Origin: Malacoraja senta
Lineage: Eukaryota
DNA length: 64,000 bases
Reading direction: 5' to 3'
Assembly (NCBI GenBank): GCA_038087875.1
Contig: CM075991.1
Span: 12,650,001 to 12,714,000 of the forward strand
Positions 1 through 64,000 of this stretch are shown piece by piece. Positions within the stretch are counted from its first letter, which is position 1; every line of letters begins with the position of its first letter. Below the pieces are notes generated by a model. That model made no database searches, was not told the origin of the DNA, and saw only the letters and a program-made list of their open reading frames with translations. The position numbers were made by a program, and so were the translations under genes.

Positions 1-62
1 TGAAGTAGCAGAAAATGGCCTTCAGCTTCTCAGACGTCCTTGGTGAGGTCGACTCAAACAGC
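1..62 (-). CDS. PARG-like coding exon (truncated by window edge)
   Basis: AG acceptor at 64-63; reads (R)LFESTSPRTSEKLKAIFCYF, resembling PARG [21 protein letters not shown]; phase matches the 489-649 exon. Confidence 0.9.
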
Positions 63-99
63 CTGCGAGGAACAGGTTAGAGTGTGTGAGCCTGGGCCT

Positions 100-355
100 T
101 GTCTCCCCATAACCTCCCCCACCCCCACCTCCAACTCACTCCGCCCCACTCTCCCCCTCCCCCTCACACCCCCTCCTCCCTCCCACTCCCCCCCTACCCC
201 TCCCACACCCCCGCCCCCTCACACCCCCTCCTCCCTCCCACACCCCCTCCTCCACCTCACTCCGCCCCACTCTCCCCCCGCCCCCTCCCACTCTCCTCCT
301 CCCCCCCTCACACCCACCTCCTCCCCCCTCTCGTACCTCCTCCCCCCCCCCCAGC
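100..355. repeat. C-rich low-complexity tract in PARG-like intron
   Basis: Irregular C/A/T runs. Confidence 0.9.
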
Positions 356-488
356 CTACTGACCATCATGGGCCCTGCCTGACCCTTGACCCTCCCATGG
401 CAGTGACCAGTTGAGACCCAGGGGCTGGAGAAGGGGCCGATGGACTGACCGCCAGTGGGCAGTTTCGAGGGTGTGTGCGGACACTGAC

Positions 489-649
489 CGGCTGAAGTTG
501 ATGGTGGGGAAGTTGGAGAACTGGGAGCGAGGGAGCGGGGAGTTGCGATGAGGGAAGGTGCAGAAGAAGGCGTTGGCCAGCAGGCAGGCGCACTGTTCCT
601 GGGACATTGTCAGGGCGTGCTTCATCCCCACCCTCAGCAGCGGGACCGG
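489..649 (-). CDS. PARG-like coding exon
   Basis: tgtttcag acceptor and gtcagt donor; PVPLLRVGMKHALTMSQEQCACLLANAFFCTFPHRNSPLPRSQFSNFPTINFS contains the PARG LLANAFFCTFP motif. Confidence 0.95.
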
Positions 650-914
650 CTGAAACAACAAAAGGAAGAGTGACAGAGACCCTCGCCACCCCCCCCCCCC
701 ACCCACCCAACGGCAGCCCACGCCCCCTGGATCACCGGAGAGTCAGTCGGTCGGGCAGCTTCTGCGAGGAGACAATACCTCTACGTCTCCCAGTCGACCC
801 GACTCTACCCCAGTCAAGGTACCTCCATTCCCAGCTGCTCTCACCCGTCTCCTCCTTGCCATCACAGGATCCACAATGTGGAGGCCGTTCGGCCCACCTG
901 GACAGTGCCGGCAA

Positions 915-1262
915 TGTTGATAATGTTTCAAGAGAGAGTAGGTTTTAGCTCTTAGGGCTAACAGAACCAGGGGTCACAGTTTGAGAATAAGGGTTCAGCC
1001 ATTTAGGACTGAGATGAGGAAAAACCTTTTCACCCAGAGAGTTGTGAATCTGTGGAATTCTCTGCCACAGAAGGCAGTGGAGGCTGGTTCACTGGATGTT
1101 TTCAAGAGAGTTAGATTTAGCTCTTAGGGCTAATGGAATCAAGGGATATGGGGAGAAGGCAGGAACGGGGTACTGATTGTAGATGATCAGCCATGATCAT
1201 ATTGAATGGCGGTGCTGGCTCCAAGGGCCGAATGGCCTCCTCCTGCACCTATTGTCTATGTT
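915..1262 (+). mobile_element. CR1 (HER1-like) LINE 3' fragment
   Basis: FTQRVVNLWNSLP-type C-terminus and tail ...gggccgaatggcctcctcctgcacctattgtctatg. Confidence 0.85.
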
Positions 1263-1355
1263 GCTCCTCCACTGATTTTACGTAGAGGATTTCCTGCTGT
1301 AACGTGTGTGTCTTCCATAATGTGACTGGATATAATGTGAGATTCATTATATAAT

Positions 1356-1661
1356 GGGCGGCACGGTGGCACAGCGGGTAGAGCTGCTGCCTTGCAGCAC
1401 CAGAGTCCCAGGTTCAATCCTGACTACAGGTGCTGTCTGTACGGAGTTTGTACATTCTCTCCCCGTGACCTGCGTGGGTTTTCTCCGGGTGCTCCGGTTT
1501 CCTCCCACAATCCAAAGATGTACAGGTTTGTAGGTTAATTGGCTTGGTAAATGTAAATTGTAAATTGTCCCTAGTGTGTGTAGAGTGCGGGGATCGCAGG
1601 TCGGCACGGACTCAGTGGGCCGAAGGGCCTGTTTCCACGCTGTATTTCTAAACCAAATTAA
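1356..1661 (+). mobile_element. tRNA-derived V-SINE (HE1-like), near full length
   Basis: A-box/B-box-like head (tggcacagcgg...ggttcaatcc), V-domain ttctccgggtgctccggtttcctcccaca, CR1-like tail gggccgaagggcctgtttcc. Confidence 0.85.
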
Positions 1662-1699
1662 AGATGAATGAAGGGAATTGGCTCTGATCTAATTCACAT

Positions 1700-2400
1700 C
1701 AAGAACAAGGGAACTCTGGAAATTGACAAGCAGAGAAAAAAAACTTCCTTGGATTAAACAGTACAGAGAATAACGGAAGATGGTCCAGAACTAAATGTGT
1801 TTCAAAAGAAACTAATAGACTATGGGTTAATAACTGGAAAAAAGCTAATTCTAAAATTTTGGAAGAAGGCTCCAATACCAACTATAAACATGTGGATTTC
1901 AAATATGTTCGAAACATTACACCTAGAAGAGATAAGACTCCTCCTGGCAGGTAAACCCGATCACCTCCACCTGACGTGGTCTGCATTTATAGAATTATTA
2001 CAAATATAGGGTGCAAAGGTACCTTAAAAAAATTGAGGTCAGGTAATGGGGGATGCTAGTTGAAGAGTTGGTATGTCCCATTTACGTAATGCTCATAAAA
2101 ATATTTGTTTCTCTCTTTTTCCTCTTTCTCTTTCTCCTTCTTTTCTAGGGTCTATTTCTTAACTCTTTTTCTTTTGTTTTTAATTTTGTTCTTATAGGGT
2201 CTTCGTCCTTTTTTGTTGTCACATTTTCTACACTCTCACTTTTTCCTTCACTTTCTTCTTTCTTTCAATCTTATCCTTTCCTTTTTCTAGTGTAAAAAAT
2301 AAATGGAGTACATTAATTGTAAGAAGACATAAGTGACGAGTACTAATGTATGTGGTTGTAATGTAATGTACTTCTAATAAATAAAAAATTAAAAAAATAT
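1700..2400 (+). mobile_element. L1-clade LINE 3' end
   Basis: ORF 1797-2009 GKKLILKFWKKAPIPTINMW...LHLEEIR...TWSAF resembles fish-type L1 ORF2 C-terminus; T-rich 3' UTR then AATAAA and A-rich tail at ~2376-2398. Confidence 0.7.
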
Positions 2401-2972
2401 ATATATAGTGCAGAGGGGGAAAAAAACGTTTCCATGTAACCTCCCCACCGTAATCCGACACCATTGTTCCCTAAGGACACAGCTACTATTTTAACTGTGG
2501 ATGATCGATGAAATCAATAACTGGTCACTATTAACATTTGTGCAATGATACTCTGGTAAATGTATAGCCTTTAGTATTTTTAGGTTGCAGTAACAAAAGT
2601 AAATTTATAGATATTGAAAAGAAAGTTATTCTTGGAAAAGAACTGCTGCAAAAATATTGTTATTGAGTCTGAAACTCCTAACCCCATTGACATTAATGTT
2701 ATAATGCAATATTCAGCAAGAGGAGGTTTCTAAAGGACACACGTTGGTGTTTTAGTAGGAGACACCTGAACCTGCTCGAGCTGCTCTGTGGACAACCCTG
2801 GCCCCATTTACCCCGGCCAACCCCGTCCCGTCCAGTGCCCAGTTGGCCACCTGTAGGTACATCCAGTGGCTTGGGTACCTGGAGAAATTGGCACAGTGTT
2901 GGTCACTCACTGGCCTGGTCCTGACACCTCTATCTCCCGGCCCTGGTTGGATAGCACTGACACGTCACTCAC

Positions 2973-3062
2973 CTTCTGGCACAGTTGTGGTGCCCGCAGA
3001 GCCAGCTGTGCCACCTGCGGCAACAGTCTCCCCAGAAGATACTGCTGGTCAGCGGGCTGCAT
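2973..3062 (-). CDS. PARG-like coding exon
   Basis: 90 nt, cag/gtgagt, phase 0-0; MQPADQQYLLGRLLPQVAQLALRAPQLCQK resembles PARG [24 protein letters not shown]. Confidence 0.88.
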
Positions 3063-3181
3063 CTGTAGGGGGGGGGTGGGGGGGAAGGAAAGGTCACCAT
3101 GAATCTTCCCAGGGAGAGGAAGAGCCGACAGGACTGACCCACACAGCGCTGGGCCCAAGCAACAGACCTTAAATACAGGTC

Positions 3182-3427
3182 GTTTAAGAAGGAACTGCAG
3201 AAGCTGGAAAATCGAAGGTAGACAAAAATGCTGGAGAAACTCAGCAGGTGCAGCAGCATCTATGGAGCGAAGGAAATAGGCAACGTTTCGGGCCGAAACC
3301 CTTCCGGGTTTCGGCCCGAAACGTTGCCTATTTCCTTCAGGGTTTCGGCCCAAAACGTTGCCTATTTCCTTCGCTCCATAGATGCTGCTGCATCCGCTGA
3401 GTTTCTCCAGCACTTTTGTCTACCTTA
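3182..3427. repeat. Palindromic Penelope-derived terminal repeat
   Basis: Arms ggtagacaaaa.tgctggagaaactcagc... and its reverse complement; ORF track gives near-identical peptides on both strands. Confidence 0.75.
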
Positions 3428-3781
3428 AATACAGATCAATACTTATCCATGTCCGACTCAAAGATAGGCTCATCAACCTGACCTTTGACCCACACAAAGC
3501 TGTGGCCAAGCAACTAGTCCATGACCCAGGTGGAGGTCACCACTTTCCTAGGGCTGCAGCTTTGATCCACCTCATCGCTGACCACACTCAGGACCAGAGC
3601 GTCTGGTCGCTGGAGGAGACAACTGCGAGGTCACAACCTTCCCGCCCCAGTCATAATCATCCCAACACTGTCCTTGGATCTGGGTCGCTGAGACAAGGGA
3701 ACAGACTCTCATCCATCGCCTCAAGCTCCCTCTAGTCGTTGCACGGACATGTATGGAGGTTCCGTCAGCAAGGAATTCTCT

Positions 3782-4245
3782 TTAGTTTATTACCGAGGTA
3801 CAGTGGAAAGCTTTTTGTTGCGTGCTATCTGGCCAGTGGAAAGATTATACATGATTACAATCAAGCCTTCCACAGTGTACAGATACAGCATGAAGGGAAT
3901 AACATTTAGTGCAAGATAGTGTCCGGTAAAGTCTGATTATAGATAGTCTAAGGGTCTCCAATGAGGTGGATGGGAGGTCAGGACCACTCTCTCGTTGGTG
4001 AGAGGACGGTTCAACAGCATGATAACAGCCGGGAAGAAACTATCCCTGAATCTGGAGATGTGTGTTATCACATTTCTGTACCTCTTGCCCGACGGGAGAG
4101 GGGGGAAGAGGGAGTGACCGGGGTGAGACTGGTCCTTGATGATGCTGCTGGCCTTGCCGAGGCAGCGTGAGGTGTGGATGGAGTCAGTGGAAGGGAGGTT
4201 GGTTGGTTTGTGTGTGTGTGATGGTCTGGGCTGCATCCACAACTC
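3782..4245 (-). mobile_element. Rex1/Babar-clade LINE 3' fragment
   Basis: KASSIIKDQSHPGHSLFPPLPSGKRYR...RFRDSFFPAVIMLLN plus a 3' tail repeated at ~21390, 26340, 33730, 35310, 63430. Confidence 0.75.
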
Positions 4246-4357
4246 TTTCCATGGAATCTCACAACTTCCTGTGTGGAATCTCTGAGGTTTGAAGCAAAGT
4301 TCATTAATACGATAACTTTTCTAAAAGGAAAATATACGAGACTGAGGATGAACATAC

Positions 4358-4432
4358 CTGGTCCAAGTGTCGACAAAGTCCCACAAACCTCCAGACATTG
4401 GAGTACTTTGGGTTGTAGCGTTTGATCGCTCT
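4358..4432 (-). CDS. PARG-like coding exon
   Basis: 75 nt, cag/gtatgt; RAIKRYNPKYSNVWRFVGLCRHLDQ resembles PARG DAILKYNVAYSKKWDFTAL. Confidence 0.88.
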
Positions 4433-4544
4433 CTGTGAGATCAACAGAAAATACAAGTAGCAGATGAACAGGTGAAGACAATGCCCGTCCCCCCCGTCCC
4501 CTCTGGGTTTGACGCCCACACTTTGACCGGGAACGAGATTAGTG

Positions 4545-4972
4545 CGGCACGGTGGTGCAGCAGGTAGAACTGCTGCCTCATAGCGCTAGGGACCCGGGTT
4601 CCATCCTGACCACGGGAGCTGTCTATGTGTAGTTGGTACATTCCCCCCTGTGACAGCGTGGGTTTTCTCCAGGTGCTCCGGTTTCCTCCCACATCCCAAA
4701 GACATGACGCTTGTCGGTTAATTGGCCAGCCATCCCTGTACACTAACACTATCCTACACACACTAGGGACAATTTTTACATTTACCAGCCCAATTAACCT
4801 ACAAACCTGCACGTCTTTGGGGTGTGGGAGGAAACCGAAGATCTGGGAGAAAACCCACGCAGGTCACGGGGAGAACGTACAAACTCCGTACAGACAGCAC
4901 CCGTAGTGGGGATCGAACCCGGGACCCTGGCGCTGTGAGGCAGCAACTCTACCGCTGCGTCACCGTGACCGC
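4545..4972. mobile_element. Two HE1-like SINE copies in opposite orientation
   Basis: + copy ~4545-4722 and - copy ~4735-4972, both with V-domain. Confidence 0.8.
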
Positions 4973-5024
4973 TGAAGCCTGATGTGGATGGTACACGATT
5001 TTTAAAATATCAAATTAATTTTAC

Positions 5025-5108
5025 CTCCAAATCCTTGGCGCTTGTGAAGTGCGGCCGGTTTAAAGCCTCTCTAATAACATCCCAGCGATTCACCACTTCC
5101 CCACGCTG
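5025..5108 (-). CDS. PARG-like coding exon
   Basis: 84 nt, polypyrimidine+cag / gtaa; QRGEVVNRWDVIREALNRPHFTSAKDLE resembles PARG [21 protein letters not shown]. Confidence 0.87.
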
Positions 5109-6111
5109 CTGAAGGAATGAAAGAGGGGATGGGGTCAGGAGTGTTGCTTCCTCCTCAGTTATTAATCACACCTGAATCACTTGGGTTGGGGCAGCTTACA
5201 CCCCCAGCAGTCTGAACATTGCTTTCTCTAACATCAAGTAACCCATGCATCCCCTCTCTCCCCATCCCTCCCCCACCCTAGTTGTCCAACTAGTTTAATT
5301 GTCCGTACACAAAAATGCTGGAGAAACTCAGCAGGTGCAGCAGCATCTAGATGCTGCTGCACCCGCTGAGTTTCTCCAGCATTTTTGTGTACCTTCGATT
5401 TTCCAGCATCTGCAGTTCCTTCTTTAATAGTTTAATTGTCCTCCTGATTAATGGTGCCTCATCCTCACCTTCCCCTCAGCTAACAATGAACCACATGTGT
5501 GGGAAAGAACTGCAGATGTTGCTTTAAATCAAAGATAGACACAAAGTGCTGGAGTAACTCAGCAGGACAGGCAGCATCTCTGGAGGGAAGGAATGGGTGA
5601 TGTTTCGGGTCGAGACGCTTCTTCAGTCTGACACTGAATCATTCTACATTTCCTTATCATCGGCTGCTTTGATCTGTTCTTTTCACACCTCACCCTTCCA
5701 TATCTCTGTGTCTCCCTCTCCACTGATTCTCAGTCTCGACCCGAAACGTCACCCATTCCTTCTCTCCAGAGATGCTGCCCGTCCCACTGAAGTTACTCCA
5801 GCATTTTGTGTTTTTCTTTGGTTTAAACCAGCATCTGCAGTTCCTTCCAACACATTTAGTTTAACTTGGCATGGTGTACGGCACAGACATTGTGGGCCGA
5901 AGGGCCTGTGCTGTTCTATGACTGGTGTCATGGGTTATGGGGAGAAGGCAGGAGAACGGGGTTGAAAGGGAAAGATGGATCAGCTTTGATTGAATAGCGG
6001 AGTAGACTTGATGGGCTGAATGGCCTAATTCTGCTCCTATCACTGTAAAAATACCTGAAAGCAACTAACATGGGGATTGAGCCCGGAAGCATTTGAGCAA
6101 AGTTGAGTTAC

Positions 6112-6240
6112 CTGTCCAGGTATTGCCGCAGTCTGCTTGTTGAAGGTGGAGAATGGCATCTTCACCTGTGCTGAGTTCCACACCTTCTCTGGAGCGGGGA
6201 TGCTGAAGGGGACGATTATCCCGGACGGAAGTCCAGCAAC
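6112..6240 (-). CDS. PARG-like coding exon
   Basis: 129 nt, ttgcag/gtaact; VAGLPSGIIVPFSIPAPEKVWNSAQVKMPFSTFNKQTAAIPGQ resembles PARG DLWDNKHVKMPCS. Confidence 0.87.
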
Positions 6241-6307
6241 CTGCAAGACAGAGACTACAGCTGGTGATTGGACAGCACAGCCCTCTGTAGATAGTGTCCA
6301 CTCTTAG

Positions 6308-6593
6308 CCAGCGGGTAGAGTTGCTGCCTCACAGCGCCAGGGACCCAGGTTCCATCCTGACTACGGGTGCTGTCTGTACGGAGTTTGTACGTTCTCCCCG
6401 TGACCTGCGTGGGTTTCTCCGGTTTCCTCCCACACTCCAAAGACGAACAGGTTTGTAGGTTAATTGGCTTGGTGTAAGTGTACATTGTCCCTAGTGTGTG
6501 TAGGATAGTGTTAGTGTGCGGGGATCGCTGGTCGGTGCGGACGCGATGGGCTGAAGGGCCTGTTTCCGCGCTGTATCTCTAAACTAAACTAAA
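6308..6593 (+). mobile_element. HE1-like SINE
   Basis: V-domain and (ctaaa)n tail. Confidence 0.85.
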
Positions 6594-6612
6594 ATATGAA
6601 CTAAATTCTCAC

Positions 6613-6768
6613 CTCCACCAAGATGCTGTGATCTTCTGTTGGCCTCAGAGCTGGTTCTGTGACGGGTCGGTGCTCAGAGGTCCCAGACTCCCGCCTGTCC
6701 ACACAACACGTCCACCCCATCTCCGCACCACGCTCGCCGCCCAAACCCCTCCTTCCCTCCGAACTCAT
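6613..6768 (-). CDS. PARG-like exon, probable first coding segment (5' boundary uncertain)
   Basis: gtgaga donor after LRPTEDHSILVE (cf. PARG LRPSANHTVTIR); frame open back to ATG 6768, preceded by in-frame TGA at 6774-6772; candidate acceptor ctctccag would start the exon at 6786. Confidence 0.6.
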
Positions 6769-6844
6769 TCTTCACTCTGCTGTGTCCTGGAGAGCCTCAC
6801 TTCACGAGGCAGGTGTAAAGGAACAAAGTTACCGAGTGTGCTCG

Positions 6845-7275
6845 CAGGGAACCGCAGATGCTGCTCTACATGAAAAGACACAAAGTGCTGGAGTAACTCA
6901 GCGGGACGGGCAGCATCTCTGGAGTGAAGGAATGGGTGACGTTTCGGGTCGAGACCCTTCTCCAGACGGAGTCAGGGGAGAGAGAGAGACACAGAGATAA
7001 GGAAGGGCGAGGTGTGAAAAGGACAGATCAAAGCAGACGATGATAAGGAAATGTAGAATGATTCATTGTTTGCTGAGGGGAAGGTGACAACGAGGCAGAC
7101 AATCAGTACAATTAATCAGGACAGTGAAACTAGTCGGAGAACTAGGGTGGGGGAGGGATGGAGAGAGAGGGAAAGCAAGGGTTACTTGAAGTTAGAGAAG
7201 TCATTATTCATCCACTGTTGTAAGCTGCCCAAACGCAATATGAGGGGCAGTTCCTCCAGTTTGCACTTGGCCTCA
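6845..7275 (-). mobile_element. Penelope-like element 3' fragment
   Basis: KLEELPLILRLGSLQ...NNDFSNFK resembles the GIY-YIG endonuclease C-terminus, followed by terminal repeat. Confidence 0.7.
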
Positions 7276-8299
7276 ACATTACCTAATGTAGCCTCAAGGA
7301 ACTGCAGATGCTGCTTTACACAAAAAGGCCTGACCCGCTGAGTTACTCCAGCACTGTGTGAAACGTCACCTATCTCCACATGTTCTCCACAGATGCTGCC
7401 TGACCCGCTGAGTTACTCCAGCTTTTCGTGCATCTTTATAGGACTTTGATTAGGCCACAAGTGCAGTTGTGGTCGCCCCTTTACAGGGAGGGTGTGGGGG
7501 CGTTGGAGAGGGTGCAGAGGAGGTTGTCCAGGGTGACGCCTGGTTTGAGGGGTGTTAGCTAGAAGGAGTCGTTGGCCAGACCGGGATTGTTTTCTTTGGA
7601 ATGCGGAGGTTGAGGGAAGTATTTGAAGGTATTCGAGGTGTGGCTGGGGTAAACACACAACCTTTATCACAGGGTGGAAATATCAAAGACACAGCTTGAA
7701 GGTGAGAGGGGTAGGGGCAGGGTTTTGACACAGAGGGTGGTGGGTGCCTGGGGTTGGTGGTGGAGGCAAATACGATAGTGGTGTTTAACTAGTTTATAGG
7801 TAGGTAGGCACACATACGGATATACAGGGAACTGACAGATGTGGATCACGTCCAGGCAGAGATTAGTTTAACTTGGCACGGACATTGTGGGCCGAAGGGC
7901 CTGACCCTGAACTGTTCTGTTCTGTGTGTAGAAAGGATGCTGGTGTATAATCGAAGTTTATAAAGATAATATAATATAATCGAAGTACATAAACACAGAG
8001 TGCTGGAGGAACTCAGCGGGGTCAGGCAGCATCTGTGGAGAGGAGAGGAGAGGGGGTGGGTGACGTTTCGGGTGGGGACCCCCTTCTTCAGACTGAGGGA
8101 ACTCTCCGAGAGAGGCGGAAGTTTGGATGTGGAGAAGCAGTGAGCTGTGAAGCATAAACTGGATGAATGTGTGAGCTGATCTAGGTACCGCCGGCTCTGT
8201 CTGACACAGGAGGGGATAGATACTGTATCTAGCATGGGCCGGAGTGAAGGGTTCCGCTGACACAGAGCTGTGGAAGCAACATTGCAAACACTCACTCAC

Positions 8300-8399
8300 C
8301 TCCCCCTGCTCCGGCATGCCCTTCTCCACCTCCCCGACACACACACACAGCGAGGGCCACAAGCACAACCCGGAAATGAAAGTGAAAGAAAGAGTCGAG
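8300..8399 (-). other. Candidate upstream (5'/first) exon of the PARG-like gene
   Basis: Strong donor GAG/gtgagt at 8300/8299 preceded by ATG CCG GAG CAG GGG GAG; non-repetitive sequence containing an IRF/ETS motif. Confidence 0.4.
8370..8391 (+). promoter_or_regulatory. ISRE/IRF-binding element with overlapping ETS core
   Basis: ccGGAAatGAAAgtGAAAgaaa: GAAAGTGAAA fits the IRF consensus GAAANNGAAA. Confidence 0.45.
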
Positions 8400-8430
8400 C
8401 TGTAAATATTTCAGTTCGCTGTGAGGGAGG

Positions 8431-8432
<2 letters not shown>

Positions 8433-8465
<33 letters not shown>
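8433..8465. repeat. (GT)n microsatellite
   Basis: gtgtgt run. Confidence 0.95.
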
Positions 8466-8466
<1 letters not shown>

Positions 8467-9229
8467 TGAACCTGCAGCAAGTGTTTAACTTGGCATCATG
8501 TACAGCACAGACATTGTGGGCCGAAGGGCCTGTTCCTGTGCTGTGTTCATCTGTAGACAGACACACAGCGTGCTGGAGTAACTCAGCGGGTCAGGATAGT
8601 TCATACATTACAGGAGCAGAATTAGGCCATTCGGCCCATCACAACTACTCCACCATTCAATCAAGGCTGGTCTATCTCTCCCTCTCAACCCCATTCTCCT
8701 GCCTTCTCCCCATAACCCCTGACACCCGCACTGATCAAGAATCTATCTATCTCTGACTTGACCTCCACAGCCGTCTGACCCGAATCATCACCTATCCATG
8801 TTCTCCACAGATGCTGCCTGACCCACTGAGTTACTCCAGCACTCTGTGTCCTTTTGTATATTAACCAGCATCTGCAGTTCCTTGTTTCGATCGACAAGTC
8901 TCAGAGATTGGGAGTGTGCTCCACGCTGCTGCAATACAGTCTGCTGCCTGTGTGAGGCAGTGTCTCCCAGCCTGAGTTCACTCCCAGCTCCACTCAACCC
9001 CACAAGAGTCAAGATAGACACAAAATGCTGGAGTAACTCAGTGGGACAGACAGGCAGCGACCCTGGAGACAAGGAATGGGTGACGTTTCTGGTCGAGACC
9101 CTTCTTCAGGGCAGAGAGAGAGAGAGAGATTTTCTTCTCATTGTTTCTAAACCTCAGTTCCCAAACACAACACCCTGTCTGTCATTCCCTGCTCTCTTTC
9201 ATTCGTGTCTCTGTCCTCTTCCCTCTCTC

Positions 9230-9905
9230 CTGGCTCGTTCTTCTCCCTCTCTCTCTTTCATTCACCTCCTCCCTCCCTCTTCCATCTTATCCCCCCTCTC
9301 CTCCCTCTCCTCTCTCCCCCCCCTCTCCCCTCTCCCCCCCTCTCCTCCCTCTCTCTCTCTCCCCCCTCTCCTCACCCCCCCTCTCTCTCTCTCTCCCCCT
9401 CACCCCCTCTCTCTCCCCCCCCTCTCTCTCCCCCCACCCCCCTCTCTCCCCCCTCTCTCTCTCTCCCCCACCCCCCTCTCTCTCCCCCCACCCCCTCTCT
9501 CCCCCCAACCCCCTCTCTCTCCCCCCCCACCCCCCTCTCCCCCCCCCACCCCCCTCTCTCCCCCCTCCTCTCCTCCTCACCCTCCCTCTCTTCCCCACCC
9601 CCCCTCTCTCCCACCTCTCCCCCCCCCCTCTCTCTCTCTCCCCCCCCCTCTCTCTCTCTCCCCCCCCCACTCTCCCCCCTCTCCCCCACTCCCACCCCTC
9701 TCCCCCACCCCCCCTCTCCCCCACCCCCACCCCCCCCTCTCTCTCTCCCTCTCTCCCCCCACCCCTCTCTCCCTCTCCCCCCACCCCTCCCTCTCCCCCT
9801 CTCCCCCTCTCCCCCCCACCCCTCCCTCTCCCCCACCCCCCCTCTCCCCCCCCCTCCCCTCTCCCCCCCCCTCTCCCCCTCTCCCCCCTCTCTCCCCCCT
9901 CTCCC
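9230..9905. repeat. Polypyrimidine (C/T) low-complexity tract
   Basis: ~0.7 kb almost exclusively C/T with sparse A. Confidence 0.95.
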
Positions 9906-9944
9906 TGTTATTTGGACACACTGACTCCACCAGATACTAGATTT

Positions 9945-10100
9945 GCCGGTGCGCTGGAAAACGCGGATCCCGGAAGTTGCCCGGAGTCGGGATTCCAGCA
10001 AAAGCTGCAACTATTTAAATACTTCGGGCGACTCCACCTTCCGCAATATTCACTTTTATATAAAAGCAGCATCGAGTTTTAACGGGTGTGTTCCTTGACC
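9945..10100. promoter_or_regulatory. CpG-enriched promoter-like segment between the divergent genes
   Basis: ETS site CCGGAAGT at 9970-9977, perfect palindrome CTTTTATATAAAAG at 10053-10066, several CpGs. Confidence 0.3.
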
Positions 10101-12424
10101 GTCTGTGTCAGCCCGGTATATGTGGGGAGTGGACAGGCTGGGGTGAGCCCATTGCTACTGTTTGCTCTGTCCTGGGGCAAGTTTGCTCAACTCCAGCTGG
10201 TCTCTGCTGGGCCTTCTTATACCCGGCCCTCTGTTCATTAACCCCTCCCCGTCTGTGATTCTCAACACAACATTATATATGTTTTAAAAACCACCCTTCC
10301 CTCTCCCTGCCCAATGTTGGCAGCAAAGATCATAGAGCGGATCTTTGATTGGCTGGGCCCAGTTTAAATCTTCCTTTTGTTCTGACCATCAGTTTGGATT
10401 CACTGGAGGCACAGGGAACTGCAGGTGCTGCAATCTTGAGCTAAACACAAGAGTGCTGGAGGAACTCAGCGGGTCAGGCAGCATCTGTGGAGAACATGGA
10501 TAGGTGATGTTTCGGGTCAAGACTCTTTCAATCTGACCCGCTGAGTTACTCCAGCACTCTGTGAAACGTCACCTATCCATGTTCTCCACAGATGCTGCCT
10601 GACCCGCTGAGTTACTCCAGCACTCTGTCTTTTTTTTAAAGAGGGTAATAAAGTTGGAGAAGACTTTTCTTTTCTCTGACACCATTTTGTCTCCTTTTCA
10701 CCTCCAGTCCCTGTCACTTACTGCACCCATCTGCCACTACCTCCCTCATCTGTAACCACCCATCACACGCCAGACTTTGTCCTACCCCCATCTTACTTTT
10801 CCAGCTTTCTACTCCCCCACCCCCCCCCCCCTACAAACCTGCACGTCTTTGGAATGTGGGAAATCGGAGCACCAGGAGAAAACGCATGCGGTCACTGGGA
10901 GAACGTGCAAACTCCACACAGTCAGCACCCGAAGAATTTAGATGGATGTGGGGGGGGGGGGGGGACCTCATTGAAACATACTGAATAATAAAAGGCCTGG
11001 ATAGAGTGGATTTAGAGAGGATGTTACCACTAGTGGGAGAGTTTAGGATTAGAGGTCACAACCTCAGAATAAAAGGATGTACCTTTAGAAAGAAGATGAG
11101 GAGGAATTTCTTCAGTCAGAGGGTGGTGAATCTGTGGAATTCATTGCCAGACAGCCAAGTCAATGATTATTTTTTAAAGTGGAGATAGATAGATTCTTGA
11201 TCAGTGCGGGTGTCAGGGGGAAGAAGGCAGGAGAATGGGGTTGAGAGGGAAAGATAGATCAGCCATGATTGAATGGCGGAGTAGACTCGATGGGCAGAAT
11301 GGCCTACTTCTGCTGCTATGACTTATGAAATGAAACCGGGTCTCTGCACGGTGAGGCAGCAGCTCTACCTGCTGCGCCCTGTGCCGCACATCTGCATTAC
11401 TCTCTGCGGTCAAATATGAATTTTAGCGGAAATTGCCAGGCTGGGTTCCTGACCAGCGGTTCCGTGCCGTCCAGGTCGGAAACATAGAAAATAGGCGCAG
11501 GAGGAGGCCATTCAGCCCTTCGAGCCAGCACCACCATTCAATATGATCATGGCTGATCATCCGCAATCAGTACCCCGTTCCTGCTTTCTCCCCATATCCC
11601 TTGATTCCCTTAGCCCTAAGAGCTGAAATCAAACTCTCTCTTGAAATCTATACCTGGACTCAACGCTTGGTTTTGACGCTTGTCAGAATCCCCAGCCCTT
11701 CCCAGCATCTCCAGGTCTTTCATCACTGATCCTTAATGACAGCTTACAGGATTGTGAAACTGACTCCTACTATTTCCCCACACAGAATTACAATCTTTTC
11801 ACCTCTCACTGCAAGGCTGAAAGCTTCAATTACTCAGCTACAGTCGTGCTGCTGGGGCCATGATTAATACAGATCCCATGTAAATGGGACTTTATGCACC
11901 GTAGAAAGCACCTTATCGGGATGCGTCACTGCATGGTTTAAGTTGCATTGCAGTTTAAGCAATGTCTTCTAACGTGCAATGCTTGCCTGGGGTCTTAACA
12001 TAGATGTTTAAGAAGGAGCTGCAGATGCTGGAAAATCGAAGGTAGACAAAAGTGCTGGAGAAACTCAGTGGGTGCGGCAGCATCTGTGGAGCGACGGATA
12101 TAGGGCCTATTTACTTCGCTCCTTAGATGCTGCTGCACCCGCTGAGTTTCTCCAGCACTTTTGTCTGCCTTAACATAGATGATCTACTCATCATTACCTC
12201 CTCCCCACCCCACCGCCAACACAATCCTCAAGTCAATCTGAATAAGGGCGACACGGTGGCACAGCGGGTAGAGACCTGGGTTAGACCCAGACTACGGGTG
12301 CTGTCCGTGTGGAGTTTGCACGTTCCCTCTTGTGACTGCGTGGGGGGGACCGAGTTACTCCAGCACATTTGCGTTTTACTCAAGATTCCTTCCTCTGCAG
12401 TTCCTTCTGCTTCCATTTTGTCTC

Positions 12425-12624
12425 NNNNNNNNNNNNNNNNNNNNNNNNNNNNNNNNNNNNNNNNNNNNNNNNNNNNNNNNNNNNNNNNNNNNNNNNNNNN
12501 NNNNNNNNNNNNNNNNNNNNNNNNNNNNNNNNNNNNNNNNNNNNNNNNNNNNNNNNNNNNNNNNNNNNNNNNNNNNNNNNNNNNNNNNNNNNNNNNNNNN
12601 NNNNNNNNNNNNNNNNNNNNNNNN
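12425..12624. other. Assembly gap (200 N)
   Basis: N run; the round length suggests a placeholder. Confidence 1.
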
Positions 12625-13100
12625 CCCCCCTCTCTCTCCCCACCCCCCCCTCTCTCTCCCACCCCCCCTCTCTCTCCCCACCCCCCCTCTCTCTCCACCC
12701 CCCTCTCTCCTCCCCACCCCTCTCTCTCCCCACCCCCCTCTCTCTCCCCACCCCCCCTCTCTCTCCCCACCCCCTCTCTCTCCCCACCCCCCTCTCTCTC
12801 CCCACCCCCCTCTCTCTCCCCACCCCCTCTCTCTAGTGTCCAGCCCCCTCTCTCTCCCCACCCCCTCTCTCTCCCCACCCCCCTCTCTCTCCCCACCCCC
12901 CTCTCTCTCCCCACCCCCCTCTCTCTCCCCACCCCCCTCTCTCCCCACCCCCCTCTCTCTCCCCACCCCCTCTCTCTCCCACCCCCTCTCTCTCCCCACC
13001 CCCTCTCTCTCCCACCCCCCCTCTCTCTCCCCACCCCCCTCTCTCTCCCCACCCCCCTCTCTCTCCCCACGCCCCATCACTCCCCACTCCCCCCCCTCTC
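12625..13100. repeat. C/T-rich tandem low-complexity repeat (~18-nt ccccaccccctctctctc units)
   Basis: Visible periodic C/T units. Confidence 0.9.
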
Positions 13101-13115
13101 TGCTGTTTGTGGTTG

Positions 13116-13502
13116 TGTGATGATTGGGTGGTGTGCGCAGGTACAGGTGTGGTGATTGGGTGGTGTGCGCAGGTACAGGTGTGTGATGATTGGGTGGTGT
13201 GCGCAGGTACAGGTGTGTGATGATTGGGTGGTGTGCGCAGGTACAGGTGTGGTGATTGGGTGGTGTGCGCAGGTACAGGTGTGGTGATTGGGTGGTGTGC
13301 GCAGGTACAGGTGTGATTGGGTGGTGTGCGCAGGTACAGGTGTGATGATTGGGTGGTGTGCGCAGGTACAGGTGTGTGGTGATTGGGTGGTGTGCGCAGG
13401 TACAGGTGTGTGATGATTGGGTGGTGTGCGCAGGTACAGGTGTGATTGGGTGGTGTGCGCAGGTACAGTTGTGTGATGATTGTGTGGTGTGCGCAGGTAC
13501 AG
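13116..13502. repeat. Minisatellite, 12 copies of a ~30-35 bp unit tgattgggtggtgtgcgcaggtacaggtgtg
   Basis: Counted 12 gcgcaggtacag cores. Confidence 0.95.
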
Positions 13503-15713
13503 TTCACATTGAAAGCTGGCATTGTTCTGGCAAGCTAGCAGCAATAGGCCATTGGGCCCGTCAAGTCTACTCGGCCATTCCATTGTTCTGGGCAGGGTCA
13601 GTGGCTGAGCCGGGGAGTTCACATTGTCCTCAGTTTGTTATCGGGTAGATTTATTCGTTCACCCTGCTGGGTATTTGCCACTTCACTGCATGGTGACATG
13701 GTGACACCGTGCCCTTGTTATTCATTAACACCAGTCAGTGACTACACCCAAACTTACACATGGCAGTGGAATTTTAACCCCGCTGCTACTTACCTGTACA
13801 GGTGGCTCTGTGCCCGGCCCCAAGAAGTGAAGTCAGATGTTAGCTGAACACAACTTTCTGTCGAGTGTGGGAGGGTTGGGGAGAGGTGGGGGAGTGTGGG
13901 AGGAGTGGGGCGGGGAGGGGGGGAGTGTGGGAGAGGTGTAGGAAAGAACTGCAAATGCTGGTTTCAATCAGATAAGACACAAAATGCTGGAGTAACTCAG
14001 CGGGACAGGCAGCATCTCTGGAGAGAAGGAATGGGTGACGTTTTGGGTCGAGACCCTTCTTCAGAGTGTGGGAGGGGGTTTGGTTCCAGTCAAGGGTTGT
14101 TGCAGCTCCAGGAGGTGAAACTCTGCGATACCTCTGGGCCAGTGATGTGACAGCGTTGTGCAGGGCCCCGTGCGTTCGCCCCGTGCGAGTTCCACTGGAG
14201 GACCAGGCGGTGTTGCTGGTTGTAAAAGGGTTATGCCTCAAACTAGATTAGCTCAGGTCGACATGGATGAGTTAGAAACTTAGAAACATAGCAGGAGTAG
14301 GCCATTCGGCCCTTCGAACCAGCACCATTCAATGTGATCATGGCTGATCATCCAGAATCAGTACCCCGTTCCTCCTTTCTCCCCATATCCCTTGATTCCG
14401 TTAGCCCTAAGAGCTCTCTCTTGAAAACATCCAGTGAATCGGCCTCCACTGCCTTCTGTGGCAGAGAATTCCACAAATTCACAACTCTCTGGGTGAAAAG
14501 GTTTTTCCTCATCTCAGTCCTAAATGAGATCTCACCCCTTATTCTTAAACTGTGACCCCTGGTTCTGGGCTCCCCCCAACATCGGGAACATTTTACCTGC
14601 ATCAGCAGCTGCTGTTCCAGTTGGGCTGAAGGGCCTGTTTCCATGCTGTATAACAAACTCTGTAAATAATTCCTGTTGGATCCAGCCAACGTCGTGAAAC
14701 ATGAAGTGAAAAATAATGAAGTGCAGAGGCGGGAAGCCTAAAATAAAAGTTATAGCAACCGGGAGGTCTAGTAGGACTTGGCAGACCGTGGTCATGAGGT
14801 CATTAGGAATAGGAGCAGCAATAGGCCATTCGGCCCGTCAAGTCTACTCTGCCATTCAATCACGGCTGATCTATCTCCCTCCGAGCCCCATTCTCCTGCC
14901 TCGTTCCCATAACTCCTGACACCCGCACTAGTTCAGTGTGTTCTCCACAGATGGCTGTCTGACTCGCCGAGTTACTCCAGCACTTTGTGTCCTTTTGTGT
15001 ACTAACAGCATCTGCAGTTCCTTGTTTCTATGAAATCACAGGTGTAAGTTAGGACTTGACTTTTCACTCCTTTTGTAAGAGTTGAGGGTCAGCTTGTTCC
15101 AGTGAAGGTTAGAGATAAAATGTCAAGATTAGGGCACCTTGGTTATTGATGGCGACATGTAGGTATTATCATTTGATCAATGTTTGAGAAACATATGGAC
15201 GTCCAGTGGGCAGAATTATAATTCATTGTGTGCAATTCTTCCAGTTATAGAGTAACAGGCCCTTGGGCCCAGCTTGCCCACACCGACCAACATGCCCCAT
15301 CTACACTGGTCCCACCCGCCCGCGTTTGGCCCATATCCCTCTAAACCTGCCCCATCCATGTACCTAAACCTGCCCCATCAATCCAAATATGTTTTTACTT
15401 GCATGACTCGAGTAATTATAATCTGTAGCGAGAGGAACAGCAGGAACACTGCCTCTCCGTGAACCTGTGTCAGAGGGAAGGGTCACTGACCTGAACTCTC
15501 TACCCCACGGATGCTGCTCTACTTGCTGGGTATTTCCAGTATTTTCTTATTTCACACTGTGGGGCACAGTTTAATGTAATATTGGGTGTAAAATGGGTGG
15601 ATGGGCAGGGGGAGGAGTTGCTGCAGTTACTGAGCTGGCTGTGAATGTGTTAGCGGTGTCCTTCACAACCAAGAGTGAAAGACCACTCATATCCTGGTCA
15701 TTGCCTCTTCTCC

Positions 15714-16310
15714 CAGGGTGGGCGGGTGTAAGTGTGTCAGGGTGGGGCGGGTGTAAGTGTGTCAGGGTGGGCGGGTGTAAGTGTGTCAGGGTGGGGCGGT
15801 GTAAGTGTGTCAGGGTGGGCGGGTGTAAGTGTGTCAGGGTGGGTGGGTGTAAGTGTGTCAGGGTGGGCGGGTGTAAGTGTGTCAGGGTGGGCGGGTGTAA
15901 GTGTGTCCGGGTGGGGCGGGTGTAAGTGTGTCAGGGCGGGCGGGTGTAAGTGTGTCAGGGTGGGCGGGTGTAAGTGTGTCAGGGTGGGCGGGTGTAAGTG
16001 TGTCAGTCAGGGTGGGTGGGTGTAAGTGTGTCAGGGCCAAGGTGGGTGTAAGTGTGTCAGGGTGGGGCGGGTGTAAGTGTGTCAGGGTGGGCGGGTGTAC
16101 GTGTGTCGGGGCCAAGGTGGGTGTAAGTGTGTCAGGGTGAGCGGGTGTAAGCGTGTCAATGTGGGTAAGTGTAAGTGTGGGCGGGTGTAAATGTGTACTG
16201 GCCAGGGTGGGTAAGCGTGCCAGGGACGGGTGAAAGTGTGTCGGGCATGGCAGGTAAGTGTGTCAGGGATGAGGCACGTAAGTGTGTCAGGGCCGGTAAG
16301 TGTGTCAAGC
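15714..16310. repeat. G-rich minisatellite, ~24-25 bp unit cagggtgggcgggtgtaagtgtgt, degenerating rightward
   Basis: Direct tandem copies. Confidence 0.95.
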
Positions 16311-16844
16311 TTCAAGTGCACACACTGGGAGTGTACATCTGTACTCTGGGGTCCATGTGTGAGGCCGGGTGAGTGTGGACCACTGCTCGCTCCTGGGCCA
16401 CTGCTGAGGGGTCGGGCTTGTTGGCTGTGCATGGTGCGTCTCCAGCTAAAAGCCTCCATCCATGACCACCCACTGACAGCTACTGGAGGAGCAGCAGTTA
16501 TTTGCTATTGGAATAGCATTGTCTAGCGTAGTAATCAGTGTCAATATCAGCTGCAGTTTGACACTGGGCCATGCAGGGAGAGATTAGGTTGGGACACAGG
16601 GAGCTTCAGAAGGCATTTGCTCTTCATTGTGTTATTTTATTCATCTCCCTCTGCCGTAGATCACAATCCCATCTGCTGCCGTTTTATTCTGCACCTGTTG
16701 TGGTTCTTCCATCTTGCAAGAGTTGTGACTGGGTCTGGGGGCAGCATCCTGTGATTCTGGCTGGACACTGGTGTGGAGAGGTGGGGGTTAGGGGAGGTGG
16801 AGCAAGTGTGGGTGAGACACAGGGAGTCATACGGCACAGAAACA

Positions 16845-17400
16845 GACACAGAGTGCTGGAGTAACTCAGCGGGTCAGGCAGCATCTGTGGAGAACATGGA
16901 TAGGTGACGTTTCACAGAGTAACGCTGGAGTAACTCAGCGTGTCAGGCAGCATCTGTGGAGCGAAGGAAATGGGCAACCTTTCGGGCCGAAACCCTGAAG
17001 GAAATAGGCAACGTTTCGGGCCGAAACCCGGAAGGGTTTCGGGCCGAAACGTTGCCTATTTCCTTCACTCCATAGATGCTGCCGGAACATGGATAGGTGA
17101 CGTTTCACAGAGTAACGCTGGAGTAACTCAGTGGGTCAGGCAGCATCTGTGGAGAACATGGATAGGTGACGTTTCACAGAGTAACGCTGGAGTAACTCAG
17201 CGGGTCAGGCAGCATCTGTGGAGAACATGGATAGGTGACGTTTCACAGAGTGCTGGAGTAACTCAGCGGGTCAGGCAGCATCTGTGGGGAACATGGATAG
17301 GTGACGTTTCACAGAGTGCTGGAGTAACTCAGCGGGTCAGGCAGAATCTGTGGAGGTGATGGACAGGAGAAGTTTCGGGCCGAAACCCTTCTTCAGACCC
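16845..17400. repeat. Tandem array of 66-69 bp Penelope-terminal-repeat-derived units with palindromic insert
   Basis: Repeated gctggagtaactcagcgggtcaggcagcatctgtggagaacatggataggtgacgtttcacaga. Confidence 0.85.
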
Positions 17401-20400
17401 AAAAGATAGCAGACTGCGATTACTAATCAGCTTCCATGGCAGGTTGAGAGTCCGAGTCACAGCAGAGATGGTTTCTGACCTGTGGAAGGAACCCCACACT
17501 GTGCGTGCGTGCGTGGGTGTGTGTGGGGTGCAGTGTCTGAGTGATGACTGAGCTCCCACTGTCAGTACCTGGCAGGGCTCCGTGGCGATGGGATTACTGT
17601 TCTGGATGGTGGGGGAGCAGGGCGGTTCACGTTAGATGCAGCTCTCCAGACAGCCAGACAGACAGTCTGTCCCACTTACTCTCTGCCTGGCTCCACTCGG
17701 ACCTGTTTCCATTTAATTTTATAAGACAGAATATATTAAACTTCCCCCCCCCACCCCCAAAATCTCTGGTGTTGAACGATTCTGGATGTTTCCAGTTGGC
17801 CAGGGAAAGGAGTGTTTTGCAGACGTTGCTGCCATCTGGGTGGTGTAATGGGCTACGATGAGGTTTTAACCATTAGCAGGGGTCCCAGCTAGCTGCTCCT
17901 GTGTTTGTGCTACATACAGTGACATCATCCAGAAACACTGCCCTGGCTTCCACCTTCGTGGAGTCACATTTAGTTGAATCAAAGCAAGTTTACTGATCTA
18001 TGCACGAGTACAGGGACAACCTTGCTCAAGGCCAGAAGGGCATCAAGAGCAGAATTAGGCCATTCGGCCCATCACATCTACTCCACATTCATGGCTGATC
18101 TATCTCTCCCTCCTAACCCCATTCTCCTGCCTTCTCCCTATAACCGAACTAATCCAGAATCTATCTATCTCTGCCTTAAAAATATCTGTTGACTTGGCCT
18201 CCACAGCCTTCTGTGACAAAGAATTCCACAGATTCACCAAAATAAATCCCTCCTCATCTTCTTCCTAAAGGAACGTCCTTTAATTCTGAGGCTGTGCCCT
18301 CTGGTCCTAGACTCTCCCACTAGTGGAAACATCCTCTCCACATCCACTCTATCCAAATCTCACTACACTGTTGGTCAGGACGGCTCTCTGGTTGGTGATA
18401 GGATGGTTCAGTTGCCTGATAATAGCAGCAGGTACATTGGGTAGAGAGAAACATGGAAATGTTTAACTCGTTGATGTCCTTGCTTGTTGCTGCCTAAACC
18501 AGTGTCACTATCGTGTCAAACTACATCAGTGGGAGTTGTCTGAGAATCTGACAAGAGTTTCTCTGCCAGGATATTCCTTGTGCATCGATGATTCTGCATT
18601 AAATGTCGAGGTTTACCTGTCGTACTAGTGATGTAGTGTGGCATAGCTGGTCTCAGAGTTACTGTAAGTTTAGTCTTCACAGCACCAGCGATCTGGGTTG
18701 GATCTTGGGTACTATCTGTGTGGAGTTTGCACGTTCTCCCTGCGACCGTGTGTGTTTTCTCCGGGTGCTCCGGTTTCCTCCCACACTCCAAAGACGTGCG
18801 GGTTTGTAGATTGCTTGGTATAATTGTGAATTTCCCCTAATGTGTGTAGGATAGTGTTGGTATGCGGGGATCGCTGGTTGGCGTGGACCCGGTGGGCTGA
18901 AGGGCCTGTTTCCACGCTGTATCTCCAAACTAATAACGGTACAAGATGTGATGGAGCCAGAGAGGGTGGTGGGGAAATGAACACGATGCAAACGGCAGCT
19001 AGCCAGCCTGCCTGCCTGCCTGCCTACACGGGTCAGGCTATGGAACACAACTGTTGGCATGTAAATATCTTGCAAATTTACAGACCACTTGTTAGACTAA
19101 ACTTACAGTATCGTGTGTAGTTATGCTCACGCCACCATTTGTGCTGGAGGGGGTGGGGAGGAAATTCACCAGGATGCCCCCTGGACTGGAGTAGTTTAGA
19201 AATACAGCGTGGAAACCGGCCCTTCGGCCCACCCAGTCCGCACCCACCAGCGATCTCCGCACACTAACACTATCCTGCACACACTAGGTTCAATTTACAC
19301 TTATACCAAGCCATGCAAACCTGCACGGGTTTGGAGTGTGGGAGGAAAGCAAAGATAAAAAAACAAACCCTGTGGTGGCGGGGGCAAGGTACAAACTCCG
19401 TACATTCAGCACCCGTGGTCTGGATCGAACCCAGGCACGTTCAGTGCTGTAAGGTAGCAAATCTACCACTGCGCCATCGTGGGAGTTACGGGGAGAGACT
19501 GGATAGGCTGGATTTGTTTTCCCGAGAGAGGCTGAGGGGTGACCTGATAAAGGGACAAAAAATGCTAAGAGACGGATTAACTAGAGTCAGAACTTTTCAC
19601 CCATGAAGAACCAGGGGGCAGAGGTGTACGGTGGAAGGGAAGGGGGCTAGTGGAACTAGAGAGAAGGAATGGGTGATGTTTCAGGTCGAGACCTTTCTTC
19701 AGACCTGTCTTAAAAAAGAAAGTACGAGAATATTGTTCTGGTGATCCATGATCTGTAGATCAGGCCATCAAAGCTTAATTCAAATACATTTCTTTCAGTA
19801 ATTTAAAACAATTATAAAAATCTCTAAATAATGGCATCCTTTTATCAAGGTAAAATACGTAGATTGTGTAGGAAGGAACTGCAGATGCTGGTTTACACCA
19901 AAGATAGACACAAAAAGCTGGAGTAACTCAGCGGGACAGTCAGGCAGCATCTCTGGAGAGAAGGAATGGGTGACGTTTGGGGTCGAGACCCTTCTTCAGA
20001 CTGATACGTAGAATCTGTAACCACATTTATCTTCTGACAAAGTGGTATTGCATGCTTCATTGTTCAAGGAGTAATTCTTTGTAGAGCCCTCAGCAAACTA
20101 ATAACCACAATGGTGTTTGATGTAGCTGGGAGCTTGTCATACACCAAGTGGTTGCAGGCTGTGAACAGAGATGTAGCTCAACATTCCAGGGTGAAAGCCC
20201 TTAGAACTATCCTTGAAATATTGCTGTTTTCACTTCTTGAAGCATATTCCTGATTAGTACGGGTGTCAGGGGTCATGGGGAGAAGGCAGGTGAATGGGGT
20301 TAGGAGGGAGAGATAGATCAGTCATGGTTGAATGGCGGAGTAGGGTTGATGGGCCGAATGGCCTAATTCTGCTCCTATTCCTTATGGCGTTATTCTGTGG

Positions 20401-22309
20401 TGTTGCTGCAAGTAAGAATGTCATTGTTCTATCTTGGACATTTGACAATAAAACACTCATGGTTAAAAAAAAACCCATGTTGAGAACTTCAGGAGATCCA
20501 TGTTTGTCGTCTGCCCAGAGCAGGTGAATTTGCATTGCAAAACCTACTGGGGCAGAACCTGGGTTTGTTACCTGGGTATCTCCGCGCTGTGACAGTCACA
20601 GCTAAGTGGCATGAATTAAACATGGATTCGTGTTTGATCTGTCTTCTTGGTTTGAACTTTGCCACACTTGGTGAACGTTATGTAAAGAAAAGGGCGATTT
20701 CAAATGTTTTCGGTACTTGTTCTGGAGCTGTTTATATGAAATATCATCTGAACATATTTGCCATTCCTTCCCCCCCCCCCTAGTGACCTCATTGACGACA
20801 GCTCTTGCACCATATTAGGAATTATCAAATAACTCTGCTGGCTTTGTGTACGTATGTTTATGCACCAACTGGCTGCAGAAGTTGAGCCTCCATCTTCCAT
20901 TGATCAGTTATCTATGGTTGCAAAGCATAAAAGAAACTTGTAAATGTATTTTCAGAAGTTTTTGACTTGCTCCTTATTCCTATCAATTAGTTTAGAGATG
21001 CAGCGTGGAAACTTTGTGTCCATGCCGACCAGCGATCACTAGCTCACACACCATGGGCACTCATCCACCCTACTTTCTCATCCACTCCCTACGCACCAGG
21101 GGGGCAATTTACAGAGGGCCAATTAACCTACAAACCCGCACCTCTCTGGGATGTGGGAGGAAACCAGAGCACTCGGGGAAACCCACGCGGTCACGGGGAG
21201 AACGTGCAAACTCCACACAGACAGCATCCAAGCTCAGGATTGAACCTGGGTCTCTGACGCTGTGAGGTAGTGGCTCTACCCACTGTGCCACCGTGCCGCC
21301 CCATAATTGCCCCCTGATTCTACCGTCCACCTACACACGAGTGGCACTTGAAGCAGCTCGTTCATCTACAAACCTAGCACTAAACATGTTTACATTGATC
21401 ATGTATCTGTACACTGTGGACGGCTCAGTCGTAATCATGTATTGTCTTTTCACTGACTGGTTAGCACGCAACAAAAGCCTGTACCTCGGTACACCTGACA
21501 ATATACTAAACTAACCCACATGCCCTTGGGATGTGAGTGGAAAAGCTCTCTCTATACAGTATAACTGATTCTAGATGCTGTACGGAGGAACCACAGATGC
21601 TGGTTTAAACCGAAGATAGACACAAAGTGCTGGAGTAACTCTGTGGGACAGGCAGCATCTGTGGAGAGAAGGGATTTCAGGTCGAGACCCTTCTTCAGAC
21701 TGTTGCTGGGTTTGGTGTTGAGCTTTGGAGGTTTCATTGTGACAGTTTTTGTTGGTGTCCTGATTTGTGGATGAGAAAGTTTGGCATGTCAGGGAATTGC
21801 CAGCGAGCTGGATATGTGGATCCTGATCCTTGTCCGGTCGTGCCCCTGGGTGCTGGACACCAGGCCTGTTGGCAGCGAGAGGAATGTCATTGTCATTGGG
21901 TGTGGGGCAAGTCTCCTCACATCTGCCTTAACATCCAGCTGCTACACCACTTGTGTGACCACTGGATGTGTCGTGTTTAGACAGTGATAGCCACTGTTGG
22001 AGCCACACTGACACTCAATGGGCCCCAGTCTGCAAACGTAAGCCAGTAGTATTTGCGGAGGAAGGAACCGCAGATGCTGGTTTACACCGAGGACAGACAC
22101 AAAATGCTGGAGTAACTCAGCCAGTCAGGAGAGCAGGAATAAGTGATGGTTCAGGTCGAGACCCTTCATCAGTCTAGAGATAAGGAATGGTAAGGTGTGA
22201 AAATGAGAGAGCACCGGAGAGCAGGAGGAATCATAGCGGGGCGAGCAACGAGAGAGAGTGTTGCAGAATTCACACGAGAGAGGGGGAAAACCTCTTCAGA
22301 TTCGGCTTG

Positions 22310-22540
22310 GTTCTGAAGAAGGGTCTTGACCTGAAACATCACCTATCCATGTTCTCCACGGATGCTGCCTGACCCACTGAGTTACTCCAGCACTCTGTGA
22401 ATCGTCACCTATCCATGTTCTCCACAGATGCTGCCTGACCCGCTGAGTTACTCCAGCACTGTGTCTGTGAAACGTCACCTATCCATGTTCTCCACAGATG
22501 CTGCCTGACCCGCTGAGTTACTCCAGCACTCTGTGTCTAT
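22310..22540. repeat. Tandem array of the same ~66 bp unit (opposite orientation)
   Basis: Three copies of cacctatccatgttctccac.gatgctgcctgaccc.ctgagttactccagcact. Confidence 0.85.
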
Positions 22541-24512
22541 CTTGCTTCATAAGACTGGACACAGATCTGGGCGATAGATAATTGCGTCGGCCATGATAAC
22601 TGCCCTGGCCCTGCAGAACCAAAGCGTTTTCAGCAGAGCGCACATTAGTGTACACACCATCTGACTGATATCTGCCTGAACTCTGGACCACATGTACCGG
22701 AACAGCCGGGAACAAAGGAAACACCATGTTCCTCCCTGGGTGGAACGACTTTGTTTGTGTAAATGTGACTCATATTTGACAAAGTCAGCATACATCCACA
22801 GGTCAGAGTCACAGCAGAAAAACGTACACTTTGCTGGAGAGGTTGAATTGTATCTTCATATGAGGATTATAAAAGAAGATATATCGGAGTTTTCACGAAC
22901 GGCAGCACTGGGAATGGGGTGTTTGTTTCCCTGGGTCTTGGCAGTGATTTGTTTTTCATTTGAGTGGGTAATTAAGGGCAGGAGTGAGTGAGGTGCAGCG
23001 ACAAGCTGCCTTTCCTTGCTCTCCCCTGACTGATGCAGCACGAGACTTAGTCGTACACTGCCCTCGGGAATGTGGGGAGGGGAGGGGTCAATGGTCTTTA
23101 ACATGGAGCCTGTGGTGAGAGATGGTTGGATGGATGTGACTGAGTAGAGATACTGTGTGTTTCCACCCACTGTGTCGGCCTGACCCCACCTGGTGCACTA
23201 CGGTACACTTGCTACATGTTGGAGGGTTCTTTAATCCTTACAGGCAGCACAGTTTGAGTAGCTGCCTCACTCACAGCACCAGACACCAGCTTTGTCACCT
23301 TCCCATACCTAACAATGATCTAGTCCACATTTTCCTTTACCTCGTCCCCTTTCATGTCTCGTTTTCACACCTCACCCTTCCATATCTCTGTCTCCCTCTC
23401 CCCTGACTCTCAGTCTGAAGAAGGGTCTCGACCCGAGAGGTCACCCATTCCTTCTCTCCAGAGATGCTGCCTGTCCCGCTGAGTTACTCCAGCATTTTGT
23501 GTCTATTTTCGATCCTGACCTCAGGTTCTGTCACAGAGTTACCTGGGTCGGGCAGCATCTTGCGAGCTGGGTCCATATGTCCGTGCTGTAGTCGGGTGCT
23601 TGTTAGCCAGGAGGTCCTGGGAAAAAGACCTCACAGCGATCACGGGTCTAATAAATACTAATATGAATTTGTAACACAGTACCCCAAGGTGAGTAAATAA
23701 CAACACAACTCCACAAAGTATGGAGCGCTTCAGTGTATAGATATTGAAACTCTGCGTACAGAGCTGCCTCATAGCGCCAGAGACCCCGGTTCAATCCTGA
23801 CGAAGGCGGCTGTCTGTACGGAGTTTGCACGTTCTCCCAGTGACCACGTGGGTTTTCTCCGGGTGCTCTGGTTTCCTCCCACAATCCAAAGAAGTGCAGG
23901 TTTGCAAGTTGTGTGGGAAGAACCAGTAGACAATAGATAATAGGTGCAGGAGCAGGCCATTTGGCCCTTCGAGCCTGTAGATGCTGGTTTATACCGAAAG
24001 TAGACACAAAATTCTGGAGTAACTCGGCGGATCAGGCAGCATCCCTGGAGGGAAGGAACAGGTGACATTTTGGGTCGAGACCTTTCTTCAGACTGAGACA
24101 TGCCTCTCATTTCCCTTTCCCCTGAGTCTCAGCCTGAAGAAGGGTCTCGGCCTGAAACCTTACTCCAGAGATGCGTCTAAAGAAGGGTTTCGGCCCGAAA
24201 CGTTGCCCATTTCCTTCGCTCCATAGATGCTGCTGCACCCGCTGAGTTTCTCCAGCATTTTTGTCTACTCCAGAGATGCTGCCTGACCCGCTGAGATATA
24301 AAATGTAGGCTGGGTACTGAGCCAGTACTTTGAGACTATAAACACACGGGAGAAGAATTAGGCCATTCGGCCCATCGGGTGTGTTCTGAGTAGGTGTTGC
24401 ATGTACTTTGTGTGTGTTGTGCCTGCTTTGTTTCAGTGCTGTGTCTGTCTATGGAGGTCGTGGCCTGGGTTTGGGTTGGTGTTGACTAACTTGCCCTTTG
24501 CTTGTCATCCAG

Positions 24513-24657
24513 CATTGCTCACCTCTTGGAGCGAGGACCTGCGTAGACTTCTCCTCCTCCACCACCAGGCGAGCCGCTCCAATAGCTCGGCCGTTAAGCT
24601 GCCCGGCCCGCCCTCCATGAACTCCATGAAGCCTTCTCTTCCGCCCACACCGCACAG
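24513..24657 (+). CDS. ZMIZ2: ZMIZ2 exon (ZMIZ1-like N-terminal end plus ZMIZ2-type ATG at 24617)
   Basis: 145 nt, cag/gtatgt; [48 protein letters not shown]. Confidence 0.88.
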
Positions 24658-24726
24658 GTATGTTCGTACGTACGCCGTCACGTAACACACGGGGAGCGTT
24701 TGTCGGCGCTGGGCCGGTACTCACCG

Positions 24727-25440
24727 CAGTTTAGAAGGATGAGGGGTTGACCTCATTAAAACTTACCGAATACTGAAAGGCTTTGATAGAGTGGATGTGG
24801 AGAGGATGTTTCCACTAGTTGGAGAGTCTAAGACTAGAGGTCACAGCCTCAGAATAAAAGGACGTATCTTTAGAAAGGAGATGAGGTGGAATTTCTTTCA
24901 CCAGAGGGTGGTGAATATGTGAGATTCATTGCCATAGAAGGCTGTGGAGGTCGCCATTGGGCATTTTTAAGGTGGAGAGATTGTTGATTAGTTTGGGTGT
25001 CAGGGGTTATGGGGAGAAGGCAGGAGATCGGGTAGATGCACAGAGTCTCTTGCCCAGAGTAGGGGAATCGAGGACCAGTGGACATTGGTTTAAGGTGAAG
25101 GGGAAAAGATTTAATAGGAATCTGAGGGGTAACTTTTTCACACAGAGGGTGGTGGGTGTATGGAACAAGCTGCCAGAAGAGGTAGTTGAGGCTGGGAATA
25201 TCCCAACGTTTAAGAAAGTTAGGCAGGTACATGGATCGGACAGGTTTGGAGGGATATAGACCAAGGTCAGACAGGTGGGACTAGTGTAGCTGGAACATGT
25301 TGGCCGGTGTGGGCAAGTTGGGCTGAAGGGCCTGTTTCCACACTGTATCACTCTATGACTAGTGTAGCTGGGACATGTTGGCCGGTGTGGGCAAGTTGGG
25401 CTGAAGGGCCTGTTTCCACGCTGTGTCACTCTATGACTCT
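24727..25440 (+). mobile_element. Two juxtaposed CR1 LINE 3' fragments
   Basis: SRTRGHSLRIKG / FFTQRVVGVWNKLP motifs; duplicated tail. Confidence 0.8.
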
Positions 25441-25974
25441 GTAAAGCTTGGAAGATGTCTGTCAACTCTTGCTGCAGTATTATGATGACAAGGAGTTCTG
25501 TGTATCGCCGGTCGGTGGGTTTTGCAACAGGCAGGAAGGCTTGAGGAGGGAGGATGCAGGGATGGTCGTGGATTATGTGTGACGGTTCACGTCTGCATCG
25601 CGTAGCGGCACTTGACCCGTTGATAATTTGTTTTACGACCACGTGACGTACACATTTATTTATCCACAAACAATGCACGAGTCTTGGTGTTTATGCAATC
25701 AGAGGGTTTTATTAAAGAGGCCACTTAACCCGAAACGTCACCCATTCCTTCTTTCTAGAGATGCTGCCCGTCCCGCTGAGTTATTCCAGAATTTTGTGTC
25801 TATCTTCAGAATCAAGCTACAAGTTTTATATTATGTTTTGTAAAAATCTAACATTTCAAAAATGATGTGGATGTGTTAGATATTTGTTGCTGTGAGTGTT
25901 TCTGCCTTTTAGTGTATCCCTGCTGCTCAAACTGTTTCACTTTGAAACCATTTATTGAGCAGTTATCTCTGGGT

Positions 25975-26285
25975 GCATCTATGCAGCGAAGGAATAGGTG
26001 ACGTTTCGGGTCGAGACCCTTCTTCAGATTTATGTGGGGGGGGGGGGGGTGGGTGGGAAGAAGAAAGGGAGAGGGGGAGACAGTAGGCTGTGGGAGAGCT
26101 GGGAAGGGGTGGGGAAGGAGGGAGAAAGCAGGGACTACCTGAAATTGGAGGTCAATGTTCATACCGCTGGGGTGTAAACTACCCAAACGAAATATGAGGT
26201 GCTGTTCGAGCTCGGTCTCCTCCATTGTCAGAGTGGGACTAAACGCCAATTGGAGGAACAGCATCTCATATTTTGCTTGGGCAGC
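25975..26285 (-). mobile_element. Penelope-like element 3' end with hammerhead-like core
   Basis: LEQHLIFRLGSLHPSGMNID GIY-YIG-like C-terminus followed by CTGAAGAAGGGTCTCGACCCGAAACGTC at 26027-26000. Confidence 0.75.
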
Positions 26286-26616
26286 TTGCCTGAGTTACTC
26301 CAGCATTTTGTGTCTATCTCAGAATGCATGATTATCCCCTTATCTTGTATCTATACACTGTAAATGGATCGGGTGTAATCATGTATTGTCTTTCCGCTGA
26401 CTGGTTAGCACGCAACAAAAAGCTTTTCACTGTACCTCGGTACACCTGACAATAAACTAAACTGAACTGAAGATCGACTAACGGGATTGTGCTGGATTTT
26501 TATAATCTCGCTGCTGCTAGACGTAAGCACATTGTTTTTCTGTCTCTGGTTGCAAGACAGAGAGAGAGGCTTTGCTCGCACACTGACAGCTGCTGTCTTT
26601 TGCATTCCTTCCCCAG

Positions 26617-26734
26617 TGACGGCTCATTCACATACAATGATTCTGTTCCTTGGCAACAGAGCTCCACTCAGCCTCCGGCCTCACTTTCTGTGGTAACGAC
26701 AGTATGGGGAGTCAATAACACCTCCCAGAGTCAG
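26617..26734 (+). CDS. ZMIZ2: ZMIZ2 coding exon
   Basis: [39 protein letters not shown]; ccccag/gtaaaa. Confidence 0.95.
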
Positions 26735-29166
26735 GTAAAACTCTCTCCCTTTCTGGGCTTGCCTGGATATTTATTTATTCACTATTCCCTTGCAGCCTGC
26801 GCTACTGTTCCACCGCACGCCGACCTCCCCAACGCTCAGAGTCGTATCGGCAGTGTGGGGGAGGGAGGGGAGAGCACTCATGAGCAGTCGCCTCTCCTCT
26901 CCTCTCCTCGCTCCCACCGTTCTGCTCCAACTCTGCCCTCTGTGAAGACCAGACTCTTCAGTTGTGAAAGTGAGCGTCACTCAGGAGGAGGCCAGTTCAC
27001 CACCCACTCTTGATCAGTGCGGGTGTCAGGGGTTATGGGGAGAAGGCAGGAGAATGTGGTTGGGAGGGAGAGCCATGATTGAATGGTGGAGTAGACTTGA
27101 TGGGCCGAATGGCCTAATTTCTACTCCTATTCCTCATGACCTTATGACCAGAAATAGGATTAGACCTTGTCAGGAGTTGTCAGTTTCATCTCCCCCACCA
27201 CGTTGAACAGCAAACCTACCAACCAGCATGTTACATGCCAGGCCAGACATTTAAAATATCCACTTCACAACGGAATTTATGATGAAGTAAAACCACACAG
27301 GCAGTGAGTGATCTCTGGGAAACGCCAGCTACTGAGTAACTGGGCGTGGGATCAAACTGATTGCTGAGTTCAGTGGGTGGAGTGGGAATGGGATCAAAGA
27401 GATTGCAGACAAAATGTGTTGGAAGGAACTGCAGATGCTGGTTTAAACCGAAGATAGACACAAAAAGCTGGAGTAACTCAGCGGGACGGGCAGCATCTCT
27501 GGAGAGAAGGAATGGGTGACGTTTTGGGTCACCTATTCTTGATGTTTGACAGCAACAGCTCAATGGAAGAGGAGGTGGGCAGAACTATGACTGAAGGCTA
27601 ACGATGGGACTGTAGCAGGAAATGGCCTTGGCTCAGGAAGCCCACAGTGGAATATGTTTAGACATATGCTACAACAAAGGAAGTGTATCATTGGGGAAGT
27701 GGATATGAAGGAAATAGCAGCAGCATTGAATATTTTGCATCTGTCACCACGTTAGACAATACAAAAGATCCCACAACAAGTAGGGAATCACAGGGAGGAA
27801 TGTAAAGCGAACCCACCCAATGAAGGGAGTGCCTTGGACCAGTGATTGGGATGGAGGGCTAGTGCAGCATCAGGTCTTGATGCGTCAGCTCGCAGCATTT
27901 GGCTGGAGAGATCTGGTTGTGGTCTCCCCAAATGCCCTGGTTCTGCTCAGGTCCCAGTTGATGGGAAGGGCTGGAGGAGTCAGGAGGGAATCACAGGCCA
28001 CTTATCCCAACGTCAGATTGGAAAATTAGCAAAGAAATGGCAACAAAACACTGACAAAATAGTCCAGGAAGGAACTGCAGATGCTGCTTTACGCCAAGGA
28101 TAGACACAAAGCTGGAGTCACTCAGCGGGACAGGCAACATCTCTGCAGAGAAGGAATGGGTGACGTTTCGGGTCGAGACCCTTCTTCAGACTGAGAGTCA
28201 GGGGAGAGGAAAATGGGAGATATAGAACAAATAATGAAAGATATGCAAAAGAGTGACGATGACAAAGGGAAGAGCTGTGGGCGAGGTGGAAACTAGGTGG
28301 GGAGCGGAGGGTTGGGCAAGGGTCAAGGTGAATTGACAAACTAACTGGAGAGGTGGCAAAGATATCAGTGTCGGGACATCGGCTGTTTAGCCTGTATGAA
28401 TCATCCAGATAAAAGAACTAAATATATTGCGTCTAAATGAACTGTGATACAAAGGAAAGCAGGAAAGTAGGTTGTGGGGAAACTCAGTCTGCAAAGAGGT
28501 GTAAGCAGATGAAGGATAATGTAGGGAAAGTTAGTATCTTCACTTTGATGTGAAGAATAGCAAACCAGAATGTTAAATGTTGTGAGATTACTGAATCTTG
28601 GAGTTCTTGTACTGAGAAACTCTCTGTTATATTGTAATTATAAAGGGCACATTGTAAATGTGTTTTTAACTTTCTGAAAGGGTGCAGGAGTAAAACAGAA
28701 GGGTTCTACTGTGTTTAGAGCCTCTCACCATGTTTGGGGTTCTCTAGAACCAGGGGACATAGGTTTAAGGTGAAGTAGGTGGGACTAGTGTAGATGGGGC
28801 ATGTTGGCTGGCGTGTGCATGTTGGGCCGAAGGGCCTGTTTCCACACTGTTTGACGTTACTCTGTGTAGTTGTGTTCACGTTTAGTAAAGCCACGATGGT
28901 CCACTATGGGTTGTTCCGCATCTGTCTCACCCCAATGCTGATTATCGCCCTGACTCTTCACCCAATGTGGCCCCAGTTCCCAGACTCACTTTATATTTAC
29001 TGGGCTTGTTGGAAATGTTACATAAACACACAGTTTTTTCACACAAAAAATCAATTAGATGTGTGTAGGATTATTAATTGGAATAAAGTCAAATAGTCTG
29101 GGACTGCCCGTCCTTCACCAGCGGATGTCTGGTTACCGCAGTTCTATTTGCCTCGGTAGCGATGCA

Positions 29167-29462
29167 GGCGGCATGGTGGCGCAGCGGGTAGAGCTGCTGC
29201 CTCACAGCTCCGGAGACCCGGGTTCGATCCTGACTAGGGGTCAGTCTGTATGGAGTTTGTACGTTCTCCCCGTGACCTGCGTGGGTTTTCTCCAGGTGCT
29301 CAGGTCTCCTCCCACACTCCAAAAACGTGCAAGTTTGTAGGTTAATTGGCTTGGTATAAATGTAATATTGTCCCCAGTGTTAGTGTGTGGGGATCGCAGG
29401 TCGGCACGGACTCAGTGGGCCGAAGGGCCTGTTTCCGTGCTGTATCTCTAAACTAAACTAAT
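29167..29462 (+). mobile_element. HE1-like SINE, full length
   Basis: tggcgcagcgg A-box, ggttcgatcc B-box, V-domain, (ctaaa)n tail. Confidence 0.88.
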
Positions 29463-29798
29463 CTGTTCTCTGATCTGTCTGTTTAATTGGTAAGTTATCA
29501 CAAAGAGGGGTTTCAGTAAAGCGACCGGTTGTATGTGCAACAGACTTGGAGGAAATGTGGGTCAATGTAAGAAAGAAATGAAGCTTGGTTGTCAGAGGAA
29601 TATTGTGAATGTGCTGATGTACTGGAGGCAGGAACGGGGTAATGATTGGGGATGATCAGCCATGATCACATTGAATGGCGATGCTGGCTGGAAGGGCCGA
29701 ATGGCCTCCTGCACCTATTGTCTATTGTGTACAATTCTGAAAGCTGAAATCAAAAGCAAGTGTCCACTTGTGTTAAACCTCTGCTGCCCCTGCCACAG

Positions 29799-30007
29799 GT
29801 CCTAGGGTCCCCTATGCCTCTGGGCGGGAACTCCAGTGGGAATCACATGTCGTCCGGGATACCCGGGAACGGTCCAGGAATGAACTCTCCGCCCTTCATG
29901 GGACAGCAGGCGTTCCCGACCACAGAGACGGCCTCGAGCAAGGCATACATCCAGCAAAGTATGTACGGGCGACCCAACTACCCTGCGGGAGCAGCGTATG
30001 GAGGAAG
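29799..30007 (+). CDS. ZMIZ2: ZMIZ2 coding exon
   Basis: VLGSPMPLGG...MGQQAFP...YIQQSMYGRPNYPAGAAYGG; cag/gtaacc. Confidence 0.93.
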
Positions 30008-30144
30008 GTAACCAAGTGAATAAGAACTCAGCCACACTCTGGTTTAAACCAGCATCTGCAGTTCCTTCATACACGCCAACTTTCTCATCCACTCTTCCCA
30101 CTAATGCTCTCTCTCTCTCTCTCTCTCTCTCCCTTTGCTTTTAG

Positions 30145-30343
30145 TTACTCTGCTGGCCCAAATAGTTCGGGTGGGATGGGAATCCCATCGCATTCCCGGC
30201 CTCCAACGCACTTCACACAGCCCGCTGCCGCTGCTGCAGCTGCAGCCGTTGCTGCGGCTGCGGCAACTGCCACCGCAACTGCCACCGCCACTGTGGCAGC
30301 GCTGCAGGAGAAACAGAACCAGGACATGAGCCAGTATGGACCG
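30145..30343 (+). CDS. ZMIZ2: ZMIZ2 coding exon (Ala/Thr-rich motif)
   Basis: [44 protein letters not shown], the ZMIZ alanine-rich motif; QEKQ is ZMIZ2-type; tag/gtaaga. Confidence 0.96.
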
Positions 30344-31109
30344 GTAAGACATGGACAGTACCTCTGCCTGACCTGGATGGAGAGACAAAATAGAAAATAA
30401 AATGTTGGAATAGTGAGATACACAACAGATGCTGGAACTCTGGAACAAAGTAGAATGTTTGAGATACCCAGCAGATCTGGCAGCATTAATGGAGAGAATA
30501 ACATCATGATCTTACATCAGACTGGCCAGTTCTATCACAAACAGGAAAGGCTGGTTATCTGAATTGTTCAATTCAGTATTGAATAGTGAATGGCCCAGAT
30601 AGAGTGGATGTGGAGAGGATGTTTCCACTAGTGGGAGAGTCTAGGACCAGAGGGCACAGCCTCAGAATAAAAGGACGTACCTTTAGGAAGGAGATGAGGA
30701 GGAATTTCTTTATTCAGAGGGTGGTGAATCTGTGGAAACCCTTGGGTCTCCTTTAGATGTTTCCCGTCTCACCTTAAACCTGTGGCCACCAGTCTGAAGA
30801 AGGGTCTCGACCAGAAACGTCGCCCATTCCTTTTCTCCAGAGATGTTGCATTTTGTGTCTATGTTCGGTGTAAACCAGCACCTGCAGTTCCATCCTACAC
30901 AGGCCAGGGCTGCTCTCGAGTTGGTGATAGGATGGTTCAGATAACATCAGGGGGGAAAAGAAGCTTTGCTCAGTCTGACATCCAGTAATGTTCATGAACG
31001 TTTATGGACAAAGAGACTCATTAACTGGCTGAGAAATGTCAGCTTCCTACTTGATATTCACACATTCAGCAAAACACTTGCCTGATGTTTCATTTGATTT
31101 TTGTTTCAG

Positions 31110-31370
31110 CTAAGTGCAGCGCAGTCTTATAATAACCAATACCTGAACCACTCTGGCCCCCGGGGCTCACCGCAGATGTCCACAGGGATGACCGCAGGAG
31201 GCATGGCCGGAACGAGTATCCCACACATGTCCATGAGCCACTCCAGGTCTCCTGGTATCAACCCCATGTTCTGTGCCCAAAGCCAGCGAATTCCCCAGCC
31301 TGGGTACGGAGCTTCCCGAAGCGCACAGCAGATGCCTGGGCAAGGAGTGAAGAGGCCGTACGTCAGTGAG
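31110..31370 (+). CDS. ZMIZ2: ZMIZ2 coding exon
   Basis: LSAAQSYNNQYLNHSGPRG...GVKRPYVSE; 261 nt, cag/gtaacg. Confidence 0.92.
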
Positions 31371-31819
31371 GTAACGGGGTCGTTCATGCTGCTGTCCTGA
31401 CCATTGTTCCTGCACGCCCTGCTGTGGGTAAGGGCAATAACTGCTCACATGCAAGACATCGAGGGCTGGGGGTGTGCTGCCCACACTCTGCTGGAGTTGC
31501 ATCTCCCAGCTCCTTGCAACTCCCAAATGCTGAAAGAAGTTGTGCTCTCGTGAGATTAAGAATGTGATTTATCAAAGCATTTATATTTGAGGGAAGGGAA
31601 CCAAGGTTCGGGCCAGGTAATTGTTCCGAATGGGACTCATTGCCTTGGCTCTTATTAAAGGAAGGTCTCTCTCTTGACATGCTGCTGATTTTTCTACATG
31701 CATTCCATGCACATGGATTTGATTCCAAATCTCAATTTATTGGGCAGTAATTTGTGAATTCAGTAAGGGTAAATTTCCATTATCCAAATGGCTTGTATAC
31801 CAAAAAGGTTAAAGGTTAC

Positions 31820-32468
31820 ATAGATACATAGAAACATAGAAAATAGGTGCAGGAGTAGGCCATTCGGCCCTTCGAGCCTGCACCGCCATTCAATATGATC
31901 ATGGCTGATCATCCAACTCAGTATCCCGTACCTGCCTTCTCTCCATACCCCCCGATCCCTTTAGCCACAAGGGCCACATCTAACTCCCTCTTAAATATAG
32001 CCAATGAACTGCCGTCAACTACCCTCTGTGGCAGAGAGTTCCAGAGATTCACCACTCTCTGTGTGAAAAAGTTTTTCCTCATCTCGGTCTTAAAGGATTT
32101 CCCCCTTATCCTTAAGCTGTGACCCCTTGTCCTGGACTTCCCCAACATCGGGAACAATCTTCCTGCATCTAGCCTGTCCAACCCCATAAGAATTTTGTAC
32201 GTTTCTATAAGATCCCCTCTCAATCTCCTAAATTCTAGCGAGTATAAGCCAAGTCTATCCAGTCTTTCTGCAGTCCTGACATCCCAGGAATCAGTCTGGT
32301 GAACCTTCTCTGTACTCCCTCTATGGCTATAATGTCCTTCCTCAGATTTGGAGACCAAAACTGCACGCAATACTCCAGGTGTGGTCTCACCAAGACCCTG
32401 TACAACTGCAGTAGAACCTCCCTGCTCCTATACTCAAATCCTCTTGCTATGAAGGCCAACATACCATT
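31820..32468 (-). mobile_element. CR1 LINE ORF2 3' fragment
   Basis: MLAFIARGFEYRSREVLLQLYRVLVRPHLEYCVQFWSP...RRLRGDLIETYKI...FFTQRVVNLWNSLP, frameshifted. Confidence 0.92.
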
Positions 32469-32858
32469 TGTTATGTCCAGAGTCGTGGCTGATATGTGGA
32501 GGATGTAATGAAATGGAAAATAGTGAGGAGTGGCCAGCCTAGTTACGGGCTGGATGTTAAACAGACCTGGTGTCTAACAGGACTGACTGATACTGGACGA
32601 TACTCAGAAATAGCATGTACCTGAGTCACAGAAAGACTTGTACGCATTTGCCTAACAAAAACAGTAAATGTAAATTCTTGGTTCTAGTCGAAATATTTTA
32701 ATTTTCTTTTAGTGACAATGAACTGAATCTTTTACTTATTGTTAGACCATCATGAATTTGCAACATGTTTTGTATTTTAAAAGTTTTTTTACACAGAGCA
32801 ATTGTTTTGATGAGAGGCGGGGCAAAGTGTCTGAGGCAGTTGTGTTCTGTGCCCTTAG

Positions 32859-33041
32859 CAAAGCTATCCTGGTCAGCAGTACGTGGCGAGCAGTCAGTAC
32901 CCCAGCCAGCCCAGCCAGTATCCACCCTCCAACCCCCAGCGGTCCATCCCGTCTCCCAACTACCCAGCACACAGGATGCCAAGCCAGCAAAGCAGTGGGC
33001 AGTACCCTGTGCCTCCAGCAGCAATGAGCCAGTACTACAAG
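32859..33041 (+). CDS. ZMIZ2: ZMIZ2 coding exon
   Basis: QSYPGQQY...[31 protein letters not shown]; 183 nt, tag/gtagga. Confidence 0.92.
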
Positions 33042-34157
33042 GTAGGAACAGAATGTGGACATTGCCAACTTCAATATGTGCTTTATTCTCTTGCTGGGAC
33101 TGGACTTTGCTGCCTGCCCCCACAGTGGGAACCATTGTGGGGGGATGTCTTTATGTTTATTGTTAAATTCTTTAATGCTGTGTCTTATCTTTATTGGTGT
33201 GCTGCATGGCAAGTCAAATTTCACTGCACCAGTTGGTGTATGTGATAATGAATGTCCTTCGTATCCTTTATCCTTTGCTGCATTAGCCAAGATGCAAGAG
33301 GCATTACAATGGAAGAGATTGATCTGCTGTAATGCAGGGTGGAGCAGCGGGGAAAGGGTTTCTCTTGAGATCCCTCTTCAATCTCTCCCCTCTCACCTCT
33401 AAGCCTAAACCCTCTCGTTTTAGAACCTTCAGCCTCAATGTTAACTCTGTTTCCCTCTGTGCACCTGCTGAGTATTTTCAGTTTTCAGTCTTGTGTGTCA
33501 CATTCCTGGCATCTCTACGAGGGGTATGTGGGGATGTAGAGAGGTGCCGAGACTTGGGTTAGGAAGAGGCGTGGAAGGTTTTGGCTTTGTTCACCAGCAT
33601 CATCGGGGCCAGAATGCAGCCACGCTCGCTGCAGAGTTGATGGGTTCAGCATCTTCCCAGCTGTCAGTGCCCATCAGTTTGGACAGGGATGATGAGCAAG
33701 AGGGTGAGCTTCAGACATTAAGTCACCACACGCAACAAAAGCTTTTCACTGTACCTCGGTACACGCGACAATAAACTCAAGTGTAAACATCTTTACATTT
33801 GCCCAAGTGATTCCGACCCTGGATAAGCTCTGGACAACACTTTTTCAGCAGCTAAACAGATAATAAGGTCTTAAGCTCATAAGTCAATAAGGTCATAAGC
33901 TATAGGTCAGAAAATAAGGTCATAAGCTCCTAAGTCATAGGAGTAGAATTAGGCCATTCGGCCCACCCATTCAATCATGGCTGATCTATCTCTCTTTCTC
34001 CTAACCCCATTCTCCTGCCTTCTCCCCATAACCTCTGACCCCGGTACTAACCAATGAACCCTGTGGCACTGGTCAGCTTGAGGTTGAGTGGGAGGACTTG
34101 TGTTGGGATGTTTGCTTTTGTTGATGGCCACATTTGTTGGGGTTTTGTGTTTTACAG

Positions 34158-34229
34158 CCATCTGAGAAATATAATGGGCAGAGTAACAGCTTCATGTGTG
34201 GCAGCTACAACCCGGCCAATATTACTGGG
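34158..34229 (+). CDS. ZMIZ2: ZMIZ2 coding exon
   Basis: PSEKYNGQSNSFMCGSYNPANITG; 72 nt, tacag/gtacgt. Confidence 0.85.
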
Positions 34230-35699
34230 GTACGTACTTCTAACTTTCAGCAACGGCCAACAATAAACAGACCAGCTCTGAATACAGCCATCAAGGCTGA
34301 GGATTCACAGCAGTTACATTTTCTTTACATCGCACAGATTTTTTGTTTAATTTAGAAGTTTCAAGGAATAGAAATTGGTGGAATTACTGCAGTAAAATAT
34401 GACTTATTCTTTTACAGGTGAATGAACCCAAATTAAACATTGCATAATCAGAGCACCATATGTACATCATTTATCAAAGTGCATAGCTGTCAGTAAACTG
34501 CTTACATTCTGAGCTTGACCATTATATAATCATACAGCATGGAAACAGGCCCTTCAGCCCAACTTGCCCATACCGACCAACATGCCCCATCTACACTAAG
34601 TCCCACCTGCCTGCGTTTGGTCCACGTCCCTCTAAATCTATCCTACCCATGTACTGGTGTAAATGTTTCTTAAGCATTGTGACAGTCCCTGCCTCAACTA
34701 CCTCCTCCAGCAGCTCGTTCCATACACCCACTACCCTATATGTATAAAAGGTTGCCCCCTAGGTTCCTATTAAATTTGTCCTCCCTCACCTTAAACCTAT
34801 GTCCTCTGGTACACATATCCACTGCATACACACCATGGGATCTGTAGCAAAAACCAGATACACTTTTCATCAGTCTTTTTAAACTGCTGCACGTCCAGTT
34901 TAATCCGTGATCCCAGACAGGGTCTTGCCTGCTGACAGTGCCTGCCGGCTGTGACGGTACCTCTAACCAGTCAGCAATCCTCAAACATGGACTGTAGACT
35001 TGCTGATCATTATCAGGCTTATATAAAACTGCAGAGCAGAGTGACTGCACCTAATACTGGCTTTATCTGCAGGAAGGAACTGCAGATGCTAGTTGGCACC
35101 AAGATAGACACAAAATGCTGGTGTCTCAGTGGGTCAGGCTGCATCTCTGGAGAGAAGGAATGGGTGCCGTTTCGGGTCTGAAGAAGGGTCTCAACCCGAA
35201 ACGTCACCCATTCCTTCTCTGGAATGGGTGCTGCCTGTCCCGCAGAGTTACTCCAGCATTTTGTCCAAGACTTGCTCTGTCTACATAGTTTACAGTAAGA
35301 GACACTCAGACAGGGTACTTGATTGTATTTATGTATAGTATTATCTGATGTGTTTGGATAGCATGCAAAGAAAGATTTTCACTGTACCTCGGTACATGTG
35401 GCAACAATAAACCTAAACTCAGGGCCAGGAATGTAACCCAAAAGCAATTCACTTTTTTTGAAGTATAAAAACTTTTTATTGAGAAATTCGAGAACCCTTG
35501 TTGGGGGAGCAGAGGCAGAGGAATGGTGTTTGAGGGGAGGAAAGGAACTTTGGACGTCTCTGGGACATTGTTGACTCTGCTGGAGGAGGTTAAGAGGAGC
35601 ATGGTTTCCAGCATGGTCTCTGGGCCCCTGGAAGGGTTTATGCATTGTGAATATTATGCTGTATATTTAAACCAAGTCATCCACACTTTTATTTTGCAG

Positions 35700-35871
35700 C
35701 CTTCAAGATCTATGCCCGGTTACCCCAGCTCCCCCATCTCGGGCAACCCAACTCCGCCCATGACTCCTGGAAGCAGCATTCCTCCTTACATGTCACCAAC
35801 CCAGGATGTCAAATCACCCTTTCTACCCGACATCAAGCCCAACCTGAACAGTCTCCCGCCTCCCCCCGTGT
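35700..35871 (+). CDS. ZMIZ2: ZMIZ2 coding exon
   Basis: [52 protein letters not shown] (ZMIZ2-type residues); gcag/gtgagt. Confidence 0.95.
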
Positions 35872-36011
35872 GTGAGTACCAGCTTCTATCTTACAATCAC
35901 GCACTAACACGGGTACAACCTGGACTAAGCCTCGCACAGCAACTGCAAGAAGATTGGTGATCAGGCTTAACTCGAGTAAATAGCAAGAGTAAACAAGAGT
36001 GCAGCACAAAT

Positions 36012-36475
36012 GCGCAGCGGTAGAGTTGCTGCCTCACAGCACCAGAGACCCGGGTTTGACCTGACTACGGGTGCTGTCTGTACAGAGTTTGTACCTTCTC
36101 CCCTTGACCGAGTGAGATTTCCCCGGGTGCTCCAGTTTTCTCCCACACTCCAAAGACGTGCAAGTTTGTAGGTTAATTGGCTTGGTATAAGTGTAAATTA
36201 TCCCTAGTGATTTTGTCTTTTTGGAAGGAATTCTGTCCCTGATTTGTGTATTGGTCTTTATAACTTATTTTTTAAATTCTGATTATATGTTTCCTATAAA
36301 TCTCTGTAAGGTGTCCTTGAGACCTCGGTATAAGGCGCCCGTAAATAAAATTCATTATTATTATTATTATTAGTGTGCATCGGATAGTTCTAATGTGCGG
36401 GGATCGCTGGTCGGTACAGACTCGGGCCGAAGCGTCTGTTTCTGCGCTGTATCTCTAAACTGAACTAAAACTACA
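36012..36475 (+). mobile_element. HE1-like SINE interrupted by a LINE-tail insertion (~36210-36370)
   Basis: SINE halves rejoin at a duplicated tagtg; insert ends in (att)n. Confidence 0.75.
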
Positions 36476-37014
36476 CTAAGAAGGGAAGTAGTAATGGTAG
36501 AAGTCATCTTAGTTTTAGAAATGGAGAAAGCAGAGGCTTTTACCCTTTGTTGGAGGAGGAGCAGGTGCAAGATGTTTGAAGACAGTTCTCCATGGAAGCT
36601 GCCTGAGTCATCCCTACCTCCGGAATAATATCGGAGGAGGCGGGCGAGGTTGAAAAGCGGACATTGGACTTCTGATGCATGAAGCTGCCGTGCAGTAAGC
36701 ACTGTGCTTAGTTCCCTTTGGATAATGTGAACAGTACCAGGAGGAACAGCTTGACATGGTGGGGATACACACAACAAGTTGGAGTAACTCAGCGGGACAG
36801 GCAGCATCTCTGGAGAGAAGGAATGGATGACGTTTCGGGTCGAGACCCTTCCTCAGACTGAAGAAGGGCCTCGACCCGAAAAGTCACCCATTCCTTCTCC
36901 AGAGATGCAGCCCGTCCTGTCCTGCTGAGTTATTCCAGCTTTTTGTGTCTATCTTGGGTTTAAAGCATCATCTGCAGTTCATTTAACACAGCGAATTTTG
37001 ATGTGAAAACGTAA

Positions 37015-37206
<192 letters not shown>

Positions 37207-37224
37207 TGAGTCAAGTCAGGTCCA

Positions 37225-37665
37225 TTTTATTTCTATAACACATTTAAAAACAACTCTCGTTGACCAAAGTGCTTTACATCAGTGCCGGTACTAACATGCT
37301 ACAAACAGTGGTACATAGATCAACAATACATACATAAATACATACATACAGCGCTCCCTCAGAGGACCTCAAGAAAGGCTTGAAAGTAGAAATAAGTTTT
37401 AAGTCTAGACTTAAGAGAGTCGATGGAGGGGGCAGTTCTGATGGGAAGAGGTATGCTGTTCCATAGTCTAGGAGCTGCAACATCAAAAGCGCGGTCGCCC
37501 CTGAGCTTATGCCTAGACCGCGGGATGGTCAGTAACCCCAAGTCGGCCGATCTGAGGGACCTGGAGGTGGTGTGGTGGGTAAGCAGATTTTTGATGTAGG
37601 TGGGGGAAAGCCTGTTAAGGGGTTTGTAAACATAAAGAAGGAGCTTGAAATTGATTCGGACAACA
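37225..37665 (-). mobile_element. L2 LINE 3' fragment
   Basis: RINFKLLLYVYK...SRSLRSAD...GDRAFDVAAPRLWNSIP...KSRLKTY. Confidence 0.88.
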
Positions 37666-38169
37666 ACCGTGGCCATTCAAGGACGTTCCTTTAGGAAGGA
37701 GATGAGGAGGAATTTCTTTGGTCAGAGGGTAGTTAATCTGTGGAATTTATTGCCACAGACGGCTGTGGAGGCCAAGTCAGTGGATATTTTTAAGGCAGAG
37801 ATAGATGGATTCTTGATTAGTACGGGTGTCAGGGGTTGGGGTTAGGAGGGAGAGATAGATCAGCCATGATTGGGTGGCATAGACTTGATGGGCCGAATGA
37901 CCTAATTTACTCCTGTCACTTATGACCTTATGATCATCCCACACGCTAAATAATAATAATAATATTACTGGTTGATTATTAATGGAGAAATCAGCCTTTT
38001 GCACATAGTTGTTGTGGGGGGGGGGGGGGGGAGGGAGTAAGGTTAATTTTGGACTGACTCAGAGGCACTAAAATTCACAAAGGAGCCCCATGGGCAGGAC
38101 AAGGGAAGTAAACAGAGCAGGAAGTACACTGCAACGATCCTTGTGGCTGGCGCTCCATATGATGCCATA

Positions 38170-38512
38170 CGATAGGACTTTATTTATCCCGAGAGGAAAA
38201 TTGGGAAAACACAACAGGATACACGAAACATGAAATTAAAGTGACGAGTGGGCAGTCCAGGATTGGGGATGTGCAAAGATTGGGATGGGGGGGGGGGGGG
38301 TCAGTCTACCCAACAACAGAATGGGGAGAAGTTGTACAGTTTGATAGCCACAGGGAAGAAGGATCTCCTGTGGAGTTCTGTACTGCATCTGGGTGGAACC
38401 AGTCTGTTGCTGAAGGTACTCCTCAGGTTGACCAGTTTGTCATGGAGGGGGTGAGCTGTATTGTCTGAGATGCTCCGCAGTTTAAGGAGCATCCTCCCCT
38501 CCAAGACCCACC
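38170..38512 (-). mobile_element. Rex1/Babar-clade LINE 3' fragment
   Basis: SISDNTAHPLH...RSTFSNRLVPPRCSTELHRRSFFPVAIKLYN. Confidence 0.8.
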
Positions 38513-38534
38513 TCTAGTGAATCCTATTCCGCCC

Positions 38535-38935
38535 CCAGCACTGTGTGAAACGTCACCTATCCATGTTCTCCACAGATGCTGCCTGACCCGCTGAGTTATT
38601 CCAGCACTCTGTGAAACGTCACCTATCCATGTTCTCCACAGATGCTGCCTGACCCGCTGAGTTACTCCAGCACTCTGTGAAACGTCACCTATCCATGTTC
38701 CAGCAGCATCTATGGAGCGAAGGAAATAGGCAACGTTTCGGCCCGAAACCCTTCCGGGTTTCGGCCCAAAACGTTGCCTATTTCCTTCAGGGTTTCTGCC
38801 CGAAAGGTTGCCCATTTCCTTCGCTCCACAGATGCTGCCTGACCCGCTGAGTTACTCCAGCACTCTGTGAAACGTCACCTATCCATGTTCTCCACAGATG
38901 CTGCCTGACCCGCTGAGTTACTCCAGCACTCTGTG
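38535..38935. repeat. Tandem ~66 bp unit array with palindromic insert (inverted relative to 16845-17400)
   Basis: Minus-strand translation matches the + translation of the 16.9 kb array. Confidence 0.85.
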
Positions 38936-39366
38936 TATCTCGCTCGTTGAGACTTGTTGCACTTTGCAACTTCCCGGAAGCAACACCTGTCCAGTTTGCT
39001 GGAATCGCTCGGAAATCATGTTTACGCACTGCCAGTGACTGACTTAAACGTATAATAGAAGAGATACTATGGTCTCTTCTTGAACAGCTCCAAATATGAA
39101 TACACCCTCGGGGCAACTTTATTTCATGCTGTGATATTTCCCAATGCTGAATTCACTGTATTTCACGTCTAATCAAAAGTCACATATAACCACATTTGCA
39201 ATCTCCAATGGCTAGTTCATTTCTGTGAAAGGAACCCAGACAGACCAGCTGTACGTTGTACTCATGAAATTAATTTCCCAAAGTGATTTATGATTAATCT
39301 TCATCATAAGGCGATTGGTTGGTCCGTCCTTTGCAGCGGAGAAATAAAGACATTCTTTATCGTGTT

Positions 39367-40000
39367 ATAGAAACATAGAAAGTAGGTGCAGGAGTAGGCC
39401 ATTCGGCCCTTCGAGCCTCCCTCTTAAATATAGCCAATGAACTGGCCTCAACTGCTTTCTGTGGCACAGAATTCCACAGATTCACCACTCTGTGAAATTT
39501 CTTTTTCTCATCTCGGTCCTAAAAGACTTCCCCCTTATCCTTAAACTGTGACCCCTTGTTCTGGACTTCCCCAACATCGGGAACAATCTTCTTGCATCTA
39601 GCCTGTCCAACCCCTTAAGAATTTTGTAAGTTTCTATAAGATCCCCCCTCAATCTTCTAAATTCTAGAGTACAAGCCGAGTCTATCCAGTCTTTCTTCAT
39701 ATGAAAGTCCTGCCATCCGAGGAATCACTCTGGTGAACCTTCTCTGTACTCCCTCTATGGCAAGAATGTCTTTCCTCAGATTAGGAGACCAAAACTGTAC
39801 GCAATACTCCAGGTGTGGTCTCACCAAGACCCTGTACAACTGCAGTAGAACCTCCCTGCTCCTATACTCAAATCCTTTTGCTATGAATGCTAACATACCA
39901 TTCACCTTCTTCACTGCCTGCTGCACCTGCATGCCTACTTTCAATGACTGGTGTACCATGACACCCAGGTCTCGTTGCATCTCCCCTTTTCCTAATCGGA
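39367..40000 (-). mobile_element. CR1 LINE ORF2 3' fragment
   Basis: QRDLGVMVHQSLKVGMQVQQAVKK...LVRPHLEYCVQFWSP. Confidence 0.92.
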
Positions 40001-41187
40001 CATAATTGTCCCTAATATGTAACTTTATCTTGCACAGTGCAACATGTTTTAAATATATTGTTTTCTGTGTGCAAGTCCATTCCAAATATTGATGCCACTG
40101 TGCAGATTGTGTGGGTCTTGAGAGGTTTACGCCAACATTAGGGTCCAGGAGGAGGTGGGCAACATTGGTGAGGCAGTGTTTTACGGCCAGTGAAGTGAAG
40201 CCTGGCTTGGATCTCATTACTGCACTGAATGTTCTTCTGGTTTGAGTTAGGGCTGTTTTTTTGCTGCATTGCAGTCCTGGTGATGGGCTCATTATACAAG
40301 CAAGGGCTAAGTATTGAATTAGCTGAATAATCAAAAATGACACAGAGGTACATCTCCGGGTGTGGGGGTTGATGCCATTTTCTATATTTCTGGCATACCG
40401 CAGCAGCGAGCCAGTCATCCACGAGCTCTTTCTGCAAAACTGCACACTAGTTTGACACTAACAAGACAGGAACTGAATGTATTAAAATCTCTGAGTTTGA
40501 ATTACGAATCGCAGATTAATTCACTTGCAAACTCCTGCCGTTTACTGCTGCCAACACATCCAGGAATATCTTCAGTGCTCTCGTGTTTATTTGTGCCAAT
40601 TTTTTTCTCCCCGTCCTTCAAGAAGTTAACATAATAGTTTAGACTCTCAGCTGAGGACCATTCTTAATTAGGTTCTTTATTTGGAAGTCTAGAATATTAA
40701 TGTGTGGGAAGGAACTGCAGATGCAGGTTTAAATCGAATCTACATCACAGTCTGTGCCTCCCTTTCCCCTGACTCTAGTCTGTAGAAGGGTCTCGACCCG
40801 AAACATCACCTATTCCTTCTCTCCAGAGATGCTGCCTGACCCGCTGAGTTACTCCAGCACTCTGTGAAACGTCACCTATCCATGTTCTCCACAGATGCTG
40901 CCTGACCCGCTGAGTTACTCCAGCATTTTGTGTCTATCTTCAGTATATAGGTGTTGCTGGATCTAGTGTGGGTGTGTGGTTTTTAACACATGGAATGTTT
41001 GATGCTGACATCAGGAACTTGGAATAAAAAATGCTCTATTCCTTGTCCGGGCATCTGTATGTTGATGGATTGGCAATTCTCAAGTATAAGTTTTTTTAAA
41101 GTAAAACCAATATGACTCTAAATAGAAATAAGAGATGGTTACATCTAGAGTGTGTTCATTTGCTAATCTTTCTGATTTCAGAATTAA

Positions 41188-42100
<913 letters not shown>

Positions 42101-42382
42101 TAGAGGGCCAGGCTGGTCTAATTCTGCTCCCAATTGCTGCAAGAGGGGAACTAAACATGTCTGCCTTGATTTGGTGCTGGGCTGATGTGGAAGTCGCCTC
42201 ATTTGAACGAGCCAGAAAGGGTTATGGATAAACTAGGAAATAGTTGTTATTGCATTCAGGAAAAGGTTCCACTTTCAATCATGCAGCTCTAAAATAGACA
42301 TGTGATTGAATCCAATCCCCATTGAACCAGCTGTATGTAATTCTGCTCGTGTTAACTGAAGCTCATTCTCTTTATCTTACAG

Positions 42383-42488
42383 TCACATCTATTTGTGCTC
42401 CAGTTGGTGCACAGGCCGTCAGTGCGGTCAGTATTACAAGGCCTCCTGAAGAAGAGACTTCTACCTGCAGAGCACTGTATAACTAAAA
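42383..42488 (+). CDS. ZMIZ2: ZMIZ2 coding exon
   Basis: [35 protein letters not shown]; tacag/gtgagt. Confidence 0.97.
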
Positions 42489-42554
42489 GTGAGTCATTCT
42501 CGGGTCCATGATCACTTCTGAAGGGGTCAGCATGCTGTTAAGAATGTTTTTGTT

Positions 42555-42873
42555 TAGTTTAGAGATACAGCGTGGAAACACTGTCCACTGTAGTTTAGAG
42601 ATACAGCCTAGTCCGCACCGACCAGCGATCCCCGCACACTAACACTATCCTACACACACACACTAGGGACAATTTACATTTACACCAAGCCAATTAACCT
42701 ACAAACCTGCACGTCTTTGGGGTGTGGGAGGAAACCGAAGATCTCGGAGAAAACCCACGCGGGTCACGGGGAGAACGTACAAACTCCGTACAGACAGCAC
42801 CCATAGTTGGCATCGAACCCGGGTCTCTGGCGCTGTGAGGCAGCAACTCTACCGCTGCGCCACCGTGCCGCCC
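42555..42873 (-). mobile_element. HE1-like SINE
   Basis: Reverse complement of the consensus head, V-domain and tail. Confidence 0.88.
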
Positions 42874-43635
42874 AATTTTTCAAGACCAGAATAATCATCT
42901 GTAGGAAATAGCCATTGGCTCCTAAAATCCCCTGATCTCTTTATTCCACAGAACAACGATCCCTAAGATAAGTGGATTTGGTGGGTTTTGGCCACTAAGT
43001 TTCCTCTCGTGTGTAGGTGATTGATAGACTTGTGGGGGGGGGGGGGGGTGAGGGGAGAATGAAATGGGATTTGCATCAATCGGGAACTGATGGTTGGGGT
43101 GGGCCAACGCGTCTGTTTCAGAGCAATGTGACTTTTTCACACAGAGAGTTGTGAATCTGTGGAATTCATTGCCTCGGAAGGCAGTGGAGGCCGATTCTCT
43201 GGATGCTTTCAAGAGAGAGCTAGATAGATCTCTTAAAGATAGCGGAGTCAAGGGATATGGGGAGAAGGCAGGAACGGGGTACTGATTGTGGATGATCAGC
43301 CATGATCACATTGAATGGCGGTGCTGGCTCAAAGGGCTGAATGGCCTACTCCTGCACCTATTGTCTATTGTTTATTGACTATCATTTTAATTATTCTCTC
43401 TTCCCTCCAAAAACTACCCTGAACTCGTTTATATTATCCACCCCACTCTTATTCTGCAGCAATTTATCTTTCATTTATTTAATTTAATACTTCACATGTT
43501 TAAAATTCCTATTGACATCTTCAAACTTACTGATTTTTTAGCTTTCCATTTGAGTATCTTCAGTATTGCTTGGATTACAGTTTTACATTGCTCAGCACAA
43601 GAGACACATGAAAGCATCTCAACGGTCTTCAAGTT

Positions 43636-44068
43636 ATCTCTGGAGAAAAGGAATGGGTGACGTTTCGGGTCAAGACCCTTCTTCAGACAGAGTCGGGGGG
43701 GAAAGGGGAACAAGAAATATAGACGGTGATATAGAGAGATATACAGAACAAATGAATGAAAGATATGCAAAAATTAACGATGATAACGGAAATAGGCCAT
43801 TGTTATCTGTAAGTAGACAAAAATGCTGGAGAAACTCAGCGGGTGAGGAGGTGAGGAGCGAAGGAATAGATGATGTTTCGGGTCGAGACACTTCTTCAGA
43901 CTGATCTGAATGTTATCAGATTGTTAGCTGTGGGCTCGGTGAAAAGTTACAATGAGACGCAACAAGACGGCTTTGAAGCTGGTTCGACTTGGTTGGGGGC
44001 GGCAAGGAGAGAGAGGGGATGCAAGGGTTACTTGAAGTTGGAGAAATCAATATTCATACCGCTGGGTT
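43636..44068 (-). mobile_element. Penelope-like 3' fragment with hammerhead-like core
   Basis: PSGMNIDFSNFK-type terminus at ~44025-44068; core at 43686-43659. Confidence 0.7.
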
Positions 44069-44325
44069 GCTTTAGTATTTATCTGGCTGGTGCAGAAAGA
44101 TGTCCTAGTGGGTGGATGTTAAAGATGGGTTCTTTGATGGCTAATTGGTTGCTCACTGCTGTGAAAATGAATCATTGCCCCGTATTAGCATGAATATCAC
44201 CTGGTTGATGCAAAGAAGTACTACAAAACTGCAAGCAAGTGACAAGTTGTATCTGCTGTTATTTATTCTTCAGAATCCAAGTAGTTTGAACACTATTTTT
44301 ATGTTTATTTTTTCCCATGTATCAG

Positions 44326-44486
44326 TTAAACGGAATTTCAACAGCGGTGCGGTGTCTTCCGGTAACCCGGGACTGAATGGGGAGGATGGTGTAGAACAGA
44401 CAGCAATTAAAGTCTCATTAAAATGTCCGATTACGTTCAGACGAATCCAACTTCCGGCTCGAGGTCACGACTGTAAACACATACAG
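44326..44486 (+). CDS. ZMIZ2: ZMIZ2 coding exon (start of SP-RING/MIZ finger)
   Basis: KRNFNSG...[36 protein letters not shown]; cag/gtgagt. Confidence 0.97.
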
Positions 44487-44600
44487 GTGAGTAGAACCTG
44501 TTAATTGGACAAAGAGAGTTGTGAAATCCAAAACAAAAAAAGATAGGAGACTACAAAATAAGAGATAAAGTACGAATCAGATCTTTGTGGGTAGAGTCAC

Positions 44601-44845
44601 AAAGGTACACAAAAATGCTGGAAGAAACTCAGCAGGTGCAGCAGCATCTATGGAGCGAAGGAAATAGGCAACGTTTCGGGCCGAAACCCTTCTTCAGACC
44701 CTTCTTCTTCTTGAGTCTGAAGAAGGGTTTCGGCCCGAAACGTTGCCTATTTCCTTCGCTCCATAGATGCTGCTGCACCTGCTGAGTTTCTCCAGCATTT
44801 TTGTCTACCTTTGATTTTCCAGAATCTGCAGTTCCTTCTTAAACA
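44601..44845. repeat. Near-perfect inverted repeat (~99 bp arms) of Penelope-derived terminal repeat
   Basis: 44601-44699 versus 44715-44812. Confidence 0.9.
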
Positions 44846-45257
44846 AAAATCTTGTTTGCACTCTATGGTTTAATGTTTGGGAAACCAGGTTAAACACACA
44901 CAGAAATAGAGCTCATGAGCTGTGAGCACTGAGGGCCCTGACCATTAGTCAACTTCTGCCCATATAAATAACCAGAGAATTCGGATCGAGATACAAAGAA
45001 CTGCAGATGCTGGTTTACAAAGAATCACAGTGCTGGAGTAACTCAGCGGGTCAGGCAGCATCTGTGGAGAACATGGATAGGTGATATTTGGGGTTGAGAT
45101 CTCCTGACTGATGGGGGTGGGTGTGTGGGTGGGGGTGGGGGGGAGATACATATAAGGCACAAAGAGAATTCAGGTGGTTTATTTTGCCACTCACTGCTGG
45201 CTATCTTGTTTAACTTGAAAAAATATATCATAAGTAATTGTATTCACAGTTTAATGA

Positions 45258-45728
45258 GTCATAGAATCACACTGCGTGGAAACAGGCCCTTCGGCCCACC
45301 TTGCCTACACTGGCCAACATGTCCCAGCAACACTAGTCCCACCTGCCCGCGTTTGGTCCATATCCCTCTAAACCTGTCCTATCCATGTACCTGTCTAATT
45401 GTTTCTTAAACGTTGCAATAGTCCCTACCTCAACTACCTCCTCTGGCAGCTTGTTCCATACACCCACCACCCTTTGTGTGAAAAAGTTATTAAATCTTTC
45501 CTCCTTCGCCTTATACCTATGTCCTCTGGTTCTCGATTCCTCTACTCAGGGCAAGAGACTCTGTGCGTCTACCCAATCTATTCCTCTCATTATTTTATAC
45601 ACCTCTATAAGATTACCTCTCATTCTCTGCGCTCCATGGAATAGAGTTCTAGCCTGCTCAACCTCTCCCTGTAGCTCGGACCTTTGAGTCCTGGCTACAT
45701 CCTCGTAAATCTTCTCTGCACCCTTTCC
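45258..45728 (-). mobile_element. CR1 LINE 3' fragment
   Basis: RGNLIEVYKIMRGID motif and tail. Confidence 0.8.
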
Positions 45729-45827
45729 AATGGTACCTGGATGCAACTAAGTGTCCAGCATGCATGCATCTAACGTGAGTGTCACCTTAAAACTATCTAA
45801 CAAGAAATGGCATCTTCTACAGAATAA

Positions 45828-45917
<90 letters not shown>

Positions 45918-47616
45918 TGAGTAACCTCTTCCCTTGTTCTGTGGGAAGATATTGTACAACAACTGTCCATGCAAAAACATTTACATTTGACAGTTAATTA
46001 TGTTTCAAAAAGACGTTCAATAACCTTCCCTTTTCTGTCTCATTGGGAATTTCTAGAGTGCATAACATTTTTGTTGTATTTTAGCTTTGTCCATGACTAA
46101 TGATACTTAGTGGGACTATCATAGCTGGCCCAGACTTGCCCTTGATACCTGCACACCCCATGGGTCACCACATAACAGTCAGTCTCGGACAACCCTTATT
46201 TTTATTAGGTAGACAAAAATGCTGGAGAAACTCAGCGGGTGAGGCAGCATCTATGGAGCGAAGGAAATAGGCTACGTTTCGGTCCGAACCCCTTCTTCAG
46301 ACTGATCCTATCCATTATTTTTATTAACCTGATGTCATGGTTTTGTAATGATGAATGGCCTACTCCTGCACCTATTGTTTATTGTTTCAGCCGTGTGGTT
46401 TGGCCTAAGATTGACACAAAAAGCTGGAGTGACTCAGCCGGTCAGACAGCAGCTCTGGAGAAAAGCTCTGGTGACGGTTTAGGTTGAGACCCTTCTTTAG
46501 ACTTTGCCTGTTGGCGTAGCGTAGGTACGATGTGCCACTGAATTTAGTGAACCCTATGAAGCAACAGGGGAGGGAAGAATGAACTGCGATTGAGCTGTCG
46601 CAGATATGGACTCATTGTCCTTCCTCAACACTGATTAGGCCAAACTGCGCAGCCATGGCCAAGGATGTGTCCCCAGCTACAGGCTGATCGTAGCAAGTCC
46701 TTGCACTCGCCAACCCATGGAAGCCTGAAGGGAGCATTTTGAGGGCCAGAGATAAGCCAACTTCATTCATTCATTCATTGGATGCCTGCTTTTATTGACC
46801 ATCCCTAACTCCAGAAGCGAATGGTGTGCTATCTTCTTGATCTACGGCAATATCACTCAATCAATCAATCCATGTAGTGACTTGGGAAATAAAGATGTAA
46901 CAGGAAGGGGTGAATATTGACCAGTCGGGGTGACACAAGAGATTGCATTGACTGGAATCGTGAGCAAACTGCAACTGTAGGTGGAGCACGAGATATGTTT
47001 ACTCTGGCAGAGCTCAGTGGGTGGAGGCGAATGAAGAGATGACATTCTGGTTCAACACCCTACATCAGTGTAAAGGGTTCTGACCTGAAATACACCTACT
47101 GCCCATTACCCTCCCTAGCTGCTGCCTGACCTGCTGATTTGTTCCAGCACTTTGTTTTTTTTGCTCGGGACAGTGTGTGTGATTTGGGGAGAAACCTGCA
47201 GTTGATGAGTTCCTCCCCACAGATGCTGCCTGACTCCCTGAGGTCTTTTTGAAGCTTGTTTTTTGCTCCAGATTCCAGCCTCTTGTGTCTCTTGGTCTTT
47301 GTCATCTCCTCTATATATAGTGCCAGGCCCCTCATAATGCATGACTATGATGGTGGTTCATAGGGGGAGGGGGAGGGGGAGGGGGGTGGGAGACTGCAAC
47401 CTTCACGTGGTCCACCCTGTTTCGACTAATGCAATCAACCCGATGTGCACAAACAAGATCAAATAGAACAAGTTGACCTGCAACTTTAGCTGTGCCCGCC
47501 TTACGCAAGAAGAAGCTAGTGGGAGGGCGAGCTTGGAACGATTAATCCCAGAGCAGTATATTAATTTGATGTTACAAGCTGCACAGCCTTATTAACTTTT
47601 GTCTTTATTTCTACAG

Positions 47617-47685
47617 TAAAGCTGCTCTGCTGGAGGGGCTGGAAGTCGACCAGTATATGTGGGGCATCTTGGCTGCCATTCAAAA
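47617..47685 (+). CDS. ZMIZ2: ZMIZ2 coding exon
   Basis: [22 protein letters not shown]; tacag/gtaagt. Confidence 0.96.
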
Positions 47686-48531
47686 GTAAGTTTTGATTGT
47701 AGCCTAGACATGTTTCTTTATTATGGAGGTGTGGATGCCACTACAGCCACAAGGAATAGTAGCTGGAACAGCTCATATGGTCGTCCAATCCTGCATTCGG
47801 CTGTGTGATTCTGGTCATTGTCTACCCTATCCCCAAAACGTTACTTTCCTGCACAAGCTCCATGTTGTTTGATTTCCCTAAAGATCAAAAATCCACTTTA
47901 AACATACCGAACAATCTTAGTGGTCAAGAAATCCAAATGAAGACATTTCTGCTCATCCCACTCCTAGCAAAGATTGACTGAATGGAAACATTTTAAATTT
48001 GAGGAAGAATAGGACAGAATATGAATCTATTCCCAGACTTTGACGAACAGGGAAGTCTGATAAAAAGAGAATTTCTACCTATTTTGATGTAAAAATTGAG
48101 CAGTGACAACAAATTTTCCTCACAATCTGCTCTTCAGATTTTTGCACTAAAGCTGTATGGTACGTAGTATTTTAAAGCAATATGAGCAAATGGACATTTA
48201 CCATTAATAAGTCAGGAATAGTGGATTCTATACTCTGGGATTGGAACCCTGAGGATTTTTAATTAGCTAAGCAATGAGTGAAAGGATGGTAAGATTTTAT
48301 TATGCATTATGAACGCCTGGATACAACAACTCGCATTTCCACGGCACAGATAATATATTTGGAATGTCCTAACCTTTATCAAAATTCAGCACAAAAATAG
48401 GAATCAGAACAAATGGTCGAAAGCTCGGGCAAAATTGTATGTTTTAAAGAGCTGCTTAATGGAAGTGAATGGTACGAACACAACAAGCTGAAAATACTCG
48501 AATAGGAAAATGTTCTGTTTAATTTTGCCAG

Positions 48532-48770
48532 CACGGAGTTCGAGGAAGTTACGATCGACCCTACATGCAGCTGGAGGCCGGTACCAGTGAAGTCGGACAT
48601 CCACTTAAAGGATGACCCTGATGGCCCCGTGGCCAAAAGGTGCAAGACCATGAGTCCCAGTCAGATGATCATGCCCAACGTGGTAGACATGATTGCAGCC
48701 CTCGGTCCTGGAACATCTTATCCGTCACTGCCACCAGGGGGCAACAGTAACAGCGACTACACTCACCAGA
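48532..48770 (+). CDS. ZMIZ2: ZMIZ2 coding exon
   Basis: [50 protein letters not shown]...; ccag/gtaagt. Confidence 0.96.
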
Positions 48771-49135
48771 GTAAGTACATATATCTGCACCTATAGATCC
48801 CAAATATAACCTTGATCTTTGAAACTCTTGCTCTTTATACTTTCTTTTACTTTGTAATCTCTAGTTTCCCCATTGATGCAATTGTTTTACATTACTACTT
48901 TCTATAACTCAAGGTTTCTTAGGGAAGACTGATAATATGGACTGTAAAACGTATGTAGTTGCAAGCTATATTGAAGTGTGTAACAGGTGTGAAGTATTGA
49001 TTCATACAGGCCTCTATTTCAGGCAAGAGCAGGTTTAAAGCTGACTGAAGCATGTGGTATAAAGTTACAGTGCATTTGGTTAAGTGTGCTTTTCCAGGCA
49101 AGAGCTGGTGAAATTTTACTTTCTATTTTGAACAG

Positions 49136-49296
49136 ATTCGGTTTATTCTGGGCAGGGGAACTTTCCCGATTTTCCACATGGCAATTCTACCAACGCACCT
49201 ATTAACGAGTTTATGCATGGGCCACCCGTCACCTATCCATCAGACATCCCTAATATGACTCCCGACAAACCCCTTGGACACTCCATGTCAGATCAG
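49136..49296 (+). CDS. ZMIZ2: ZMIZ2 coding exon
   Basis: SVYSGQGNFPDFPHGN...EFMHGPP...DKPLGHSMSDQ; aacag/gtgagt; phase consistent. Confidence 0.9.
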
Positions 49297-49739
49297 GTGA
49301 GTCTTTGCATCTTAGTGTCTTGTGTATTAGTTAGCTGTCCCCTTTGACATTAGTTGCCAAGAAAGTTAAACAGCCACTTAAGGAGTCGGAGACAATCCTC
49401 CACAGAAACTTCATATGGTAGGATGCAGATGCTGGTTTAAACCATTTCTGAAGAAACGTCACCTATTCCTTTCCTCCAGAGATGCTGCCTGACCCGCTGA
49501 GTTACTACAGTTTATTGTGAGTTACCTTATATGGTACTTTGACCACTTAGAAATATCAAAACTCATTATTGTCAATGTGGAATTTATTGTTCTTAAAATG
49601 GTTTTAGAAAGTTGATTAATAAAAAAAGCAACCTGCAATCTTATTTCTTGATTTTTCTTTTACCTGCCTCAGGAGATTACTTACTAAATAAATAGTGATG
49701 TCGATACCTTCAGGTATATAGGGATATACCTGATATATA

Positions 49740-50140
49740 TAATAATAATAATAATAATAAATTTTATTTATGGGCGCCTTTCAAAAGTCTCAAGGACACC
49801 TTACAAAGTTTAACAAAGTGTAGAAACATGTAAGCGGAATGAAATAAATAGTAAAGACATCACGAGTACAGAAATTAAAGCCAGAATTCAATCCAAAAAC
49901 AAAAATCAAAAAACACAATATGGAAGAGAGAGCAGCGGCTGCTAAAACGCGCCAGCGTCCACTCTCCCCTCCGGCAGCCATCTTGGACACAAAATAAAAT
50001 ATCATTTACAGACAAAAATCATCCCCCCACAATGATTACCACTGTGGGGGAAGGCACAATGTCCAGTCCCCAACCACAGTTCACCCAAAGTCAGGCCTAT
50101 TGAGGCCTCCACAGTTGCTTCTACGGAGGCTCGATGTATG
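49740..50140 (-). mobile_element. LINE 3' UTR fragment with (att)n tail
   Basis: aaggtgtccttgagac...aaggcgccc.taaataaaat-(att)n tail shared with the 36300-36370 insert. Confidence 0.6.
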
Positions 50141-50307
50141 TATATGTATATAGGCAGCAAATTTAAATGGGTGCAACTGACATTGTGGAGAAATATTTAT
50201 GATGATATAATGCATACTATGCTCTGGATCGTGTACAACGTCATGTAAAGCAATGTCTGGCTTATTTTCCCCGTGTTTTCAATTGCAAGTCAGTTGACTG
50301 GGCGTTA

Positions 50308-50602
50308 TGGTGACGCAGCGGTCGAGTTGCTGCCGTACAGCGCTTGCAGCGCCGGAGACCCGGTGCCGATCCCGACTACGGGTGCTGTCTGTACGGAGTT
50401 TGTACGTTCTCCCCGTGACCTCGACGAGATCTTCGGTTTCCTCCCACACTCCAAAGACGTACAGGGTTGTAGGTTAATTGGCTTGGTATAAATATAAATT
50501 GCACCCAGTGTGTGTAGGGTAGTGTTAGTGTGCGGGGAGCACTAGTCGACCCGGACTAGGTGGGCCGAAGGGCCTGTTTCTGCGATGTATCTATATACTA
50601 AG
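50308..50602 (+). mobile_element. HE1-like SINE variant
   Basis: Head, V-domain and CR1-like tail. Confidence 0.8.
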
Positions 50603-52063
50603 ACTCTTCTGCAGGGTAAAGTTCATTACGATTTTTGTTAGGTTGTCAATTTGCCTCTTGGAGTTGAGTGTTTCAGCTTGTTTTGATGTGGAGAGGATAA
50701 CACTACATCACTGCAGACTTGCTGCCACTGCCAGCAGCCATCATGTCATTCCTTTGTCTCCTCTCCATCACCAATAAACATTGCGTATAGTGAATTGCAA
50801 GCAACATTTAATTTCAAACACTTCATGGAGGTTATACCTAATAATGTAATTATACTGGCATAATGCACCCAAGCCGCCAAACTGACCATACAAACCCACG
50901 GTAGACAAAAATGCTGGAGAAACTCAGCGGGTGAGGCAGCATCTATGGAGCGAAGGAAATAGGCGACGTTTCTGGTTGAGGCCCTTCTTCAGACCTTATT
51001 TCCTTCGCTCCATAGATGCTGCCTCAGCCACTGAGTTTCTCCAGCATTTTTGTCTACCTTTGATTTTCCAGCATCTGCAGTTCCTTCTTAAACATACAAA
51101 TCCACAATGATTCCAGGTTTGCGCAGACTAAAATGTCTTCAACGTTATGCTAACAGTATCCTGGGAGATGTTATTATCGTCTCCTTGGTCTTCATCCATG
51201 CTGGTGATTGTTAGTGCGGAAGATCGTGACCATCTAAAATAAGTGCCCACTCAGGCTATCCAACAATGACAAATCACAGTAGATTTGGACAAATAAGTCA
51301 TCATCTTGATGCTCCTGGACAAAAGGACCCACTTATGCAGATTGAGTTACACTGATCAGAAAGCAGCATCTGTAGTTCGTTCTTACACGTGAGTTGTATT
51401 GATCATAGACTTCAAATGATGGGTCGACAAGTAGCAAAACATAGCCATGCTTTGAGAGTGAGTTTCCTCAGTTCTAGCCCTCGTTTGGGAATCTATGACC
51501 ACAATTCTCTTTGGAGGACCTTCTCTGCTGTAGTCGATGAGTTCTCCCGTCCCAAATGCCTCCTTCCCTTCAGTTAATGACTGAAATATAGAGAGAAAAT
51601 AGTTTCATTGTAAACCCAAGGCTGTTTTAAATTAATTTAGTGTGTGTGTACGTGCGTGTATGCTGTAGCCCTCAAACTCACACACCTGGTAAGATGGAAT
51701 TGTTGCATAGCACCTCCATTTTATCAACAAGTACTTGAATGTGTTTGTAAGTGAGACAGGCTCTATCTACATGGCTGTCCGCTCCTGCCTCTCATCTGCA
51801 GCTGTTGCTGCTAAACACAGTGCCTTGTTAAGGGCTGGAGACTGTAGTTATTACCTGACCAACTGCACACACTTTACTGGTGTAATACATTTTCTATGCA
51901 AGTCAAAGCAGTACAGGAGCATAAAAAATTGGTGCAAATAAATTTCTTGGCAAATATTTGTATATTTGTTCCTTCTCCAATTTTTACATTTGTCTGTTAA
52001 AATATGTAAATGGTTCTCATATCTCCCATTTTTTAATTTCATTCTTTTATCTTTTATCCACAG

Positions 52064-52309
52064 ATTCCGCATTCTTCTACAATAGATCCATCCCACCCTT
52101 CTATGCAGCAAGGAGTCCATGTACCCCACCTTGGTAACCAGTCAGGGCAGCTATTGCACCACAGAAGCCTGTCCCAACACTCACGGCAACTCCAGCAGAC
52201 CGGCTCCAATGTCCACTCCCACGGTGAATTAACCTTCAATCCATCCTCAGTGATGGAAGGTCAACCAGGAGGTCAGGGAGCAGCTGATGTTCCAGAGCCT
52301 TCTCTGGAA
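52064..52309 (+). CDS. ZMIZ2: ZMIZ2 coding exon
   Basis: IPHSSTIDPSHPSMQQG...ELTFNPSSVMEGQPGGQGAADVPEPSLE; cacag/gtaagt. Confidence 0.93.
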
Positions 52310-52686
52310 GTAAGTCCTGCAATATTTTCATGAATGTTTACATCTGCCATCGGCAGCTTTCTTTAAGTGAATAATAGATAATAGATCAGTCGTACGAATA
52401 TTCACTCAAAAGGAGCAAAACAAATAATCACTCAGCAACTTAGACATGCTGGAGTAAAATATTAATATTTCAACAACGATTACCTTTCATCAAAACGGAT
52501 TTACCCCACACTTTACAGCATTCTGGAAAGGTACACACCAGTGCAGATTAGACTCTGAAATAGTCATTGGCATCATAGTTTTAATTTTAATCAAAGGTCT
52601 GAACTGTCCGAGGCAATGTTTAAAACATGACATTGTTTTAAATTTAACTGAGAAAACAGATGATGCTGGAATCACTCTGCATCTGT

Positions 52687-52972
52687 GGAAAGAGAAACAT
52701 CCAAGGTTTCAGGTCTGGGCCCCTTCAGTGGGGAAAGAGAAACATCCAAGGTTTCAGGTCTGGGCCCCTTCAGTGGGGAAAGAGAAACATCCAAGGTTTC
52801 AGGTCTGGGCCCCTTCACCTAATGGGGAAGGAGAAACATCCAAGGTTTCAGGTCTGGGCCCCTTCAATGGGGAAAGAGAAACATCCAAGGTTTCAGGTCT
52901 GGGCCCCTTCAATGGGGAAAGAGAAACATCCAAGGTTTCAGGTCTGGGCCCCTTCAATGGGGAAAGAGAAAC
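52687..52972. repeat. Tandem repeat, 6 copies of a ~45 bp unit
   Basis: ggggaaagagaaacatccaaggtttcaggtctgggccccttcaat. Confidence 0.95.
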
Positions 52973-53039
52973 AAGTTAGTGTTCAGTTGCAGACATGGTG
53001 GAGAGGACAGAAACATTTGATAGGGCGAGACCATATGAC

Positions 53040-54560
53040 TTGATATAGGGGTAGGAAGCAGATTATACCTTGTTTGTAACATATTGTTAATTGCCAAACT
53101 GTGGGACATGCCCAGCAGGCCAGATTACACTAGAAAAAAAAGTCAAAATTATATTTATGTCGATGTACCAGAAAAAGAATTGAGTGAGTGGGTGCAAGTA
53201 GGCCTGAAACAAAGATCATTCCATGTACGCCTCAAAATGACAGACATAGCTTGGGCCCATGTACTGCCCATGGTTACACCTTTGATCTGTAGAAAGTGAG
53301 TGGAGTTGAAAAAGTTATTCAATGTGAAAACTAGCTCTGCCAGGTGAATGAGCATGTTGAAGAGGAACTGGTCAAGGAATAAGTAGAGGGCTCTCAGACT
53401 CTTCTAATGAGGAATGGAAGTGTAGAGAGACGTGCATCCATGGTGAAGAAGAACTGGTTGGAACTAAGGAATTGGAAAGCAGTGGAGATCATCTGCACTC
53501 TCTGGGATTCAAGGATCAGGGTGGAATGGTCACAGTGAATGGCGGTGCTGGCTCGAAGGGCTGAATGGCCTACTCCTGCACCTATTGTCTATTGTTTATA
53601 ATGGTTGGCATAGGGATAAGTTCAATAGGGCAAGAGCAGGCTGTACAATGTGTCTACCCATGCATAACCGATTGTTGATCTAGGGAATAAGTTGTAAGCA
53701 GACTTGCTACATGAGCAGTACGAGATGAGAAGGGAAGCTGTGGAGGGAAGATGTTTACAAGAATACGAGTTACGAGAATTGAGCTCACGTGAGTGAGACA
53801 GCGGCTTGATGTTCAAGGTCTAGAAAGAGATATGAGGACATGTCTGAGAGCTGATTGTTGGCCTCAGCAAGATGAAGATGAGAGTTTGCAAGAGTACAAT
53901 AACATCACCCTTGTAGCAGGTTTGATGTCAGCATGGGTTCTTGGTGAGTCGACTGTTGAACGTCCATGTGAGTAGGTTAGAGTGAATGGACAGAGGGTAA
54001 GAGGCAAGAGGAAGGGGGCTGGGTGGGTTGGGAATTCTGGAGATGGAAGAAAGGATCCACAGTCTGAGAAAAGGACACCTAGCCAAAATAAAGTGGTGCA
54101 GAGGCAACAGAGGAAGAATCCATCATCTTGTCAGGCTGGAATTAATTGAGATGGGACAAACCAAAGGCCTTAGCTGTAGACTGATCATTCAGGACCAGAA
54201 AGGAATGAAGAACACACAGTGTGGAGTGCGACTGCAAGGAGTGATTGGATCAGAGGAACAAAGTGGAACAACAGTCAGGAGGGGGTTGGAATCCAAAAGT
54301 TGCAGTTTACGTTCTTTGGTGTCAAAAAAGGACAAAATCATCTTGCAGCATCAAATGAAACAGAATAAAGAGGAACTAGGGACCACAACAGCGTCTTGTT
54401 GCAGCGAGGACAAGGATATGCATGTGCTGATGTGTGGCATATAAAGTTTGGAACTCAGGAGGCAATGAGACTTTGCCTCAAAACTTTACTTGTGGGGTCA
54501 GAAGTGGTTTCCGGAATTAACAATGAAAATGTAACCACCCAGCCCCCCCGCACTTTCCTT
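53040..54560 (-). mobile_element. Degenerate Penelope-like retroelement (RT region)
   Basis: LIHLAELVFTLNNFF.STHFLQIKGVTMGS resembles the PLE RT motif; many stops and frameshifts; short CR1 tail inserted at ~53510-53595. Confidence 0.7.
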
Positions 54561-54738
54561 TTGAATTCCATCGTGAATTGTGAATAATGCTCTCTGCAAA
54601 GCTGACAAATCGACATGTGCATTTCAAAGTTGAAACGTATTCTTTTGGCTTAAAACTGTAAACTGTTTCATCTCTAAATCCACAGAGTTTAAAAAATGGT
54701 CATAAAATGATAAATGATTTATGGGTTTTGTTTTCCAG

Positions 54739-54846
54739 CTTCTTCCAGAGATTACAAACCCAGATGAGCTGCTTTCCTATCTAGGACCACCAGACATGCC
54801 AAACAACAGCAACGATGACCTTCTCTCCTTATTTGAGAACAACTAA
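54739..54846 (+). CDS. ZMIZ2: ZMIZ2 last coding exon
   Basis: [42 protein letters not shown] is ZMIZ2-type (ZMIZ1 has LSYLDPP); TAA 54844-54846. Confidence 0.97.
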
Positions 54847-57800
54847 AATTCTTCCTTTTTGTCCAACATATTAACTCTAGCTTCATCGTCTTTGAAGCTC
54901 AATTGAGACTCCACACTGCCTTGCACTGTTGACAGTGAAAACCTATTGACAGATATCTGTGCTAGGAGATCCTGCAAAACTCATTGTAAAATGCCATCAC
55001 ATTTTAGAATGCTAGAACACAGAACAGATTTGAAATGTTGACAAGCTAGAAGAATCCAGCTAATACGAAAATCTAATTTCTACCAATAGTTGTCAAAGAA
55101 TTGGCGGAATAATTTTTTGCCACCAATGCCACAAATCTTGTCCGGATATCAAGGCATTTGAAGGCAAGAGGAAGGGAAGACTTCAATGCAGCAATTAGCA
55201 TTTGAGCCACCCATTGCGGTTTTGTTATTCAGCTCAGCAATCTTGTGGATTATTCTCCACGTTCACTATTGATGCAAGGACCATGACTTCCTCAATCTTG
55301 TGGATTATTCTCCACGTTCACTATTGATGCAAGGACCGTGACTTCCTCGGGATTTAATGCCTCGCAACATGAGGAAGTTGAAAAACAACAGAATTTGCGA
55401 GCTCCCCCTTTTTCAAGTACAATGACTTTCCAGGATACCTAATCATCAGAGATGATGGAGACACACTAACTACATCCACAAAAATCACTGAAGAAAATGC
55501 AAAAAAAAAAAAAAAAAATCATGATCAAGTACAAAACAAAAGCACAAATGATTCTTAGAGACCAAGGTAGGGACACTACGGCATTGAGGGGAAGAAAGGA
55601 TTTCTTCTAGCTGTAATGAAACAGTATCACTGCCTGCATTTCACAACCTGTGGTAAAGATGTTGGTTGTCGATTATTATAATATAAAAGTACACAGAGGT
55701 GATTAAATGACATTTCTGCGTTGTTATCCCGTTTCAATTGACCTAACCCTTTTACCATTTTTGTTCATTTAAAAAAGAGCATTCCACATTTTTTATGTAG
55801 ACTTATCTGAACACACCAATGCTGTTCTACAGGCTGTGTCTTGTACCAAGTCCGTGTGGCACCAAAAGTTTTTTTAAATATCTAATGTACTGTAGAATTG
55901 GCAAATTAAATAACATCACCCAATGATTATTATTGATTTTAATGCTAGTGATGAGCAATTGCAGGTGAAAGAAACCATTTTCCTTTTATACACTGTCATG
56001 AGAAAGATTGTTTAAAACAATACAATGATTGCAGAAATTAATCATCATCCTGAAATTTGTATTTCCAGATTACTTCCATAACCTTTCAGGGTGGGTGAAG
56101 GGAGAAGAAAAGGGGAATGGGAAATGTAGATTCCTTTTAGTTCTGTTGAGCTACAGCTGTTCAGGATATCTGTGGATTATTTAAAATGGTTGAGATAAGT
56201 AAATTAATATTGTTTAGGTTTCATTTTAAGTTTATTGAAATAATCCCCTTTATTAGGATTTTATAGGGTTGTATTGAAATTTATAAGATAATAAAGCTCA
56301 TTGTTTCATTTCTTTAGCTTTTTATTTGTAAACCGTTGTTTCCTGTTAAATTGACTTTAAATGTCGTAAATGATTCCATTCACAAAGTCTTGCTTCTACA
56401 TCAGTCCAACATGGTGATGTCGCTCATCTGGAATATGAAATAGGATTAGAAATCAATGAAGTTGCAATGAAGTCTTGAATGCTGAACATACAGAAAGTGA
56501 TTTGGAGAAAGATAGTTTTGGGTGGAACTCTTCCATCAGCTCACAGAATCAAGAGAAGCATTTAAACTAAACAAGTAAATACTGGCATATCACAAAGATG
56601 ATCCTAATTAATTCAATAGACAGAAAAGTGTTGCAAATGTCAAAGGTTGCAAAGGCTAAAGCAGTAGCAAAAGTGGTAGACTGTTAAGACAGTTGGATGG
56701 GATAGGAGTACAACAAAGATGCAAAAACATCAGATTTAGTGGTAGCTGTACAGCAAGGAAACAGATCCTTCAGCCCACCTTGTCCATGCCAACCAAACTG
56801 GCATATTGGACCAGTCCCATTTGCTTGCATTTTACCCTTAGCCCTCTAAACCCACCCTATCTATGCTGTACACATGCAAGAGAAACGGTGATGTGGAAAA
56901 TAAGACCCAATCCACGATACGATATAATAAAACTTTATTCATCCCCGGAGGGAAATTGGTCTAAAACAAGAGGACAAGTTTTAAACAAGGAAAAGTGATC
57001 GTATCTCTATAGGTCCCAAGTTTTGTTTTTTAATTAACTACACACCAACTCGTATATTAATTGTGTCTTAAAACATAGGAAGCCATTCAACCCGTCAAGC
57101 TGATACTGGCTCCAGGAGCAATCCCAACATGCCAATTATCCTTCTAGCCTTTTAACAATGCCATAGTCACACAGAATAACTAATTTATAATATTTTATCT
57201 TCTAGTTTCTACCTTTGCATGTTGTTTGTGTTATAATGTGGAAAGATGTAATAATCTGTATCTGATGAGCTGGTTACATAATATATTTGAACATTGGAGT
57301 ACAGTAGCAATATCTTGTGCGTTTTAGTTCAAATGAAAGTAGATATCTGCACCAAGACCAACCAACTCTTCTTCAATAAGATGCTAGATTTCTGGATCAG
57401 CAGCTGCAGGTTTTAATATCTCAAGATAATAGAAAGATAGGGGAAAATAGGCAAGCCTTTCCAGTCATTGGACTAAATCTAGCCACTAATTCTATATACC
57501 TCAATCCTCGCCTTACAAAACTTTGATTTTATAGTTTTAACATTTTCAATGAGCAATCAATTTCAATACTTATTAGATAGTTACAGATTTGCAGTACCCT
57601 AGAGTTAATTATACAGCGCGGAAACAGTCTCTTCAGTTCAATTCATCCATGCCAAACACGTTGTCCATCTAAGCTAGTCCCATTTGTCACTCCTTAGCCC
57701 ATATCCCTCTAAATCCATGTACCTGTCTAAATGTATTTAAAATATTCCACCCACCTCTACAACTTGCCGTGGAAGCTTGTTCCATATATCCACCACCCTC

Positions 57801-60800
57801 TGCAAATTCCCAAATGAAATTTGGCTGTTTGCTTATATTATCTTTCCTTAGATCAATGTCTATTTTGAAATGTTCTGGGTTTAAACAAAAACCATACACA
57901 GTACCTGGACAGCTGAGTCTTCCCTTCAAAAATTATTTACATATCTCTACTTTCTAGTCTTCCAAAACATGTATATTCTCAAAGCAACCTTAAAATGTAA
58001 ATATATGTACCAAGTCAGGTCTTCCACTTTGTTCTTCTAGGACTATGGCCTGCCGCTTTTCTCATTTATGTAGACTTTACCCAGCTTGCTTTCAACATGT
58101 TTAGGCTCTCATAGCTTGGATTCACAACGTGCTGTTTCCACGATATACTGATGCCATTAATGGAATGTTAATCAAGCCTATTAACGCACATCCCTGTTTA
58201 AAATTACATGGGAAGTCTTCCCTTGTGGTACATTTCTATTTATTTTTAATCTGAATTCACTATAGTGCATGTTCAACATGAGACTCTTTGGAGTCTTCTT
58301 TAAACATTCACACCTCAGAGTGCGATTTTGCTACTTATTCTACAGCTAATAGCAGTCAGCTATCCATTATCTCCACAATCTGTTAACATTTATCACTATG
58401 TGACCTTCACTATACAACTATAGTTTATTTTTATTGGAAGAAATATGCCACAATAATTCTTGTACAAGAAACACTTGTGCTGAACCTGGTTTCCAGCATG
58501 TGGCTGGCTGTAGAACATACACCAAATGCTGTGTGCAGATAAAATCCTTTGGTATTTTCAGTAGAACAATACTTTATAAGAAAATAAGTTTACAAGTGCC
58601 AGTAAAACTTCTGATTTGGGGAAAATTATTTTTTATATACCTAAATGATCCTCTTATTATTCTGCTCAAGTTAAGTTTGGAGTGCTTTAAAATGTTACGA
58701 TCAGAATATCTATGGAAAATACAAGCAAATTCTGTTTTTAAACACCAAAACAATTGTCTGATTTGCATGCTCCTGCTTAATACTGTATATAGTAATCTGT
58801 GGTGGTCTCTGTTAATGTGTGTTGTTGCAGTTAAATACATGCTTAAAACTCTTTAGCACCAATAGAAAAGCTTAGTTGAGCCACATGTTTGCAGATTTAT
58901 CTCAAATTCTGCTTCCAGTCCAACATATATCACAGTTTCTTAAACATTTTCTTTCTCCAATATGTAAACTTCAACCAAGTCTCCAGCTACCAACTATCTT
59001 CAAGTGACCTCTTGAACACACAAACCCCCACAGAGTTCTCTATTGGACTTCAATACCAACCCCCTCTCAAAAGAAATCTGACTACTCAAGTTTTATGCAA
59101 TTTTTACAAGCTAACTATAGACGTAAGGGCATTAAATGGTAATTAACAAATGATTTTAGTGTATTCATTTCTCCCCTCCCTTGCCTAGAATTCCCAAAAC
59201 ATCACTGACACATGTTCTCCAGAGATGCTGCCTGATCTGCTGAGTTACTTTATTTTGTAAGCCAGCATCTGCAGTTCATTTTCTCTAAATTCTTTAGCAA
59301 TTGTCATACCCAAATTTTCTCCCCAAGTAAAATTAACTAACATGATGCTGAAGAGAATTCCAGATGAACTGCTTAACGTGCTAATTACCTATCCCTGTTT
59401 AAAATTATATTGGAAGTCTTCCCTTGTGGTACATTTCTATTTATTTTTAATCTGAATCCACTATAGTGCATGCTCAACATGAGACTCTTTGGAGTCTCCT
59501 TTAAACATTCACACCTCATAACAAAGGTCCAGCATTGCTGATCTGGAATGGAAGGACAAGTATCTTTGCTTTCAGAATAAAGGTGGAACATTTCTTGCCT
59601 ATGGCACCATGCACAAATAAAAGTAAGATTTAGTCTGGATGTTCTGTATTTCAAGGTTCCTTTGCAACGTTTTAAAATAATTTTCCCTTTCTCTTTGCCT
59701 TTTCTGGTCTTGGCTACATGTAATCACTGCAGCTGAAATCGTAAGCAATTGGACGTTTTATCAGGAATAAAAGTATAAATGATCAAACAATCTGGTACAC
59801 ATAAAGCAGCAACTTAACAGTATAAAATAAAGCTACATCTAGAGTTTTCCAACCTAAATTCACATCATTGTACATTTTCCAAAGCAATCTTTATGACCAC
59901 CAAGTGAGAATTGAAATTTAGTGTGAAAGAATGGCTTATTCGGAGCAGTAGTGTGTTCTGGGGCTGTGTTAATAAGAACATCACACATTTATTTCCATCA
60001 CAACGCTGGTATTTTGTGCCATCTGGGTTAAATCCCAGTTACATGATTGTTATTCGCTCTGCAGTACTCAAACTCCTTAAATGTAGAGCTTTTAAATAAG
60101 GAAGTCATGTAACCTCAGGCCAACTCAGTGAATAGACATGAAACATTTAAATCGATTGAACCCAACTCACTTTAAGTCAACATATCTTAAAAATTAGCAA
60201 AGAGAGTTGATCAGGAAAACGTTACCATAATATTCAATATAGCTATCTACACCCATCAATGGAGGGCTGTTGGTTTTAAGAAATATTTTTACCTGTGTGT
60301 TTACTAGCTGGCCCATAGCTGGTTGTGGAGGTGCACGGGCCATCTAGGAGGTGGAAAATACCAATTTTGAGATTAAACTCATTGGTAGACAATCAATAGA
60401 AAGAATGGTGCTTAAATGTTCACTGTCTTTAATTGCATATTATCAGCCAACCTGAAATATCTACATAAAAACAGAATGGGCACTGTTCACAAGTCATAGG
60501 AGCAGAATTCGGCCCATCAAGTCTACTCAACCCCATTCTCCTGCCTTTTCCCCATAACCCTTGACACCCTTACTCTTCAAGACTCTCAATCTCCGCCTTA
60601 AAAATACCCAATGACTGAATGATTCCCTGATACCAAACAGTAAACTTAAACTTCAACCAATTCACTGTCAGCTTGAACTCCGATTGAGGCTGAACTAGAG
60701 TTGGAGTTGGGTGTTTGTGAAGCCACTGACGGCTGAGTTTGCAATGGAACATATACTATTTCACTCACTTTAGCCATTGACCCATTAGCTGCTTTTTACA

Positions 60801-61850
60801 ATTAATCCTTAATCTCAGTGAATTTTTTGTCAAATTCACATAATTAACAAATTCACATTGATTGGTTATAAGAATGATTAAATTACCAATTATACCATAA
60901 TGATATGGCATTTCAATTCTCAATCATGAAGTGGGTATAAAAATAGATCGGTGTTCTAAGCTTCACTGCATTTTAGAATCCTATTATTTATTGATGAGAC
61001 AGCATCACGATTAATTAATAAAATCATGGATATATTTCCAATCTCATCTTTAGTTCAAAAGCATTGACTTTGGGTGACATGCCTTAATGATGTGGAATGT
61101 CACACAGAAGGACTTAACTCATAATGCCACACAGATTCCATGGTTCTTTGTATAAAGACACGTGCATCTAATGAATATCATTAAAGATACAATTAAATTC
61201 TAGTTACATTTTACTCAGTTAGAGGTAATATTAAATAGTCGACAGCCAATTATAAAAACCTGAAATGTTTCAATAGGTGTTGCAGGTTTCCCTGTCACTG
61301 CATCTGACATATCCTTATTTGTTTCAGGATTTAATTTCCTTTTATTTCAATATTGTATTATAATATATTACAATTTATTTAGTTTGTGCAATTTGGCATA
61401 ATAACAAGATGCTATCTAAACTTTAACTCAAACAAGGTATTGGCAGAGTAAACCAGCAATTGCTACTAGGCAATGAAAGATGTAACGTCTATTCAGTATA
61501 TGAGCTCATGACTCACCAACTCTGTGTTTCTGAGGTGCTACTACATGTATTGTAAATTAGGATGGAAAGAAAGTGTAAATTTCATATTTTGTAAAAAAAT
61601 CTTTTCTTTTAGCATTTCTGTACAGTAAATGAAAGTTTAAAAAAATTGTGCGTCCTGCATGCAACTGCTGAATGTTGTATTTGTCCGTATATTGTATGTA
61701 TCGAGTTCATTTCTTACCTCTATACTCAATGCAAAAGAAATCTTAATGTTTTCTAAGTGAAGGAATTGTATGTAGTTAGGTGATATTACATATTTATCTA
61801 ATAAATGTGCATTCACATAACAATACATCTTCATTAAACTGTTGACAGAA
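54847..61850 (+). other. Probable long 3' UTR of ZMIZ2 (end uncertain)
   Basis: Shift to AT-rich, relatively repeat-poor sequence; several AATAAA hexamers, including 61800-61805 with ATTAAA near 61833. Confidence 0.4.
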
Positions 61851-62066
61851 ATGAAAACACATTTGTATCAACTAAAATATCTTTAATTATGTCTTATTGT
61901 TGGTAGATAAGTATTGTTAAAGTGAAGATAGACAAAAGTGCTGGAGAAACTCAGCGGCAGCATCTATGAAGAACTGCCTTCAGATTGACACAGAGTTGGG
62001 GTAACTCAACGGATTAGACAATATCCCTGGAGAAAAGGAATAGGTGACGTTTCAGGTCCGAAACTG

Positions 62067-62512
62067 TCATATGCTGAGAGAATGGAGCAGCTGGGCTTGT
62101 ACACTCTGGAGTTTAGAAGGATGAGAGGGTATCTCATTGTAACATATAAGATTGTTAAGGGCTTGGACACGCTAGAGGCAGGAAACATGTTCCCGATGTT
62201 GGGGGAGTCCAGAACCAGGGGCCACAGTTTAACAATAAGGAGTAAGCCATTTAGAACATAGACGAGGAAACACATTTTCTCACAGAGATTGGTGAATCTG
62301 TGGAATTCTCTGCCTCAGAGGGTGGTGGAGGCAGGTTCTCTGGATGCTTTCAAGAGAGAGAGATAGATAGGGCTCTTAAAAATAGCAGAGTCAGGGGATA
62401 TGAGGAGAAGGCAGGAATGGGGTAGTGATTGGGGATGATCAGCCATGATCACATTGAATGGCGGTGCTGGCTCGAAGGGCCGAATGGCCTACTCCTGCAC
62501 CTATTGTCTATT
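62067..62512 (+). mobile_element. CR1 LINE 3' fragment
   Basis: LGLYTLEFRRMRG...SRTRGHSL...VNLWNSLP plus tail. Confidence 0.88.
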
Positions 62513-64000
62513 GAAACATCACCTTTTCTCCAGAGATGCTGTCTCGCTGAGTTACACCAGCTTTTTCTGTTTATCTTCGATTTAAACCATCATCTGCAGT
62601 TCTTACACGCATACGCACACACCTCTAGTTCTTTTTTTTTTAATTCCCCTACCATGCATAAAAAACTGACCATTCATCCTATCTAGCCCCTCATTATTTT
62701 ATACACCTCCATAATATCATCCCAACTCCTGCACTTGAAGGAATAAAGTCCTAGGCTGCCCAACCTCTCTAGTGCAGGCACTCGAGTCCTGACAATATCT
62801 TCATAAATCTTCTCTGCAGTATTTCTGGCTTAATGACATCTTTACTAAAGCTGAACACAATGCTCCAAGGCCGGACTCACCAGCATCTTGTACAACTGTA
62901 ACGTAACGCTCCCAACGTCTATACAGTTCCCTGACTGATGAAGGCTCACATGCCAAAAGTCTTCGCCACCCGATCGTTCAGGGAACTATGTACTTCTTGA
63001 ATATGATTCTCCTGATTTTTACTATCCTTAGAACCATGGCTCAGGAAGGAGGCCGACTTACTTCCACTCTGGTTTTGTGGTTTCCGAGGGAATTGATGAG
63101 GCTAATGTAACCACAAATTCCTTCACAAATGCGGAAGCTAGTGCCCTATTCCTCGATCAACATTTCTGCCACACTGAGTTTCTGAACAGGTATTCCAGGT
63201 CAGGGGAGTAAGATTGAGCCAAGACCATCACATCAGTGCACCATGAAGCATTGACCAAAATACAGACAACCTGACCTGACCAGCACGACAGATAGCCAAT
63301 GTTGCGTCTGTGGAGAATAATCAAATAAACGGCAGCTTGGATCCAAGGTAGCGCCCAATCCAGGCCACTCTTAGAAGTGGATCAGCAATCACACATTATA
63401 ATTGCTCCATTCTTTAAATCTCTGCTCCTTCAGCTGTACACTGAATGGCTCGATTGTAATCATGTATTGTCATTCTGCTGACTGGTTAGCACACAACAAA
63501 AACTTTTCACTGTACCTGTGGCAATAAACTAAACACAAACTCAATTCTTCATGAACAACAATGCATCTCACCCTGGTGCATCCATACGGCCAGTGTGGAA
63601 AACCAGTGGCTTGAGGTTACTATCCATTAATTAAGATCAATTGAATGCAGTGACACCAGTCTGAGGCGCATGTATTGCCATCAGACCTCCTACTTGATTA
63701 GAAATAGACAAACATAGAAACTAGTTTACACAATCACAATTCAAGCATAGCGTTAAGTTTTCTACTTAAACATAACCTATTGGGTTTGGATAATTTCCCT
63801 CATTAAAGGATAACCACTGTAAATGTGCTTTTAAATTGAAGAATAACAAGAACATAACAAGAGATACATAATTCTCCAATTATTTTCACCTCCACAGGCA
63901 ACAACATTAGAGGAGTTTTCATTGCCCAATAATTTGTACATTTATGAGTGATAATTTGTATTACCCTGTGTGTGGGTGATATTTATTTAGCAACATATAT

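What the first reader, a model, noticed from the sequence alone, without database searches (positions are those of the whole stretch)
1..8399. Divergent, apparently short PARG paralog head-to-head with ZMIZ2: candidate whole-genome-duplication ohnolog absent from mammals
Seen: seven minus-strand exons splice in frame and follow the order of the PARG catalytic-region N-terminal part, but are much more divergent than expected for the canonical ortholog. No long minus-strand ORF corresponding to the large N-terminal regulatory region of canonical PARG is visible between 6.8 and 10 kb. Known: human PARG neighbours OGDHL on chr10 (which also carries ZMIZ1), while ZMIZ2 neighbours OGDH on 7p13. Inference: this is the PARG copy of the ZMIZ2/OGDH paralogon, a mostly catalytic-domain enzyme possibly related to teleost pargl.
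Basis: partly seen in the sequence, partly recalled or inferred. Interest (0 to 1): 0.7.

Follow-up and report, generated by a model that had tools for sequence, protein, structure and literature searches.

The report
Second vertebrate PARG beside ZMIZ2
This skate gene is a short second copy of the poly(ADP-ribose)-erasing enzyme PARG, found in sharks, fishes and salamanders but in no frog, reptile, bird or mammal sequence we retrieved; it likely arose by whole-genome duplication, and its relatives have lost a sugar-gripping residue that almost all other animal and protist PARGs keep, so it is predicted to be a differently tuned, possibly interferon-induced eraser.

Summary
Seven minus-strand exons splice GT-AG in frame into 252 stop-free residues, 88% identical to an annotated 532-aa skate 'PARG-like' protein with the same start. 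Trees split jawed-vertebrate PARGs into canonical PARG and a faster-evolving short clade (PARG2) that holds the window; a shark-only duplication is rejected. PARG2 shares a contig with ZMIZ2 in 11 of 11 species checked, and canonical PARG with ZMIZ1 in 7 of 8, which fits an ohnolog pair. No frog or amniote PARG2 was retrieved. New here: PARG2 keeps Asp737/Glu755/Glu756 but lacks Asn740, the 3''-OH ligand, in 128 of 133 members; 92 of 92 canonical and 126 of 129 other PARGs keep it. It also lacks the PIP-like motif (0 of 134 vs 69 of 92). A tandem IRF-type element sits at a likely non-coding first exon, and salmonids carry TRIM-PARG2 fusions, but interferon induction is untested and one salmonid list lacks PARG. 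'Head-to-head' is unproven: ZMIZ2's first 96 codons are missing from the window, so PARG2 may be nested. The catalytic exons lie outside the window. The gene is annotated, but I found no study of it.

The parts
8373..8388 (+). Tandem IRF/ISRE-type element (three GAAA repeats), about 75 nt upstream of the candidate exon-0 donor of PARG2
   Evidence: Only match in 64 kb for both patterns; shuffles give 0.28 and 0.02 per window. Consensus recalled; function untested.
8300..8365 (-). Candidate non-coding first exon of PARG2 with a short upstream ORF (ATG at 8317); 5' end approximate
   Evidence: Its donor is the best-scoring of 319 GT sites in 6790-12400 on the minus strand (7.2; the six true donors score 2.4-8.1). 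Several RefSeq transcripts encode one protein in other skates. No RNA test.
6772..6774 (-). In-frame stop two codons before the start codon; closes the frame upstream
6613..6786 (-). PARG2 coding exon 1 (ATG at 6768; acceptor at 6786 inferred); ends where mouse exon 4 ends
   Evidence: alignment to mouse PARG with the exon limits given in PMC3897571
6112..6240 (-). PARG2 coding exon 2 (matches mouse exon 5 regulatory segment)
5025..5108 (-). PARG2 coding exon 3
4358..4432 (-). PARG2 coding exon 4
2973..3062 (-). PARG2 coding exon 5 (start of helical domain PF20811)
489..649 (-). PARG2 coding exon 6
1..62 (-). PARG2 coding exon 7, cut by the window edge; the macrodomain exons with the catalytic loop lie beyond
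10053..10066 (.). Palindromic TATA-type element in a small CpG-richer patch; candidate promoter for either strand
   Evidence: Only such match on each strand; untested
12425..12624 (.). Assembly gap (200 N) that may hide ZMIZ2 5' exons
24512..54846 (+). ZMIZ2 coding exons from residue 97 to the stop (annotated 'ZMIZ1-like' in sharks and rays)
   Evidence: tblastn, tree, synteny with teleost zmiz2, stop codon

Best explanation
The window holds the first seven coding exons of PARG2, a short second PARG gene beside ZMIZ2 that likely arose in an early vertebrate whole-genome duplication and is predicted to be an active but retuned poly(ADP-ribose) hydrolase that would work away from PCNA. Shown: exon structure, start codon, clade membership, linkage by shared contig, and the residue pattern in relatives. 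Inferred steps: (1) the PARG-ZMIZ block was duplicated; canonical PARG stayed with ZMIZ1 and PARG2 with ZMIZ2, and PARG2 was later lost in frogs and in amniotes. (2) PARG2 dropped the long N-terminal region with its PIP-like motif and starts in the exon equivalent to mammalian exon 4, so it would not be recruited to replication or repair sites in the canonical way. (3) It binds ADP-ribose with the conserved Glu727, Tyr/Phe795, Phe875 and Phe902 and cleaves the ribose-ribose bond with Glu756, helped by Glu755 and Asp737. (4) With Ser, Cys or Ala in place of Asn740 it grips the 3''-OH of the distal ribose weakly, so it would turn over PAR more slowly or accept a different range of ADP-ribose substrates. 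(5) Least certain: it serves the interferon response, trimming ADP-ribose signals made by interferon-induced PARPs.
For: Splicing and start. Two clades at 100/99 each; shark-only duplication rejected, p-AU 5e-44; same split in 85- and 354-row trees. Canonical PARG shares a contig with ZMIZ1 in 7 of 8 species. The two PARGs lie on different contigs in 8 of 8 chromosome-scale species checked. Asp737, Gln754, Glu755 in 133 of 133 and Glu756 in 132 of 133 PARG2; Asn740 in 5 of 133 versus 92 of 92 and 126 of 129; 17 of 17 skate rows have Ala. Asn740 binds the 3''-OH (PMC3519477; PMC8319183); mouse N733A is less active but not called dead (PMC3897571). PIP-like motif 0 of 134 versus 69 of 92. Faster evolution in 55 of 55 species pairs, 54% versus 71% mean identity. 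IRF-type element; TRIM fusions in salmonids.
Against: The catalytic exons of this very gene are outside the window, so the Asn loss here is inferred from skate relatives. No activity or expression data. Lamprey placement cannot date the duplication (p-AU 0.24 and 0.07), and OGDH could not be checked, so a segmental duplication is not excluded. Contig-length matches show the same chromosome, not adjacency, except in D. mawsoni. The ZMIZ tree has no outgroup or shark ZMIZ1. Skates and rays have a degenerate first half of the exon-4 regulatory segment, whose hydrophobic residues mouse PARG needs. No PARG is named in a salmonid interferon-response table that lists PARP14 and IFIT5 or in the main text of the zebrafish ISG paper. 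The 11-base IRF pattern alone appears in 27 of 100 shuffles of the window.
Confidence: 0.62

Rival explanations
1. PARG2 is an ordinary PAR hydrolase under relaxed selection: a redundant or tissue-restricted back-up of canonical PARG, with the Asn change tolerated and the IRF-type motif incidental or skate-specific.
For: N733A keeps some activity. Ser lies near the distal ribose in active Deinococcus PARG (Ser95; its equivalence to Asn740 is recalled, not tested). The site varies among Ser, Cys and Ala and is Asn in 5 of 133. The gene was apparently lost twice. PARG is absent from one fish interferon list.
Against: Kept intact in sharks, bony fishes, coelacanth, lungfish, caecilians and salamanders with an invariant catalytic core; non-Asn in 128 of 133 is not random drift at a site otherwise fixed; TRIM fusions in four salmonid species.
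Confidence: 0.3
2. PARG2 has changed substrate: the space left by Asn740 lets it act on ADP-ribose with a modified 2''/3'' position, on branched units, or on mono-ADP-ribosylated protein or nucleic acid, more than on linear PAR.
For: The change is clade-wide and sits at the 3''-OH contact; neighbouring positions 741, 742 and 876 also diverge from both canonical and invertebrate PARGs.
Against: All other PAR-binding and catalytic residues are kept; no assay or model with ligand was available.
Confidence: 0.2
3. PARG2 is a nearly inactive PAR-binding reader or decoy.
For: Loss of Asn740; degenerate regulatory segment in batoids; fusion to RING-Bbox-coiled-coil in salmonids would suit a PAR-targeting module.
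Against: Asp737, Glu755, Glu756 are kept in 132-133 of 133, which a reader would not need.
Confidence: 0.1
4. PARG2 and ZMIZ2 arose by a local segmental duplication in the jawed-vertebrate stem, not by whole-genome duplication.
For: Only one paralogous neighbour pair (ZMIZ1/ZMIZ2) was tested here; lamprey position is unresolved.
Against: Timing matches the genome duplications (PMC7269912); copies lie on different chromosomes; further pairs OGDH/OGDHL and PPIA/PPIF flank ZMIZ2/ZMIZ1 in human (recalled).
Confidence: 0.12
5. The gene is the skate's canonical PARG with its N-terminal exons missed.
For: The genome of this species could not be searched.
Against: 41-45% identity to canonical versus 61-88% to PARG2; tree placement; in-frame stop before the ATG; Mobula, Carcharodon and Mustelus have both genes.
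Confidence: 0.01

Closest known systems
Canonical vertebrate PARG (human, mouse; PDB 4A0D, 4FC2)
   Same: Helical plus macrodomain catalytic fold (PF20811, PF05028), GGG-x-QEE loop, Asp737/Glu755/Glu756, Tyr clasp, Phe875/Phe902, exon-4/5 boundary; E 3e-152 over residues 30-510 of a skate relative.
   Different: About 530 aa in skates versus 800-960; no PIP-like motif; Asn740 replaced; Leu instead of Thr at 748 (the invertebrate state); faster evolution; linked to ZMIZ2, not ZMIZ1.
RefSeq 'poly(ADP-ribose) glycohydrolase-like' of skates (XP_032870007, XP_055518418, XP_078285168) and fish gene symbol pargl
   Same: Direct orthologs: same start, 75-88% identity, same contig as the ZMIZ gene.
   Different: Automatic annotation only. 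The symbol pargl appears in one searched paper, in enrichment lists; that pargl is this clade is likely but recalled, not tested.
Short mammalian PARG isoforms (about 55-60 kDa) that start in exon 4 (recalled)
   Same: Catalytic domain without the long N-terminal region.
   Different: Those are isoforms of the one gene and keep Asn740; PARG2 is a separate gene.
Bacterial-type PARG (Deinococcus, Thermomonospora)
   Same: Active PARG with a Ser near the distal ribose (Ser95 in Deinococcus; PMC6445106).
   Different: Distinct minimal family without the eukaryotic accessory domain; positional equivalence to Asn740 not tested.

Membership tests
Canonical-type (eukaryotic) PARG family | Helical domain plus PARG macrodomain (PF20811 + PF05028) | tested here: met
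   Both far above the Pfam cut-off in Leucoraja ortholog P0343; window exon 6 hits solved PARG structures at E 6e-17. The macrodomain part is outside the window.
Canonical-type (eukaryotic) PARG family | GGG-x(6-8)-QEE signature with Glu755/Glu756 and Asp737 | tested here: met
   In relatives: 133 of 133 for GGG, Q754, E755, D737; 132 of 133 for E756. Not readable in the window itself.
Canonical-type (eukaryotic) PARG family | Asn740 binding the 3''-OH of the distal ribose | tested here: not met
   Ser 47, Cys 46, Ala 35, Asn 5 of 133 PARG2; Ala in 17 of 17 skate rows.
Canonical-type (eukaryotic) PARG family | Tyr clasp (795) and Phe875/Phe902 | tested here: met
   Tyr 111 or Phe 22 of 133 at 795; Phe 124 or Tyr 9 at 875; Phe 130 of 133 filled rows at 902.
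Canonical-type (eukaryotic) PARG family | Hydrolysis of poly(ADP-ribose) | not testable with these tools
   Needs an enzyme assay.
Vertebrate canonical PARG ortholog group | Groups with shark, coelacanth, frog, snake and teleost long PARG | tested here: not met
   Window lies in the sister clade, 100/99.
Vertebrate canonical PARG ortholog group | Long N-terminal region with PIP-like motif | tested here: not met
   No tblastn hit in the window; in-frame stop before ATG; motif 0 of 134 versus 69 of 92 (motif pattern recalled).
1R/2R ohnolog pair | Duplication after invertebrate chordates and before the shark/bony-fish split | tested here: met
   Both clades hold sharks and bony vertebrates; tunicate and echinoderms outside; shark-only duplication rejected.
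1R/2R ohnolog pair | Copies on different chromosomes beside paralogous neighbours | tested here: met
   PARG2-ZMIZ2 11 of 11; PARG-ZMIZ1 7 of 8; different contigs 8 of 8. Only one neighbour pair tested.
1R/2R ohnolog pair | Assignment to the first or second duplication (cyclostome position) | tested here: inconclusive
   Lamprey joins PARG2 at 86/80; alternatives not rejected, p-AU 0.24 and 0.07.
1R/2R ohnolog pair | Block-wide paralogy including OGDH/OGDHL | not testable with these tools
   No genome held; no cyclophilin exon in the window.
Interferon-stimulated genes | ISRE/IRF element at the promoter | tested here: inconclusive
   Motif present and unique in the window, but the first exon is inferred and conservation in other species could not be read.
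Interferon-stimulated genes | Induction by interferon | not testable with these tools
   No RNA data laid; PARG not named in one salmonid table or in the zebrafish paper's main text (its supplements not seen).

The most novel reading that the evidence does not exclude
Jawed vertebrates began with two PARGs. PARG2 became an interferon-induced, PCNA-free ADP-ribose eraser whose Asn740 loss changed its substrate range for the antiviral ADP-ribosylation system; salmonids fused it to a TRIM E3 ligase module; frogs and amniotes lost it, so human antiviral ADP-ribose turnover lacks an ancestral component.
Probability: 0.25. Interest if true: 0.78.

Novelty: new variant of a known kind. Interest (0 to 1): 0.52.

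Why it matters
Vertebrate PARG is treated as a single essential gene and is a drug target. A second, ancient vertebrate PARG with a natural substitution at a substrate-binding residue that is otherwise almost invariant gives a ready test of what Asn740 contributes to rate and specificity. It also matters for fish and axolotl work: PARG knockouts or inhibitors in these models act on a background with an unstudied second enzyme. If interferon induction holds, it adds an eraser to the ancient PARP9/12/14 antiviral set and a TRIM-PARG fusion with no described counterpart in the papers searched.

Tried and rejected
Whole-genome search: no genome held, so OGDH, the catalytic exons and this species' canonical PARG could not be read. 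Sequencing runs: no RNA holder listed on record; no reads were laid, so expression and the first exon stay untested; this is no evidence either way. Canonical-ortholog reading rejected. Shark-specific duplication rejected. Retrocopy rejected: six introns, one at the mouse exon-4/5 position. Coding extension by the 8300-8317 exon rejected: the three acceptor candidates in frame with the ATG run into the TGA at 6774. ZMIZ residues 1-96 sought with relaxed tblastn: only 7-9-residue chance hits. PPIA/cyclophilin sought downstream of ZMIZ2: none in the window. ZMIZ tree lacks an outgroup, so I rest the ZMIZ2 call on teleost synteny plus a shared 3-residue insertion near the short-isoform start. Two mixture-model 'careful' trees did not finish and returned quick trees; five rows were cut wrongly at the C-terminus, corrected from then on. 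For the 354-row tree and residue counts, 40 of 394 candidate rows were dropped (under 330 aligned positions or not PARG); the 10 dropped representatives were classed by BLAST, 3 as PARG2, all fish-like. ESM Atlas gave only generic PARG clusters. Earlier-findings look-ups were empty. PMC10499325 had nothing on the Asn. One salmonid ISG paper was not held.
Full report
Observation. The minus strand of 1-6768 carries seven exons (6768-6613, 6240-6112, 5108-5025, 4432-4358, 3062-2973, 649-489, 62-edge). All six introns are GT...AG and the joined frame reads 252 codons without a stop. The product aligns without gaps to an Amblyraja RefSeq 'PARG-like' protein (88%, E 2e-170) and at 85% and 75% to Leucoraja and Rhinoraja proteins of 533 and 528 aa that begin at the same Met. 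The window is therefore from a skate. An in-frame TGA sits two codons before the ATG, and N-terminal regions of seven long PARGs find nothing in the window at E<0.05. The protein is short. The catalytic macrodomain exons lie left of base 1, and no genome is held, so all active-site statements rest on relatives.

Identity. Searches with exon 6 (120 of 122 hits listed), a caecilian relative (120 of 1756 listed) and a coelacanth relative against 50%-identity representatives (150 of 4890 listed) gave 354 usable rows, the window included. Trees of 85, 354, 40 and 26 rows all show two jawed-vertebrate clades. In the finished bootstrap tree each has 100/99 support and the window is sister to Leucoraja inside the short clade, here called PARG2; forcing all cartilaginous-fish copies together is rejected (p-AU 5e-44). 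PARG2 includes sharks, rays, bichirs, sturgeons, gar, bowfin, teleosts, coelacanth, lungfish, caecilians and salamanders. The one lamprey PARG cluster retrieved is long and joins PARG2 weakly (86/80); placing it outside both clades (p 0.24) or with canonical PARG (p 0.07) is not rejected, so the duplication cannot be assigned to the first or second genome duplication. PARG2 evolves faster: lower identity than canonical PARG in 55 of 55 species pairs, 54% versus 71% on average (the pairs are not independent).

Losses. Of the 120 rows, 34 are PARG2 and none of these is a frog or amniote by name or by tree position; all 12 frog rows are canonical. Of 150 representatives, 12 fall in PARG2 by tree and 3 more by BLAST; those named are amphibian (caecilian) or fish, and the unnamed ones group with salamanders or teleosts. 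The two searches cover each other's blind spots only in part: an amniote PARG2 near 50% identity to the caecilian could sit below the list cut-off and inside another cluster. Loss in frogs and amniotes is likely, not proven.

Synteny. The plus strand carries a ZMIZ gene from 24512 (residue 97) to 54846. Using identical 'longest contig' lengths as a mark of the same chromosome, PARG2 and this ZMIZ co-occur in 11 of 11 species where both were listed: Amblyraja, Leucoraja, Rhinoraja, Narcine, Pristis, Heterodontus, Heptranchias, Mustelus, Scyliorhinus torazame and two Dissostichus. In D. mawsoni the locus tags are consecutive (F7725_015700 and 015701), and that ZMIZ groups with gorilla and gerbil ZMIZ2 at 100. 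Canonical PARG shares a contig with ZMIZ1 in 7 of 8 species (Hyla, Ascaphus, Rhinoderma, two Pelobates, Crotalus horridus, Esox; the miss is a scaffold-level sturgeon). The two PARGs lie on different contigs in 8 of 8 chromosome-scale species checked. This fits an ohnolog pair from the vertebrate genome duplications (PMC7269912, passages). The human OGDH-ZMIZ2-PPIA and OGDHL-PARG/ZMIZ1-PPIF arrangement is recalled and was not tested.

Head-to-head or nested. Long ZMIZ2 isoforms of two other skates have 96 more N-terminal residues, and a third skate's has the last 40 of them. Relaxed tblastn finds none of them in the window. They are in the 200-N gap at 12425-12624, left of base 1 (PARG2 then sits antisense inside a ZMIZ2 intron), or lost. 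I put nesting at about even odds. PARG2 is divergent from the short ZMIZ2 isoform in any case.

Active site. Numbering follows human PARG and was checked against PMC3519477 (passages). Among 133 PARG2 rows Asp737, the three glycines, Gln754 and Glu755 are invariant, Glu756 is kept in 132, position 795 is Tyr or Phe, and Phe875/Phe902 are nearly invariant. Asn740 is different: Ser 47, Cys 46, Ala 35, Asn 5, against Asn in 92 of 92 canonical and 126 of 129 other eukaryotic rows (rows, not independent events). The five Asn rows are scattered teleosts, probably reversals. All 17 skate rows have Ala. Asn740 hydrogen-bonds the 3''-OH of the distal ribose (PMC8319183, passages). In mouse, N733A lowers activity while E748N and E749N are dead (PMC3897571, section 6; the figure values were not visible). 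Active Deinococcus PARG has a Ser near the distal ribose (PMC6445106, passages). So the change most likely retunes rather than kills the enzyme. A PIP-like motif (pattern recalled) occurs before the catalytic region in 69 of 92 canonical and 0 of 134 PARG2 rows. Window exon 1 ends at the mouse exon-4/5 boundary; the first half of that regulatory segment is recognisable in bony-fish PARG2 but degenerate in skates and rays, which could lower activity further.

Regulation. The best minus-strand splice donor among 319 GT sites in 6790-12400 is at 8300/8299 (weights recalled). About 75 nt upstream, 8373-8388 holds three tandem GAAA repeats in IRF/ISRE spacing, the only such site in 64 kb. Shuffles give 0.28 matches per window for the 11-base pattern (27 of 100 shuffles reach one) and 0.02 for the triple pattern (2 of 100); the position next to the candidate exon adds weight, but the patterns were chosen after seeing the site. 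Salmonid records from four species (Salvelinus alpinus in two assemblies, S. fontinalis, Oncorhynchus kisutch, Coregonus) fuse a TRIM B-box and coiled-coil, with RING in all but the Coregonus row, to PARG2; these are gene models, not shown transcripts. Against an interferon role: no PARG term in the supplement table of PMC6612602, which lists PARP14 and IFIT5 but reports only 51 genes induced over 2-fold, and none in the main text of bioRxiv 10.1101/693333 (supplements closed, and they bear on this claim). I give interferon induction about 0.35.

Mechanism. Most likely: a soluble catalytic-domain PARG that binds the terminal ADP-ribose, protonates the leaving group with Glu756 and releases ADP-ribose, with a looser 3''-OH site and no PCNA tether, acting outside the replication and repair role that canonical PARG keeps. 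Gene structure, clade, linkage and residue pattern are shown; activity, specificity, localisation and induction are inferred.

What is known. The gene is annotated automatically as 'PARG-like'. Ten full-text searches listed no study of a second vertebrate PARG; the symbol pargl occurs as a fish gene in one paper's enrichment lists (PMC11017090, passages). The library lacks most subscription journals, so older surveys of PARG evolution may mention the duplicate. It is a member of the eukaryotic PARG family by fold and catalytic pair, fails the Asn740 feature, and is not a canonical PARG ortholog.

Verdict. New variant of a known kind; interest 0.52.

Noticed in passing
window 24512-54846 (+) and proteins P0362, P0363, P0230: Shark and ray ZMIZ2 (annotated 'ZMIZ1-like') keeps the N-terminal Zmiz1_N domain (PF18028) that the mammalian and teleost ZMIZ2 rows lack; the exons for it are missing from this window.
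   Followed up: partly
proteins P0196, P0221, P0379, P0392 (salmonids): TRIM B-box/coiled-coil (with RING in three of the four) fused to PARG2 in four salmonid species, alongside unfused copies; several records on one Salvelinus chromosome.
   Followed up: partly
window 10053-10066 and about 9960-10145: Palindromic TATA-type element with an ETS-like site and a plausible plus-strand donor at 10143; possible promoter of the short ZMIZ2 isoform or a two-way promoter.
   Followed up: no
window 8317-8300 and 6786-6772 (-): Predicted 10-codon upstream ORF in frame with the PARG2 start, ending one codon before it; could damp translation.
   Followed up: partly
PARG2 alignment, positions 758, 792, 869: Many PARG2 rows, mostly teleost, carry further changes (Arg758 to Leu in 67 of 133, Tyr792 to Thr/Ser/His/Ile in 28, Asn869 to Lys in 27).
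   Followed up: no
proteins P0001, P0383: Flatworm proteins (Schistocephalus, Macrostomum) with two tandem PARG catalytic domains.
   Followed up: no
window 54847-61810 (+): A+T-rich, repeat-poor stretch after the ZMIZ2 stop with poly(A) signals near 61800; likely a 7-kb 3' UTR. No cyclophilin exon found in the window.
   Followed up: no
window 12425-12624; 9290-9910; 90-380: 200-N assembly gap flanked by G/A-rich low-complexity sequence, and two further G/A-rich tracts; local assembly may be unreliable.
   Followed up: no
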